A stretch of 64,000 nt of DNA, taken from positions 182,218,001 to 182,282,000 of the forward strand of contig NC_091472.1 of assembly GCF_036971445.1 (NCBI RefSeq), in the 5' to 3' direction. Below, piece after piece: positions 1 through 64,000 of the stretch (positions within the stretch are counted from its first letter, which is position 1; each line of letters opens with the position of its first letter). Both the position numbers and the translations under genes were made by a program. The notes beneath the pieces are model-generated. The model saw only the letters and a list, made by a program, of their open reading frames with translations, had not been told where the DNA came from and did not search any database. The stretch is from Narcine bancroftii (taxonomy: Eukaryota).

Positions 1-455
1 CCTGGTGAACAGCTACAAATTTAGATCCCTTATTCGTTGCTCTAGTAACCTCCTTGAACCCTAACATTTTTGAGGTTACAGTATTTATGTGTTTGTTTTT
101 TTTAATGCATTTCTTCCCTTCAATGGTTACTTTTAAGGTGAAGTAAGCTTTGGACCCTCATGAAAACTCCACTAGAAATATCAGTCATTTTCCGCTTGCA
201 CCCCTTGCAGTGTGTTGAGTGAGTTTTTGCACCAAAGTAAAGAGGGACTTTTATAAACACCTTGTATTAGTGATACCAATGGTAGCATTACCTCCGATTC
301 TTCTCCAGTTATGGACCACTGCCCTTCTTTTTACTCCAGATTTCTGCTTCTGCGGTATATTGCTATCTAGCTAGCAATAGAGTAGAGAGATCCAGAATCC
401 TTGGGCTCTTTTCCACAGATCTTCCTGCAGCTTTTTCATAAGGAATGGATACCAT

Positions 456-748
456 AGTCTGAGCACCGGCCACCGTGATGTGACAAACCCCTAAACCCCC
501 GATATATGTTTCATTCCTTAGTTTTGAATGTCCCGAATGTTGTGGTTGGTTAAGTGTTAAGTGTTGAACGTTGAGGGGGTAACGGTTGTGGAGGGAAGGG
601 GATAGATAAAGCTTGAACTCCACAGAAAACCTTGTATAGAATTGATAATTGTAAACTGTAATCAATGTTCATGTTGTCAACGTTAATATTGATAAGATTG
701 TTCGAGTTTAAGTTTGGAAAATCACAAATAAAATATCGACGATAAACC
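456..748 (+). mobile_element. 5'-truncated LINE 3' UTR (L1-like) with 12-bp TSD
   Basis: AATGGATACCAT at 444-455 and 749-760; G-rich tract, then AATAAA near the 3' end. Confidence 0.6.
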
Positions 749-1732
749 AATGGATACCATTTTCTAGGCTGGATGCTCATCCTAACCTCTCAGAACTGCA
801 ATGTGGTAATCTTGAAGACAGCCTCATCGTGGAAACATGGACCACTGGTAAGTAAATGAGTCGACTGCTTAGCCCCTCTGAAACTCTGTTAGATCCCTAT
901 TGACCTATATCTTAAATATATTTGCATATCACCATTCATTAACCCTTAGTATTATTGACTGCCATACTTCTATCAATTACAGTTTGAAATAATCAATAAA
1001 TCTGGCTTCCATGATCTTGAAGAACATTTTTTAAAGATTTCTGCAACATTCTACTTCCTAATATCCTTCTGAATGCCCAACCGGCCCAAAGCATCGGGTC
1101 AGGACCCGAAGGTCTCCGTGTTATTCCCCTGCAGTCCCGTTGCAGGGTCTTGACCTGAGACATAGACCACCATTTTGCCTTCACAGATGCTGCTTGATTT
1201 CCTCCAGCAGTTCACTTTTTTCCACCAAGTTTCCCAGGTTCTAATGGTACCAAGTCACAGTAAAGGCCAGATGTTCTCAGACGTAGGTGGCTGAAATCAG
1301 CAGAATTTTTGAGCCGTATTTTGAAGGGTCAGGGAGCCGGAAGTTAGAGATGGCCAGGCTTTTTTCATATGCTTGCCTCATTTGCTCACACACATCCGGT
1401 GTAAATGCATCTATTTTCATGACAGCTGCGGCGTTGAACATTTAAGCCAGAATGCGAGATAAAGGAACAGCGGCATCATCAAAAATGTCAAAATGTTTGA
1501 CATTCCTCCTATCTGTCAAGATGAGCTTACAATCTTGGACCCTCAGTAAATTGTCTCCTGTTTAACAGCATTATACAAAGGGATCTCCAATACATCTGAA
1601 AAAGTTCAAGTAAATTTCCTTCCTTTTGTGAGACCAAACTGTCCTTTGACATGGAAATTATCACATCAGCAGCTGATTGCAAAATAACCTATGACCACCA
1701 AGTTCATATAACATTTGATTCTTAATTTTTAT

Positions 1733-1975
1733 TAAATTTAGAGAAAAAGCGCAGTAAAGGGGGTCCTTTTGGTCCACAAACCCCTGCTGCCCAAATGCAC
1801 CCATGTGAGCAATGAACCTCATAAACCTGTACGTCTCTGGTACATGGGAGGAAACCAGAGCACCTGGAGGAAACTCACTCGGACACTGAGAGATCATACA
1901 AACCCTTTGCAGGCAGCACCAGATTTGAAAATGGCTCTCTGGCACAGTACCGGCAATACCATTGCACTAACTGCT
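1733..1975 (-). mobile_element. HE1-like tRNA-derived V-SINE (decayed)
   Basis: Reverse strand carries the GGTTTCCTCCCA core and CR1-like 3' tail; aligns by eye to 27092-27342. Confidence 0.7.
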
Positions 1976-2657
1976 TCATCAAGGGTGATTCACATCAAGT
2001 ACCTCACTATAACATGACACATTGACACAATGAGTCATATTTTCTCTACAATGATCAGCTCATTTAAGGGCTGATAGACATCCTCATTCCCTAAATTCCT
2101 AATCGCTACTATTTCTATTGACAGGGATATGGTTCCAAATGTTTTTGAACTTCATTTATGCAGTTTCTTTCAATGTCAGCAAAGAATTGGCAACAAAAAC
2201 TTCCATTGATACAGCATCTCAACACAATCCTCAGGAGATTCATGGAAATGTTATCAAACAAGATTTTGTGTCAAGCTTGGCCAAATATTTGAGTTTTAAG
2301 AAATGTTTAAAGAGAGAACTAAACGTGGGGTTCTGGAAACTGGGACCCCAATATGGAAAATGGGCAATTAAAATTAAGAACTGTGAGATAATTGATAACT
2401 TGAAGGGTTGGAGGGCGCCAGAAAGTTACAGTAAGAGGGAGGGGTGAAGTTTGGAGCAATTGGAGTACAACGTCAGTGCGTCTCTTTGCTTTTGAAGTGA
2501 CAGAAGTGGCCATCATATGAATTGGGTGAGGAAAAGGTTTGAGAGGCTAAACCAGTCTCTGCATAAATTTAGAGTGAAAGACGAATTGGCTGAAGCATCC
2601 GAGATCCTGAGGGTCCTTGACAAGGTGGATGTGGAGAGGATGTTCAAGGATCTAGAA

Positions 2658-2855
2658 ATGTGGTTCTCAACCATTTTTGGTCTAAGGCCCACCTAGCTTC
2701 AGGCCTAACATGTCATGGCCCTCAGTATGACTGAGCAATATTTTCAAGTCATAGGCAGGGCTGTAAGAAACACTTCTTTATCTAATTTGAAGTATTTTAT
2801 TTAACATTTCTAGAGATGTGGAAACATGCTGTGGCCTACTAGTTGAGAACAACTG
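2658..2855. mobile_element. hAT/Charlie-type MITE inserted in a CR1 remnant
   Basis: Termini ATGTGGTTCTCAACC...AGTTGAGAACAACTG; 8-bp TSD ATCTAGAA at 2650-2657 and 2856-2863, matching the NTCTAGAN preference of Charlie elements. Confidence 0.85.
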
Positions 2856-3221
2856 ATCTAGAATTGTGGATCAATGTTTGACATGCTGGGGTTGCCGTCA
2901 GAGGGGTCATAAGTCTTTTGAACTTTCTTTCTCAAAAGTGGAGACAGAGCCTTTGAATATATTTTAAGATAGTGTTAGGTAGGTTCTGGACAAGCAAGAA
3001 GACACAAGGTTACTGGGGACACTCCAGAATTGTGGTTAGAATTTGATCTGTCTTTACCTTGTTGAACTCGGTGCATGTCCAAGGGGCTGAATGTCGTTCT
3101 CCTGCTCCTCTTCATTCGTACCTTTGAATGTTCAGGAGCTTGCACCGGAAAGAGATGCTCTTCTGGGAAAATTAATTGCTTGAAACGTGGACATTGCATT
3201 CTCAAAATTTTTAAGTTTAGA

Positions 3222-3451
3222 TTTTCAAATTTGGACATACAGCACGGTGACAGGCTCTTCCAGCACACAAGCCTGTGGCGCCCAATTACACCCAAATGAT
3301 GTGCAACTCCCGTACGTTTCGGAGGGTGAGAAGAAGCCAAGCACCCCGGGGGAAAACCCACGCAAACACACTGGGACAACATACAGACAGTGCTGGATTT
3401 GAACCCAGGCCACTGCCATTGTCCCAACAGCTACGCTAGCTGTCCTGCCCC
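3222..3451 (-). mobile_element. HE1-like SINE
   Basis: B-box GGTTCAAATCC on the minus strand and tail GTGCTGTATGTCCAAATTT. Confidence 0.8.
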
Positions 3452-3810
3452 CAAAGACTAAATGTCGAAGTCATCAACTGCATATTTAGAACAATGCTGC
3501 AGCATGAATCACCATTTCCAGGAAAACGTTCACCATATCGTGGAAATAGGTTCAGCCCAAAGTTGTCCTTTCACATGCAGTTTTACTTTTTTATTTGCAG
3601 AACAATATTTCCATGTTTAGAGGGCAGTGCATGCCCACTAACTGCTTTGGATAGGCTAATGTTAAATAGTTTGCTTCAGTGGATAAGAAAAACAGCAATA
3701 TTGTGATGCCCAGGAATTGTCTGATGAGGATTTCTTTGAAGCTGGGTTTTGCCAGTGAATAAACAGGACAAGTACAGGACATGATCAGAAAGTAAACAAG
3801 GAAGAGTAAC

Positions 3811-4062
3811 TGTGGTGATACGACCACTAGCCTACTGCAGGGGATGATCTCTGTACCTGCAGAAGGACCACCTGGGGGCTGACTCCACCTGGCCGGCTGT
3901 CAATCAGCTGACCTGAATACAAGCCTGAGGCAGCCCCTCCAGAGCCAGTCACTCAGGAGCCACCACAGCTGAAACTGATGTGTACAGACTTTGAGCAGAA
4001 TAAAGCCTGTAGAACAGTCTTTAGTGTTTTGTGTCTGCTTGCTGCTACCACAGCGTGTCACA
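3811..4062 (+). mobile_element. Solo LTR, 252 bp
   Basis: TGTG...CACA termini, 5-bp TSD GTAAC (3806-3810, 4063-4067), AATAAA at 3999-4004. Confidence 0.85.
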
Positions 4063-4403
4063 GTAACACAGTGAATATCTGCTTCAAGGCTCTATTTACA
4101 CTGGGTCATGCCTGTTCTCCAAAGCTGACCAGAGCTGGTGCATTTTCCTGTGATTTTGTGCATTTCCCTCAGATACATAGCTAAACATATGAAGACTGAT
4201 GGGTTGAATGGCCAATGTAAACTGCCCCTCCTGTGTCTGTGAGAGGGAGAATATGGGAGAAGTTGGTGGAGTTGTGGGGAGATTGAAAATGGGATCAGTG
4301 TTTATGGGTGCATGGTGGAATTCCAGGCTAGGTGGGTAGAAGGGATTCTTTCTGTGCACCATAGGTACTTCGATGTGAATCAAATGAGTGAATGTCAATA
4401 CTT

Positions 4404-5035
4404 CTTTTTTTAAACTTTATTAAAGATTTTATAACATGAATAACATATAGGATTACATTTAAAAAAAATTAAGAATAAAATAATAAAATTACAATACAAT
4501 ATCAGTATCAGTATCCCCAATAATTATTACACATTAATAACCCAACTCAAATTAGTCCAACCCCCCCTTTCCCCCCAAAATAAAGAGTGAAGAATTAATA
4601 AAGTTAATAATATATGTGAGAAAAAAAACCCACTTACAAAAAAAAAACAAAAACATACCGATTAAAATACTAACAAAAAGAAAAGTAATTAATACTAAAA
4701 TATCAGACTTAAAAAAACATATTTAAATCAAACTTAAATGCATATATTTAACAAACGGAGTTAAGATGAAACATATATATAACTCAAACTTAATATAAAA
4801 AATTAGTAAAGTTAGTAACATTATCTATCAAAAATTCTTAAACAATAATCAATTCTTAAAAAAAATTGTAGCATGAAAAAAAAGATGAAAAAAAACTTTC
4901 TCTAACGAGATAAACCTTCACCAAATATCAACTAACTTCACATCTATCATCATATTAGTCATATAAACCACCATCTTAAAACAAAATTCAAATCTCATTA
5001 AACATTGTACAATTCAATTTTAGTACTCTTCCACC
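4404..5035 (-). mobile_element. L1-like AT-rich 3' UTR
   Basis: Poly-T followed by TTTATT (AATAAA and poly-A on the minus strand), C-tract, extreme A-richness. Confidence 0.6.
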
Positions 5036-5039
5036 AGAA

Positions 5040-6240
5040 TGCCAATACTTTTGATAATAATGAGATTACTGTCATATCCATTGTATATATGCACCAAAAT
5101 TCCTTACTGTAGCCAAATTCAAGATTTAATTTATTGTCATAGTATCATATTACATGAAATTTCTTTTTGCCTGCTGCAAGGCAGACAGATTCGCCACCAG
5201 CAGAAATTGCCTAAGTGCCTCTTACAGTCAGACATACAGTGAAAGAGCGAGAAGTAAAAGAGAATCTCCCCAGAGTCACCGAGGATGGTAGATTTGCCTT
5301 CAGCGCTTCTGCATCTCCCGCCTCCTCAGAGTCCAGTCCAAACCATTGGGCAACCTGAGCTCCAGATCTGAACCTCCGACATAGTCAGGAACCCTTCAGC
5401 GCCCTCGGCACCTCCTCATATCCAGGTTCCGATACCTGGTACCCTTTCAGCCAGTTTGAGCCAGTCTGCAGCAGTCCGCAGCCCGGTGTGAGTCTCCCAA
5501 CAGCGGTCTCTAGCAGCCGCGGCTTGCACGGTTTCCTCGCCTCGAGTCGCCAGCAGCCCATCACATGCACAGGCCCCTCATCCGCAGAGCCCCCTCACTG
5601 GTCCGCTGTCACGGTCGCCGTCCCCTCGGGTCGTCTCTCCTCTGCTTCTCCCTCTCTGACAGTCCTCTGATGTCCTGCTCCAATCCTTCATTTCCCTGGA
5701 GGCAGTGGCTGCTGCTAATTAATAGGCGACACCATCTTGGGCGCAGGACGGCGGTTGCAGGATTTCAACTAAATGGGCCTGTCAAAGCCCGTGCAGAGCT
5801 GACGGCAGTCGACCGGTGGATGGACCCTGCGGCACCACTGCAATGCCACTCCCTCGCTACCCATGGGTCTGCAGCGGAAGCGCTGCCACTACAGCGGCTC
5901 TGGAAATAGACACTTCATTATAAAAAAATAACTATACATATAGATTAATTAAAAATAGACAATAAATACAAAAAAAGAGCTTGATAATAAATATTCACAG
6001 TGCAATTAAAAAATGGCATTACAATAGGGCAGATCGTCCTTTTGCGGAACAGTTCTCTGGTTAGTGTAACAGAGGTCGGTTCAAGAGGCTGACTGCTGTT
6101 GGATAGAAATTGTTCTTGAGCCTATAGGTGCTGGCTTTCAGGCTTCTGTACCTTCTAGGTGCAGGTAGCAGTAATAAGAGGTTGTGGCCAGGAAGATGTT
6201 GGTGGCCTTTTTGAGGCAACGCTTCCCATAGATGTCTTCA
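5040..6240 (-). mobile_element. Rex1/Babar 3' remnant interrupted by a GC-rich non-autonomous repeat (~5117-5910)
   Basis: 6070-6240 resembles the Rex1 3' coding end also seen at 46300-46450; TTTATTGTCAT tail at ~5130; abrupt GC shift at 5270-5900. Confidence 0.5.
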
Positions 6241-6503
6241 AAGGAAGGGATTTTTTTGACAATAACCATAAAATTTGCACTTTTGTTCTCTGAGAAGGAA
6301 TGTTAACCCAGTGGAGAATAATTTCCAATAAATTGTGCTGAAAAAAGATTTATAATATTCAAGCATATTGAAATATTTAAAGCCATTTAGAAATATCTGT
6401 GCTCCTGATGACTTGTCTTTTGTAGGTGTCCAGGTTTCCAGGTCGAGCTCCCACATTCTGTTTTGTAAATAGTGTTGCTATGTTGTTCTGATGGTACATA
6501 TGT

Positions 6504-8318
6504 TTTTTTCTTTGGCTTGACTTCGCGGACGAAGATTTATGGAGGGGGTAAAAAGTCCACGTCAGCTGCAGGCTCGTTTGTGGCTGACCAGTCCGATGCG
6601 GGACAGGCAGACACGATTGCAGCGGTTGCAAGGGAAAATTGGTTGGTTGGGGTTGGGTGTTGGGTTTTTCCTCCTTTGCCTTTTGTCAGTGAGGTAGGCT
6701 CTGCGGTCTTCTTCAAAGGAGGCTGCTGCCCGCCAAACTGTGAGGCGCCAAGATGCACGGTTTGAGGCGTTATCAGCCCACTGGCGGTGGTCAATGTGGC
6801 AGGCACCAAGAGATTTCTTTAGGCAGTCCTTGTACCTTTTCTTTGGTGCACCTCTGTCACGGTGGCCAGTGGAGAGCTCGCCATATAATACGATCTTGGG
6901 AAGGCGATGGTCCTCCATTCTGGAGACGTGACCCATCCAGCGCAGCTGGATCTTCAGCAGCGTGGACTCGATGCTGTCGACCTCTGCCATCTCGAGTACC
7001 TCGACGTTAGGGGTGTGAGCGCTCCAATAGATGTTGAGGATGGAGCGGAGACAACGCTGGTGGAAGCGTTCTAGGAGCCGTAGGTGGTGCCGGTAGAGGA
7101 CCCATGATTCGGAGCCGAACAGGAGTGTGGGTATGACAACGGCTCTGTATACGCTTATCTTTGTGAGGTTTTTCAGTTGGTTGTTTTTCCAGACTCTTTT
7201 GTGTAGTCTTCCAAAGGCGCTATTTGCCTTGGCGAGTCTGTTGTCTATCTCATTGTCGATCCTTGCATCTGATGAAATGGTGCAGCCGAGATAGGTAAAC
7301 TGGTTGACCGTTTTGAGTTTTGTGTGCCCGATGGAGATGTGGGGGGGCTGGTAGTCATGGTGGGGAGCTGGCTGATGGAGGACCTCAGTTTTCTTCAGGC
7401 TGACTTCCAGGCCAAACATTTTGGCAGTTTCCGCAAAGCAGGACGTCAAGCGCTGAAGAGCTGGCTCTGAATGGGCAACTAAAGCGGCATCATCTGCAAA
7501 GAGTAGTTCACGGACAAGTTTCTCTTGTGTCTTGGTGTGAGCTTGCAGGCGCCTCAGATTGAAGAGACTGCCATCCGTGCGGTACCGGATGTAAACAGCG
7601 TCTTCATTGTTGGGGTCTTTCATGGCTTGGTTCAGCATCATGCTGAAGAAGATTGAAAAGAGGGTTGGTGCGAGAACACAGCCTTGCTTCACGCCATTGT
7701 TAATGGAGAAGGGTTCAGGGAGCTCATTGCTGTATCTGACCTGACCTTGTTGGTTTTCGTGCAGGAGCAAGGGGGAGACGGCGGCCCCGGCCTCGGTCGA
7801 GTGAGGCAGGCGGAGGCCCCGGTCCGGACAGGGAGTGGGAGGCGGCGGCCCCAGTCCAGGCACAGGGAGAGCAGCAGCGGCCCCGGCCCCGGTCCGGGCG
7901 AAGGGTAGACGGCGGCGGCCCCGATACGGGCAGGAGCAAGGGGGAGGCGGCGGCCCCAGTCCGGGCACAGGGAGAGCAGCGGCGGCCCCGGCCCCGGTCC
8001 GGGCGAAGGGTAGACGGCGGCGGCCCCGATACGGGCAGGAACAAGGGGGAGACGGCGGCCCCGGCCTCGGTCGAGTGAGGCAGACGGAGGCCCCGGTCCG
8101 GGCAGGGAGTGGGAGGCGGCGGCCCCAATCCAGGCACAGGTGAACTGCGGCGGCCTCGGCCCTGGTCCGGGCAGTATGGACCGACCTAGGAGGGGAGGCA
8201 GGCCCCTCCAGCCCGGGTAAGAAACCTGCATAGGAAAAGGCCACTCCGATATAAAACCTACGACCCAAGGACCTCGCTGCCACGTCCCAGCTTGCTTGGC
8301 CACGGCACACGAACCATG
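6504..8318 (-). mobile_element. Young RTE/BovB-type LINE insertion, 5'-truncated, with an appended GC-rich segment
   Basis: RT (KQGCVLAP, LFADD) and C-terminal CxxC...H zinc finger in 6562-7764; 11-bp TSD GGTACATATGT at 6493-6503 and 8319-8329. Confidence 0.95.
7761..8172 (+). repeat. GC-rich higher-order tandem repeat (about 27-40-bp GGCGGCCCC subunits; 105-bp and 274-bp periods)
   Basis: GCAGGA(G/A)CAAGGGGGAG recurs at 7761, 7930 and 8035. Confidence 0.9.
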
Positions 8319-8959
8319 GGTACATATGTAACCTTGGGTTAATATCAGATAGTCAGCTCACTGACAGTGTTAGCCTGTTTCAGCTTTATTCTCTGAAAAG
8401 CGATTTGAATCTTCAAACCGGATTTAGAATCGGTCTCACTCAAGTAACTACATGTCAGAAAACATTCCATTTGCAGTGAAATGTTTCAAACTAGTCTGAA
8501 TTTGTGATTGGTGCTATGTATATGCAAGTCTTTTCCTTTGTTCCCTTACTCGCACAGTAACTGCGAGATCTACCATTATTCCCCACTGCACCCCTACAAA
8601 GATAGGTGATTCTGAAAAGGCTTTTCAAGGTGGACACCAAGAAGCAATTTCTCAGAGTGGGAGGGCATGCATTGAGGCCGATAAACCTTATCATCTGAAG
8701 GTTGCGAATCTTTGCAGTTCTCACTCCAAGATGCCTGGAAGTGGTCAAGCATAGAATAAAATAAAAGCAGGGTTGGTTAGACTTTTAGGATCCAGAGGGA
8801 TCGATGTATGCGATGATCAGATGGGGAAGTGGATTTGAAGTCATCATCTTGTTGAATGGCCACACAGGTTCCACATGTCATCAACTCATGGAGTCATACT
8901 GTCCTGCAATGTAAATACATGCTGACGTCTATGCTGACCATCAATACAGATAGATTCTT

Positions 8960-9400
8960 ATCCCATTTATCAGCACTTTTAACATCTTGCCAATTCAAGT
9001 CTCTATCCAGATGCTTCTTAAGAGCTATGACAATATCTGCTTTACCATCTTCTTGGGCACTATATCCCAGACATCAGCTATCCTGTGGATGAAATTAATC
9101 TTCCACGGATCCCATCGAAACTTGTTACTTCTTACCTGAAACCTATTTCCTCTGGTTTTAGACACCTCCGTCAAGGAGAAATGTTTTCTACTATAGGAGT
9201 CATAAAGCACAGAATCGGCCCTTCGTCCCACTGAGACCCAGCCTACCATCAACCACCCATTTACATTAATGCTCAAATGCTCATGAACTCTCCCTAGATT
9301 CTAGCACTTGGCAACATAATGGAGGACATTTACAGAGACCGCACCAACCCCCATGTCATTGAGATGTGGAGGGAAATCGGAGCACCCAGAGAAAGGCCAT
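8960..9400 (-). mobile_element. CR1 3' remnant followed by a decayed SINE
   Basis: Minus strand translates to EVSKTRGNRFQVRSNKFR (CR1 ORF2 C-terminus); SINE tail from ~9195. Confidence 0.6.
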
Positions 9401-10764
9401 CCACCGCCTGCTTTTGCCTCTCATAATTATACTCGCTTCTATGGCCTTCTCTGCTCAGTGGAAAGCAAACTCGGCACCTCTCAATACCTGAAATATTCTC
9501 ACATTTTTACAAAAAACTACTGAAGAAACCCAGTGGAGGGAAAGGAAAGGAAAACATGCTATTGAATCTCCTCTGCACCCTCTTTTGTGTGAAGGCCTAC
9601 TTTGGTGCTTCTTTTGTTCACCCCTGTTCTCCCCTGCCTCATTCCAATCCACACCCTCTGAATAATGCACAGCCTCATTCTAAAGAAAACGATGGTAACA
9701 CGTGCATTATCGGATTTGTACTTTTGTGCTGCACTTCACTTTCAAGTCCATTTTGCCTTGTATTCGCAACAATATCCCTCATCCAACCACTAACTGATTT
9801 TCATATTTATTTGAAAAAAAACTTATCATGGATTTATTGCACTTTAATTATCCGTCTTTATCCTTACCCAGGTCTCAAGAACTTATTATTTCTCTTCATG
9901 CTGTGTTCTTGAGAGGTGCTCAGGTTTCAGTGTTATATTCTCTTGATTCTTCTCCCTGTATCAACGCTACACACTTAGTCCCTCACAGCACACCATGTTT
10001 TTGTCTCATCTCATGCTCCAGTAGCTGGCTTGCGCCCATGTCCACTAGCTATGCTGCAGTCCCTTACCGACATCTGTGTTCAAGCATGGGACCTCTCGCT
10101 CATCTGACCTGATGTCTGTGTCTACAAGCCGTGCTTTCCTGGCATCAGCTCATGTCTGTCTTTTATGAAGCCTTTGTCTCTTTTTCCTGCTCTCTGCGTT
10201 TAAGGGCTATGCTCTTGATTCCTCCTTCAGGGGATTTGCTTATAATTAGAAAACACTCTTATACTTCTGCCATTTTTCCAACTGTTTTGATCCTATATCC
10301 TTTGTGTTCAGCTGTAATATATTCTTTCCCACACAGCACAGCTATTTTTAAGCATTTCATGTGCTCTCTTCTGTATATCACTTCAGTTATTTCTGAATAT
10401 CATGGTTATAATTTTTAGCATATCGCTCTTTTCTGTCATGAACGTAACTCTAGGTGTCACCTTTTGTTTATGTTATGTGTAGATTTCTTTAAGGATTCAA
10501 TCCTGACTGCATTCTGGTTTATAAATCTCCTCCTCTGGCACTCGTTTCTTATATTTTGATTCAGTATTGATCGACCATATAGACTTCAAATGGATTTATT
10601 GATTCTAACTTTCTATCTATCAACCATAGTTCCGATTTGATGGTTATGATCTTTTTTAAGCCACTCTGTCAGAGCTTGTTCTCACTTCTCCAGCTGCATT
10701 AACATTAACCAGTTCACATCGCAGTAAAGTACAGAACAATCTTGCCAGTAGCAGGTCTCATCAA

Positions 10765-11000
10765 CTTAGACATACAGCCTGGTATCAGAGGCCCTTTCAG
10801 CCCACAAGCCCATGCCGCCCAATTGGCCTACAAGCCCCCGGTATGTTTTGAAGGGTGGGAGGAAACCAGAGCCCCCCCTGGGAAAAACCCACACAGACCC
10901 AGGGAGAGCGTACAAACTCCTTGCAGACAGTGCCAGGTTCAAACCCAGGTCATTGGCGCTGTAATAGCGTTGCTCCAACCGCTACGCTAACCGTGCCACC
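10765..11000 (-). mobile_element. HE1-like SINE
   Basis: Same head, core and tail as 27092-27342 in reverse. Confidence 0.85.
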
Positions 11001-13264
11001 TTTCCAGTTTTGTAAAGTCAACGGGTAGAGAAATGCAAAAAAAGGCTGAGCTTTTCTGTATTCTCCCTGCTATTGTGAATTTTCATTTTTTAAGATGGCT
11101 GTAGAAAGCTGAACGGACATGCCTTTTAATTCAAACATTGCTGAGACTGGTATGACATGTTTCATTTAATTTAAAATTCATGTTAAAAAAAACCCCAAAT
11201 TTACTTTGCAGAAACTTAGTCAAGACAGTTAGCTTTTTTTTTTGGTGTAAGCCTCATATCAAACAATGACTGTACGGATTATTCTGAGCAAAATCTTCTG
11301 CTTGCTTATTCCTTGTGGGCAAGTGTGATTCAGCATGACTGAGGTTTGCTCCTGCTATGATTTTGCAGAAGTCTCCAAAGTTAAGTTCTTATTTCTGGGC
11401 GTTTGTTTGTTTCCCCTCCAGAGTAGCATTGCATGTTATTTGAAGAGTAAGACTCCGTGTCCTGGTAGAAAACTTCCCCTATAAGGACTCCTCGTGAAAG
11501 TGGTTGGTTGCACAGCTTGATTTACCCAACCTCATGATATTTTAGCTGCATGTTCATTGTTCCTTCTTTCACCATGAAAGTACCCCATTGGAAAAAGGAA
11601 GCAGATATATTTGCATCAATAATTCTTGTTCAATTTATATCTCAGTTCTTTAAGGCAACTGCATGGAATTCCCAATTACTATCCATTTAAGATTGTTTCA
11701 GTTTCAGTTATGAGCTCCTGTAGTCCCTCAAATAATGTAAGATCATAGCTACTCTGTATGCAGGCTTCATAGCTTTGAGACAACCCTTACTGCACAATGG
11801 TAAGATAAATATTTTTAATACTTCTCTCTAAAACTGACATAGGTTGACATGGGCTCAGTAATAGTTTCCTATTCAAATACAGTTTGCAATTTGAAAATCC
11901 ATTAAAATGATGTTTTTAATATAAATACAGCTGTAGTTTGAAATATTAAGAGCAATAATGTCCAACACCAGCATGGATTCAATCAACCAAACAATATTTA
12001 GATTTATTGTAACAATTTTTCCTTTGTTACTTTCCCAGGGACTGAATTTCTGACCATTGATAAATTTGATTCTAAGGATGTGCTCACACTAAAAATAGGT
12101 AACATCACATGGCAGGATAGCAAAGGTATTCCTTGAAATTTGAAGAGGAGGCTTCTATCCATCAGACATGCCATTTGTGAGGCAGGACTGACAAACCAGT
12201 TGATAATGTGAGACTGGATATAAATCACAGAAAATGTCAAATCTGAATCATATTGACATGTGAATCAAATTAGTCCAAACAGGAACATTAAGATGCAACC
12301 AATTGTCATTGAAATATAACATTGGTCCTCTAGAATTCACATGAATGGTTTCAGTGAAAAAGGGAGTCATAAGCTTTCTATGGTGGTGGTTTATCTACAA
12401 TGCTAATTTTGTGCTAGGGTGCCAAGATGTAAATTTACTTATTGCCTTTACATTAAAATACAAAAAAATATAAACACACCATGCTTCCTTACACTTCCTG
12501 CATTTTCCCTTTGGTCCTGGCCAAACTGTTGCCGGGACTTCTGTTTAAAACTGAGCTACTTGGTGCTGTGTCTGTCTGAGACTCACTGTAATGCCAAATG
12601 AAAGTACACTATGAAAATCTGCAGTTTCTACAAAGTGTGAGACCCAGTTGTCTTCCATTTCACCTGCGGTATTATTTATTGGCACATTGATCGACTAGTT
12701 TGCTAGCCCTCCAGACAGTTGGGGAAATTAGTGGGAAAAAATATACCCACCTGTTTTTGTGGAATGGGAAAGAGCAATTTCATTTCCGAGAGGCAGCATT
12801 TCACATTGGAGTGGAGTTTTGCGCTGGAGTCTAGAAATGTCAGCACGCTTTTGCTTACTTTGAAAATAAAGCAAGTCTATGTTGATCAACAGCCAGCTAT
12901 CAACCATTCTTCCAGAGAAAAGAAACAGCTTTGCAAGCAACTGAAGCCTGAGGTCCAACAGAAAATCCATGGACGAAAAGACTGATTATGGAGGACAGAC
13001 TAATAACACCATAGATTCTTCAGAACTGGTTAAAAGTCAAGGGCCCACTCAGCTGATCCCTAAGATGAGGGCAAAATCATTAAGAACCAAGAAGAAGTTA
13101 ACATTTTCTCAAAGAAACACTCTGAAGATCTCGAATGTGACCTTGTCCATGACTTGAACACAATTGACTCCATTCAATGGTCCAGTGTCTTAGCCATTCC
13201 TGACTGAATGGAAGAGGAAAATGTTTAATGCCTTTCAAAATAGCAAGATGTTGGGAATAGAGGT

Positions 13265-13570
13265 TAAAAACACACAGAAATGCTGGAGGGACTCAGCAAG
13301 GAGATAAAGATATCACTGACATTTCAAACCTGAGCCCTTCTTCAAGGTACAAGCAAAGAACAGGAAGGTGTCAGAATAAAGAATGAAGAACGGGAGGGGG
13401 AGGAAATTGATGGTAATGCCATCTGGTTGGAAGGCGCCCAGCCAGAAGATGAGGTCTTGTCCCTCCAATTTGCTGGTGGTCTCAGTATGGGAGAACATGA
13501 GACCTTGGACAAACATGTCAGCCAGGGAATGGGACAGGGAATTGAAATGTGTTGGGAATGGAGGATAACA
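13265..13570 (-). mobile_element. Penelope-like element 3' fragment (GIY-YIG C-terminus plus terminal repeat)
   Basis: HFNSLSHSLADMFVQGL...KLEGQDLIFWLGAFQPDGITINF; decayed TTGAAGAAGGGCTCAGGTTTGAAATGTC motif. Confidence 0.85.
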
Positions 13571-14787
13571 CTGGTTAAGTTGTAAAGCTTTTGACTCTTC
13601 ATTTGAGAGGGATAAATGAGGCATCCTTCTCAAAATACACTTGGTTGAAATTGATGGGCAGGCCATGATGTTTCTATGACCTACACCTTCAACAGATTAC
13701 CAGGTGAAGGGATGAAATGATCCATCAATGCTCTCAAAGTCTCACTGTAAAATGTAAAAGAGGAAGGATGGTTAATTGATTTACAGTAGCAGGCAATGTC
13801 ACAGGTATAGAATTTCAACAAAGGTGATTAGAAATAGGAGTAACTCCTTGATCGTTCAACAAGATCATATTTGGTAATCGACTTCAAACATGATTTTGAC
13901 CTGCTCACATATCCCTTGACTCCTTTAATGTCCAGGAGTCTGTTGACCTCTGTTTTGAATGCAATCCATGTCTGAGCCTACACATCCCCACCAATCTCCT
14001 TTTTGAGGCTGTGACCCTTGGTTCTAGGCTCCTTAGCCAGGGATAACATCCTGCATATTTCTACCTGCTGGTGTTTTAGAAGGAGGAATGACTCTCCTCC
14101 AACCTGGTCAGGACCCAGGGCAGGTTTAAAACTCATTCCATACTGTTAGGCACAATGTTCTTTGATAGGTAAAGTTTGCCGTATTTTGGTAAAATACCGC
14201 TGGAGTAATTTGGGAAATAAATCAAATGCATGATTACCGTAAATTAAAGAGAATTTTGCACATCATGCAACATCAGGCTTTCCAACTCAGTCTTTGATAT
14301 ATTTAAGAAAACTAGTACAACTAGGATTTCTCCCCCCAGTGATATCCTGTTCTGATTCACAGTTAAGCATATTATGTATCAATTAAATGGCAGCAGTGAG
14401 ATTTAATGATCTTGGATCATACCCAGTCAGTTTATTTGGTTTTTGAAAATATAAATGCTCTGCAGATAACACCTTTATTTTGTTTTAAACAGCTTTAAAT
14501 TTGAAGATGTTCATTATAAATATTTGATTTGTGAATTGGAGCACGAGTCTCCATCTTTCCAATGACTAGTTGTGATTTTTTTTAATGGTCTTCTTTTCTC
14601 CACTGACAGGAGCAATTTGTATGCAACCTAAATAGTCCAACCACTGTTTTGTTGATCAAAAGCACGGTTAATGTAGCAATTAGCATGACTTTATTACAGT
14701 GCAAGTGACCTGGGTTTCAATACACCAGTGTCTGCATGGGTTTGCTCCATGTCTCCCAGTTTCCAAAGACGTACAGAGTTAGAAGAG

Positions 14788-15791
14788 TGTGACAGAACAT
14801 ATAGATATGTTTTTGGGAGATAAATTGGGAAAGGTTTGTTAGAGTAGGTCACATGCAAACACTTTAAAACAGATCTTATTTAAAATATTGGAGCTCTACC
14901 CCATGCTAGACATATCAGGGCCTCAGAGCTTTTGCAAGAGCTTTGAAGAGTGCTCAAGGGTCTTTGCTAATGGATTGTTGTTTACAAAAGGCAACAGATG
15001 AAAGATTTTGTTGGAGACGCCTTTTGTCTGGAGAGGAACTTGCTGTTCTAAGAGGGTCATGCGGTTTTGCAAGCAGAGAGAGCGTAAAACAGGCTTTCTC
15101 TCAGAGAGCAAGAGGCACACACACACACAGAGAGATGAGTTCTGCAGTGTTACAACCAGCAGACAGCAACTGGGCCTGGAACGGGACAAGCTAGCAATAT
15201 TATGGAAAGCCCATTTAAAAGACAGCCTGGTCAAAGCACTTGTGGTTCATGCAAGAGGAGAAGTCTGGCTGTCTAATGTTTCACTTGGAATAAGGGAAAC
15301 AAAAAGTAACTCTGTGGTGACATAAAAGAAAGAGATTATCATCTGGAGAACCCTGAAGGGGCAAGATTTGTCAGCAAGACACTGGAGTGGCTGATGGAAG
15401 TGCATCAGTTGTGGATGTCCTGGAATAACAAATCTTTCTCTGAAAACTGACAGGACCTTCCTGAGCGATAGCCATTTACCTTTCAAGCACCAAAGCCTGG
15501 TGAACTTCATAAATGTTTAATTCTGTGAACAGTATAAGAATTGCTGCAATGAATGAACTTGGAGGAATGAGAAGTGAGATGGGATTGTGAACCAAAGAAT
15601 TTTTCTGAACTTACACACACATTACATATATGTGCGCTTAGAATTAGAAGGGGGTTAAGTTAGGTTAAGTACGTTAATAGTGATCATTTAAAGTTTGATA
15701 CTATTTTCATGTTTAAAGATAATTAAAAGCAACATTTGTCTTGGTGATTATCTATTGCTGCTGGGTTTTGGGGTCCTCTGAGTTCGTAACA
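14788..15791 (+). mobile_element. Solo LTR family A copy 1, inserted in a SINE (about 14660-14787 and 15796-15865)
   Basis: TGTGAC...GTAACA termini; 4-bp TSD AGAG; homologous to 17550-18530 and 47400-48405; strand is nominal. Confidence 0.92.
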
Positions 15792-16779
15792 AGAGTCATA
15801 GGGGTATAGATGGGTGGCATGGGGTCATGGGTTGGAATGGCCTGTAACCGTGCTGTATCTCAGGTTCAAATGGATGAGCACACCAGGCCCTATATGAGTG
15901 GTGAAAAGAATGCATCAGCTCTAAAACAACCCACTGTCTCTGCCTTATCTGTGGCCTGATGCCTCTGAACCTACAACATAGAAGAAAAATACCATTTTAA
16001 TGCCCTATTCCTTCCTTTAATATTTTTGGTGGGTTTTTTTTGTCTTTTCCTTCTTTTACTTGACATTGAACACAACTGATTCAACTTCTTATCCATTAAT
16101 TCAGGAACAATTGCAGGAAGACAGGGTGGATTTACAAAACCATAATGCTTCCAAGAAAGAGAAGCTGGGGAATTTAGAATGCATAATTAAAATTGTTTGA
16201 TTGATCTAAATATTGCTTGTTTATGTTCATTTATGCTTTTTGCATAATGTAAATATATAAGTGCATGTGTTCATTTGGGGCATCTGTAACAAGTAAAAAT
16301 GTTCCTCTTGGAGAATAATTAAATTTAACACCCCTTTTCTAATTAATTTGAGAAGCCATTGTATACCTTCCTAGGCTGTTGCTTGCAGCATCTTACATTG
16401 TGTAAATCCTTGGCATGTCTACACGTATAGCAATTTAAATCTTGCAACACTTTTCATGTTACAAAACAGTGGTCTAGAAATCCAGTTAACTTGCTTATGC
16501 TTTTACGCGCTATGGGATTGGATCGCTGTGTAAAATCAATCATGAATCTCAATCAGAGCATCTGGTCAACAGGAAGTCTCCCGCTGCAACTTCATTGTGA
16601 ACCTTGGTATTCTCCCTCCAAGTGTTCAGGACATCTCTTTGGTCGTCTGTCTCTACCGAGCATGCTAGATTAGCGCCAGTAAAATAGGTGCTAACTCTGG
16701 TATTTGTGTTCCTCTCACAAGTGCTCCCAGGTGTCATGAGACCTGTGACTGCGTTCAGTGCCCATCTTGCATTCAAAAC

Positions 16780-16922
16780 TTACCTCAAGCTAGAACACAA
16801 AAGTTTCATCACCTTCTCTGACAATTTCCACCTAGCTCCCACTTTCTCAAGGACCATTGCTGATCCCTTTGTGAACTCTTTACAAATTTTGTATCAGAGA
16901 TAGGTCAGAAACCAATATCCAA
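16780..16922 (+). mobile_element. Penelope RT remnant
   Basis: FITFSDNFHLAPTFSRTIAD resembles the FxxFxxNFHPxLKFTWxISD stretch of Penelope RTs. Confidence 0.55.
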
Positions 16923-16949
16923 TTCATCCTTGCATGTACCAGTGCTAAG

Positions 16950-17836
16950 ACATCATTTGGGTCAGTAGCAGTCATGCCACAATAATGCCAGAGAATTAAC
17001 ACCTCGAACAGTCGTAATCAGCTAGCCTTGATATACAAAAGTGTTCCCATTGTCAATTTTCCTGTCATCAACATATCAAACCAGCTACATAAATAATAAG
17101 GCTGCAAGAACAGGTCAAAATTTGGGAATCCTTTGGCAAGTGACTCAATCCCGATAAATCGAAACCTTCCACCATCTATAATGCACAAGTGCAATGGGAA
17201 TGCTCGCAACTTGTCCACATGAGAGTATCCCCAAAAACCCTCAAGAAGGTCAACCCCATCTAGGATAGAGGTACCTGCTTAATTAGCACCCCATCCATTG
17301 CTCTAAACATTCATTCCTGCTGCACATTTGTTACAGTATATACCTTATACAAAATGGACTGCCATTCCCAATATTGGCTATTCTGACAGTTGCTCCCAAG
17401 CCTCCAATCCTGACTGCTAACAAGGTCAAAGATGAGACACAAAGCAATATCCAAGTTTGTCAGAAAATTGTACACCATCCTGATGTGAAAATGCCTCACT
17501 CTTCCTTCATTGTCGCCCATTCTCTGTCCTGGAATTCCCTACTTTACAGTGTGATGGAGTATACAGATATGGTTTGGGGAGATAAAATGGGAAAGGTTTA
17601 TTAGTGTAAAACAGATCTTATTTGAAATACTGGAGCTCTTCTAATGATAGATATATCGGCCCCACAGCCTTTGCAAAAGCTTTGGAGAGTGCGCAAGAGA
17701 CTTCACTAATGGATTGTTGTTTACAAAAAGGCAACAGATGAAAGAACTTGTAGGAGCTGCCTTCTGTCTGGAGTGGACTTGCTGTTCTAGGAGGTTCATG
17801 TGGTTTTGCAAGCAGAGAGAGTCAAACAAGCTTTCT

Positions 17837-17870
<34 letters not shown>

Positions 17871-18660
17871 CACTTCTGCAGTGTTACAGCCAGCAGACAG
17901 CAGCTGGGACTGGAACAGGACAAGCTGGCAAGCTTGTGAAAAACCCCATCTGGAAGACTGGTTGTGAGTGCTTAGTTCAACCTGGTCAAAGCCCTTGTGG
18001 TTCATGCAAGCGGAGAGGACTGGCTGTCTAATGTTTCACTTGAAATAAGGGAAACAAAAGGGAAATCTCTGGTGACCTGAAAGAACGAGGTTATCACCTG
18101 GAGAACCCTGAGGGGGGCAAGTTTCTTTAGCTAGGTGTCCAGCATACAACAAATCTCTCTTTGAAAACCGACAAGAACCTTTCTGAGCAGTAACCATTTA
18201 CCTTTCAAGCACCAAAGCCTGGTGAACTTTATAAATGTTAGATTCTGTGTACAGTATAAGAATTGCCTGCAACCAGTGAACTTGGAGGAATGAGAAGTGA
18301 GATTGGACTGTGAATCAAATAACTTTTCTGAACTTACACACACATTACATACATGTGCGCTTAGAATTAGAAGGGGGTTAAGTTAGATTAGTTAAATCAA
18401 TAGTGATAAGTTAAAGCGTGATTCTGTTTTCATGTTTAAAGATCATTAAAAGCAACTTTTGTTTAAGTAACAATTTGTCTTGGTGAATATCTATTGCTGC
18501 TGGGTTTTGGGGTCCTCTAGGCTCGTAACAACAGCATTGTGGACTTTTATCAGAAGGAAGGAACGTAATGGTTAAAGATGCTGTTTCACCTCCACCTTCT
18601 CAAGGGCAATTAGTGACCCTAAGCTGGATTTCCTACTGATGCCTAGATCCCAAGAAATAA
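16950..18660 (+). mobile_element. Old CR1/L2-clade 3' remnant split by LTR A copy 2
   Basis: CCTGGAATTCCCTAC...ACAGCATTGTGG reads through once the LTR is removed; CACCTTCTCAAGGGCAATTAG end motif. Confidence 0.6.
17550..18530 (+). mobile_element. Solo LTR family A copy 2
   Basis: TGTGAT...GTAACA; 4-bp TSD ACAG; internal (GA)n at about 17840-17868. Confidence 0.92.
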
Positions 18661-18849
18661 ATTTTAGAGAAATGGTGCTTGGAAGTCTGACCTGGACAGA
18701 TTGATATGGGTCCTTTTCTATTGAGTTTCTAGGCCCATCTGGACTTGAATGCTTTGTCGGAAACATGAAATAATTTAGAAAGATTGAGAAGAAGCAAGTA
18801 AACATAAGGGCTTGTTGAAGGTGAGAACGAGGTGAAGGTAAGAGGACAA

Positions 18850-19235
18850 AACTATTTGTGCACTATATTTCAGAATTTCAAAGCTTCGCAATTAATAAAT
18901 CACTTCTGAAATGCAGCCACAGTTGTATTGCAGGAAATGTAACAGTTAACATACGAAGAACAAGATTGCAAGATCAGTAATGAGCATTGCTTGAGGAATA
19001 AATGTTGGCCAACGTTTCCTAGACTTTTTCCAACTATTTAAAATAACTTTTGACTTTAGAAGACACAAGGAACTTTTATTTGACATCTTATCTAAAATTT
19101 GGTATCTTTACTAGGGTAAGAGGCTGCTCTGCACCACACTGAAGTATCTGCTGGAATTATGTGCAAGTCAGAATTTGAACAGACAGCTTTCTGATCCACA
19201 GGTAAGAATGCAACTTCCACCTCAGGCTGATGTAA
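18850..19235 (-). mobile_element. Ancient DeuSINE-like (SacSINE1/AmnSINE type) relic
   Basis: TTGAGGAATAAATGTTGGCC and CACTTCTGAAATGCAGCCACAGTTGTATTGCAGGAAA resemble reverse-strand Deu-SINE body and tail; heavily decayed. Confidence 0.55.
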
Positions 19236-19274
19236 AGAGATGACAGGTCAAAACTCCTTGATTGGCCGGAAGAT

Positions 19275-19440
19275 GGAAGAGACTGCAGATGCTGGAATCT
19301 ACAGGAAACAACAAAATGCTGGAGGGACTCAAGTCGGAGAGAGGAGCAAAGGCATTGTCATTGTTTTGGGTTAAGACCATGCATCAGATCCACAGGTGCT
19401 GCTCAACCCATCGAGTTACTCCAGCAATTAGTTGATTGCC
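19275..19440. mobile_element. Penelope terminal-repeat pieces in inverted arrangement
   Basis: CTGCAGATGCTGGAATC...ATGCTGGAGGGACTCA (minus), then GCTGCTCAACCCATCGAGTTACTCCAGCA (plus). Confidence 0.65.
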
Positions 19441-19738
19441 TGACCAGTATATTGTAAGTGTGGCAGAATAAATCATTGTTATTGGGGTGAGATGGCAGAG
19501 TATAGACAGGATTGAAACAGAGCTTGAATGGTAGTTTATCAGAATAGTTGAAAGAGTGTCACAGTCTTCAGATTTATGTGTTCACTGGGCATATCGTGAC
19601 TGATCATTTCAACTCATTTGATGCTGCCTGACCCATTGAGTACCTCCAGCTTCTCATTGTTTGCTGGAAAGTAATGAATAAATATAATTGAGATTATACA
19701 CTTTTTTTAATATTTTGTTTTTTTCTCCATAAATATAC

Positions 19739-19741
<3 letters not shown>

Positions 19742-19776
<35 letters not shown>
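19742..19776. repeat. (CT)n microsatellite
   Basis: Direct read. Confidence 0.95.
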
Positions 19777-19779
<3 letters not shown>

Positions 19780-21968
19780 CACGTCTGCTTCAGGCTCATT
19801 GGTGATTGACAAGACTGATGCGGGACAGGCAGGCACGGTTGCAACGGTTGCAAGGGAAAATTGGTTGGTTGGGGTTGGGTGTTGGGTTTTTCCTCCTTTG
19901 TCTTTTGTCAGGGAGGTGGGCTCTGCGGTCTTCTTCAAAGGAGGTTGCTGCCCGCCGTCAATGTAGCAGGCACCAAGAGATTTCTTTAAGCAGTCCTTGT
20001 ACCTCTTCTTTGGTGCACCTCTGTCTCGGTAGCCAGTGGAGAGTTCACCATATAACACGATCTTGGGAAGGCGATGGTCCTCCATTCTAGAGACGTGACC
20101 CACCCAGCGCAGTTGGGACTTCATCAGCATGGATTCGATGCTTGCGGACTCTGCCAGCTCGAGTACTTCGATGTTGGTGATGAAGTCATTCCAATGACTG
20201 TTGAGGATGGAACGGAGATAGCGCTGATGGAAGAGTTCTAGGAGCCGTAGGTGATGCTGGTAGAGGACCCATGATTCGGAGCCTAACAGGAGCGTGGGAA
20301 TGACAACGGCTCTGTACACGCTGATCTTTCTGTGTTTCTTCAGGTGGTTGTTTTTCCAGACTCTTTTGTTTAGTCTTCCAAAGGCGCTATTTGCCTTGGC
20401 AAGTCTGTTGCCTATCTCTTTGTCGATCCTTACATCAGATGAAATTGTGCAGCTGAGGTAGGTAAACTGGTTGACCGTTTAGAGTTCTGTGTGCCCGATA
20501 GAGATGTGGGGGGGCTTGTAGTCATGGTGGGGAGCTGGCTGATGGAGGACCTCAGTTTTCTTCAGGCTGACTTCCAGGCCAAACATTTTGGCAGTTTCCG
20601 CAAAACAGGACTTCATGCACTGGAGAGCTGGCTCTGAATGGGCAACTAAAGTGGCATCGTCTTCAAAGAGTAGTTCACGGACAAGTTGCTCTTGTATCTT
20701 GGTGTGAGCTTGCAGGCGCCTCAGATTGAAGAGACTGCCATCCGTGCGGTACCGGATGTAAACAGCGTCTTCATTGTTGAGGTCTTTCATGACTTGTTTC
20801 TGCAACATGCTGAAGAAGATAGTAAAGAGGGTTGGTGCGAGGACGCAGCCTTGCTTCACGCCGTTGTCAATGGAGAAGGGTTCAGAGAGCTCATTGCTGT
20901 ATCTGACGCGACCTTGTTGGTCTTCGTGCAGTTGGATAACCATGTTGAGGAACTTTGGGGGGCATCCGAGGCGCTCTAGTATTTGCCAAAGCCCTTTCCT
21001 GCTCACGGTGTCAAAGGCTTTGGTGAGGTCAACAAAGGTGATGTAGAGTCCTTTGTTTTGTTCTCTGCACTTTTCTTGGAGCAGTCTGAGGGCAAAGACC
21101 ATGTCAGTAGTTCCTCTGTTTGCGCAAAAGCCACACTGTGATTCTGGGAGGACATTTTCGGCGACACTAGGTATTAGTCTATTAAGGAGAATCCTTGTGA
21201 AGATTTTGCCTGCAATGGAGAGCAGCGTGATTCCCCTGTAGTTTGAGCAGTCTGATTTCTCACCTTTGTTTTTGTACAGGGTGATGATGATGGCATCACA
21301 AAGGTCCTGAGGCAGCTTTCCTTGGTCCCAGCAGAGCATGAAAAACTCGTGCAGTTTGGTATGCAGAGATTTGCCGCCAGCCTTCCAGACCTCTGGGGGG
21401 ATTCCATCCATACCTGCTGCTTTGCCACTTTTCAGTTGTTCAATTGCCTTATATGTCTCTTCCCGGGTAAGGACCTCATCCAGCTCTAGACTCAAGGGTT
21501 GTTGAGGGAGCTGGAGCAGGGTGGATTTTTGGACTGAGCGGTTGGCACTGAAAAGGGATTGGAAGTGTTCTGACCATCGATTGAGGTTGGAGATCTTGTC
21601 GCTGAGGAGGACTTTGCCATCTGAGCTGTGCAGAGGGCTTTGGACTTGGGGTGAGGGGCCGTACACAGCCTTTAGAGCCTTGTAAAAACCCCTGAAGTCG
21701 CCAATGTCGGCGCTAAGCTGGGTTCATTTGGTGAGGCTAGTCCACCACTCATTTTGGATCTCCCATAGTTTGCACTGAAGATGGCTGCTTGCGAGACGGA
21801 AGGCTCGTTTTTTCTCTGGCCAGGAAGGCTTTGCAAGGTGAGCCTGGTGGGCAGATCGCTTCTTTGCCAGCAGCTCCTGGATTTCCTGGTTGTTTTCATC
21901 GAACCAGTCCTTGTTTTTCCTGGAGGAAAAGCCCAGTACCTCTTCAGTGGATTGCAGTGGATTGCAGT
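19777..21968 (-). mobile_element. Older degenerate RTE/BovB-type copy
   Basis: ORFs 20479-21666 and 19654-20319 are RTE RT pieces with frameshifts, FADD changed to FEDD, and an internal deletion near 19955. Confidence 0.95.
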
Positions 21969-22794
21969 ATATATATATATAAACTTTTTCTTTTTCTCAC
22001 AAAGCAAAACAAAACATAACAACAACTCCTTCCCTCCCACCCCCTTCACAGTAGTATAAATCCATACGCCATCAGGGCTTACAGTTGGGTTTTAAAAAAG
22101 TCTTTATTTATTTTTATAACAGTAGCGTCTTTTTTTAATAATTGTATTTCAGCCCCTATATAATCCAAATATGTTTTCCATATTGTTTATAAATACGCCA
22201 TATTTGTTCTTTAGATAGTATGTGATTTTTTTTCCATAGGTATACAACTGTTCAACTTGGTCTTCCTTCGTGCTATCTGTAGAGGGGAGATGAATTTCCA
22301 AATAATTACAATATAGTTTTCTTAGCCGCAGCTATAGCTATTTTAATAAATTAAATTTGGAATTTAGTTAATTTATTACTTATTTCAATAGAGTTGCCCA
22401 AAAGATAAAGCTCTGGGTTGTCTGTACCACCACTGTTATCCTTGAGAGTATTTCAGTAATATCCTGCCAGAAAGATCACACATGACTACGTAGCATGTAC
22501 AAACGATCCTATTTCTGTTCTGCGTCTAAAACACACCTCCGATATTTTCAATTTTGATTTATGTAATTTTTGTGGTGTGATGTATAATTAGTGTAGAAAA
22601 TTATATTGTATTAATCTGTATCTTGCATTTATAATTGGCATCATGCTATCCAAACTCCAATCACACCAGCATCTTTTCATTATTGCAACTCTAGAAACTG
22701 GCTCCCATTTCTCTCTCTCTCAATCTCTGTAAACCTAGCTTTGCACTTTCATTTTGAAGAACAAAGTACATCTTATATATAAATGTAGGTGTGT

Positions 22795-22929
22795 CCTCCC
22801 TTGCAACCGCTGCAACCATGTCTGCCTGTCCCGCATCGGACTTGTCACCCACAAACAAGCCTGCAGCTGACGTGAACATTACCCCTCCATAAATCTTCGT
22901 CCGCGAAGCCAAGCCAAAGAAAAAAGAAA
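22795..22929 (+). mobile_element. Severely truncated RTE 3' end inside the L1
   Basis: Matches the RTE 3' terminus CCATAAATCTTCGTCCGCGAAGCCAAGCC; 8-bp TSD AGGTGTGT (22787-22794, 22930-22937). Confidence 0.9.
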
Positions 22930-25900
22930 AGGTGTGTTCCCCAGCCAAATAGTTCATTCCATCTCATTAACTTCTCGTGGGGGGGGGGGGGAGGGAAACA
23001 AGTTTGCTCCCCATCTTTCTCTTAAGAATGATCTTAACTGGAGAAAGTAAAAAAATGTCCCATTAGCTACTCCATACTTATGTCTTAATTGTTCAAAAGA
23101 CATGAGATCCTTCCATATAGCAATCATCAACATTTCTTATTCCTTTGTCACACCATGAATTCAATATTTTGTTACCCAGATTCATAGGCAGTAGTACATT
23201 TTTACATAATGGTGTCCTCAGTGATATACCTGCTCGTTACTCATTTATTTCTTGCCGTATTTTAATCACGTGTATTAATATAGGATTACCTGGTTTTTTT
23301 TTGTTATTCACTTAATATTTCACTTATAAATAAAGTCCTTCATTTCTCTTTTATTGAATTCAACCCCATTCGAATCCATGTATTCAAATATCAATTAAAT
23401 TTAAATCCTTTATAAATGATAAAGTCGTTTTAGCAGCTTTCTCCCTTGTTAATGTTCTCGCTGATTTGTCCAATATTAGGTCTAAACAAAAACTGAAATC
23501 TCCTCCAATCAATATATTTTGTCTACCCCCTGTGGTTTTTTTAGAAAGATATCCTTCATAAAGACTTCATTGTCATAATTTTGGGCGTAAATATCATAAA
23601 CGCCCATGATTCTGCGTAAATTTTAGTGTGCCATTACAAATCTACTAGCTTGGTCTCTTCCATCATTATTGGTATATTTTTATTAATTAAAATTTCTACA
23701 CCTCTTGATTTTGATCTAAATGAAGGCGATATTACTTGTTCCAACCATCATCTTTTTCATTTTGCATCTTCAAATTTGATAGGATGTGTTTTTGGTAAAA
23801 AGACTGTATTTGCCTTTAATTATTTTTAGATATCCCAAGACCCATTTTCTCTTCATTGGCCCATTAATTCCGTAAGCATTTAAATTAATAAATTTTAATG
23901 TCCTATCCATATTCTTCTTTAAAACAGTTTTTTTTTTAACAGTGAAATCTTCTTTACTCTTTAAATAATAAAGTGATCCTTCCCCTTTAAGAAAAACATA
24001 CAATATCCCTTCCCTGAATGTGACATATATAATATATAAAATAGAGAGAGAGAAAGAGTGACAGAGAGAGAGAAAGAGAGAGAGAGGGGGGGAGAAAATG
24101 AGAGAGAGAGAGAGCCTCGAAAGTCCGCAAAGAAAGCCCATGGAATCTCTTGAGGAAGAAGATTCCTTCCCTTTAGCACCATCTTTTTTTGCTACTCCTT
24201 TATGAGCACCATTCTCCCCCTTAGAGCAGAGTCTCCACCCTGCTACTACTTTGCCCAGATTTTTTTTCTTTTATTGAGCTCTCCATTAACATTTCTATAC
24301 CCTTTACTTTTAAACAATACATACAAGACGGTTTAACAAAAATTTAAAAACTACCTCTCCTACTTTTACTTAGTTCCACAATCTCCTCCATTGGCAAACT
24401 TAATCTTTTGTTTTACAAACTTTGCATCAAGTCTTCCACCTCGTTCTTGGTCTTGAAAAATCGCCGGTTCCCTTCTGCTACTTCAACCCTCAAAGTCGTG
24501 GAATATATCATTGAGAATTTCAAATTTTTAGCATGTAATTGTCTTTTCACATCTTCAAAATATTTCCTTTGTTTAATCAAGGTCAAGCTAAAGTCTTGAA
24601 AAAATGGTTCCTTTTCATGATCAGTCTCGGACGGGGCATTATTCTGCTTAAAGTAATCACATGCTTGCTCCCAAAATCATCTCCTGTCCTCAGTAGCTTA
24701 AAAGTTTCACCAGAACTAGTCTTGGTCTCTGACCACCAGCTCTTCTGGGTCCGAGTGCTTGGTGAGCAACCTCGATAATGCAGTTTTTTTTCTCCAAATT
24801 TGTCTTCTCCCAACATTTGTGGGATCCATTTATGAAAAAGGTCCACCAGGTTTATTCCCTCAATTCCTTCCTTTAGTCCAATTCAGATATTATTCCAGTG
24901 ACTTAAGTTCTCTATAAGGTCAATTTTGTCCAGCAGCCCTTGCTTATCCAATTCCCATTCTTTGGAATTTTTTTCTAAAGCCTTAAGTTTTTCATGTGTT
25001 TTCATCAATTCACTCTCTGCTCAACCAATTCTCTCTATCAGGTCTACAACACTCTTTTATTTTGGTCATTTTCTCCATTATATCTCTCATCACATGAATC
25101 GGTTACTCAAATTCTCTATTTTTTCCAGGATGTTGCTCAATTCTTGACCCGACTCCCCAGATTTATGTGGTTCTTCCAGTCACATCACCGTTTTTGCACC
25201 ATTCCCTCTCGGACTTTCACCCAAAGTTCCCAGTTGAATAGAAGATTATTTAATCTTTGTTCTTGGCTGCCTTGGTTTCTTCGTGCTACTTTTGTCCATT
25301 TCTGATGAAGAAAGTTTTGATTTTCAAGTTTTGACTGTCCATTTAGCATTCTTCACTGAGAGCTCAACCAAAACACATCTGTCTAAGTCCTTCGCATGGC
25401 CGCCCTCAGATCATCCACTTATTCAGTGAAAGCCCAATACATTTGGACGTATGTCCTCTTACAAGGTTATCATTTCTCCATATCAAACATATTTATTTTC
25501 ATTTGTGAAACACCAAAGAAACAATTAAATCCTGCAACATAACCATTGACCTGGTGCCTGGAGAGCTTATTTTTCAAAGCGTAATTTGTCCAGTTCCAGC
25601 AATTGCTTCTGCCCGAAAATTCTCCGAGGTACAACTTACTAACTATTTTCAAATTAATGTAAGCCATATTTCCAAAATATTATAATTCTAGCCAACTAGA
25701 TGATTATGCACCTTACCACAAAATGCTATAGATTTTCAGTGTACTACATGAACAGTATATATCACTAAGGGAGACTGCCGAGGGAAAATCTGTCAAGAGG
25801 AATTGCCAAATGATAAAAACAACCCCTCTTGATTTTCTTTTGAACTAAATGAACTGAATCTTCCCACCTGGTTTTTCCTTTCTACCCATCCCTCAGGAAA

Positions 25901-27091
25901 TGGTTGAGACCCAAATGAAAACTTGAAAAAGCACTACTTCAACCACAGCAGAGAATGTGCAGAAGGGATACTTAGGTAGTGTTGTTTTGACTAGATTACA
26001 ATGAGGATGTTTTGCTGTATGATCCTAGACAGAAAGCATAATTGCCCCATCTCACATTTAGATTCTAATCCCCGCTGCTCTCATTTCATGTGCACCACGC
26101 TTTGGCATTGTGCAAGAACTGCTCTCCATGTGGTTAGATTTCACAGAGCTTGGTGAGGAATCTGATGTGGGGATGGGAACTGTTTGACTTGGATATCTGT
26201 GGCAATGCCGAAGCATTAGCGACAGCCCTGGGAGCAGGGCCAAAATGCCCCAGGGAGCAGGATACAATGTGCACCTGATCAAAACCAACAGCCAGCTGTT
26301 TATTTGCCTCAAGTAAATCCCAACAAATTTAGCACATCGATATCCCCACAGACATGCATGGAGGATATTTGAATGGATCAAATGTATTCTGGCACATGCT
26401 TTAAATGTAATCAATTTAATCTTACCATCTCGTACATGATAATATGGAAAAGAGATGTCATTTTCAGCGGTGCTATAAAAGTAGCTATTTTCGCAGTAAA
26501 ATAATTTTAGAGCTATAAAGGTACAAGCCACTAAGCATGAGATTTATCACTAACATTTACATTACCAAAACACTTAAAACTGAATTGCTAACAAGAAATG
26601 CAAAAAAAAACCCTAAAGTATTTGGTCTTGAGCAAAATGTTATTAAGAATGTACATTCCCAGTTTATAATATGGTCAGAGGATAACTTCGTTCAGTAAAG
26701 GTGGAGCACATTTAACTTGGTTTTACATTTGATTATCTAGCTATGGTTCTCCAAGCTAAGGTACACTGATGGGCAGCAGGTCCGAAACCTGTCTTTAGGA
26801 GCAGGGGCAAGCTTAATCTAATGAGCTAGTTTTTGATGCACTCCATTATTAATATGCAAATCATCCAACACATTCAATGGATTAACAAATATGCCTTAAA
26901 TTGCAAGTCTCTAGAATTTGAAGCTCACTTGCACTGCTCTGATGTCTGTTTCAGATGAACAACTATTTGGCCTTGTTCTACAAAATTTGATGGATTTACA
27001 TGTTAATTACCCATTACACTCACTACTGAAATTTTGTGCTGGAATTCACACGAGAAGTACTTATTGTGCAAATAATATATTTATAGATATT

Positions 27092-27342
27092 GGGCAGCAC
27101 GGTTGGCAGAGTGGTTTATGCAACGCCTTGACACCACCAGCGATCAGGACCGCGGTTCGAATCCTGCGTTGTCCTTAAGGAGTTTGTACATTGTCCCTGT
27201 ATCTATGTGGATTTTCCCCAGGACCTCCGGTTTCCTCCCATGGTTCAAAATGTACTGAGGGTGTGGGTTAATTGGGTGTAAATTAGATGGCACGGACTTG
27301 TGGCCGAAATGGCCTGTTACCGTGCTGTATGTCTAAATTAAA
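27092..27342 (+). mobile_element. Full-length HE1-like SINE with Pol III boxes
   Basis: A-box-like TGGCAGAGTGG, B-box GGTTCGAATCC, TCCGGTTTCCTCCCA core, CR1-like tail GGCCTGTTACCGTGCTGTATG. Confidence 0.85.
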
Positions 27343-29573
27343 ATATTTTATAAATTTAATGCAATGCCATTCAGCTTCTCTGGTTCAGAAAAGGATAAAT
27401 AAAACTACAATGAATCAAAAAATGCTGGGAACACTCATCAGGCCAGGCAGCAACGATAAAAGTACAAAAAGAGTTAACATTACAAGCAAATAACCTCACT
27501 GTCTAAGTTTGTGTGAAAACGGGTTTGTCATCTGGACATTGTGGAAACAGGAAAGAAAAATCTAGGGCAATATATCTGCTTCTTTTCCTCAGTGATGCCT
27601 TTTTAGTTTTCAAAGTGGGGTCAGATGTAGAGTGAAGAGAACACAGAATTTCATCACTTCTGCTGAAAATTAGGCAGGCTGTGATGGGCACGTGTCATAT
27701 TGTTTGGGGGAATAAATAGCTGGTGATCAGTGCAGTTAAACTGTAGAAATAAACAAAAACTTAAAAATAGGTTAAGCAGGAAGAGCCTGGTAAATGTAGC
27801 AAAAGGCAAAACAAAAAAATCCTAGTCTAGAATTGGTTATTGCTAGGTGTATCGAGATATAATAAGAACATTTACTTTGTGTAGCATACAGGAGCTTGCA
27901 AACTGTTAATGTAATCACCCTTTGGCGCCATTCTGGATTTACGAGAAAAGGTTCACAGAAAATCCAAAGCTTGAGCAATGAGGTGGCACAAGCTGAAAAT
28001 GATCATAATGAAGGCACTTTGAGTGACCAGGCAGAAACAGGTGGCACACAAGATTTCGACTTAGTACTTCTGGTTTTCAGATTTAAATCTAATGGAAGAA
28101 GTTAGTTACTCACTTGGGACCATTTCAAATACCTTTGTTTGACTCGAGGACTGTGGTTCTCAACCTTTTTCTTTCCACTCATGTACTATTTTAAGTAATC
28201 CCCATGCCATCGGTGCTCTGTGATTAGTAGAAACATAGAAAGATAGAAGATAGGAGCAGGAGTAGGTCATTCGACCCTTCGAGCCTGCTCCGCCATTCAA
28301 CGAGATCACGGCTGATCTTAAAGTTCAGTACCACGTCCGCGCCTTCTCTCCGTAACCTTTAATACCCTTATACTGAAGAAATAGATCTAATTCCCTCTTA
28401 AATATATTTAATGAACCTGCCTCTACTGCCCTCTGTGGCAATCAATTCCACAGATTCACCACCCTCTGGGTAAAGAAATTCCTCCTCATCTCGGTCCTAA
28501 ATGGTTTGCCTATTATCCTCGAACCATGGCCCCAGGTTCTGGACTCCCCCACCATTGGAAACATCCCATCTGCATCCATTCTGTCCAGTCCTGCCAGAAT
28601 TTTATATGTCTCTATGAGATCCCCTCTCAATCTTCTAAACTCCAGCGAGTACAATCCCAATTTGCGCAATCTTTCCTCATAAGTCATTCCTGCCATTCCA
28701 GGGATCAGCCTGGTGAATCGCCTCTGCACTCCCTCCATTGCAAGAACATCCTTCCTTAGATAAAGTGACCAAAACTGCACACAATACTCCAGGTGTGGTC
28801 TCACCAAGGCCCTGTACAGCTGCAGTAAGGTATCCTTGTTCCTATACTCAAACCCTCTTGATATGAAGGCCAACATACCATTTGCCTTTTTAACCGCCTG
28901 CTGTACCTGCTTGCTCGCCTTCAGAGACTGGTGTACAAGTACCCCTAGGTCTCTCTGCACTTCCCCATCTCTTAATCTATTGCCATTCAAATAGTAATCT
29001 GCCCTCCGGTTTGTATTAGCAAAGTGGATAACCTCACATTTATCCACATTGTAGTGCATTTGCCATGTATCTGCCCAGTCCCTCAATTTATCCAAATCAC
29101 ACTGGAGCTACCTGACCCCCTCTTCCATGCTCACAACCCCTCCTAGCTTAGTGTCATCTGCAAATTTGGAGATATTACATCCAATCCCCTCATCCAGATC
29201 ATTAATGTAAATTGTGAACAGCTGGGGTCCCAGTACAGATCCCTGTGGCACCCCACTGGTCACCGCCTGCCACTCAGAAAATGAGCCATTTATCCCAACT
29301 CTCTGTCTTCTACCTGCCAACCAGTTCTCAATCCACATCAATACTTTGCCCCAATCCCATGAGCCTTGAGTTTGTAAGCCAGTCGTTTATGCGGGACCTT
29401 ATCGAAGGCCTTTTGGAAGTCCAGGTACACCACATCCACTGGCTCTCCCCCATCTATTTTGCCTGTCACCATCTCAAAGAATTCCAATAGATTTGTCAAG
29501 CACGATTTACCTTTTGTAAATCCATGTTGACTCTGTCTGATCCCTTCTCTGCTGGTCATATGCTCCGCTATTA

Positions 29574-29696
29574 CAGGTTCATTAAATATATTTAAGAGGG
29601 AATTAGATCTATTTCTTCAGTATAAGGGTATTAAAGGTTACGGAGAGAAGGCGGGGACGTGGTACTGAACTTTAAGATCAGCCGTGATCTCGTTGA
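29574..29696 (+). repeat. Inverted 123-bp copy of the CR1 3' region at 28297-28419
   Basis: Reverse complement with one mismatch by eye (GCGG versus GGGG). Confidence 0.92.
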
Positions 29697-30966
29697 TTAT
29701 CCAACTGCACGAAAACCAAAAAGGTCGGGTCAGATACAGCAATGAGCTCTCTGAACCCTTCTCCATTAACAATGGCGTGAAGCAAGGCTGTGTTATGGCA
29801 CCAACCCTCTTTTCAATCTTCTTCAGCATGATGCTGAACCAAGCCATGAAAGACCCCAACAATGAAGACGCTGTTTACATCCGGTACCGCACGGATGGCA
29901 GTCTCTTCAATCTGAGGCGCCTGCAAGCTCACACCAAGACACAAGAGAAACTTGTCCGTGAACTACTCTTTGCAGACGATGCCGCTTTAGTTGCCCATTC
30001 AGAGCCAGCTCTTCAGCGCTTGACGTCCTGCTTTGCGGAAACTGCCAAAATGTTTGGCCTGGAAGTCAGCCTGAAGAAAACTGAGGTCCTCCATCAACCA
30101 GCTCCCCACCATGACTACCAGCCCCCCCACATCTCCATCGGGCACACAAAACTCAAAACGGTCAACCAGTTTACCTATCTCGGCTGCACCATTTCATCAG
30201 ATGCAAGGATCGACAATGAGATAGACAACAGACTCGCCAAAGCAAATAGCGCCTTTGGAAGACTACACAAAAGAGTCTGGAAAAACAACCAACTGAAAAA
30301 CCTCACAAAGATAAGCGTATACAGAGCCGTTGTCATACCCACACTCCTGTTCGGCTCCGAATCATGGGTCCTCTACCGGCACCACCTACGGCTCCTAGAA
30401 CGCTTCCACCAGCGTTGTCTCCGCTCCATCCTCAACATCCATTGGAGCGCTTACATCCCTAACGTCGAAGTACTCGAGATGGCAGAGGTCGACAGCATCG
30501 AGTCCACGCTGCTGAAGATCCAGCTGCGCTGGATGGGTCACGTCTCCAGAATGGAGGACCATCGCCTTCCCAAGATCGTGTTATATGGCGAGCTCTCCAC
30601 TGGCCACCGTGACAGAGGTGCACCAAAGAAAAGGTACAAGGACTGCCTAAAGAAATCTCTTGGTGCCTGCCACATTGACCACCGCCAGTGGGCTGATATC
30701 GCCTCAAACCGTGCATCTTGGCGCCTCACAGTTTGGCGGGCAGCAACCTCCTTTGAAGAAGACCGCAGAGCCTACCTCACTGACAAAAGGCAAAGGAGGA
30801 AAAACCCAACACCCAACCCCAACCCACCAATTTTCCCCTGCAACCGCTGCAATCGTGTCTGCCTGTCCCGCATCGGACTTGTCAGCCACAAACGAGCCTG
30901 CAGCTGACGTGGACTTTTTACCCCCTCCATAAATCTTCGTCCGCGAAGCCAAGCCAAAGAAAGAAA
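29694..30966 (+). mobile_element. Young RTE/BovB-type LINE, 5'-truncated, inside the CR1
   Basis: Uninterrupted ORF to 30907 (LFADD, zinc finger), AAAG tail; CR1 resumes at ACATCC. Confidence 0.97.
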
Positions 30967-33099
30967 ACATCCTTAATAATGGATTCCATCTTTTTGCCCA
31001 CTACTGATGTAAGGCTCACTGGCCTATAATTCCCCGCTTTTTCTCTACCCCCCCCTTTTTAAATAGTGGGGTAACATTAGCTACCCTCCAATCCATGGGT
31101 ACTGATCCTGCGTCTATCAAGTTCTGGAAAATAATATTCTGAAAGCATCTGCTATCTGAATGGCCACTTCCTTAGATACCCTAGGATGTATCAGGCCCTT
31201 GGGATTTATCTGCCTTCAATCCCATCAATTTCCCCAAGACCATGTCCTTAGAGATACTGATTTCTTTCAGTTCCTTCCTTGCATTAGTCTCTATGTTTCC
31301 CAACATCCTTGGGAGGTTATTTGTATCCTCTCTTGTAAAAACAGAACTAAAGTAAGAATTTAATTGGTCTGCCATTTCCTTATTCCCCATTATATATTCC
31401 CCTGATTCTGACTGCAAAGGACCTACTCTGGATTTCACCAATCTTTTCCTCTTGACATATTTATAAAAGCTTTTGCGGTCGGTTTTTATATTTGCCACAA
31501 GCTTACTTTCGTAATTTATTTTTGCTCTCTTGATTAATCCCTTTGTCCTCCTTTGGTGCATCTTGAACTGCTCCCAGTCTTCGGTTGTGCTACTTTTTTT
31601 GGCCAATTGATATGCTCTCTCTTTGGACCCAATGCTGTCTCTAATTTCCCTTGTTATCCACGGTTGAGTCACCTTTTTTTGGTTTATTTTTATGCCAAAC
31701 CGGTATAAACGATTTTTGCAATTTCTCCATTAGATCTGTGAATGCTTTCCATTGTCTATCCACAGTGAACTCCCCCATAAACACCACCCAATCAATCTTA
31801 CTCAACTCCCGTCTCATACCATCATAATTCCCTTTATTTAAATTCAGGACCTTAGTCTCGGTTTTAATTTCATCACTCTCCATGTCGAGTGAGAATTCGA
31901 TCATATTGTTATCGCTCCAACCCAAAGGGCCTCGTACAACAAGATTGTTGATTAGCCCCTTATCATTGCATAATACCCAATCTAAAATGGCCTGCTCCCA
32001 AGATGGTTCCTCAACATATTGGTCTAGATAACCGTCCCGTAAACATTCAAGGAATTCCTCCTCCTCAGTATTTTTACTAATTTGGCTAGTCCAATCTATA
32101 TGCAAATTAAAGTCTCCCATGATGACAGCTGTTCCCTTATTGCACGCTTTTCTAATTTCTCTTTTAATGCCTTCCCTCACCTCTACACTACTATTTGGAG
32201 GCCTATATACCACCCCAACTAACGTTTTCCGCCCCTTGCTATTCCTCAGTTCTACCCATATAGATTCCGCATCTTCCGAGTTGATATCCTTTCTGTCAAT
32301 CGTGTCGGTCCCTTCTCTCACCATCAATACTACCCCACCCCCTTTTCCTTCTTGCCGATCCTTCCTAAATATCGTATACCCCGGGATGTTAAGTTCCCAG
32401 GCTTGCCCACCCTGCAGCCATGTTTCTGTAATCCCAATCAAATCATATTTGTTTATCTCAATTTCCACAGCTAATTCATCTACCTTGTTCTGAATGCTTC
32501 TTGCATTAAGATATAAAGCCTTCAGATTTGCTTTTTTCACCCTCCTTGCTCTTTCTGATTTTTTTGCTTTCACTGCCTAACCTAACTTTTCCTGTTTTAT
32601 CTTTTCTGTCCTTTGCCCTATCATACAGGTTCCCACCCCCCTGACAAATTAGTTTAAACCGCACCCGACGGCTGTACCAAACCTAGCTGCCAATATATTG
32701 ACCCCTTTTGGGTTTAGGTGTAACCCATCCTTCTTGTAGAGGTCATGCCTTCCCCAAAAGAGATCCCAATGATCCAAGAAGCCAAAACCCTGCTTAAGGT
32801 GGTAATGTGAGAGGGAAGGGAAGGTTGAGATAAACACAGCTCGAGACCCAATTGTGACTGAAATATTTTGCTTGAGAAAAATTGTCATTGGCCCATTTCC
32901 TTTGGAGTTATGAAACTGTGCACATAACGAGTCAATTCGGAATGATTAAAACAGTGATTTTCAAACTTTTTCTTTCCACCCACATACCACCTTAAGCAAT
33001 CCCTTATTAATCACGGAACATTTTATGGCATAGGGAATACTTAAAGTGGTATGTGAGTGGTAAGTAAAAGGTTAGGAACCACTGATCTAAAGTAAGTAG

Positions 33100-33840
33100 A
33101 GCAGGAGGATAAGAACACAGCCCTGTGGTGCTCTGGTACTGATGGAGATTGTGGAGGAGATGTTCTTACCAGTCCTTACTGATGTACTGTGGAGATGAGG
33201 ATATCTGGGATCCAATTACACAGTGGGGTATTAAGATCCAGGTCTTAGAGTTTTCTGATCAATTTTAAGGGGATGATATTGTTCAATGCCAAACTGTAGT
33301 TGATAAAGAGAACCCTGATGTATGCATCTTTGCTGTCCAGGTGTTTCTCGGCTATGAGTAGAGCCAATGAGATGGTGTTCGTCGTAGACCTGTTGCTATG
33401 ATGGGCAAACTGGAATGGATCCATATTACTGCTCAGGCAGGACCTGATATGTTTCAACACCAACCTTTCAAAACATTTCATCACTGTGGATGTTGATAAT
33501 CATTTTGGCAGGTTACCACACTCTTCTTGGGCACCAATATGTTTGATGCCCCTTTAAAACAGATGGGTACCTACCAGAGTGAGATGTTGAAGATATTTGC
33601 GAATACATTGCTAAGTTGGTCAGCACAGATTTTTAATACTCGGCTGGGTTCTCCGTCCAGACTGGATGCTCTCCTCAGATTCACTCTCCTGAAGGCAGGT
33701 TGCACATCATCCTCATATATGGAGAGGAGGGGATTATCAAGGGGACAGTGGTGATTCTTTCTTGTTCTTGCAGTCATATCAGGTGTAGAAGGCATTAAGT
33801 TCATCTGGAAGTGAAGCTTTGCCATCTCCTACTGCACCAG
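33100..33840 (-). mobile_element. Rex1/Babar RT remnant
   Basis: MKCFERLVLKHI...DPFQFA...NRST...YIRVLFINYS and VLKICADQL motifs. Confidence 0.85.
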
Positions 33841-34261
33841 ATTTGTTCATAACAATGAATGCAGATGAATCATGATTATTCTGATTGAACAGCAAAGAAG
33901 ACCAAATATATGAATAAACTATGAGAATTTCCAGCAATAAAACTTTTGCGCAAATTATGTGGGATCCATTAATTAATTTGATGGAAGTATTTTGTCAGAT
34001 TAAGTGTATTATATCTGACAATTGTGGGTATGATGTCCTAGACAGAAGTAGGCATCACCTTGACATAAATGCAACATCTGACCCAGGGTTAAGTATTGGG
34101 GGAACATTATCACTTAAATGGAATGTTCAATAACGAAAACTCATATGAATTGCCTCATAGAAATAGAGTTTTAAATTCACTTGGATTTGGCAAATAACCA
34201 AATATCATTTAACCAAAGTTGAAAAAACAGTTTTAGCATCACCATAAAAACAAGAATCAAA

Positions 34262-37154
34262 CAGCAGAAAAGAACCAGCAGAAAAGAACAAGTTCTACAC
34301 CGACCTGCGCAACCTCATCCAACGTACCCCTACAGCCGACAAGGTTGTCATCCTGGGCGACTTCAACGCTCGTGTCGGCAAAGACTCAGAAACCTGGCCA
34401 GGAATCCTGGGCAAGCATGGCGTCGGCAAGTGCAACGACAATGGGCGCCTCCTGTTGGAGCTCTGCGCAGAACAGCGGCTTGTCATTACAAACACCCTTT
34501 TTCAGCAGAGGGACAGCCTTAAGACCACCTGGATGCATCCCCGATCCAAACACTGGCACCTCCTGGACTACATCCTGGTGCGAGAAAGTGACAAACAAGA
34601 TGTGCTCCACACCAGGGTCATGCCTAGCGCGGAATGCCACACTGACCACCGGCTGGTTCGCTGCAAGCTCAACCTTCACTTCAAGCCAAAGCCCAGGAAC
34701 AATAAAGCCCCCAGAAAGAGGTTCAATGTTGGAAAACTGCAGTCAGACGAAGCGAGAGGAAACTTCCAGGCAAACCTCAAAGCAAAGCTCGACGTTGCAA
34801 CCCGCCTCACGGACCCGTCCCCTGAAACCCTCTGGGATCAGTTGAAGACTACCATACTGCAATCCACTGAAGAGGTACTGGGCTTCTCCTCCAGGAAAAA
34901 CAAGGACTGGTTTGACGAAAACAGCCAGGAAATCCAGGAGCTGCTGGCAAAGAAGCGAGCTGCCCACCAGGCTCACCTTACAAAGCCGTCCTGTCCAGAG
35001 AAAAAACAAGCCTTCCGTCGCGCATGCAGCCATCTTCAGCGCAAACTCCGGGAGATCCAAAATGAGTGGTGGACTAGCCTCGCCAAACGAACACAGCTCA
35101 GCGCGGACATTGGCGACTTCAGGGGTTTCTACGAGGCTCTAAAGGCTGTGTACGGCCCCTCACCCCAAGTCCAAAGCCCGCTGCGCAGCTCAGATGGCAA
35201 AGTCCTCCTCAGCGACAAGATCTCCATCCTCAACCGATGGTCAGAACACTTCCAATCTCTTTTCAGTACCAACCGCTCAGTCCAAGATTCCGCCCTGCTC
35301 CAGCTCCTTCAACAGCCCCTAAGGCTAGAGCTGGATGAGGTTCCCACCCTGGATGAGACATATAAGGCAATCGAACAACTGAAAAGTGGCAAAGCAGCAG
35401 GTATGGATGGAATCCCCCCAGAAGTCTGGAAGGCTGGCGGCAAAACTCTGCATGCCAAACTGCATGAGTTTTTCAAGCTTTGTTGGGACCAAGGTAAACT
35501 GCCTCAGGATCTTCGTGATCCCACCATCATCACCCTGTACAAAAACAAAGGCGAGAAATCAGACTGCTCAAACTACAGGGGAATCACGTTGCTCTCCATT
35601 GCAGGCAAAATCTTCGCTAGGATTCTACTAAATAGAATAATACCTAGTGTCGCCGAGAATATTCTCCCAGAATCACAGTGCGGCTTTCGCGCAAACAGAG
35701 GAACCACTGACATGGTCTTTGCCCTCAGACAGCTCCAAGAAAAGTGCAGAGAACAAAACAAAGGACTCTACATCACCTTTGTTGACCTCACCAAAGCCTT
35801 CAACACCGTGAGCAGGAAAGGGCTTTGGCAAATACTAGAGCGCATCGGATGTCCCCCAAAGTTCCTCAACATGATTATCCAACTGCACGAAAACCAACAA
35901 GGTCGGGTCAGATACAGCAATGAGCTCTCTGAACCCTTCTCCATTAACAATGGCGTGAAGCAAGGCTGTGTTCTCGCACCAACCCTCTTTTCAATCTTCT
36001 TCAGCATGATGCTGAACCAAGCCATGAAAGACCCCAACAATGAAGACGCTGTTTACATCCGGTACCGCACGGATGGCAGTCTCTTCAATCTGAGGCGCCT
36101 GCAAGCTCACACCAAGACACAAGAGAAACTTGTCCGTGAACTACTCTTTGCAGATGATGCCGCTTTAGTTGCCCATTCAGAGCCAGCTCTTCAGCGCTTG
36201 ACGTCCTGCTTTGCGGAAACTGCCAAAATGTTTGGCCTGGAAGTCAGCCTGAAGAAAACTGAGGTCCTCCATCAGCCAGCTCCCCACCATGACTACCAGC
36301 CCCCCCACATCTCCATCGGGCACACAAAACTCAAAACGGTCAACCAGTTTACCTATCTCGGCTGCACCATTTCATCAGATGCAAGGATCGACAATGAGAT
36401 AGACAACAGACTCGCCAAGGCAAATAGCGCCTTTGGAAGACTACACAAAAGAGTCTGGAAAAACAACCAACTGAAAAACCTCACAAAGATAAGCGTATAC
36501 AGAGCCGTTGTCATACCCACACTCCTGTTCGGCTCCGAATCATGGGTCCTCTACCGGCACCACCTACGGCTCCTAGAACGCTTCCACCAGCGTTGTCTCC
36601 GCTCCATCCTCAACATCCATTGGAGCGCTCACACCCCTAACGTCGAGGTACTCGAGATGGCAGAGGTCGACAGCATCGAGTCCACGCTGCTGAAGATCCA
36701 GCTGCGCTGGATGGGTCACGTCTCCAGAATGGAGGACCATCGCCTTCCCAAGATCGTATTATATGGCGAGCTCTCCACTGGCCACCGTGACAGAGGTGCA
36801 CCAAAGAAAAGGTACAAGGACTGCCTAAAGAAATCTCTTGGTGCCTGCCACATTGACCACCGCCAGTGGGCTGATAACGCCTCAAACCGTGTATCTTGGC
36901 GCCTCACAGTTTGGCGGGCAGCAGCCTCCTTTGAAGAAGACCGCAGAGCCCACCTCACTGACAAAAGGCAAAGGAGGAAAAACCCAACACCCAACCCCAA
37001 CCAACCAATTTTCCCTTGCAACCGCTGCAATCGTGTCTGCCTGTCCCGCATCGGACTGGTCAGCCACAAACGAGCCTGCAGCTGACGTGGACTTTTTACC
37101 CCCTCCATAAATCTTCGTCCGCGAAGCCAAGCCAAAGAAGAAAAGAAAAAAAAA
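34262..37154 (+). mobile_element. Longest young RTE/BovB-type LINE copy, truncated within the endonuclease
   Basis: 16-bp TSD AAAAACAAGAATCAAA (34246-34261, 37155-37170); A/AAG tail. Confidence 0.98.
34263..37085 (+). CDS. RTE polyprotein reading frame (partial APE endonuclease, RT, C2H2-like finger); no native start codon
   Basis: Open frame with VILGDFNARVG, HLLDYIL, TDH, NYRGITLL, KQG, LFADD and CNRC...SH; conserved KAFD reads KAFN here. Confidence 0.85.
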   Translation, partial: SRKEPAEKNKFYTDLRNLIQRTPTADKVVILGDFNARVGKDSETWPGILGKHGVGKCNDNGRLLLELCAEQRLVITNTLFQQRDSLKTTWMHPRSKHWHLLDYILVRESDKQDVLHTRVMPSAECHTDHRLVRCKLNLHFKPKPRNNKAPRKRFNVGKLQSDEARGNFQANLKAKLDVATRLTDPSPETLWDQLKTTILQSTEEVLGFSSRKNKDWFDENSQEIQELLAKKRAAHQAHLTKPSCPEKKQAFRRACSHLQRKLREIQNEWWTSLAKRTQLSADIGDFRGFYEALKAVYGPSPQVQSPLRSSDGKVLLSDKISILNRWSEHFQSLFSTNRSVQDSALLQLLQQPLRLELDEVPTLDETYKAIEQLKSGKAAGMDGIPPEVWKAGGKTLHAKLHEFFKLCWDQGKLPQDLRDPTIITLYKNKGEKSDCSNYRGITLLSIAGKIFARILLNRIIPSVAENILPESQCGFRANRGTTDMVFALRQLQEKCREQNKGLYITFVDLTKAFNTVSRKGLWQILERIGCPPKFLNMIIQLHENQQGRVRYSNELSEPFSINNGVKQGCVLAPTLFSIFFSMMLNQAMKDPNNEDAVYIRYRTDGSLFNLRRLQAHTKTQEKLVRELLFADDAALVAHSEPALQRLTSCFAETAKMFGLEVSLKKTEVLHQPAPHHDYQPPHISIGHTKLKTVNQFTYLGCTISSDARIDNEIDNRLAKANSAFGRLHKRVWKNNQLKNLTKISVYRAVVIPTLLFGSESWVLYRHHLRLLERFHQRCLRSILNIHWSAHTPNVEVLEMAEVDSIESTLLKIQLRWMGHVSRMEDHRLPKIVLYGELSTGHRDRGAPKKRYKDCLKKSLGACHIDHRQWADNASNRVSWRLTVWRAAASFEEDRRAHLTDKRQRRKNPTPNPNQPIFPCNRCNRVCLSRIGLVSHKRACS

Positions 37155-37783
37155 AAAAACAAGAATCAAAGAATATGGGAAAAATGTCAAATTTATGGCT
37201 TTTGGTCATTGTTGAAACAATAAGCAGCCATTACATTGAGCAAAATGGCTTGTAGATGTCATTGAGCATCACAGGGCAAAATAACAGAATTAAAATCAGT
37301 AAATACTGACCCAGTAAATATTGACCCAGGATTATGTCAGCTCAACTGCTGTGTATGTTAATTCAATTCTTTTATGCCAATGGTATCCTGATGTTGAAAC
37401 TCATTTTTCAGAATTGCAAATACACCATTTTGATGAATAAGCTTATCAAGGCTTCAACTCCCATTGATATACCCCTCAATACTGCCAGGGAAACAAGTGC
37501 TCCAATAAACACAGATCATCCCCTAGCCCGCCATAAAACCAAATAACCTCGCGACAACAGGGCAGTGGAGTGAGAGAAATATGGCCTCAATGCCAAGAGT
37601 TAGCTGACCTGGAGTTTTAGTTCTCATATTCATGTGAATGCTGTTGGCAGAGTTTGATATGTATGATTGTGTGAGGTGAGTGATGCTCATTTCACCTGTC
37701 TATAGTTTTTTTTTACTATTGATCAAAACAGGAATAATGAACACAGGACTGTTGTGATAAGGGTGAAGGGAGAAATGAGGGAA

Positions 37784-37849
37784 ATTATAAATCCCTCCAG
37801 AAAACATTATAAATCCCTCCAGAGGACATTACGAATCCCTCCATAGGAT
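37784..37849. repeat. 22-bp tandem repeat, 3 copies
   Basis: ATTATAAATCCCTCCAGAAAAC / ATTATAAATCCCTCCAGAGGAC / ATTACGAATCCCTCCATAGGAT. Confidence 0.85.
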
Positions 37850-38249
37850 ATTTTTATTCTATGAAGAAAATTGGAGTCCCTGGACCAGAGGATGCGAATG
37901 CAATAAAACTAATATTATGATTGATGAAAAGGTTCCATTGAAAAAGACTACATTAATTTCCATTAACTGTCATCTACTCTCCAATAAACTGTTAGCCCCA
38001 AAGTCCCGATATGAATTGTGGAATCTGATATTGTAAAGTCAATGATCACTCAAGAAGCACTTTTCATTAAGATTTCTAAAAGGCTTTTCGTTTTCATAGT
38101 TTATGTAGATAACTTGTGCTCGTTAGTATTCAGACATGAGATCATTGTACCTTCAAGAGAGATCTATGTCTACTCTTTTGGTGCTTTTACTGGTGGCTGG
38201 ATTTTTTCACCTGAAGACCACAATCAGAGAGGATTGGTATGAATATCTC

Positions 38250-39250
38250 TACAATTTCCATCGGTACTGGAGCACCACAGGGCTGTGTTTTTATCCCCCT
38301 GCTCTACTCGTATACATCTATGCCTGTGTAGCTCGATTTGACAACAACCACATCGACAAATTCGCTGATGATACCACGGTAGTGCGTTGCATAAAAAGGG
38401 GAAATGAGTCAGGATACAAGAGGGAGATTGAAACCTTGGCTAAATGGTGCACCAACAACAACCTCGCATTCAATGTCACCAGAACCAAGGAGCTGATCGT
38501 TGACTTCAGGAAGGGAAAACAAAAGGTGTACGATCTAGTGATTATTGGAGGATCAGAGGTGGAGAGAATGAGCAAATTTAAGTTCTTGGGAATCACTATC
38601 ACAGAAGATCTTTACTGGAAACAACACACTAATGGCATAATGAAGAAAGCACCTCTACTTCCTCAGAAGTTTGTGAAGGTTTGGTATGACATCTGAAACC
38701 CTGGCAAATTTCTACAGATGTGCAGAGGAAAGTGTGCTGACTGGCTGCTTCATAGTCTGGTATGGGGATACCAAACCCCTGAGTGTAAAGCCCTGCAGGA
38801 GGTAATAGACGCAGCCCAGGCCCATCGAGAGCATCTACATCTCTCTGACGGAACACTGCTGTCCGAGAGCAGCAGCAAACATCAAGGATCCACAACGCCC
38901 AGTACCCACTTTGTTCTCACTGCTACCACAAGGACAGAGGAATAGAAGCCACAAGACTCACATGATGATGCTACCCCCTCCACCATCAGACTCCTCAACA
39001 ACAAACTCAATCAGTGACTCATTTAAAGACTTACTTTTGCACTTCATTTATTTTTTTCTCTCTGTATTGCACAGTCAGTTTGTTGACATTTCTTTATTTG
39101 TTTATATGTGTACATATCTTCTTCAATACAGTTTTTTTGAATTACCAATAAGTGGTAATTCTGCCTTGCCCGCAGGAAAAAGAATCTTAGGTGATATGTG
39201 ATGCCATCCATGTTCTCTGATAATAAATATGAACTTTGAACTTTGAACAT
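38250..39250 (+). mobile_element. Rex1/Babar 3' portion
   Basis: KFADDTTVV, TKELIVDFRK and FKFLGITI motifs; (GAACTTT)n tail at about 39231-39248. Confidence 0.88.
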
Positions 39251-40002
39251 TGGCCTCTGGAAACTATTTATTGGATGCAACTGCAGACCATTTCTACTGG
39301 ATTTCTGACAACAGACCTGGCACTGGGTAAGAGGATACTTATTTTTGAGAAAGATGGCATCATGTTCTGTTCTTACTGAATGACTGCACATGCTAACAAG
39401 TGGTAGCTCACTAGCCCCGTGGCTTGGAGTCCATGTTTAGTGTCTGGGACTGAATCCTACATAGTAAGCTGGCCATGGAGCTGTATAACCATCACATCAT
39501 TCATGGTTTTGAGCTACAGTTCCCTGACATAAGGCCAATATTAAGTTAGCCTTTTCAATTACCTTTTCTACATGTGCATCAGCTTTTAGCAACTTATGAA
39601 ATGAGCATGCAAATCTTTTGTTGCATCCATCTCTATTCAGAAACTATTAAGATGGCCAACCAGTCCTAGAATGAAAGTCTCATCCTTCCAAATGTCTTCC
39701 ACTTCTTAAGAATATGTTCCAGACTGACAGCTGGGAGTCAGTTCTTTTGGGGAACTGAGGCCCAGAACATAACCTCAGATGTTCAGACCCCACTCTGTCA
39801 AAAGACGTGCTTGTCGACTACTACAGGAGCTGGGGCTGAGGTCAGCTCTTTCAAGCTTTGGCATCACAAGATAGTAAATGGTGTGGGCAGGGACTGCAGT
39901 CAGAGTAAGGATCCCTTTCAATTTAGATCGCTGCTTTAAAATTAAACTGAATTTTATTTAACTTCTTCAGTGTGGTTGCGGGTGAATGAAGAGTATTCCA
40001 TC

Positions 40003-41389
40003 TGTTGTTTGTGGAGGAAACTGTGACCTCCATCCCTGTCTGGAATGTGTGTATCACAGGTTGTGATATGTCGTCCCCATCTGAAACTTATTCTGAAGTC
40101 ACGTCACCTATTAATCAAGGTTGGACTCCAGCCACCCCTTGATGCACACATCGCCATTGGTAATTTAAATCACCTAGGGTCATTATTGGTTAGAAGCACA
40201 GATTTACTGCAACACTCGCCAAGGCAAATAGCGCCTTTGGAAGACTACACAAAAGAGTCTGGAAAAACAACCAACTGAAAAACCTCACAAAGATAAGCGT
40301 ATACAGAGCCGTTGTCATACCCACACTCCTGTTCGGCTCCGAATCATGGGTCCTCTACCGGCACCACCTACGGCTCCTAGAACGTTTCCACCAGCGTTGT
40401 CTCCGCTCCATCCTCAACATCCATTGGAGCGCTTTCATCCCTAACGTCGAAGTACTCGAGATGGCAGAGGTCGACAGCATCGAGTCCACGCTGCTGAAGA
40501 TCCAGCTGCGCTGGATGAGTCACGTCTCCAGAATGGAGGACCATCGCCTTCCCAAGATCGTGTTATATGGCGAGCTCTCCACTGGCCACCGTGACAGAGG
40601 TGCACCAAAGAAAAGGTACAAGGACTGCCTAAAGAAATCTCTTGGTGCCTGCCACATTGACCACCGCCAGTGGGCTGATAACGCCTCAAACCGTGCATCT
40701 TGGCGCCTCACAGTTTGGCGGGCAGCAACCTCCTTTGAAGAAGACCGCAGAGCCCACCTCACTGACAAAAGGCAAAGGAGGAAAAACCCAACACCCAACC
40801 CCAACCCACCAATTTTCCCCTGCAACCGCTGCAACCGTGTCTGCCTGTCCCGCATCGGACTTGTCAGCCACAAACGAGCCTGCAGCTGACGTGGACTTTT
40901 TACCCCCTCCATAAATCTTCGTCTGCGAAGCCAAGCCAAAGAAGAAAAGAAGAATATAACACCAACGCACAGCACCTATTCTCTTTCTGCCTCGTGGTCC
41001 AAGCCCCGGATACCGCTCCATGCCAGGTTGCTACTGTGGACGTCGCTGGAAGGACCACGGGTAAAGTGTGCACTTCACTGAAGCTGAGCCATAGTATTGC
41101 GATAGATTAATATTTGCAATAGAGCCGCACCCCCATTGATCAGGGAAGCTGGAGTGTGTGTAAGAGTCCCTGTTTATAGTGTGTGAGCGATGTCAAATAT
41201 AGGTTTATCATTGTTGGAGTCTAACTGATGTCTGAGGTGAACTTCTGCATTGTCGCTTATGTGAATTGTAATTGTTACCATTTCACGTTCTCCCCTGTTT
41301 GTTTCCTGTGTGCTAATAAAAGTTACATATGATTGTGACACTTGTGCCCAGACTGTGAACCCATTGAACCTGATACTCCTAATTCAACA
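40003..41389 (+). mobile_element. Solo LTR (about 650 bp net) interrupted by an RTE
   Basis: TGTTG...CAACA termini, flanks CCATC/GCATC (4 of 5 match), AATAAA at about 41315. Confidence 0.65.
40214..40952 (+). mobile_element. Young RTE/BovB-type 3' fragment
   Basis: Near-identical to 36410-37145; (GAA)-type tail. Confidence 0.97.
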
Positions 41390-42404
41390 GCATCACACCA
41401 CTCTATTGTGTTTTGTGTGTGAATGGTGAAGGCTTTGGGGAGTATAGAGTTAAGTCACAAATCTGGTTGGTCCAGTTAAAAGCCAGTGGTGATGGCTCCC
41501 AGGATCATGGCGATGAGATGTCTGTAAAAGGTGATGCCACTGAATATCAATGGTTAAACTGTCTCATGGGAGAGAATAATGGTCCAGTACGTGTGCTGCA
41601 TGAATGTTATGAGCCACCACATGCCTGAATGTCGACCAGGTCATGCTAAATAAGGGCATGAGCTATTTCACAACCATTGCTTGCAAAGGAAACTTGAGTA
41701 TTATGTAATCATCTGCAAACTTCTCCCCACGTATTAACTCGTAGCAAAAGTCTATTGTTCACATAATCTACTCTGACAGGTTACCCCATTTCTTTCATAT
41801 ATTTTAGACCAATTTCCCTGAATGCAGCTGTGGCAGGCACCTGAAGTGAGTTGCGCCTGGGATATTATATGTAGAAATTGTCCATTACAGCAGACATATG
41901 CATTATGGAGAATAGGAGTTCACTCTCCTTTTAATGCCTTGAGATGGATCAAACACACCGGGAGCAAGAGGGAAAAGCAATAAAGATTATTATTGGCAGA
42001 AAACTAATCCTGGACTGTCTGCAGGAGTGCTCTGGATTCCTGTTGCTTGGAAAGGTAAAAGATCTGCCTCAGTGTTCTGTATAAGATGTCGTACCAAGTA
42101 AGAGGAGTTTCTTCCAGCATTCTTGTTCCTCCCGATGATTTTCATGTTCACTCCCTGGATCCAGTGTTCCTGCTTAATATTGACTTCCCTGGTTTCTGCT
42201 CGTCCACACCCCATTTGTCGAATCCTGAGGTCAAATAAAGTCAACACTCTGAGGTTGAGTTCAAGTATGCTCAGTCTTTATTCCACCATTACTGTTTTTT
42301 TTACTCCCTCATGGTCCTGTGCAACATGCCAGTCATTACAATCGATAACCAATCTATATTATCCTGCAAGGCATTATAGTCGCTAACTGAACTATTATCT
42401 ATCA

Positions 42405-42735
42405 CTACGACACCATTCTCCTTCTCTTCCCCATCTCTGTCTTTTTTGCCCTCCAGCTCTCCATTACCTCCCTCTCCATTCACAGAGCCATTCCCCCTCC
42501 CCCTGTTTGCTGGTGTGCCCTCCCTCTCTTATTCACCTGTGGGACTGTGCTCCTCCACCATTTTGTTTGGGCTCCTTCCTACATTTTGCTCATACCTTGA
42601 TGAAGGGCTCAAGCCTGAAAGGTGGGTAATGTCTCTTTGTCTTTGCCATCTAAAGGGGGCTGTTTGACCTGCTGAGTTTCTCCAGTGTGGTGTTTTTACT
42701 TCAATCATGGCGTCTGCAAAATTTTGTGTTTTACT
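42405..42735 (+). mobile_element. Penelope 3' UTR and terminal repeat
   Basis: Pyrimidine-rich UTR, hammerhead-like motif at 42592-42630, GACCTGCTGAGTTTCTCCAG; homologous to 53040-53370. Confidence 0.8.
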
Positions 42736-43622
42736 TTCTCCGGTTTATCCCATCAGGCAGGACAGAATGACACCAGCAAAGCGAGAAAGGCAAATGGGTC
42801 CCTGGCTTGATGAGGTAAGTTGAGGAGTTTAAAGGCAATGTGATAACCTGTATTAAGCAGGGAAATGTCCAAAGCTGCTGGTGTCCCCATCCCGGGCTGG
42901 ATTAAGTTAGTGTGGGGCCTGTAGCAAATGTTATAAAGGGGCCCTAAATTTAAAAAAACACATAAATATTTTACTCGCATGAAGTAATTAATTTTTTTCA
43001 TTTGCTATACACCTGCTAACCTGTTGCTCTACTACAAGGTCATCCACTTTACATCTCCTGCTGCATGCATCTAAATGCAAAACCTTTAGCCCTGTATTTG
43101 TTTATTTTCTTGACTCTGTTGCATTGCAACTCATCCCCAAGGCTGTTAATTGCCTTTTCTGCCTGTCTTCCCACAAAAGGTCACCTCCCGGGCCAGTGTA
43201 GCGCTGACCGGCTGGCGGCAGCCCTTTGCACGGGTGGGACAGCAAGACTGTGGCAGCATTACTTTTCATGGAGCTCGCCCACATTCCATCCCTGCTCCAC
43301 ACTACTCAGGAAGCTGCTGCTCATTCAGTCAGATGGCAGGAAGTGCCGTCTACCCTTACGGCCAGGGCTGCTGCAACCCTCTATCTCCCAACATCAGGCA
43401 AGAGGCAAATTAGTCTGGAATTCACTGCCTGGGAGAATGGTGAGGGCTATGCGGGGAGATGGAACTTTATATTTCCTTTATAAACTAGGCTGTTTGACCT
43501 GCTGAGTTTCTCCAGCATTGTGTTCCAACTTGTAAACCTTTGTTGGAGCAATACGCAGAGTAGACCCATTGGGCGTCTGTGCTATAACACTCGGGGATGA
43601 ATCTGCCTACAGTATTGGAGCA

Positions 43623-43945
43623 AAGCACAAAAGTCTCCAGACATCGTGATTGAAGTAAGAGCACAATGCTGGAGAAACACAGCAGGACAAATAGTGTACT
43701 CTACGTAACAAATATAGATACATAACCAACGTTTCGAGCTTGAGCCCTTCATCAAGGTATGATCAAGGGCTCAAGCCCAAAGTGTTGGTTATTTATCTTT
43801 ATCTTTGCTATATAAAGTACACTGTTTGACTTAAAACACAGTGACACCTTGATTGAAGTAAAACACAATGTAAAAACTTCAATCACAGTGTGTGCAGACT
43901 TTTGTGTTTTTGACCTGCTGAGTTTCCCCAGCTTTGTGTTCTTAC
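43623..43945. mobile_element. Head-to-head inverted Penelope terminal repeats
   Basis: 43623-43760 is the reverse complement of the unit that restarts on the plus strand at about 43760. Confidence 0.85.
43722..43760 (-). ncRNA. Minimal hammerhead-ribozyme-like motif (Penelope type)
   Basis: ATACC-TTGATGA-A-GGGC-TCAA-GCTC-GAAAC-GTT-GGTTAT: core boxes, stem II, palindromic AACGTT, stem I; U in place of C3. Confidence 0.6.
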
Positions 43946-44696
43946 TGCCTTCAGTACTGTATGTGTCCCACACAGAACACATTTTTGTTTGTGTGCAACA
44001 CTACATCATGGCATTACCCTCAGATGAAACGCTAATATTCAGAATCAATTCCCTAGGTTGTGTTGCCTTGAACTTTGTAAGTTAGATGGACCTTGAGACT
44101 CAGTAGCGATTCACACTTTGCATCACCTTCAGACTAATTACATTTCAGAGTTGATCCTTCGTTTTGCTTTGAAATATCTGATTAAACTTTCCTTTCAACC
44201 TTCACGTGTTGTTCTGGGTGACATTTAGACTGGTTGAGAAGCAGATTTACCCCTGAGGCCAAGTACTGTTCATGTACTTCACGGCGACAATTGACATTAA
44301 TAGTTCTAGCGCAAAAAAAAATGCCCTTCGATCATAAGAAATGTAGAACGTATGTCGGGCTTATTAACACAATCAAGGTGTGCAACGAAGTTGGGGATAT
44401 ACAACAAAAGCTTGCAAGCTTTTAGAGCGGGGCCCTTGAAAATGCGGGGCTCGTAGCATATGCTGCTTTTGCTACTAGGTTAATCCAGCTCTGTGCCCAT
44501 CACAGAGGTGCAGCATGACAAGAAGCTCACTGCCCTCATCAGATGTGGCAAGGTGCTTGTGCTTCTCAGCAAGGAGAAGGCGATTGTTGTGTGGCTCACA
44601 GCTCAGTCTGTTCTGACCTTTTCATCCCACCCCGTTGGCAGGTCCCAAATTCCTACAACTCTGGTTCTCCTTTCATCACTTTAAATTTATCTTTTT

Positions 44697-45137
44697 TAAA
44701 TTTAGACAAAAGCACGGCATCAGGCCATTTTGGCCCACGAGCCCGTGCCGCACAATTTACACCAAAATTAATTTACACCCCCGGTACGTTTCTGACGGTG
44801 GGAGGAAACCAGAGTCCCTGGGGAAAATCCACGCAGACACAAACTCCACACGGACAGCGTGAGATTCAAACTCCCGTCCTGATCGCCTGCGCCGACCACT
44901 ACACCCACCGTGCTGCTTTGGTTGACGTAGCATTCGGTGCAACACTGTTACACAACTGGGATTTGAACCCCGCGCTGTCTGGTACGTTCTCCCCGTGTCT
45001 GCACTGGTTTTCCCTGGAGGCTCCGGTTTCCTCCCACCCTTCAAAACAATGTACTGGGGTAGGTCAATTAGGTGTAATTGGACAGCATGCGCTTGTGGGC
45101 CAAAAGGGCCTGTTGCTGTGCTGCATGTCTAAATTTT
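44697..45137. mobile_element. Two HE1-like SINEs head-to-head (minus 44697-44916, plus 44919-45137)
   Basis: GGGAGGAAACC versus GGTTTCCTCCC cores; tails AAATTTAGACA and TGTCTAAATTT point outward. Confidence 0.85.
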
Positions 45138-46059
45138 AAAGAAAATTAAATATAAGTAGCAGTGATAGAACACACAATAGGAATCTTTATCCCCATTGTA
45201 ACAATGTCACCAGCTAGAGAGCATGTGTTGTAAGTCTGGGGAGAAAGTTTAAAGGGGATGTGTGAGGCACTTTTTTTACATGGAGTGAGATGTTTCCTTT
45301 ATTACAATAAAGAAACGTTGGCTCTTTTTAAAACAACAGAACTTGCACATGCAGACCTCATGGGAAAGCATCCATCTTGAATCTCTGAAAGATGCCACAG
45401 CATTCGCAAGATGCAACATTTCCCAGATGCTACACCCTCCGTCTCCAATTCTTCCTAGAGGTAGCACTCTATCACTACAGTAGGTATCTGCAACGGACTG
45501 CCAGCGACAATGGTGGAAGTGGATATAATAACAGCATTTAACAGGCTTCTAGATAAATAATTGAATATAGGGAATAGGTGCAGATGTGCTATGTGCAAGC
45601 GGCAGACTGTTCGTTTAATTTGGGCATCACATTTGACACAGACATTGAGTGCCAAAGGCCAAGGGCCTATTCCTGCGCTGTACTCTCGTGTGATAAAATG
45701 GTGCAGATGCAAAGGCTCAGTAGATTGAACAACATAGTTAGCTCCTTCCAAAATGGCTTTTCTAATGATGATTTTCACTCCATTATAACCATAATCCTTT
45801 TCTTGTTTCTTATTGGAGAAGGCAGGCTGTGATTAAAAAGAGGCTGCGCTTTACCACAAGAGACCCGTGGGACAACATTTGCTTTGAAGAATGCATGTCT
45901 TCTTCAGCAGGAGATGATGAGGCAGGACGTTAAGATCTGGTAAGGGTTTTATATTCCAAGGCTCCCTGCAGAGAAATGGAGAATAATCAGATAGTCTTTA
46001 CAGCAACATGCAGAATTCATGCTTGTGACATGGAGAGAATATCACTGTGACTTGTTTTT

Positions 46060-46690
46060 GATTTTTAGATTTATAATCAGTGTACATACATCACATCACA
46101 ACCTGAGATTCTTTTTTCCCTGTGGGCGAGGCAGAATTACTACTTACTGGTAGTGCAAAAAAAATTGGACTCAACATACACATGTAAACAAGTAAAGAAA
46201 TGTAAATAAACTGACTGCAATAGAGAGAGAAGAAAAATCAATGAAGTACAGCAGTAAATAGTCCTTAAATGAGTCCCTGATTGAGTTTGTTGTTGAGGAG
46301 TCTGATGGTGGAGGGGTAGCAGCTGTTCCTGAACCTGGAAGTGCAAGTCTTAAGGCACCTATATTGCTTTCCTGATGGCAGCAGTGAGAGCAGAGCATGT
46401 GCTTGGTGGTGTGGATCCTGCTGCTCTCCGACAGCAGCATTCCCTGCAGATGTTCTCAATGGTAGGGAAGGTTTTTTTTTCTGTGATGTCCTGGCATGTG
46501 TCCACTACCTTTTGCAGGGCTTTATGCTCAGACATATTCATGTCCCCATTCCAGACCATAATGTAGCTTGTCAGTACACCTTCTGTAGAAATTTGCCAGG
46601 ATTTTTGATGTCATACCAAACCTCCATAAGCTCCTGAGGAAGTAGAGGTGCTGACGTACTTTCTTCACGATGCCATTAGTGTGTTTTATG
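46060..46690 (-). mobile_element. Rex1/Babar 3' portion
   Basis: LLSLLPSGKQYR...TSRFRNSCYPSTIRLLN; homologous to 38630-39230. Confidence 0.88.
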
Positions 46691-47399
46691 TCACTGCATC
46701 GTTGATCATCTCAGGCTTTGAGAGCCAGCTCTCTAGGTGGCAAGCCCTGGAGAAGTAATAACCAAGTTGCCCAAATCCGCCTTGCAAGTTTTAGACAGGA
46801 GACAGAGAAAGGGATCTCTTCATGAGGGGGGTAAAATTGCACCCTTTCCCAGGTGTCAAGGTCAGGAAACCTCAGTGTTCATTGTGCGGTTTTTAGTAGG
46901 AAAATGTTTCTTCCCAAGCAGGGCAGGGTGCAGGGAACCATTTGTGGATTTGTGAAGAATCCCCAAACAGATGGCTACCAACGCAGAGGAATGCTGCAGT
47001 TGCAGGAACCAGGGGCTGAGGGTCACCTTGCAGAGCCTGCAGACATCCTTGGGAAGTGTGGCAGTACCAGGACCATCTGTCACACTGCATCCCCACCAGG
47101 AAAGGCAGACCGAACAGCTGTCCTCCCGGCCTGCAGTTGCAGTGTCTCTGCATCGTCCTGTATGGCGATGATAGTTAGAAACATAAGAATAAAAACATGT
47201 CAGGATATCCTTCAGTCCTTATAGGCCATGGAATACCCATTACTGTTGCACTCCAATCATCGCTACAGCTTGTTTGCACTCAGCAAGATTCCACATCAAT
47301 GAAATAATAACAAGATCATCTCTTTTCAAGAGTGTATTGAGAACTTAATGTTGCCTTGATCGAAGAATGCACTCAAATCAGCAAAACATTGAAGACTAT

Positions 47400-48405
47400 T
47401 GTGACAGATTACAGATATGTTTTTGTGAGATAATTTGGGGCAAGTTTTTTAGTGCAGGTCACATGCAAGCACTTCAAAACAGATCTCATTTAAAATACTG
47501 GAGATCTGCTCAACCCAGACAGGCCAGCTCCAAGAGCCTTTGCATTAGCTTCACTAATGAATTGTTGTTTTGAAAAGCAACAGATGAAAGAACTCGGAGG
47601 AGCAGTTCTGAGCTGCGGGCTGTCTAGAGTGCAGCTTGCTGTTCTAAGAGGGTCATGTGGTTTTGCAAGCAGAGAGGGAGTCAAACAGGCTTTTCTCTGA
47701 GAGAGAGAGACAGAGAGACAGAGAGAATTCAGTTCTGGAGTTTTACAGTCAGCAGTAACAGCTGGGACTGGAACAGGACAAGCTTGTGGAAACCCCATTT
47801 GGAACATGGGTTGTCAGTGCTTAGTTCAGCCTGGTCAAAGCCCTTGTGGTTCATACAAGAGGAGAGGACTGACTGCCTAATGTTTCACTTGCAATATGAG
47901 AAACAAAAAGGAACTCTGTGGTGACCTGAAAGAAAGAGGTTATCATCTAGAAAAGCCTGATGGGGCACATTTCTTCGGCAAGACGCTGACGTGGCTGATT
48001 AAAAGGAATCAGTTGTGATATCCAGCAAGCCACAAATCTCTCTCTGAAAACCGACAAGAACCTTCCTGAGCGGTAACCATTTGCCTTTCAAGCACAAAAG
48101 CTTGGTGAACTTCATAAATGTTAAATTCTGTGCACAGTATAAGAATTGCCTGATACCAGTGAACTTTGAGGAATGAGAAGTGAGATTGGACTGTGAATCA
48201 AAGAAATTTTCTGAACTTACACACATTACATACACATGCACTTAGAATTCGAAGGGGGTTAAGTTAGGCTAAGTTAATAGTGATGTTAAAGTTTGATCCT
48301 GTTTTCATGTTTAAAGATAATTAAAAGCAACCTTTGTTTAGGTAATCATTTGTCTTGGTGAATATCTATTGCTACTGGGTTTTGGGGTCCTCTGGGCTCG
48401 TAACA
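47400..48405 (+). mobile_element. Solo LTR family A copy 3
   Basis: TGTGAC...GTAACA; 4-bp TSD CTAT. Confidence 0.92.
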
Positions 48406-49374
48406 CTATGGATGTAATGCAGATAAATGGAATTAGTGTAGATAAGTTCAATGGGAGATCTGGATATTGTGGGTAGAAGAGCCTGTTACTGTTCTGTATG
48501 ACTCCATGACTCCTTGACTCTACTATGCCACAATTATTAAAGTACATGTAGGTTACTTAGAAGAAAAATATTACTCTGTGGAATTTGGAGTTCTCTTCTA
48601 CAGATACCTGTTTAATACTTAGAGCTTCCAAAACTAAAATCAATAGATTATTGTTAGAGGAAGACAGCAAGAGAAATGGATCAAGATGAATAAATGGAGC
48701 AGAGGTTCATATCAGACATAATCTAATTGAAGGATTGGATTGGATTGAGGACCTAAACAGGCAATGCTCCTATTTCCCAGAATACTGGAGCTCTTCCTTC
48801 ACACCGCCCTGAACCATCAGGCTCCGATATTGTCCTTAAATCTGGAGTGTTTTGACTCTGAGCCAAGGGAGCCCACCACCATCATCCCTGGATTGCCAGA
48901 TTTCATTTAAATTTCATTGTAGAAAATTCCATCTCTTTCCTCATGGTAAGATAGAGAAGATATTTGCAAATGGCATGAGGATTTGTACTGATAATTATGG
49001 AAATAAGTGGATTCAACTTTGAAGAATGATGGAAATATAAAATCAGATGGTCTTTGGGTGAAAATTCTTCTTTCCAAGTCACAATTCTCCAAGTTGCAAA
49101 TAGAGATCATGCCTCCAGTTCCAAGGAGTTCACAGAGAGCCACACATTGGCTTCAGTGGAAGATTTAAAGGGACATTCAGTGTTTAATCTCCAGCCACCA
49201 TCATGAAAGAGAACATGGAAACATCATTGGGAAGAGAAGAGAGACTCATGAATAAATGCCATACTATGGCACAAGTGGAAATTGTTCACATATGTATATT
49301 TATTTATTGTTTAACTGTCCATGAACAAAAAGCACAAATCAAAATGTACTCGGTGAATGTTTGGGGATAGTATT

Positions 49375-50205
49375 AAATTCAAGTTTATTGTCATCTGATT
49401 GTACATGTACAACCCGACAAAAAAAACAGTGTCTCTCCACACCATGATGCACGCACAAAAGCACACAATACACAACACATAATAATCGCATAAATAATCA
49501 AAATAAACATGTATAGATATTTGGAATGATTGTCATAATTACAAGACACTGTCTTATCAGTTTCACAGCCTGTGATGCAAGCTATTCCCCAGCCTGGCGG
49601 TCCTGATTTTGATGCTTCTGTACCTTTTATTTGATGGCAGTAGCCTGAAGCTACTGCGCGCTGGATGGAAAGGTCTTCTATAATTCTTTGAGCCCTGTTT
49701 AAATAGTGCTCCCAGTAAATGTCATCTACAGAGGAAAGGGAGACCTCAGTGATCATCCCAGCTGTTTAAATGATCCTCTGTGTAGACTTCTAGTCTGGTG
49801 CTTTACATATTGACAAAGTCAAATAGAACAGTCTCAATTGTGCTCCCTGCAAAACTGGTTGTCAAGCCTTGCCCTCCTCAGCCAACTTAGGAAGTGTAGC
49901 TGTACCTTCCTGACTATGAGGAGATATTTTGAGTCCAAAATAGATTGTCCCTTATAAGCACGTCAATGCTCTCCACGATGGAACTGTTGATATGGAGTGG
50001 AGAATGGTCAACCATAGTCCACAATCATCTCCTTTGTCTTGTCCATGTTGAGACTCAGGTTGCTGTTCTCACATCATTTTACAAGCCTTTTAACCTCATC
50101 ATTATTGCTGCTGAGGCCAACTACTGTTGTATCATCTGCAAATATGACAATTCTATTGGAACTGAATCTGGCAGTGCAGTAGCAAGTCAGCATCATGAAC
50201 AGTGA
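49375..50205 (-). mobile_element. Rex1/Babar remnant, second subfamily
   Basis: Minus strand reads FADDTTVVGL (~50115-50145) and LSLNMDKTKEMIVD; TTTATTGTCATCTGATTG tail. Confidence 0.75.
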
Positions 50206-50994
50206 GGTTAGAAGGATGGCAGGATTATCTTTGTATTGCCTGCTTAGAAAGATGTTGATGGATCTCTGCCAGATTGATGGAGACTCTGGAGACAGTCACC
50301 AAGATCATTGTCAACAACCGACAATAGAGATTATAAGTCATTAGTTCTCCTTTCACTCCAAATAACAGCAGCCATTGTGCAAAACCTTGAGTTGGATCAC
50401 GCCCAATCCAGTCCCCCAGTGGGACCTGGTGACCATGATCTGCCCACAGCCATATGTTTCAGTGCAGGATTTGGAAGACCTGAATGGCATCTGGGCTTCG
50501 ACCACTGACGGCCCGCTGGAAAAGAGCGTTTAAATCTCTCTGACTGTCAGAGAGATACTGAAGCATGAAAAAGTAAAATATATTAAAGTCTTAATTTATT
50601 AACCTGAAAAATAAGTGCAAAATAAAGAATAATTAACCTTCCCTTTGCTCTCTTATCCATCGGATTATGATTTTTATTGGAATCACTGGAAACCTATGTC
50701 AGATCTGAACTTTTGCCAACACCAGCATGAACAGCCTGATCCAACTGGTCGGTCCTTTAGTGAAAATCAGGGTCAGCGTGTTCCGCATTCATCTCTATCA
50801 TTGTTAAACTTAGATTTGTTCAATAGGACAGAGTATTTTAAGAAGGTATACGGCCATTCTTTGGGAGGCTCACAGGATGCCCTTGAATTCCATGCTGAGT
50901 GATTGAAAGGCTTGAATTCCTTTCTTTTTCAATCTTTTTATTGGTTTTAACATACACAGATTACACGAGTATAATGTTAAAGTAATATCAAATT

Positions 50995-51136
50995 NNNNNN
51001 NNNNNNNNNNNNNNNNNNNNNNNNNNNNNNNNNNNNNNNNNNNNNNNNNNNNNNNNNNNNNNNNNNNNNNNNNNNNNNNNNNNNNNNNNNNNNNNNNNNN
51101 NNNNNNNNNNNNNNNNNNNNNNNNNNNNNNNNNNNN
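50995..51136. other. Assembly gap (142 N)
   Basis: Direct read. Confidence 1.
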
Positions 51137-52244
51137 ATTAGGGCTGGAAAGGCTGCTTCTATACTGTTCAAGTGCCCACCGTTTTTTTGGTCATTGACTG
51201 AGTCATCCATATGAATAACAATAGCGGGTGGGAACATCCATGCATGTGAATACCCTTCTTTCCCAGCCTGTTTCTGCTGAGTTAGCTGCGCAGCTTGACC
51301 AACACCATTTTAGGGCTGTTGGTCTGATTCTGCACCAGCTTCTACCCTGCCGGTTCGTTGTCCTGGGAGTCACTTTAGCGATTTCTGTCCACGTCTGCTG
51401 CTGCGCGATGTGTTGGCCCGATCTCTGCAATTGCAGGCCGCCACAAAGTTATAAATATCAGTAACAGTGAACAAGGTACATATGAACCCGTGTTATTAAA
51501 ATGAAAGGGAAAAAAATCATATTGCTAATCTACAAATCTAGCCCCACCCTATGAGGGCTGCTGGCCAAGTTAAGGAGTCCACTGCTAATAATAGTATTAA
51601 CAATAGGCTCGAGAGAGAAAAAATAATAATTAATATATATATGTTTTGAAATAATTGAAAAAATAACCCCAAAGAGAAAGAAAGTTAAAATCCATTGCAG
51701 TAGTCAAAAACCTATTTTTTTTCTAGAGACAGACATGCCATCACATCCGACAACCGTTGAGTATGAGAGGGAGGGACAGCAACTTTTCATCCCAGCAAAT
51801 TGGCCCTTCCAGCAATGAGGGAAGCAAAAGCCACTACATAGGATTGAGAAAAAGTCAATGTTAAATCCGTTGGCCCACTCACTCCAAAGATAGCTAAGTT
51901 AATAGAATGGCTGAGACATTTTTGCATCAAGAAGAAAGCCATACAGGAAATTCTAGTTTTGTTTCATATGTTGAGAATCATGGAAAGTTAACACAAAATT
52001 GATGGAGCCTGTTCCACTCATCTTATCCAAAACAGATGGCTGAGTCCAATCACAGTATCTGCTAGCTTTGTGACCCCATGGATCTTGATTCTCCAAGCAT
52101 ATTTGAGACAGGTTGAGGGTTTCTTCTCCATACCCATGCACCTGGTGGTGCAGCTAGTAGAGTTCCATTAATTCAGATCCAATCTTGACCATACTTTCTT
52201 CCTGTAAATGTGTGTTTAAATTGTAAATTACATTTAATTTTTTT

Positions 52245-52540
52245 TTAATTTTAATTTTAAATTTAGACATAAAGCAAGATAACAGGTCATTTCAGCCCAC
52301 GAATCCGTGATGCCCAATTTATGCCTAATTAATCTACAGGCCACCCACCCCCACCCCCCCCCCCCCCCACCGCCCAGTACATTTTGAATAATGGGAGGAA
52401 ACCGGAGCCCCTGGGGAAAACCCACGCAGACACAGGGAGAATGTACAAACTCCTAACAGACAATGTGGGTTTCGAACCCCGCCCTCGACTACTGGAGCTG
52501 TAAAGGCGTTGCGTTAACCGCTACGCCAACCATGCCACCC
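52245..52540 (-). mobile_element. HE1-like SINE
   Basis: GGGTTTCGAACCCC B-box, core and (TTTAAT)n tail. Confidence 0.85.
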
Positions 52541-52854
52541 AGTGCTTTTCTCCAAGTGCTTCAGCTTCTCCCAAAAACATGCATAGCTTAGCTGGCCACT
52601 GTAAATTGCCCCTGCTGGAGAGGCGGGTAATGGTATGGGAGGAAGTTGATAGTAACATGGGGAGAATAAAGTAGGATCAAATGGGAGCTTGATAGTCAGT
52701 TGGGTCTCGGTGGTTTGAAAGGCCTATTACCACACTCTATGGCATCCTTTCAGGTCGAGAGCTTCTTTGACCATCATTCATCTCATCTTTCTGCTAATTA
52801 TTTTGAGTCTATTTTCCACCGATTTTGATACTGCTGCTCAGGAAAATTGACTTG

Positions 52855-53370
52855 TCCTGCACCCCACACCTGCACAGACATATCTGTCCATGGCCTCATG
52901 CACTGTCAAACCCAAGCAACCCATAAATTCAAGGAGAAAGACCTAATATTGCGTCTGGGCACTCTCCAACTGGATGACATCGACTTGTCTGGTTTCTTCT
53001 AGCCCACTCTCTGTTCTCCCTTTCTTCCTCATCCCTCTTTCTTCTTCCCTTCAGCTCTCCATCCTTCCCTCTCTATTCACAGAGCCATCCCCCATCCCCT
53101 TTCTATACTGGTGTGCCCTTCCTCCCTTACCCATCTATCACCTCCTGCCTGTGGGACTGTGCTCCTCCCCTGGCCTCTCCCCCACCCCCACCATTCTGTT
53201 CAGGCTCCTACCCACATTTTGCTCATACCTTGATGAAGAAAGGCTCAAGCCTGAAATGTTGGTTGTGTACTTTTATCTTTACTATATAAAGTACACTGTT
53301 TGACCTGCTGAATTTCTCCAGCACCATGTTTTTACTTCAATCACAGCGTCTGCAGACTTTCTTGCTTTGC
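52855..53370 (+). mobile_element. Penelope 3' fragment (GIY-YIG C-terminus, UTR, terminal repeat)
   Basis: HTCTDISVHGLMHCQTQATHKFKEKDLILRLGTLQ; hammerhead-like motif at about 53225-53268. Confidence 0.85.
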
Positions 53371-53756
53371 ACCTGTCTTGTTCCTGTTTACTCCATCTAG
53401 TCATTCCATGATTTTACACATTTCAGATAAGTAGGCTCTTAGCTTCCACTATTCCAAGCAGATGACCCAGACTGTCCAGACTTTCCTCGTGGCTTCTGGC
53501 AATAGCCTCAAAAATCTAAACTAGAAACAGAACATTCTAGAACAATTCAGCAGGTCATGGAGAGTCTGTCGAGAGAGGAACAGTCAGCATTGTGAGTCTC
53601 CAACCTTTTGTCAGAACTCAGAAATTTCCTCTGCACCTTTACAGTATGAATAAGTCCACACCTGTACTGTGTGCCTCGGCCAATAAAGGAGAAAATTCCC
53701 TCTGCCATGACATTATCTACCTGCCCTGATACATTTAATAGACCACTCTAATACAG

Positions 53757-53985
53757 GGGCGGCACAGTTAGCATAGCAGTTCATGGCTATTTAAGTGCCA
53801 GCAACCCAGGTTCGAATCAGGTGCTGTCTGTAAGGAGTTCTCCATGTATCTACATGGGTTTCTTTCAGATGCTCCGGTTTCCTCTCACCGTTCAAAAATG
53901 TACTGGGGTTGATGGTTAATTGGAAGTAATTCGGCAGCATGGGTTCATGCACCAAAAGGGGCTGTTATCGTGCTGTATGTCGAAA
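53757..53985 (+). mobile_element. HE1-like SINE
   Basis: GGTTCGAATC B-box, core and tail. Confidence 0.8.
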
Positions 53986-54397
53986 AAGCCTTCAATCCTC
54001 AACGTCCTTTATTCTCTACTTGCTTTTTGCTTCTCCCCAAAAACTATTAAAATGTTCCTGCTGGTTTGTCCGATTTTTGGGGGCCTTATTCGGATTTTAA
54101 GTTGAGGAAAATATTCTCACTGAACTCTTCCACAAGTTGTGTCTAATTAAGATCTTTATTTGCTCATTTCTCCGTTTATCGAGAGTAAAGTGAAAAGCTT
54201 CGATGCTCAAGCCTTTATTTCAATATTTTAAGTTGCTTGAAGCATTGCATTGTTTACCTTCTGATGCATGTTGAAGCCAAGTAAATCTCATTTCCCACAG
54301 CAAATTTGTGTGGAAAATTAGTTTAATTGAAATGTACAATGAATTTTGAGCATGGAAAAAAAATAGAAAATGTAAGAATTAAAAATAAACTGGTCAG

Positions 54398-54533
54398 GGC
54401 TTCTTGAACAAAATGGCTTCTTGAACGAAATGGCTTCTTGAACGAAATGGCTTCTTGAACAAAATGGCTTCTTGAATGAAATGGCTTCTTGAATGAAATG
54501 GCTTCTTGAACGAAATGGCTTCTTGAACGAAAT
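54398..54533. repeat. 17-bp minisatellite, 8 copies
   Basis: GGCTTCTTGAA(CG/CA/TG)AAAT, contiguous, no spacers. Confidence 0.95.
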
Positions 54534-56669
54534 GAAATGAAGTGATAGCCAAATGTGCTATACCTTCCTGGCAGTGCGGTTAATGACTAAATTCATTGCT
54601 TGTTGTGGGGTCTAAAGCTGGGTTAAGGCAGATGAAACTAACTCAAGCCAACTGCTTTTTTTAAAAAAAATTCTGGTTCTATTTGTTGCAAGTTGAAAGA
54701 CCAGGATGATTCTCATTCGACAGACATTTTTGGAGGCTGTCATTGAAAATGAGGCAAGATCTATTGATGGTTGTTTTGTAAGCTTAAGTATCAGTTGTAG
54801 ATGGGAGACAGATCAATAATGAGGGGATATAACCAGATCAGTATGAATAAGTCCAAAGTGCATACATGTTTTCTACATGCAAAGAATAAATGTTTAATCT
54901 GTGACAGTTCACAAGTCTAAGGTCAAATGCATTCGTAAATCAGTGCTGAGAATGGAGACCTGAGAATGAGCTCTAACAAGCTGATAGCAAGTAATGAAGG
55001 AACAAGCTATTACATGCTGGTTTAAGGTTGATTTGGGGAATGGGTTTTGTTGACACGGTCTCTTGGTTGTTTTGAAGGAATGTGTAAATTAAAAAAAAAC
55101 ATGCATTGATATGCCACCCTTCCTCTTTTCAGTACATTCCACTACACCTTGCAGCCAACAAGTTGTTTCTTCAACTAGACAGGTAAAATTTCAGTCTCTT
55201 GGTGTTTTAATCACACTACCATCAGCGTTCACAACTATTGCCGAGGCTAAGATTCAAGTTCAAATCAAGTTTATTATCATCTGAGTGGACAAGTACAACC
55301 CAACCAGTCCTCGGTGCAAGAAAGTTAATACACAGCCAGACGTAACACACCTACAGACAAATAATACATATGCAGGACAAAGATTGCAGAAGAACTACGT
55401 CTCTGTATATTCAGTATTGCAGATCATTGTTATCAGAAGCAAAGCAGACCAAGCACCAGTTAGCACTTTAATGGGAGTTTTCACAGGGATACAAAGTGCA
55501 CTGGCTTCACCTGGAGGGGAGGTGTTTGCCACCGGGTTATCTTGCCCAAGAAACCCCTATGATGCCAAAGCTCATTGCAGCATCTAAGATATTCTTTCTG
55601 GGGTTGACTTTGACTTCATGTATATTTTTGAATGCATTATGTACGTTTGTGTCAATTATTAAAAGGAAATTAAAGCTCACCTTTGTGAATGGCAGCAGTT
55701 GGTATTGTTGCCTCACTGCTCCAGTGACTGACTTTTGGCGTTTGCACATTCTGCGACCATATTGGTTTCCTTTCAATAATTTGGTTTCTCTCACATGCTA
55801 AAGACATACTGATTTTTTATTTGGTCATTGTAAATGATAGATGATGAAGAAAAACCAGGGATAAGTTAATGAGCATGTGAGAGAGAATGGCTTACAAGGA
55901 AATAGGATAAATGCCTTTATTTTGAGGTCTGCCTAGGTTTGATGGGGTGAAGGGTTTTTTTGTATTTTATTGACAGCACAGTAAAAGCCGATCCCATCGA
56001 TTTTTCTTCTTCCCACGAGGTGAGAATGCTGAACGACAAAAGGAACTGGCCACACTAACCTCCTGAGACTCCTATTTATGATTAAATATTTATTTATTTG
56101 TATATATGAATACTTGTCCTGAATATGTATTGTTTGTACTTGTGTTATGTCTGGTGGTGTGTCTGAATGTTTTTCACCGAGTACCAGAGAACGCTGTTTC
56201 ATCAGGTTGTTCTTGTGAAATCAGATGATGATAAACTTGATTTGAACTAAACCCATGCCACCCAATTACACCCAAATTAACCTACAATCCTGTATGTTTT
56301 GAAGGGTGAGAGGAAACCGGAAGACCCAGTGGAAATCCACAGAGAATGTACAAACTCCTTACAGACAGTGCCAGAATCAATCCAGGTCGGTGGCGGTCTA
56401 ATAGTAATGCACTAACCGTTGTGCTTTTATGTTGAATATTAATTTGCCTTATAATACTTCTTCATACATTACTACCAGAAGAGCATTGGTTCCAAATGAT
56501 ATTGTGAAAATCCGGACAGTATTTCAAAGTTATTTTGATCTCAAGGCATCATGGAAATTTGGCTAATTGCCATTTTAGGAAGTGAGTTCCAAAGTTGGTG
56601 TAATGGTTATCCTCTCCTTTCATCTATTTTCAAGATATTGATGGAAGCAATGTAAACAGATTAGATAAG

Positions 56670-56885
56670 GGCAGCAGGGTTAGCGTAGCGGTTAGCTCAA
56701 TGTTGTTACAGCGCTAGTGATCAGGACCGGGATTCGAATTCCATGCTGTCTGTAAGGAGTTTGTACATTCTCCTCGTGACTGCATGGGTTTCCCCCTTGT
56801 CTCCTGTTTCCTCCACCCTTCAAAACGCACCGGGTGTTGTAGGTCAAATGGGTGTAATTGGGCAGCTCGTGGGCCAAAATTTAAA
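56670..56885 (+). mobile_element. HE1-like SINE (an opposite-strand partial copy lies at about 56250-56420)
   Basis: GGGCAGCAGGGTTAGCGTAGCGG head, GATTCGAATTCC B-box. Confidence 0.8.
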
Positions 56886-56980
56886 TTTATATTAGTATTA
56901 TAGAATTTGTAAATACATAATATATTTGAGATGTGACTGTTGCTATATATAAAGCTTAGGAGAAAACCTTTTGTAGGCAA

Positions 56981-57539
56981 CACTGGACAACAATTTTTTT
57001 CCAAAAGGTTTGATTCCAAAAAATAATTGGGGATTATAATAGACAGCTTCATGCTAAACACAAAGATAATTTCAGATTAGGAAGTTGGAGAAGCATTAAA
57101 TTAACTTTTATTGAATTTAGCATGTTTGATCATCTATTGATACCTATCACATTGCATAGGTTCAACTGACCTAAGAATGTTTTACTGCTGACTTTCCTTT
57201 GTTCTCAGCATCTAATGAGTCTCGTGTCAATGTTCAACAGTAGTCGGCCGGCAATGATAAATTCTATTTTCCCTGATACCATTTTTCCATGGTCCTGGTG
57301 AAACCTTTCACCATGTTCGTCACTGACTGCCGTGAGATCAGCAGCGTAGAAGTGCGAACGCAGAAAATTAATTTTCAAGGGTTTTGTATGCTTGAAGTAG
57401 TCTTAAAATATGACAAGAAATCACAAAAATATGCTATGTTTTTTTTTAAAATTGTACATGGGAGGATATTTCTTTCAGGCCCAAAATCCATAAAATACAC
57501 CCAAAAGAGTTCAGGAAGCAAGATCTTTGTTGTCCAATG
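56981..57539 (-). mobile_element. Chapaev3-like (CMC) DNA transposon deletion derivative
   Basis: Terminal inverted repeats CACTGGACAACAA / TTGTTGTCCAATG; minus strand of about 57170-57400 reads LLQAYK..LKINFLRSH..AVSDEHGERFHQD..MEKWYQGK..ADYC. Confidence 0.75.
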
Positions 57540-58457
57540 CATCTACTGATAGGTAGAAACTACCACCGTTGCCAGAAGGAGAATAAGTGCCCCAATATAT
57601 TGAATACAATGCAGTGGAAATCTGACAAAAATATTAAAACCACTGCAATTTTGTTGAAAGTTGAACAGCATCCTGTAGATAATAGATTAAATTTTGCAAG
57701 TGCTCTCTGTCACAGCTATTCTGGTGAAGGATACCCTTTGGAAACATTAACCCACTCCTTCATACTCAAATGTTGATCTGTCTCCTGTGCATTGCTGGCA
57801 CTTTACAAATAATAGCAGGAACGAGAATGACTGAAATTAGATTGGATCTGTCCAACAACCCCAACAAGCCCCAGAAGAGAATATTAGTGAAACCCTCAAG
57901 AATCCTAATAAAGCAGCTTAATCAGCTGCATTTTTTTAAAAAAATGGTGTAAAGCAAGCTTGCAATTTAAAAAAATAAGATTAAAAAATCATTAACAAGG
58001 TTAGTATTATTCATAACAATTGACTGGGGTGTTGGTGAGTTGGATTACTTTTCTCAATGGAAAGTGATGATTTGCGGCAAGTTAATATCTATGGAAATTT
58101 ACAGTTCACGAAACTTGCAACATATTTTTTTGTCTTTGGGAATATGTTGTCAGACGAAGCCGTCAAAATTCAAATTGTCCTGACATTCCCTTCTCGACAC
58201 ATTCCCACTTTCTGCAAAGTTCAGAGTGGTTTCTGTGATCAGTTCAGTCTCACTACAGTATACCTGGGATTGTGTGTAAAAATCCTTAATAATTATGATG
58301 TCTGCAATTCATATTAAAATAATTTCACAGCCGACTGAGGCAGATTGCCACATTTCCGTTGGGTCCTAGTGTGTGTGATGTATCAATACACAGTCAAAAG
58401 CACTTTGTAACTATGACTGTAAAAACACAATGCGGGAGAAACTCTGCAATAAATAGA

Positions 58458-58570
58458 CCAAAACGTTGGTGATGTATCTTTATCTTTACTATATAAAGTA
58501 CACCGTTAAACCTGCTGAGTTTCTCCAGGATTGTGTTTTTACTTCAATCACGGTGTCTGTAGACCTTCTT
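58458..58570 (+). mobile_element. Penelope terminal-repeat fragment
   Basis: AAAACGTTGGTGATGTATCTTTATC...CCTGCTGAGTTTCTCCAG. Confidence 0.8.
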
Positions 58571-59351
58571 GTAACCATGGTTACATGCTTGGTTTGTTTA
58601 AAAATATTTATTTATGTAAAGTTATAATAAGCTTTGAGTGTACAAAAGTTGAAGAAGTAATTGGCAGGGCATATGAAATCAAATTAAACCTAATGTAAAC
58701 TATTTTAAAGATCCCTCCACATCCTAGTAATAATCCATTTTTCATCGATGCACTGATATTGTCCAAAATGCACAGTTGTCCAACCTGTGCTTATTGTGTA
58801 TTTGGGATGACAAGGAACATCAGGATGTAGATTACTGTAATAAAATTTAAATATCTTTCAAAAGAAAAGCAATTCACAGAAAATAACTACACAACTTCAT
58901 ATGTGGGACAATGTAGTTTCATTTTTTTCATTGTTTCCATTAAAAGCCTGCAAAAGATACGGGATGTTGCATTTTTCACAGTATAACCAGCGAGATTACA
59001 TGCCTGCAAATATTCTTGGTGTACCTACTTTTTTTCTGAATATTTGATGGAGCCACAACCGCTGTGACAGATAGTAGAAATAGGACTGAATAATTGTGAG
59101 AATGAAATAATAGAGAGCAGAGGGTATTCATCTCACAGCGCACAGAAATGTGCAGAGCTCACAGATGTTTATCTTGGACCAAAAAAAAACAGATGTGAAC
59201 CTGCAGTTGGAATAGCACGTACTCTAAAGCTGTGAATTTGCAGCAGAACTGGTAACGTCTGAAATATGCAAATCCTGAATGTACGAAAGACAAATAGAAA
59301 CACATGAGAAATTATGCAGGCATAGAGTACTTTTAAGATATTTGAAGTATT

Positions 59352-59584
59352 AATAGTATTAGTTCTTCACTCTTTATCATGGGGGTGGGGATGGGGGGGT
59401 TTAGGGGTTAAAAATAGTTTTTTTTTAGTCTTAGTTTTTAGTTGTTAGGGGGAGATGCTGAGATTGGTATTGTATTAACTATGTTACTTCGTACTTGTAT
59501 TACTTTATTTTGTATTTTTTCTGTACGTGAATTACTTACTTTCTTCATATGTTAAAATTAATAAATAAAGTTTCGAGAAAAAAA
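59352..59584 (+). mobile_element. Recent L1-type 3' UTR insertion
   Basis: Perfect 17-bp TSD AAGATATTTGAAGTATT (59335-59351, 59585-59601), TTTT/AA target, AATAAA and poly-A. Confidence 0.9.
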
Positions 59585-59919
59585 AAGATATTTGAAGTAT
59601 TGAGGTATTTAACAAAATTGTGCCCACGCTTTTTCCATATTTTTCCGATATCTCTTTTTCTCACGGCTTCACGTTGAAATATGACTAATGCAGAAATATA
59701 TAGTCAGCATAAAGTGGACAAATTCAGTTCTGACTACCCAAAATGACAACTGCGCAGAAGCTCTGGAATGAACCGTTCTTAACCATACATAATGTTGCCA
59801 TTATGAGATTCCATTTGTGACCTTCAATGAGGGAACATGGAATCGTGACCTTTATTGAAAGAGGAAAGTTAGTTGGGTTTTGCTGAAACCACATCTGGAT
59901 GATATACAGTTTTGATCTC

Positions 59920-60962
59920 TTTTTAATTTTTTTAAACCTTTATAAATATTTTTATTAATTTCAAATATAAGCATGCATATACAAAACATTTATGGAATAC
60001 ACAATATTAATAACAAATTTGATAACTCAACAAGCTATAAAGCTCATATCACCATAATTCAAAATTATAACAAAAAGAGAAAAAAAAGACCATGTACAGC
60101 AAGATTCTAAACCCTATCCCTTAACCCAAGGTGTATGACTGAAGAAAATATATACTTCGTTCAGAGAATAAAATGGAAAATATAAAAATTTTAAAATAAC
60201 ATTAGGTCTAGAGATTATGAAAGTAATCCAAGAATGATCCCCACAACATTTGAAACTTTATATTCGAATTATTAATTGAATAATGTTTTTGTTTCTAAAG
60301 TTAAGCAGGACTTAATGTCCCTCAGCCATTGAGCATGAGTGGGTGGGTGAGGCAACATCCTTCCATCTAAACAGTATTGCACGTCTATCCAGGAGAGATG
60401 CAAAAGACAGAATACAACATTTAATTGGAGCTAGAGGAATATCATCTTCTCCAGTTGTGGCAAAAAGAGCAACCAGAGGATTCGGCTCTAAATTTACATT
60501 TAAAATTAAAGATAAAATTGGAAATACCTCCCCTCAGTATTTTTCAAGGCTAGGATATGTCCAAAACATCTGAATTAAAGAAGCCTCTTCTCTCTTATAT
60601 TTATCAGAACAAGAATTTATATCTGAACAGCTACAAGATAATTTAGACAAATGAGCTCTATGTACAACTTTAATTTGTAATAAGCAATGATGGGCACATA
60701 AGGACGTAGTATTAAAAATTAGATCCCAAACTTCATCTGACAACATAAGGTTTAAAACCTCTTCCCAGGCACTTTTAATTTTAGCTAGAGTGGCATGTCT
60801 CAAACCCAATAGCTTATCATAAAGAATGAACATTAAACTTGTGCGAAAATGTTGTAAACTAAATATCACATCAACAATATTCACATCAGCTGTCCGAGGA
60901 AAAGCCAGTATCTGGAATTTAAGAAAGTGTCTAAAGTGATCTCTGTTTAAGAAAGGGTACAT
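59920..60962 (-). mobile_element. L1 ORF2 C-terminus and 3' UTR remnant
   Basis: IKSAWEE...CAHHCLLQIKVVHRAHLSK...ASLIQMFWT. Confidence 0.8.
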
Positions 60963-61229
60963 TTGCCTTGGAGGAACTACAGCAAAGAATGTTTACTAGA
61001 CTGAATGAGGGTTTGTCTTATGGGGAAGAATTGTGCAGCACGACCCTGCATTTCCTGGAGTTGGTAGAAGGAGAAGAGGATTCTGAGGGAGCTTGATGGG
61101 GGTATGCTCTGCAAACTGTTTCTCGGTAGAACTTGAGAGGATTGCCCTCTCATGTAAAGGAATAGTAAGAACAAGAGTAGGTAAAGAAGAGATGGAAACT
61201 GTGGACCCAGAGAAAGGTGGGTTTTATCT

Positions 61230-61965
61230 AAAATGAACAAAAATCGAGGTCCAGCAGGAATGCGATATGCTGTTCCTCAAGTTTACATTCGACCTCATTT
61301 TGGCAATGGATCAGTTTGAGGATGAACATGTCTATGCAGGAATGCTGAAGGAAATTGAAATGGTAGAAAATCCAGAGATGGGGTACAGATGCTTGGTGAA
61401 GCCACATTGAGTACACCAAATGCAATCGATGAACTTGCACATAAAGCACTGCTTCGCCTGGAAGGTCTGCTTGTGGCCCTGGGAGGAGGTGAGGGGGAGA
61501 AGATGTTTGGCTTCAGCAAGTAAGAATTTCTGTGCGTCTGTACATTGTACTTATCACAATATCTTGATGAAGGTCTCAAGCCTGCAGTGTCAGTTGTATA
61601 TATTTATCTTTGCTATATTATAGTGTTCTGTTTAACCTTGTAGCAGACTTCAACAGGGACCTTATCTGAAGGCTGCACCTGGCAATTGGAGTCAGGTGTC
61701 TCAGCCAGTTGGATTTAAAAAGCTCAGATCAGCAGGAAGCTGATTGGGCAATAGAGATCAAGTGATCCAAGAAATTTGTGACACTGGGTGGTATTAATTC
61801 TCTTCAACTCAGTAGATGAGGGAGAGGGTATTATTGGCTGGCGTTGCACACAGGACATGTAGTAGTGAGTTGGAAATTTATTACTAATTTCTTCTTCAAC
61901 CTGGTGAGTTTGTACATCATTGTGCCTTTAGTTCAATCATGGTATCTGCAGACTTTTGCGATTTA
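61230..61965. mobile_element. Penelope GIY-YIG remnant (minus, 61230-61520) with an inverted, interrupted terminal repeat (plus, 61560-61640 and 61898-61965)
   Basis: HFNFLQHSCIDM...KLEEQH; QGHKQTFQAKQCF; CTTGATGAAGGTCTCAAGCC. Confidence 0.7.
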
Positions 61966-62011
61966 TTTAAATAAACTTATTACTTGCTTTGGGATAAGTT
62001 TTGTTCTCAAT

Positions 62012-62383
62012 TAGTGGTTTTCAAACTGCCCCCCTAAACTCACATTCCACCTTAAGCAAACCCTATGCCATAAATGCTCTGTGTATTAGTAAGGGATTGC
62101 TTAAGGTGGTATGTGAGTGGAAAGCAAAAGTTTGAAAAACCACTGTTTTAATTGTACCTAATTGACTCGTTATATGTACGGCTTCATAACTCGGAAGGAA
62201 ATGGGCCAATGCAATTTTTCTCAAAGCAAAATATTTCAGTAACAATTGAGTCTGGAGCAATGGTTCTCAACCTTCCCACCCACATACCACCTTAAGCAAT
62301 CCCTTATTAATCACAGAGAACTTGTGACATAAGGAATACTTAAAGTGGAAAGTGAGTTTAGCTGGCCAGTTTGAAAACCACTG
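62012..62383. mobile_element. Composite MITE: two ~130-bp hAT-like palindromic units around a ~110-bp spacer
   Basis: Units bounded by (C/T)A(G/A)TGGTT(T/C)TCAA...TTGAAAA(A)CCACTG; second copy at 28151/32791-33084. Confidence 0.85.
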
Positions 62384-62822
62384 TTCAAAGCACTATCTAG
62401 TTTGCTTATCCAATGAAATTTTGCAACTTGGTTGTAATTACAAACCTGCAAAATGGTTGTTTCTTGTATATTCCCTGAAATGACCAATAATATTAGTGAT
62501 TCCAGATTCAAAGAATATAGAGAAGCAGATGTCATGTATGGAAGGAAGTTGCTGTATTCTTTTCAATTGTGGCTCAAAAAGAGGCTGGAATATTTCCTTT
62601 ATATTAGATCATTCTTATTGATATTCATTCATTAGAATTATTAAAGATAAGATTTGTAAGGACACTCTTCCACGGTAATTTCATTGATAAATCAGTCCCC
62701 TGAGAAGGTTGGAAAGGGCATTTGGATGTTGATTACAAATGTAACAAAACAAACTCAAGCATCATGGGTGGAATCAATTCTGAATCAAAACTGTTCTGTA
62801 TTTTTTTGTGAATGATGAAATA

Positions 62823-63863
62823 CTATATATTTCAGTGGACAAGATGACTTTCAGATAAGATGAGACCACCATTTCTGTCTGAATTTGATGGTTTTCGCTC
62901 ATCTTGGTGGTATAAGGTGACCCTCCCCCCCCCCCCCCCTCCTTGTGTGTGTTGACTTGGCTGGTGAAGTGCTGTCACAAAATAATATTCGGTTTAGTCT
63001 GTTGCTACTCTTAACCAGTTTAAAAAATGTTATTAAATTGTTATCATGGAGCCACCAGCAAAATGAAGAAAATATGAAGCAAGTTTGAAGTCAAAAGTCA
63101 TTGAGTGGCCGAGGAATTGACCAACTGTGCTTCTCCAAGGACATTTGACATATCTGAGAAGATGGTAAAAGTGTGGAGAAAGAATGAAGATCCCAAAGAA
63201 GAATGAGAAGAGGAATCTCTTGTTGGCTAGAGTTGGAAAATCATGTTGTCTATCGGGTACTACATATGCTCTGATTTTATTTCTTGTGACTATGTCCTGA
63301 TGTGGACAAGGTCAAACCCAGAAGACAGTAGAGATTTTAAAAAGTACAGTAAGCTTGTGCAACTATTTAATGAACAGGAAAATTCAGGTAATATGACATA
63401 GGATAATGTGAAAGTAGAGACTATAATATCTTTCAAAAAGTGCAGTATCTCTAGGGCAATGGATAGTACGGAGGATGAATGAAGCCAACTCACCAGTTTC
63501 AGACTGGGACCAATATGATGACGGTGTAAACAGTAAGACTTCAGATGTGCTTGCTGAGTTCTTCACCTCAAAATGAAACTAGCGATTTTTCAAGGATTTT
63601 TTTTAATTTCCAATTCTTTTACTGGTTTAGTACCACATTGGTCATGGATTTAGTGCAAAATAAAAATTGTGTACACTACAGTAGCTTTTTATTATACTGG
63701 TATCTTAAAAATATGTTATAGGGTGCGGTCTGGGAGGGTTATGGAACCAATCAAGTGGTATTTTGATAGAATTTTAAGGTTACTGTTTTTGTCTCTATAG
63801 GATGACCCTTTTTTTTTTGGGGGGGGGGTGTTTTTTTGGGTACTCATCCACCAAAATATATGG
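62823..63863 (+). mobile_element. Decayed pogo/Tc2-like (TcMar) transposon
   Basis: TA flanks; imperfect inverted termini CTATATATTTCAGTGGA / TCCACCAAAATATATGG; YEASLKSKVIE..NC..FDISEKMVKVWRK (Brinker-like DNA-binding domain) and SFKKCSISRAMDSTED. Confidence 0.75.
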
Positions 63864-64000
63864 TAAATGGTGGGTGTTGCTTTCCTAATTCTAGTTCTTG
63901 AAGGTGTTAAAGTTGGAGCCTCACATTAACAGGTTTTCAATGTTCTTTGATATCGCTTTAGGACATTTTGAATATGTCCTCCAATTGACTAACTGAATAT

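Follow-up and report, generated by a model that had tools for sequence, protein, structure and literature searches.

A young RTE-type LINE insertion in Narcine bancroftii, likely twin-primed, with an inverted 5' region and 2,178 nt lost

The segment at 6493-8329 of the window (the whole stretch of Narcine bancroftii DNA analyzed here, 64,000 nt of contig NC_091472.1) is best explained as one young insertion of an RTE-type LINE that was likely twin-primed, with its 5' region inverted and 2,178 nt lost, and whose RNP likely keeps a zone within the 5' UTR close to the second nick. We assign this reading as a whole a probability of about 0.8.

Layout of the insertion and origin of its GC-rich block

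The insertion has a single 3' tail, and one TSD surrounds both of its pieces. The parts are listed below; reference positions are those of a natural copy (L052; 3,956 nt), in which the unique 5' UTR starts at 335 and the ORF at ~701.

6493-6503, unstranded: TSD copy beside the 3' end of the element, GGTACATATGT; in the element sense, ACATATGTACC
6504-6561, minus strand: A/AG-rich tail of an RTE-type LINE, with its short 3' UTR; full-length copies end in (AAG/AAAG/A)n tails
6562-7764, minus strand: 3' part of the single ORF, an open frame from reference 2695 to the stop that encodes a C-terminal Cys/His motif and the RT domain's C-terminal half
7761-7764, unstranded: GCAG, the 4-nt microhomology at the inversion junction, common to both parts
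7761-8139, plus strand: first part of the inverted piece, the GC-rich tandem array of the element's 5' end, with 32-38-nt units and 105/169-nt higher-order repeats
8140-8318, plus strand: second part of the inverted piece, unique 5' UTR, reference 335-513; its end falls in the zone 502-531
8319-8329, unstranded: TSD copy on the 5' side of the element; its first 3 nt, GGT (8319-8321), are element sequence as well, the predicted pairing of the second primer with the RNA

An initial annotation had placed an RT fragment and a GC-rich block within one 11-bp TSD, and we found the exact 11-mer at both ends. On both strands of the whole window, GGTACATATGT occurred only at 6493-6503 and 8319-8329, and the chance of such a match is ~2.5e-4 for an 11-mer of the same make-up over 30 x 30 offsets. 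The RT part (6504-7764, minus strand) matched the 3' end of the family, reference 2695-3956, with 99.4% identity and encodes the C-terminal half of RVT_1. The block (7761-8318; 558 bp, 65-79% GC in 200-bp windows) consists of the tandem units in their higher-order repeats, plus ~180 nt of unique 5' UTR. In the BLAST alignments from which the inner-junction values were taken, the left limit of the block was exactly 7761 when compared with full-length copies, and the alignment of the RT part reached 7764, beyond which the family reads TTGGATAA and the window reads G instead. GCAG was therefore assigned to both parts, as had been annotated. At the outer end, the element sequence ran 3 nt (GGT, to 8321) into the right TSD, a point absent from the annotation. 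In 6400-8500, no Rfam family matched at E = 1 or below. Additionally, a stop-free frame of 596 codons was observed on the minus strand at 6562-8352, leading from the right TSD across the antisense GC array and, in frame, into the RT half; it is likely a product of chance, since long antisense frames are common in such GC arrays.

The origin of the block was evident from the genome itself. A search with the block end returned 867 candidates, and the 40 that were scored were all 98-100% identical. When 9 kb were taken around 40 loci (39 found via the block end and one via the junction), the block and the RT part shared a strand in 22 of the 40, with the block upstream at a distance of kilobases and mostly a long open frame in between. 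In one such copy (L044), the whole block was 99.5% and the RT part 99.7% identical to the window copy, with 2,178 nt separating them. Since the block is co-oriented with and upstream of the ORF in full-length copies, it is inverted in the window copy. The GC-rich block is thus the 5' region of the family itself, which bears out the annotated view that it is the element's own and opposite to the ORF. It had also suggested a twin-priming-like inversion with a multi-kilobase skip, and the 2,178 nt absent from the window copy, together with the microhomologies at the junction and at the TSD, agree with this.

The family and its inverted copies

The L052 ORF encodes 1,065 aa with PF03372/PF14529 (APE) followed by PF00078 (RT) and matches no other Pfam family. 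Several traits of the RTE clade were present, namely a single ORF of ~1,050 aa with APE then RT and without ORF1, a short 3' UTR, an A-rich microsatellite tail and TSD lengths that fit a clade peak of 10-12 bp. This peak is given for RTE in the available portions of PMC4245944 and PMC6007223, and the 11-bp TSD of the window copy lies inside it. Of the 120 homologues that were listed, from records of crustaceans, fish, sea urchin and lancelet at 60-79%, none carried a clade name, and none of the Atlas and PDB matches named RTE. We call the family RTE-type, a probable membership that rests on architecture, tail, TSD length and motifs associated with the RTE clade. The L052 ORF was 74-79% identical to lancelet and sea urchin records and ~70% identical to a carp record; judged from sequence, this similarity across aquatic animals suggests horizontal transfer among them.

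Several other features of the family were observed. A 15-nt minisatellite just 5' of the ORF (L052 589-695) varied from ~4 units to >3 kb among copies that were otherwise 98-99% identical (L051, L070, L079, L152, L215), and the 5' GC array was also variable, reaching 2.5 kb in L069. Small inverted pieces of this array were frequent at the extreme 5' end of near-full-length copies (L056, L062, L066, L069, L077, L150). We also found two young subfamilies with several linked 3' differences (reference 3459-3870), and both short-gap and long-gap inversions were present in both. The window holds five other copies (19777-21958, 22797-22925, 29694-30965, 34272-37144 and 40214-40948), all 5'-truncated and 91-99.6% identical to the reference; none of the five had an inverted piece of at least 60 nt.

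A 67-nt probe for the 3' end had 27,277 exact matches in the genome. As the frequency sample, we took the first 100 of these matches with 5.5 kb upstream of each, all lying on a single chromosome within its first 9.3 Mb. An inverted piece of the family was found at the 5' end of 14 copies (Wilson 95% interval, 8.5-22%), which makes the window copy one of probably thousands; if the sample is typical, 2,000-6,000 copies would be inverted genome-wide. One of the 14 (L146) resembles a snap-back, with 2482-2501 inverted and the colinear part starting from 2482. A TSD of at least 9 bp was present in 13 of the 14 inverted copies versus 27 of the 86 others (p = 1.7e-5). The gap or overlap was <50 nt in 10 of the 14, and the other four skipped 168, 466, 1,309 and ~2,950 nt. 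Among 37 inverted copies for which a TSD was found, 24 showed a microhomology of at least 2 nt between TSD and element. Co-oriented copies with only 5' and 3' parts accounted for 4 of the 100 (L092, L111, L161, L165). These four and three further copies (L050, L053, L073) appear as nascent bipartite forms, in which the 5' region, ending at 582-831, is joined to the last 40-310 nt, and their junctions differed from copy to copy.

Long-gap inversions, the proposed mechanism and its rivals

The inverted pieces of the window copy and of L047, L049 and L175 ended at 512-516 in common, with the second priming position of the window copy at 514-516. Breaks were counted with probes in which 22 nt preceded nine free bases and then three non-reference bases, and gaps >700 nt were called long; the break-probe sets hold gaps either within 55 nt or >700 nt. 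In the 513-521 window, 28 matches were obtained, of which five co-oriented deletions and two duplicates were set aside; the remaining 21 comprised eight long-gap inversions, eight short-gap inversions, one complex case and four that were not classified. At 502-510, 21 of 38 matches were fetched (the first 24 listed minus three indel-like ones), yielding 11 long-gap, seven short-gap and three not classified. At 523-531, nine of 26 were fetched after 17 had been excluded by eye as small indels, and these yielded six long-gap cases and three non-breaks. All matches were examined in the controls. The 401-409 control contained three long-gap and two short-gap cases among seven matches; the ORF controls contained no long-gap case among seven matches at 983, no long-gap and two short-gap among four at 1158, three and three among 28 at 1495, and one and three among eight at 1853.

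Long-gap starts clustered in the zone: 25 fell in its three windows (19 with a TSD) versus four in the four ORF windows. The binomial p value was 1.8e-6, or 1.0e-5 without 513-521, the window chosen after its events had been seen, and the test is a coarse one, in which three adjacent windows of 9-10 nt are set against four ORF controls, with unequal filters and with flanks of only 1.5 kb at 983, 1495 and 1853. Between 61% and 89% of copies are matched by the zone probes and 88-94% by three of the ORF probes, while the 1158 probe is conserved in only 13 of 27 copies. The first, raw test of break rate gave 28/2,473 at 513-521 versus 11/3,369 at two controls, and three further ORF windows were added because one of these two control probes was poorly conserved. 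Long gaps start in the ORF too (L124, L072 and four from the controls), which makes the zone a preference and not a rule. On balance, we consider it probable that long-gap inversions truly prefer 502-531.

Several simple sources of this clustering were rejected or gained no support. The first-strand stops of long-gap copies were nearly all distinct, from 1371 to 3772, which excludes a single deleted master template. The four early events had suggested a ribozyme cut (HDV-like or twister) at 513-516, but no sharp site and no Rfam match were found: the neighboring windows had 38 and 26 raw break matches versus 28 at 513-521, and the breaks spread over 502-530 with no single-base peak. Exposure of a single strand at the zone was not supported, as predicted folding left it not more unpaired than the controls (0.51, 0.29 and 0.20 versus 0.41-0.59).

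We consider it very probable that the window copy was made by twin priming. The endonuclease would nick the two target strands 11 bp apart; the first nick would prime on the AAG-rich 3' tail, with the cDNA ending at reference 2695. The second 3' end (...ACC) would pair with GGU at 5' UTR 514-516 and be extended by 558 nt toward the 5' end of the RNA, and the two cDNAs would then be joined via GCAG. The second priming site would lie 2.2 kb upstream of the first-cDNA stop, unlike the usual L1 site at the stop. Second priming near the first-strand stop is typical of L1 twin priming but not required, and the window copy departs from it with its gap of 2,178 nt.

Since a 30-nt zone of the 5' UTR is common to long-gap events with diverse first-strand stops, the RNP likely holds this zone near the second nick. 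That a protein holding the zone is the cause of the preference is a tentative idea, drawn by analogy. Equally speculative is its extension to RTE retrotransposons at large, which may hold a defined 5' UTR segment at the second nick during integration. If the first cDNA stopped early, the second strand would prime at the held segment, giving a long-gap inversion such as the window copy; alternatively, the first cDNA would jump to the held segment and give a co-oriented bipartite copy.

The competing account that survives best, which we regard as doubtful, is twin priming without a preferred site, with a minority of events priming anywhere upstream and the 5' UTR excess arising from probe design or a local stall. 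The control windows are few, long-gap starts were also seen at 401-409 and in the ORF, and starts in the 5' UTR are mostly long-gap because the first strand stops beyond 2700 in 81 of the 100 sampled copies. Nevertheless, the absolute counts per window (25 in three, four in four) argue for a preference, and the excess was found despite the lower probe match at the zone and although only part of the zone matches were fetched. A first-strand stall at 515-530 would account for the short-gap events there but not for the long-gap ones.

Considerably less probable is the use of two RNAs, in which a full RNA was copied at the first nick and a separate short 5' transcript of the family, ended, paused or cleaved near 500-530, at the second, the cDNAs then being joined. 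This would account for the long gap and the clustering with no need for RNA looping, and subfamily marks of the 5' and 3' parts were discordant in four of 21 callable long-gap copies. However, the marks were concordant in the other 17, including the window copy, and the microhomology of at least 2 nt in 24 of 37 copies fits internal annealing. The concordance is itself ambiguous, since subfamilies active at different times could also produce agreement, and nine of 30 long-gap copies were not callable; the unique 5' UTR alone lacked linked sites for phasing, and the array k-mer call was noisy. The breaks also extend over at least 30 nt without a single-base peak, Rfam gave no match, and few copies begin at 513-521 (16 matches, of which six are one repeated variant and several more are indels).

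It is very improbable that the layout reflects a mis-assembly, a later rearrangement or the nesting of two insertions. More than 27,000 near-identical copies favor both recombination and mis-assembly, and among the matches listed from four runs, read as fragmented contigs, no contig bridged the inner junction at 7761-7764 and none carried an empty-site joint. The outer junctions were bridged by 26-29 nt only, in runs that are possibly the assembly's own source, and one 151-nt piece from the run of a second organism matched 8308-8458 without a difference but included only 11 nt of the element, too little to count. Against these points, a perfect single TSD abuts both outer ends, there is one 3' tail only, and this arrangement recurs at dozens of further loci, each with a TSD and junctions of its own; an inversion that arose later would not end precisely at the TSD with a 3-nt pairing. 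An artefact is unlikely in view of the clean TSD and of the layout's recurrence at other loci. Finally, snap-back of the first cDNA, of which L146 looks like an example and for which such junctions are described for R2 transgenes in the available part of PMC11371274, and capture of an unrelated RNA, the alternative named in the annotation, can both be dismissed for the window copy, since the block shares 99.5% identity with the 5' region of the family and the inverted piece, which the colinear part lacks, comes from 2.2 kb upstream of where the cDNA stopped and so was not copied from that cDNA.

Comparison with known systems

In the literature searched, nearly all descriptions of twin priming concern mammalian L1, and one cell study found it to depend on element and host. 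That search yielded no report of twin priming in RTE, although older studies of the RTE pathway may report RTE inversions, and none of a preferred zone for RTE second priming; the portion of PMC13295347 available does not mention inversion. The present family, with >27,000 near-identical copies of which about one in eight is inverted, provides natural events by the thousand in a clade other than L1, and counting them makes the rules of second-strand priming testable. The window copy itself is one of many; what gives it value is the frequency across the family, along with the long-gap class favoring one zone. This class and its zone bear on the handling of the second strand by the RNP, a still-open step of LINE integration. 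If a 5' UTR segment is indeed held, the long-known 5'+3' bipartite elements of RTE and SINE bodies would have a single cause, and the second-strand RNA contact of an APE-type LINE would have been mapped from genomic scars alone. Development of RTE proteins for gene writing, with cognate 5' and 3' UTRs, is under way (PMC13708176, in part), and inverted and gapped products are relevant to such tools.

The papers compared below are cited from the parts available. Twin-primed L1 insertions of human and chimpanzee (PMC2912911, PMC4245944, bioRxiv 10.1101/2024.08.27.596794) likewise have an inverted 5' piece and a colinear 3' piece in one TSD, with microhomology at the TSD and inversion junction and mostly small gaps or overlaps, and inverted L1 copies also keep intact, longer TSDs (PMC4245944, PMC2912911). 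The L1 inversion rate is ~10% of all copies and 31% of young TSD-flanked ones (PMC2912911), of the same order as the 13-14% in the RTE-type family. In contrast, the median internal deletion in human L1 is 14.5 bp (bioRxiv 10.1101/2024.08.27.596794), whereas four of 14 inverted copies here skip >150 nt and two >1 kb. Unlike L1, the RTE-type family has a single ORF, a microsatellite tail, TSDs of 9-14 bp and long-gap events favoring one 5' UTR zone. Inversion has been predicted to require a 3' overhang long enough for pairing with the RNA, with which TSDs of 9-14 bp are consistent; among LINE inserts in cultured cells, inversions were seen only when L1 was assayed in human cells, a single Nimb-2_DR insert being the exception (PMC4245944). 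That assay set had no RTE element, and here inversions were found at scale in vivo.

5'-inverted, twin-primed L1 insertions were reportedly described by Ostertag and Kazazian in 2001. The bipartite non-autonomous form, reported only for RTE, Ingi, Vingi and R2 (PMC5786205), similarly keeps the 5' UTR and 3' end and loses the middle, as in the 4/100 co-oriented copies here; bipartite elements are co-oriented and able to multiply, whereas copies of the window type have an inverted 5' part, each being a separate dead event. In R2, a protein subunit is placed on the second-strand side by a 5' protein-binding RNA (PMC6895275), to which the zone described here may be analogous, and antisense pieces can likewise occur at R2 5' junctions (PMC11371274). 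Unlike the RTE-type family, R2 is site-specific and uses a restriction-like nuclease, and its snap-backs copy existing cDNA.

What the first reader, a model, noticed from the sequence alone, without database searches (positions are those of the whole stretch)
29574..29700. RTE 5' junction patched with an inverted copy of the host CR1's own 3' end
Seen: between the CR1 body and the RTE lie 123 bp that are the reverse complement of 28297-28419, 1.2 kb away in the same CR1, with one mismatch. Microhomologies are CA on the left and TGA on the right, and the TSD is at most ACA. Inference: a locally templated insertion (polymerase-theta-like repair) or an RT template jump onto CR1 RNA, giving a CR1-RTE chimera. 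It also creates a 123-bp inverted repeat with a 1.15-kb loop.
Basis: partly seen in the sequence, partly recalled or inferred. Interest (0 to 1): 0.7.

Follow-up and report, generated by a model that had tools for sequence, protein, structure and literature searches.

The report
Inverted flank copy at retrotransposon junction
A truncated RTE retrotransposon sits inside an older CR1 element with a 123-base inverted copy of DNA from 1.15 kb away at its 5' joint, likely a repair scar copied from the neighbouring DNA while the insertion was being sealed, a rare outcome already described for human L1 insertions.

Summary
29574-29696 is the reverse complement of 28297-28419 (123 nt, one mismatch, 1154-nt loop), wedged between a minus-strand CR1 and a 5'-truncated RTE, with CA and TGA microhomologies and a 0-3 nt TSD. 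The donor is very likely this CR1 copy. Both arms carry T at 29660, where 99.8% of family depth in two public runs (one sample) reads G. The single mismatch is a derived change in the source arm, as expected for the RTE's age. The piece stops about 69 nt short of the CR1 3' end and has no tail, which argues against a jump onto CR1 RNA. Best model (about 0.55; local DNA templating of any kind about 0.8): during RTE integration the upstream end was resected, folded back at CA, extended 123 nt, displaced, and joined to the cDNA at TGA. The mirror route, primed by the cDNA, gives the same product. Human L1 shows this junction class (about 0.3% of somatic insertions). Only the long loop with 2-nt homology and the RTE, non-mammalian setting are unusual. 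No listed contig bridges either junction, so reads do not yet confirm it. A one-off scar; low interest.

The parts
29574..29696 (+). 123-nt inverted copy of the local CR1 segment 28297-28419 (end of ORF2 plus 28 nt of 3' UTR, CR1 sense on +), inserted at the RTE 5' junction
   Evidence: translation in the CR1 frame
28297..28419 (-). Donor arm inside the host CR1, 1154 nt from the insert
   Evidence: shares the rare 29660/28333 allele with the insert
29574..29575 (+). CA microhomology between the CR1 flank and the insert (overlaps the TSD)
   Evidence: loose ends at 29574 and 29575
29694..29696 (+). TGA microhomology between the insert and the RTE 5' truncation point
   Evidence: loose ends at 29694 and 29696
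29660..29660 (+). Rare variant T shared by insert and donor (partner 28333); the family reads G
   Evidence: table 3: G in 724836.9 of 726088 depth (X1) and 784928.9 of 786473.7 (X3); no mismatch between the arms here
29654..29654 (+). The single arm mismatch (partner 28339): the insert codes Gly, the donor Arg; Gly is the state in homologues, so the donor arm is inferred to have mutated later
   Evidence: 15 of 16 homologues that reach the motif have Gly (16 of 120 listed reach it)
29694..30967 (+). 5'-truncated RTE-type LINE (3' part of RT, C-terminal Cys/His motif, about 60-nt 3' UTR, A-rich tail)
   Evidence: 98.6% identical to the longer copy at 35872-37144; RVT_1 hit; ORF ends at 30907
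29573..29575 (+). Left copy of the maximal TSD (ACA)
   Evidence: sequence
30967..30969 (+). Right copy of the maximal TSD (ACA); first letter ambiguous with the RTE tail
   Evidence: sequence
28228..29575 (-). Host CR1, 3' part (RT, C-terminus, 3' UTR, microsatellite tail), decayed by stops and a frameshift
30967..32791 (-). Host CR1, 5' part (APE endonuclease and linker), 5'-truncated
   Evidence: frame continuity

Best explanation
The 123-nt piece is an inverted copy of the neighbouring CR1 DNA that was likely made by fold-back DNA synthesis from the upstream target end while a 5'-truncated RTE insertion was being sealed. Shown: arms, junctions, a TSD of at most 3 nt, an intact flank, and a rare allele shared with the local copy. 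Inferred steps: (1) the RTE endonuclease nicks at TT|ACAT and primes cDNA, which stops at 29694; (2) the upstream (reciprocal) end is resected 5'->3' over at least about 1.2-1.3 kb, leaving the + strand single-stranded; (3) its 3' end, trimmed to ...ACA, folds back and pairs by CA at 28418-28419; (4) a host polymerase (theta or delta, not determinable) copies 123 nt to 28297; (5) the new strand is displaced, for example by refill of the resected strand; (6) its 3' TGA pairs with the cDNA end and both strands are filled and ligated; (7) later one substitution arose in the donor arm. The product is a one-off, non-mobile repair scar with no predicted function.
For: Local donor: at 29660 the window has T, the family G in 99.83% (X1) and 99.80% (X3) of summed contig depth and 99.98% in organism B, and the donor arm carries the same allele. 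Both arms also share C at 29609, where about half of family depth reads A. Mismatch fits age: over the 735-nt overlap with copy D, this RTE has only 2 private differences (about 0.3%), which predicts 0.74 arm differences, with P(at least 1) = 0.52. Coupled to integration: the left breakpoint lies within 3 nt of the first-strand nick, no CR1 base is lost, and the 3' end is canonical, with the same TT|ACAT target as sibling copy C. End processing: 3 of 5 sibling copies have TSDs of 16, 11 and 8 nt, against at most 3 here (the other 2 showed no credible TSD). Microhomology: 2 nt and 3 nt together have a null probability of 0.0095 (0.18 x 0.053; one case, chosen after the fact). Geometry: resection exposes exactly the strand needed as template (established DSB biology). 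Precedent: L1 insertions with inverted duplication of the reciprocal end, 2-bp homology, displaced new strand ligated to the RT end (PMC11702581 Fig. S9C caption; later version Fig. 4D-E passages).
Against: The donor site is not a favoured pairing site: its duplex energy with the flank end ranks 450 of 1965 (last 8 nt) and 1267 of 1965 (last 12 nt), and there are 134 TG sites in the upstream 2 kb. The L1 inverted duplications had small hairpins, and the approximately 1-kb L1 fold-back used 14-bp homology and gave an inversion. The product cannot tell this route from cDNA-primed copying. Only one rare allele is shared. The non-G depth at 29660 (1251 in X1) is well above the depths of the listed contig pieces (about 4-97), so a few other copies may carry T or other letters, and summed contig depth is not a copy number. 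The donor has a derived base that the insert lacks. No listed contig bridges either junction.
Confidence: 0.55

Rival explanations
1. cDNA-primed local copying: the truncated cDNA 3' end pairs by TGA with the minus strand of the upstream duplex at 28297 (strand invasion, fork or bubble), is extended 123 nt, disengages and anneals by CA to the flank end. Same donor, same product, opposite order.
For: Same local-allele evidence. The longer microhomology (3 nt) is on the cDNA side. This is the route proposed for short fold-back inversions 5' of somatic L1 insertions, 4 cases, 0.3% (10.1101/2022.05.18.492429 section 8). R2 cDNA ends also prime on nearby target DNA (PMC11371274 passages).
Against: Needs the strand that resection removes, so it requires invasion of duplex DNA 1.3 kb away with 3 nt of pairing (inference).
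Confidence: 0.22
2. The RTE reverse transcriptase switched template onto an RNA transcribed from this locus on the minus strand (CR1 sense), copied 123 nt, then joined the flank.
For: Polarity fits, and local RNA would carry the local allele. One L1 case of co-inserted nearby pre-mRNA is reported.
Against: The switch would be internal, 69 nt before the CR1 3' end. This CR1 is 5'-truncated (starts at about 32791 near the endonuclease region), so it likely has no promoter. No host gene was found on either strand: of 272 non-repeat ORFs scanned against Pfam, 4 had hits, all below the curated cut-off, and an exon-like ORF at 27866-28102 had no homologue. These searches are weak for short exons.
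Confidence: 0.08
3. The piece came from another CR1 copy or the family RNA (RT jump, or a mobilised CR1-RTE chimera), and its closeness to a CR1 3' region is coincidence, or the arms were homogenised later by gene conversion.
For: The insert keeps the ancestral base at 29654, where the local arm is derived. The family is very abundant, and polarity fits sense RNA.
Against: At most 0.2% of family depth carries a non-G base at 29660. The piece lacks the RNA 3' end and tail, which the 'extra template' class requires (PMC11371274 methods passage). The junction occurs once in the window.
Confidence: 0.05
4. Two steps: a normal RTE insertion with a longer TSD, later hit by a break whose repair deleted the RTE 5' part and most of the TSD and inserted the templated piece.
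For: Templated inversions arise at any break (PMC11724301 passages).
Against: The later break would have to end within the old TSD without losing one base of flank, which is improbable for an unrelated event.
Confidence: 0.05
5. Assembly or consensus artefact.
For: No listed contig piece bridges the junctions (32 shown, 11,567 hidden), and the best runs hold 0.80-0.81 of sampled words of 25000-34200.
Against: A mis-join would hardly fall exactly on an RTE 5' truncation, keep the TSD and the CR1 frame, show microhomology at both ends, and differ from the donor by an ancestral base (inference).
Confidence: 0.05

Closest known systems
L1 insertions with inverted duplication of the reciprocal (5') target end (PMC11702581 Fig. 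S9C; bioRxiv 10.1101/2024.12.14.628481 Fig. 4D-E; read as passages and supplement part 3 of 5)
   Same: 5'-truncated LINE; inverted copy of upstream genomic DNA between flank and element; flank kept with a short TSD; 2-bp homology at the inversion junction; similar size (figure labels give about 127 bp for S9C).
   Different: There the hairpins are small and the authors link large hairpins to inversions. Here the loop is 1154 nt with only 2-nt homology. The element is RTE-type, not L1, and sits in a genome assembly (likely germline, likely a cartilaginous fish), not in cell lines or tumours.
Short fold-back inversions 5' of somatic L1 insertions (bioRxiv 10.1101/2022.05.18.492429, section 8 read)
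   Same: Inverted duplication upstream of the target site, at the 5' junction; rare (n=3, 0.2%, plus n=1, 0.1%).
   Different: Described as short and attributed to cDNA-primed copying; distances were not in the section read.
R2 'snap-back' 5' junctions (PMC11371274, passages)
   Same: Extra DNA-templated synthesis in antisense orientation before 5' junction formation, sometimes on nearby target DNA.
   Different: Mostly templated on the cDNA itself; site-specific R2 protein in human cells.
Local fold-back templated inversions at DSBs in yeast (PMC11724301, passages) and polymerase-theta templated insertions (recalled)
   Same: Resected end folds back at a microhomology, new DNA is unwound and joined to the other end; up to about 150 bp.
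   Different: The yeast case uses a 10-nt inverted homology and a 41-nt loop, and most insertions are under 14 bp; no retrotransposon is involved.

Membership tests
L1-type reciprocal-end inverted duplication | Inverted copy of upstream target DNA at the element's 5' junction | tested here: met
   local origin
L1-type reciprocal-end inverted duplication | Flank retained, with TSD-like overlap between the two ends | tested here: met
   0-3 nt TSD, CR1 frame continuous
L1-type reciprocal-end inverted duplication | Short (about 2 bp) homology at the inversion junction | tested here: met
   CA at 29574-29575; P = 0.18 by chance alone
L1-type reciprocal-end inverted duplication | Small hairpin loop (typical of the reported cases, not a formal criterion) | tested here: not met
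   loop 1154 nt against 'small hairpins'; hence a variant geometry
L1-type reciprocal-end inverted duplication | Arises in one event with the insertion (parent or empty allele compared) | not testable with these tools
   no genome or raw reads; paralogues mask the empty allele
Polymerase theta-mediated templated insertion | Microhomology at both junctions | tested here: met
   2 nt and 3 nt; joint null 0.0095
Polymerase theta-mediated templated insertion | Short insert templated close to the break (tens of bases; recalled) | tested here: not met
   123 nt from 1.15-1.28 kb away
Polymerase theta-mediated templated insertion | POLQ dependence | not testable with these tools
   needs genetics
RT template-jump chimera (extra-template class) | Added piece in RNA-sense orientation | tested here: met
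   insert reads as CR1 sense on the RTE strand
RT template-jump chimera (extra-template class) | Copying starts at or near the 3' end of the acceptor RNA | tested here: not met
   stops about 69 nt short of the CR1 tail; criterion from PMC11371274
RT template-jump chimera (extra-template class) | Recurrence of the junction elsewhere (if mobilised) | tested here: inconclusive
   1 match in 64 kb; genome not held
RTE clade LINE (inserted element) | Single ORF with APE endonuclease and RT | tested here: met
   sibling copy 34248-37085: one 945-aa frame with Exo_endo_phos_2 (E 1.9e-5, below curated cut-off) and RVT_1; that copy is itself 5'-truncated, so absence of an ORF1 is not shown
RTE clade LINE (inserted element) | Very short 3' UTR ending in an A-rich repeat (recalled criterion) | tested here: met
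   stop at 30905-30907, tail ends about 30967
RTE clade LINE (inserted element) | RT phylogeny within the RTE clade | not tested
   no named reference set fetched; label rests on architecture and recalled motifs
CR1 clade LINE (host element) | ORF2 with APE and RT | tested here: met
   Exo_endo_phos and RVT_1 hits on the minus strand; criterion in PMC13343379 passages
CR1 clade LINE (host element) | Microsatellite 3' tail (recalled criterion) | tested here: met
   degenerate TAGAA-type repeats at about 28228-28253
CR1 clade LINE (host element) | RT phylogeny within CR1 | tested here: inconclusive
   best named homologues are skate, ray, chimaera and shark proteins (64-76% for the top five), then bird and turtle RT proteins; none is labelled CR1 and no tree was built

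The most novel reading that the evidence does not exclude
RTE elements in this lineage routinely close their 5' junctions by templated DNA synthesis, including kilobase-range fold-back with only 2-nt pairing, which breaks the small-hairpin rule seen for L1. Of 6 RTE copies in this window, this one has an inverted flank copy and 2 more show 10-14-nt tandem duplications at their 5' ends. With thousands of young copies, the genome would be a natural archive of germline resection-tract lengths during retrotransposition.
Probability: 0.15. Interest if true: 0.55.

Novelty: new member of a known kind. Interest (0 to 1): 0.24.

Why it matters
How the 5' end of a LINE is joined is still debated. This case extends a junction class known from human L1 to an RTE-type element in a likely germline, non-mammalian setting. 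Because the target was a repeat with a measurable family allele spectrum, it offers unusually direct evidence (a shared rare allele) that the patch was copied locally. If fold-back is right, it implies at least about 1.2 kb of resection during integration. As a single scar it has no predicted function, and the 123-bp arms with a 1.15-kb loop are unlikely to matter beyond a possible weak recombination substrate or RNA duplex (untested).

Tried and rejected
Own genome: not held, so no genome-wide search for other junction copies or for T-bearing CR1 copies. Exact-match scans for the CR1 segment: 0 hits in metagenome contigs and 0 in viral contigs. Public runs: only Logan contigs were offered. 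One laying on 29250-29800 (4 of 9 runs: X1 and X3 of one sample, X5, X6) gave family alleles but no listed piece bridging a junction; that is no evidence of absence. Table 3 omits some differences (X6 records 31 and 32 each have one unlisted), so absence of 29654 from it was not used; the ancestral state came from protein homologues. The first translations were out of frame and were redone. A pre-existing inverted repeat that could guide fold-back was sought and not found. Host gene and transcription direction: nothing credible in 272 ORFs or by homology search of one exon-like ORF. Independent CR1 insertion: rejected, since the piece has no tail and no TSD of its own. Twin priming: rejected, since the inverted piece is target DNA, not RTE sequence. 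Rfam scan of the 5' part of copy C: 0 hits. Earlier scan findings: none. Literature searches (open-access library only, listings and abstract starts) showed no report of this junction type for RTE elements or cartilaginous fish; this is weak evidence of absence. bioRxiv supplements and figures were not visible and may hold L1 cases with long loops; Fig. S10B labels hint at pieces 0.5-1 kb from the site, but the text is garbled.

Full report
Observation. The window holds a 123-nt inverted repeat, 28297-28419 and 29574-29696, with 1154 nt between the arms and one mismatch, 29654 against 28339. The right arm sits between a minus-strand LINE (APE and RT hits; CR1-like by tail and homologues) and a plus-strand 5'-truncated LINE that is 98.6% identical to a longer copy at 35872-37144. 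That longer copy has one 945-aa endonuclease-RT frame, as RTE elements do (label not tested by tree). CA at 29574-29575 belongs equally to flank and insert; TGA at 29694-29696 belongs equally to insert and RTE. The CR1 resumes after the RTE tail with its ORF2 frame unbroken, so no target base was lost and the TSD is 0-3 nt. Loose ends of family contigs leave the window sequence at the same points. The piece is the last 31 codons of ORF2 plus 28 nt of UTR and stops about 69 nt before the CR1 tail. The top named homologues of the CR1 are from skates, rays, chimaera and sharks, so the host is likely a cartilaginous fish.

Where the piece came from. No genome was held, so family alleles were taken from public contigs. 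Of 9 runs listed, 4 were laid on 29250-29800. At 29660 the window has T; the family reads G in 724836.9 of 726088 summed depth in X1 (99.83%), 784928.9 of 786473.7 in X3 (99.80%; same sample), and 99.98% in organism B. The donor arm has the same allele as the insert. A random family donor would match at most about 1 time in 500. Both arms also share C at 29609, where about half the depth reads A. In the adjacent 326 nt of CR1 body, 4 positions differ from 97% or more of family depth, about 1%, so only one or two private variants were to be expected in 123 nt. Caveats: summed contig depth is not copy number, and the non-G remainder (1251 in X1) is larger than the depth of any listed piece, so a few other carriers may exist. 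At the mismatch, the insert codes Gly and the donor Arg; 15 of the 16 homologues that reach this motif have Gly (16 of 120 listed), so the donor is derived. The RTE has 2 private differences in the 735 nt shared with copy D and shares 8 alleles with D against B and C; at 0.3% per arm, 0.74 differences are expected and P(at least 1) is 0.52. One later substitution in the donor is therefore unremarkable.

When it happened. The 3' end is ordinary target-primed insertion: an A-rich tail abuts TT|ACAT, the same target as sibling copy C. Sibling TSDs are 16, 11 and 8 nt in 3 of 5 copies, with none credible in the other 2. The left breakpoint lies within 3 nt of the nick with no flank loss, which ties the patch to integration and suggests trimming of the 3' overhang (inference).

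Mechanism. Shown: structure, junctions and shared allele. Inferred: 5' resection of the upstream end leaves the + strand single-stranded, and that is the strand whose copy gives the insert. The end folds back at CA, is extended 123 nt, is displaced, and anneals to the cDNA at TGA. The two microhomologies together have a null probability of 0.0095 (one case, chosen after the fact). Against this route, the donor site pairs no better with the flank end than average (rank 450 and 1267 of 1965; 134 TG sites in 2 kb). The mirror route, cDNA priming on the minus strand, gives the same product and cannot be excluded. A switch to RNA from this locus fits polarity and allele, but needs an internal switch and minus-strand transcription; the CR1 is 5'-truncated and no host gene was found (weak tests). 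A distant donor or mobilised chimera needs the rare allele by chance and lacks the RNA 3' end; the junction occurs once in the window. None of the 32 pieces listed bridges a junction (11,567 not shown), so an artefact is not formally excluded, though the fit to the insertion site makes it unlikely. Odds: fold-back 0.55, cDNA-primed 0.22, local RNA 0.08, distant donor 0.05, two-step 0.05, artefact 0.05.

Comparison. PMC11702581 (passages; supplement search and part 3 of 5) and its later version (10.1101/2024.12.14.628481, passages) describe L1 insertions with inversions or inverted duplications of the reciprocal end, by resection, self-annealing and displacement, with 2-bp homology. They note small hairpins for duplications and large ones (917-bp inversion, 14-bp homology) for inversions. 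10.1101/2022.05.18.492429 (passages and section 8) counts 4 fold-back cases (0.3%) among somatic L1 insertions, favours cDNA-primed copying, and reports one co-inserted local pre-mRNA. PMC11371274 (passages) describes R2 snap-back and extra-template junctions. PMC11724301 (passages) shows fold-back inversions up to about 150 bp in yeast, made by Pol delta plus NHEJ. PMC5786205 and PMC13343379 were read as passages for context. The structure works like the L1 reciprocal-end inverted duplication and meets its core features, but not the small loop. It fails the short-range expectation for a classic polymerase-theta insertion (recalled) and the 3'-end criterion for a template-jump chimera.

Verdict. 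A real feature of the assembled sequence, very likely locally templated, of a known kind. Seven open-access searches (listings only) showed no RTE or cartilaginous-fish report, which is weak evidence. New member of a known kind; interest 0.24.

Noticed in passing
window 6503-8325 (minus strand): RTE copy C has an 11-nt TSD that encloses about 550 nt of GC-rich, tandemly repeated sequence joined directly to the RT region at 7764. It looks like an internally deleted (bipartite) RTE (5' UTR-like part plus 3' part, as described in PMC5786205) or a chimera. Its join lies 11 nt from the truncation point of the copy studied here. No Rfam hit.
   Followed up: partly
window 34246-37170: RTE copy B: 945-aa open frame, 16-nt TSD, and a 14-nt tandem repeat right after the left TSD, possibly a junction duplication (no longer copy to compare).
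   Followed up: partly
window about 21948-21970 (minus strand): Older RTE copy E has a 10-nt tandem duplication at its 5' end relative to copy B, next to a TA run; could be junctional or later slippage.
   Followed up: partly
window 28143-28227 and 32792-32845: The host CR1 splits a MITE-like element (inverted arms I7; a whole related copy at 32946-33090, D3 and I2), giving three-level nesting MITE > CR1 > RTE, apparently with a few bases lost at the CR1 site.
   Followed up: no
window 29705-30966, 35883-37144, 6503-7764, 40214-40948: Two young RTE subfamilies in one window: copies A and D share 8 alleles against B and C.
   Followed up: partly
window 40214-40954: RTE copy D has no detectable TSD; possible target deletion.
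   Followed up: no
window 27866-28102 (+): Exon-like 79-aa open frame with AG and GT boundaries nearby; no Pfam hit and no homologue.
   Followed up: partly
window 50995-51136: Assembly gap of 142 N.
   Followed up: no
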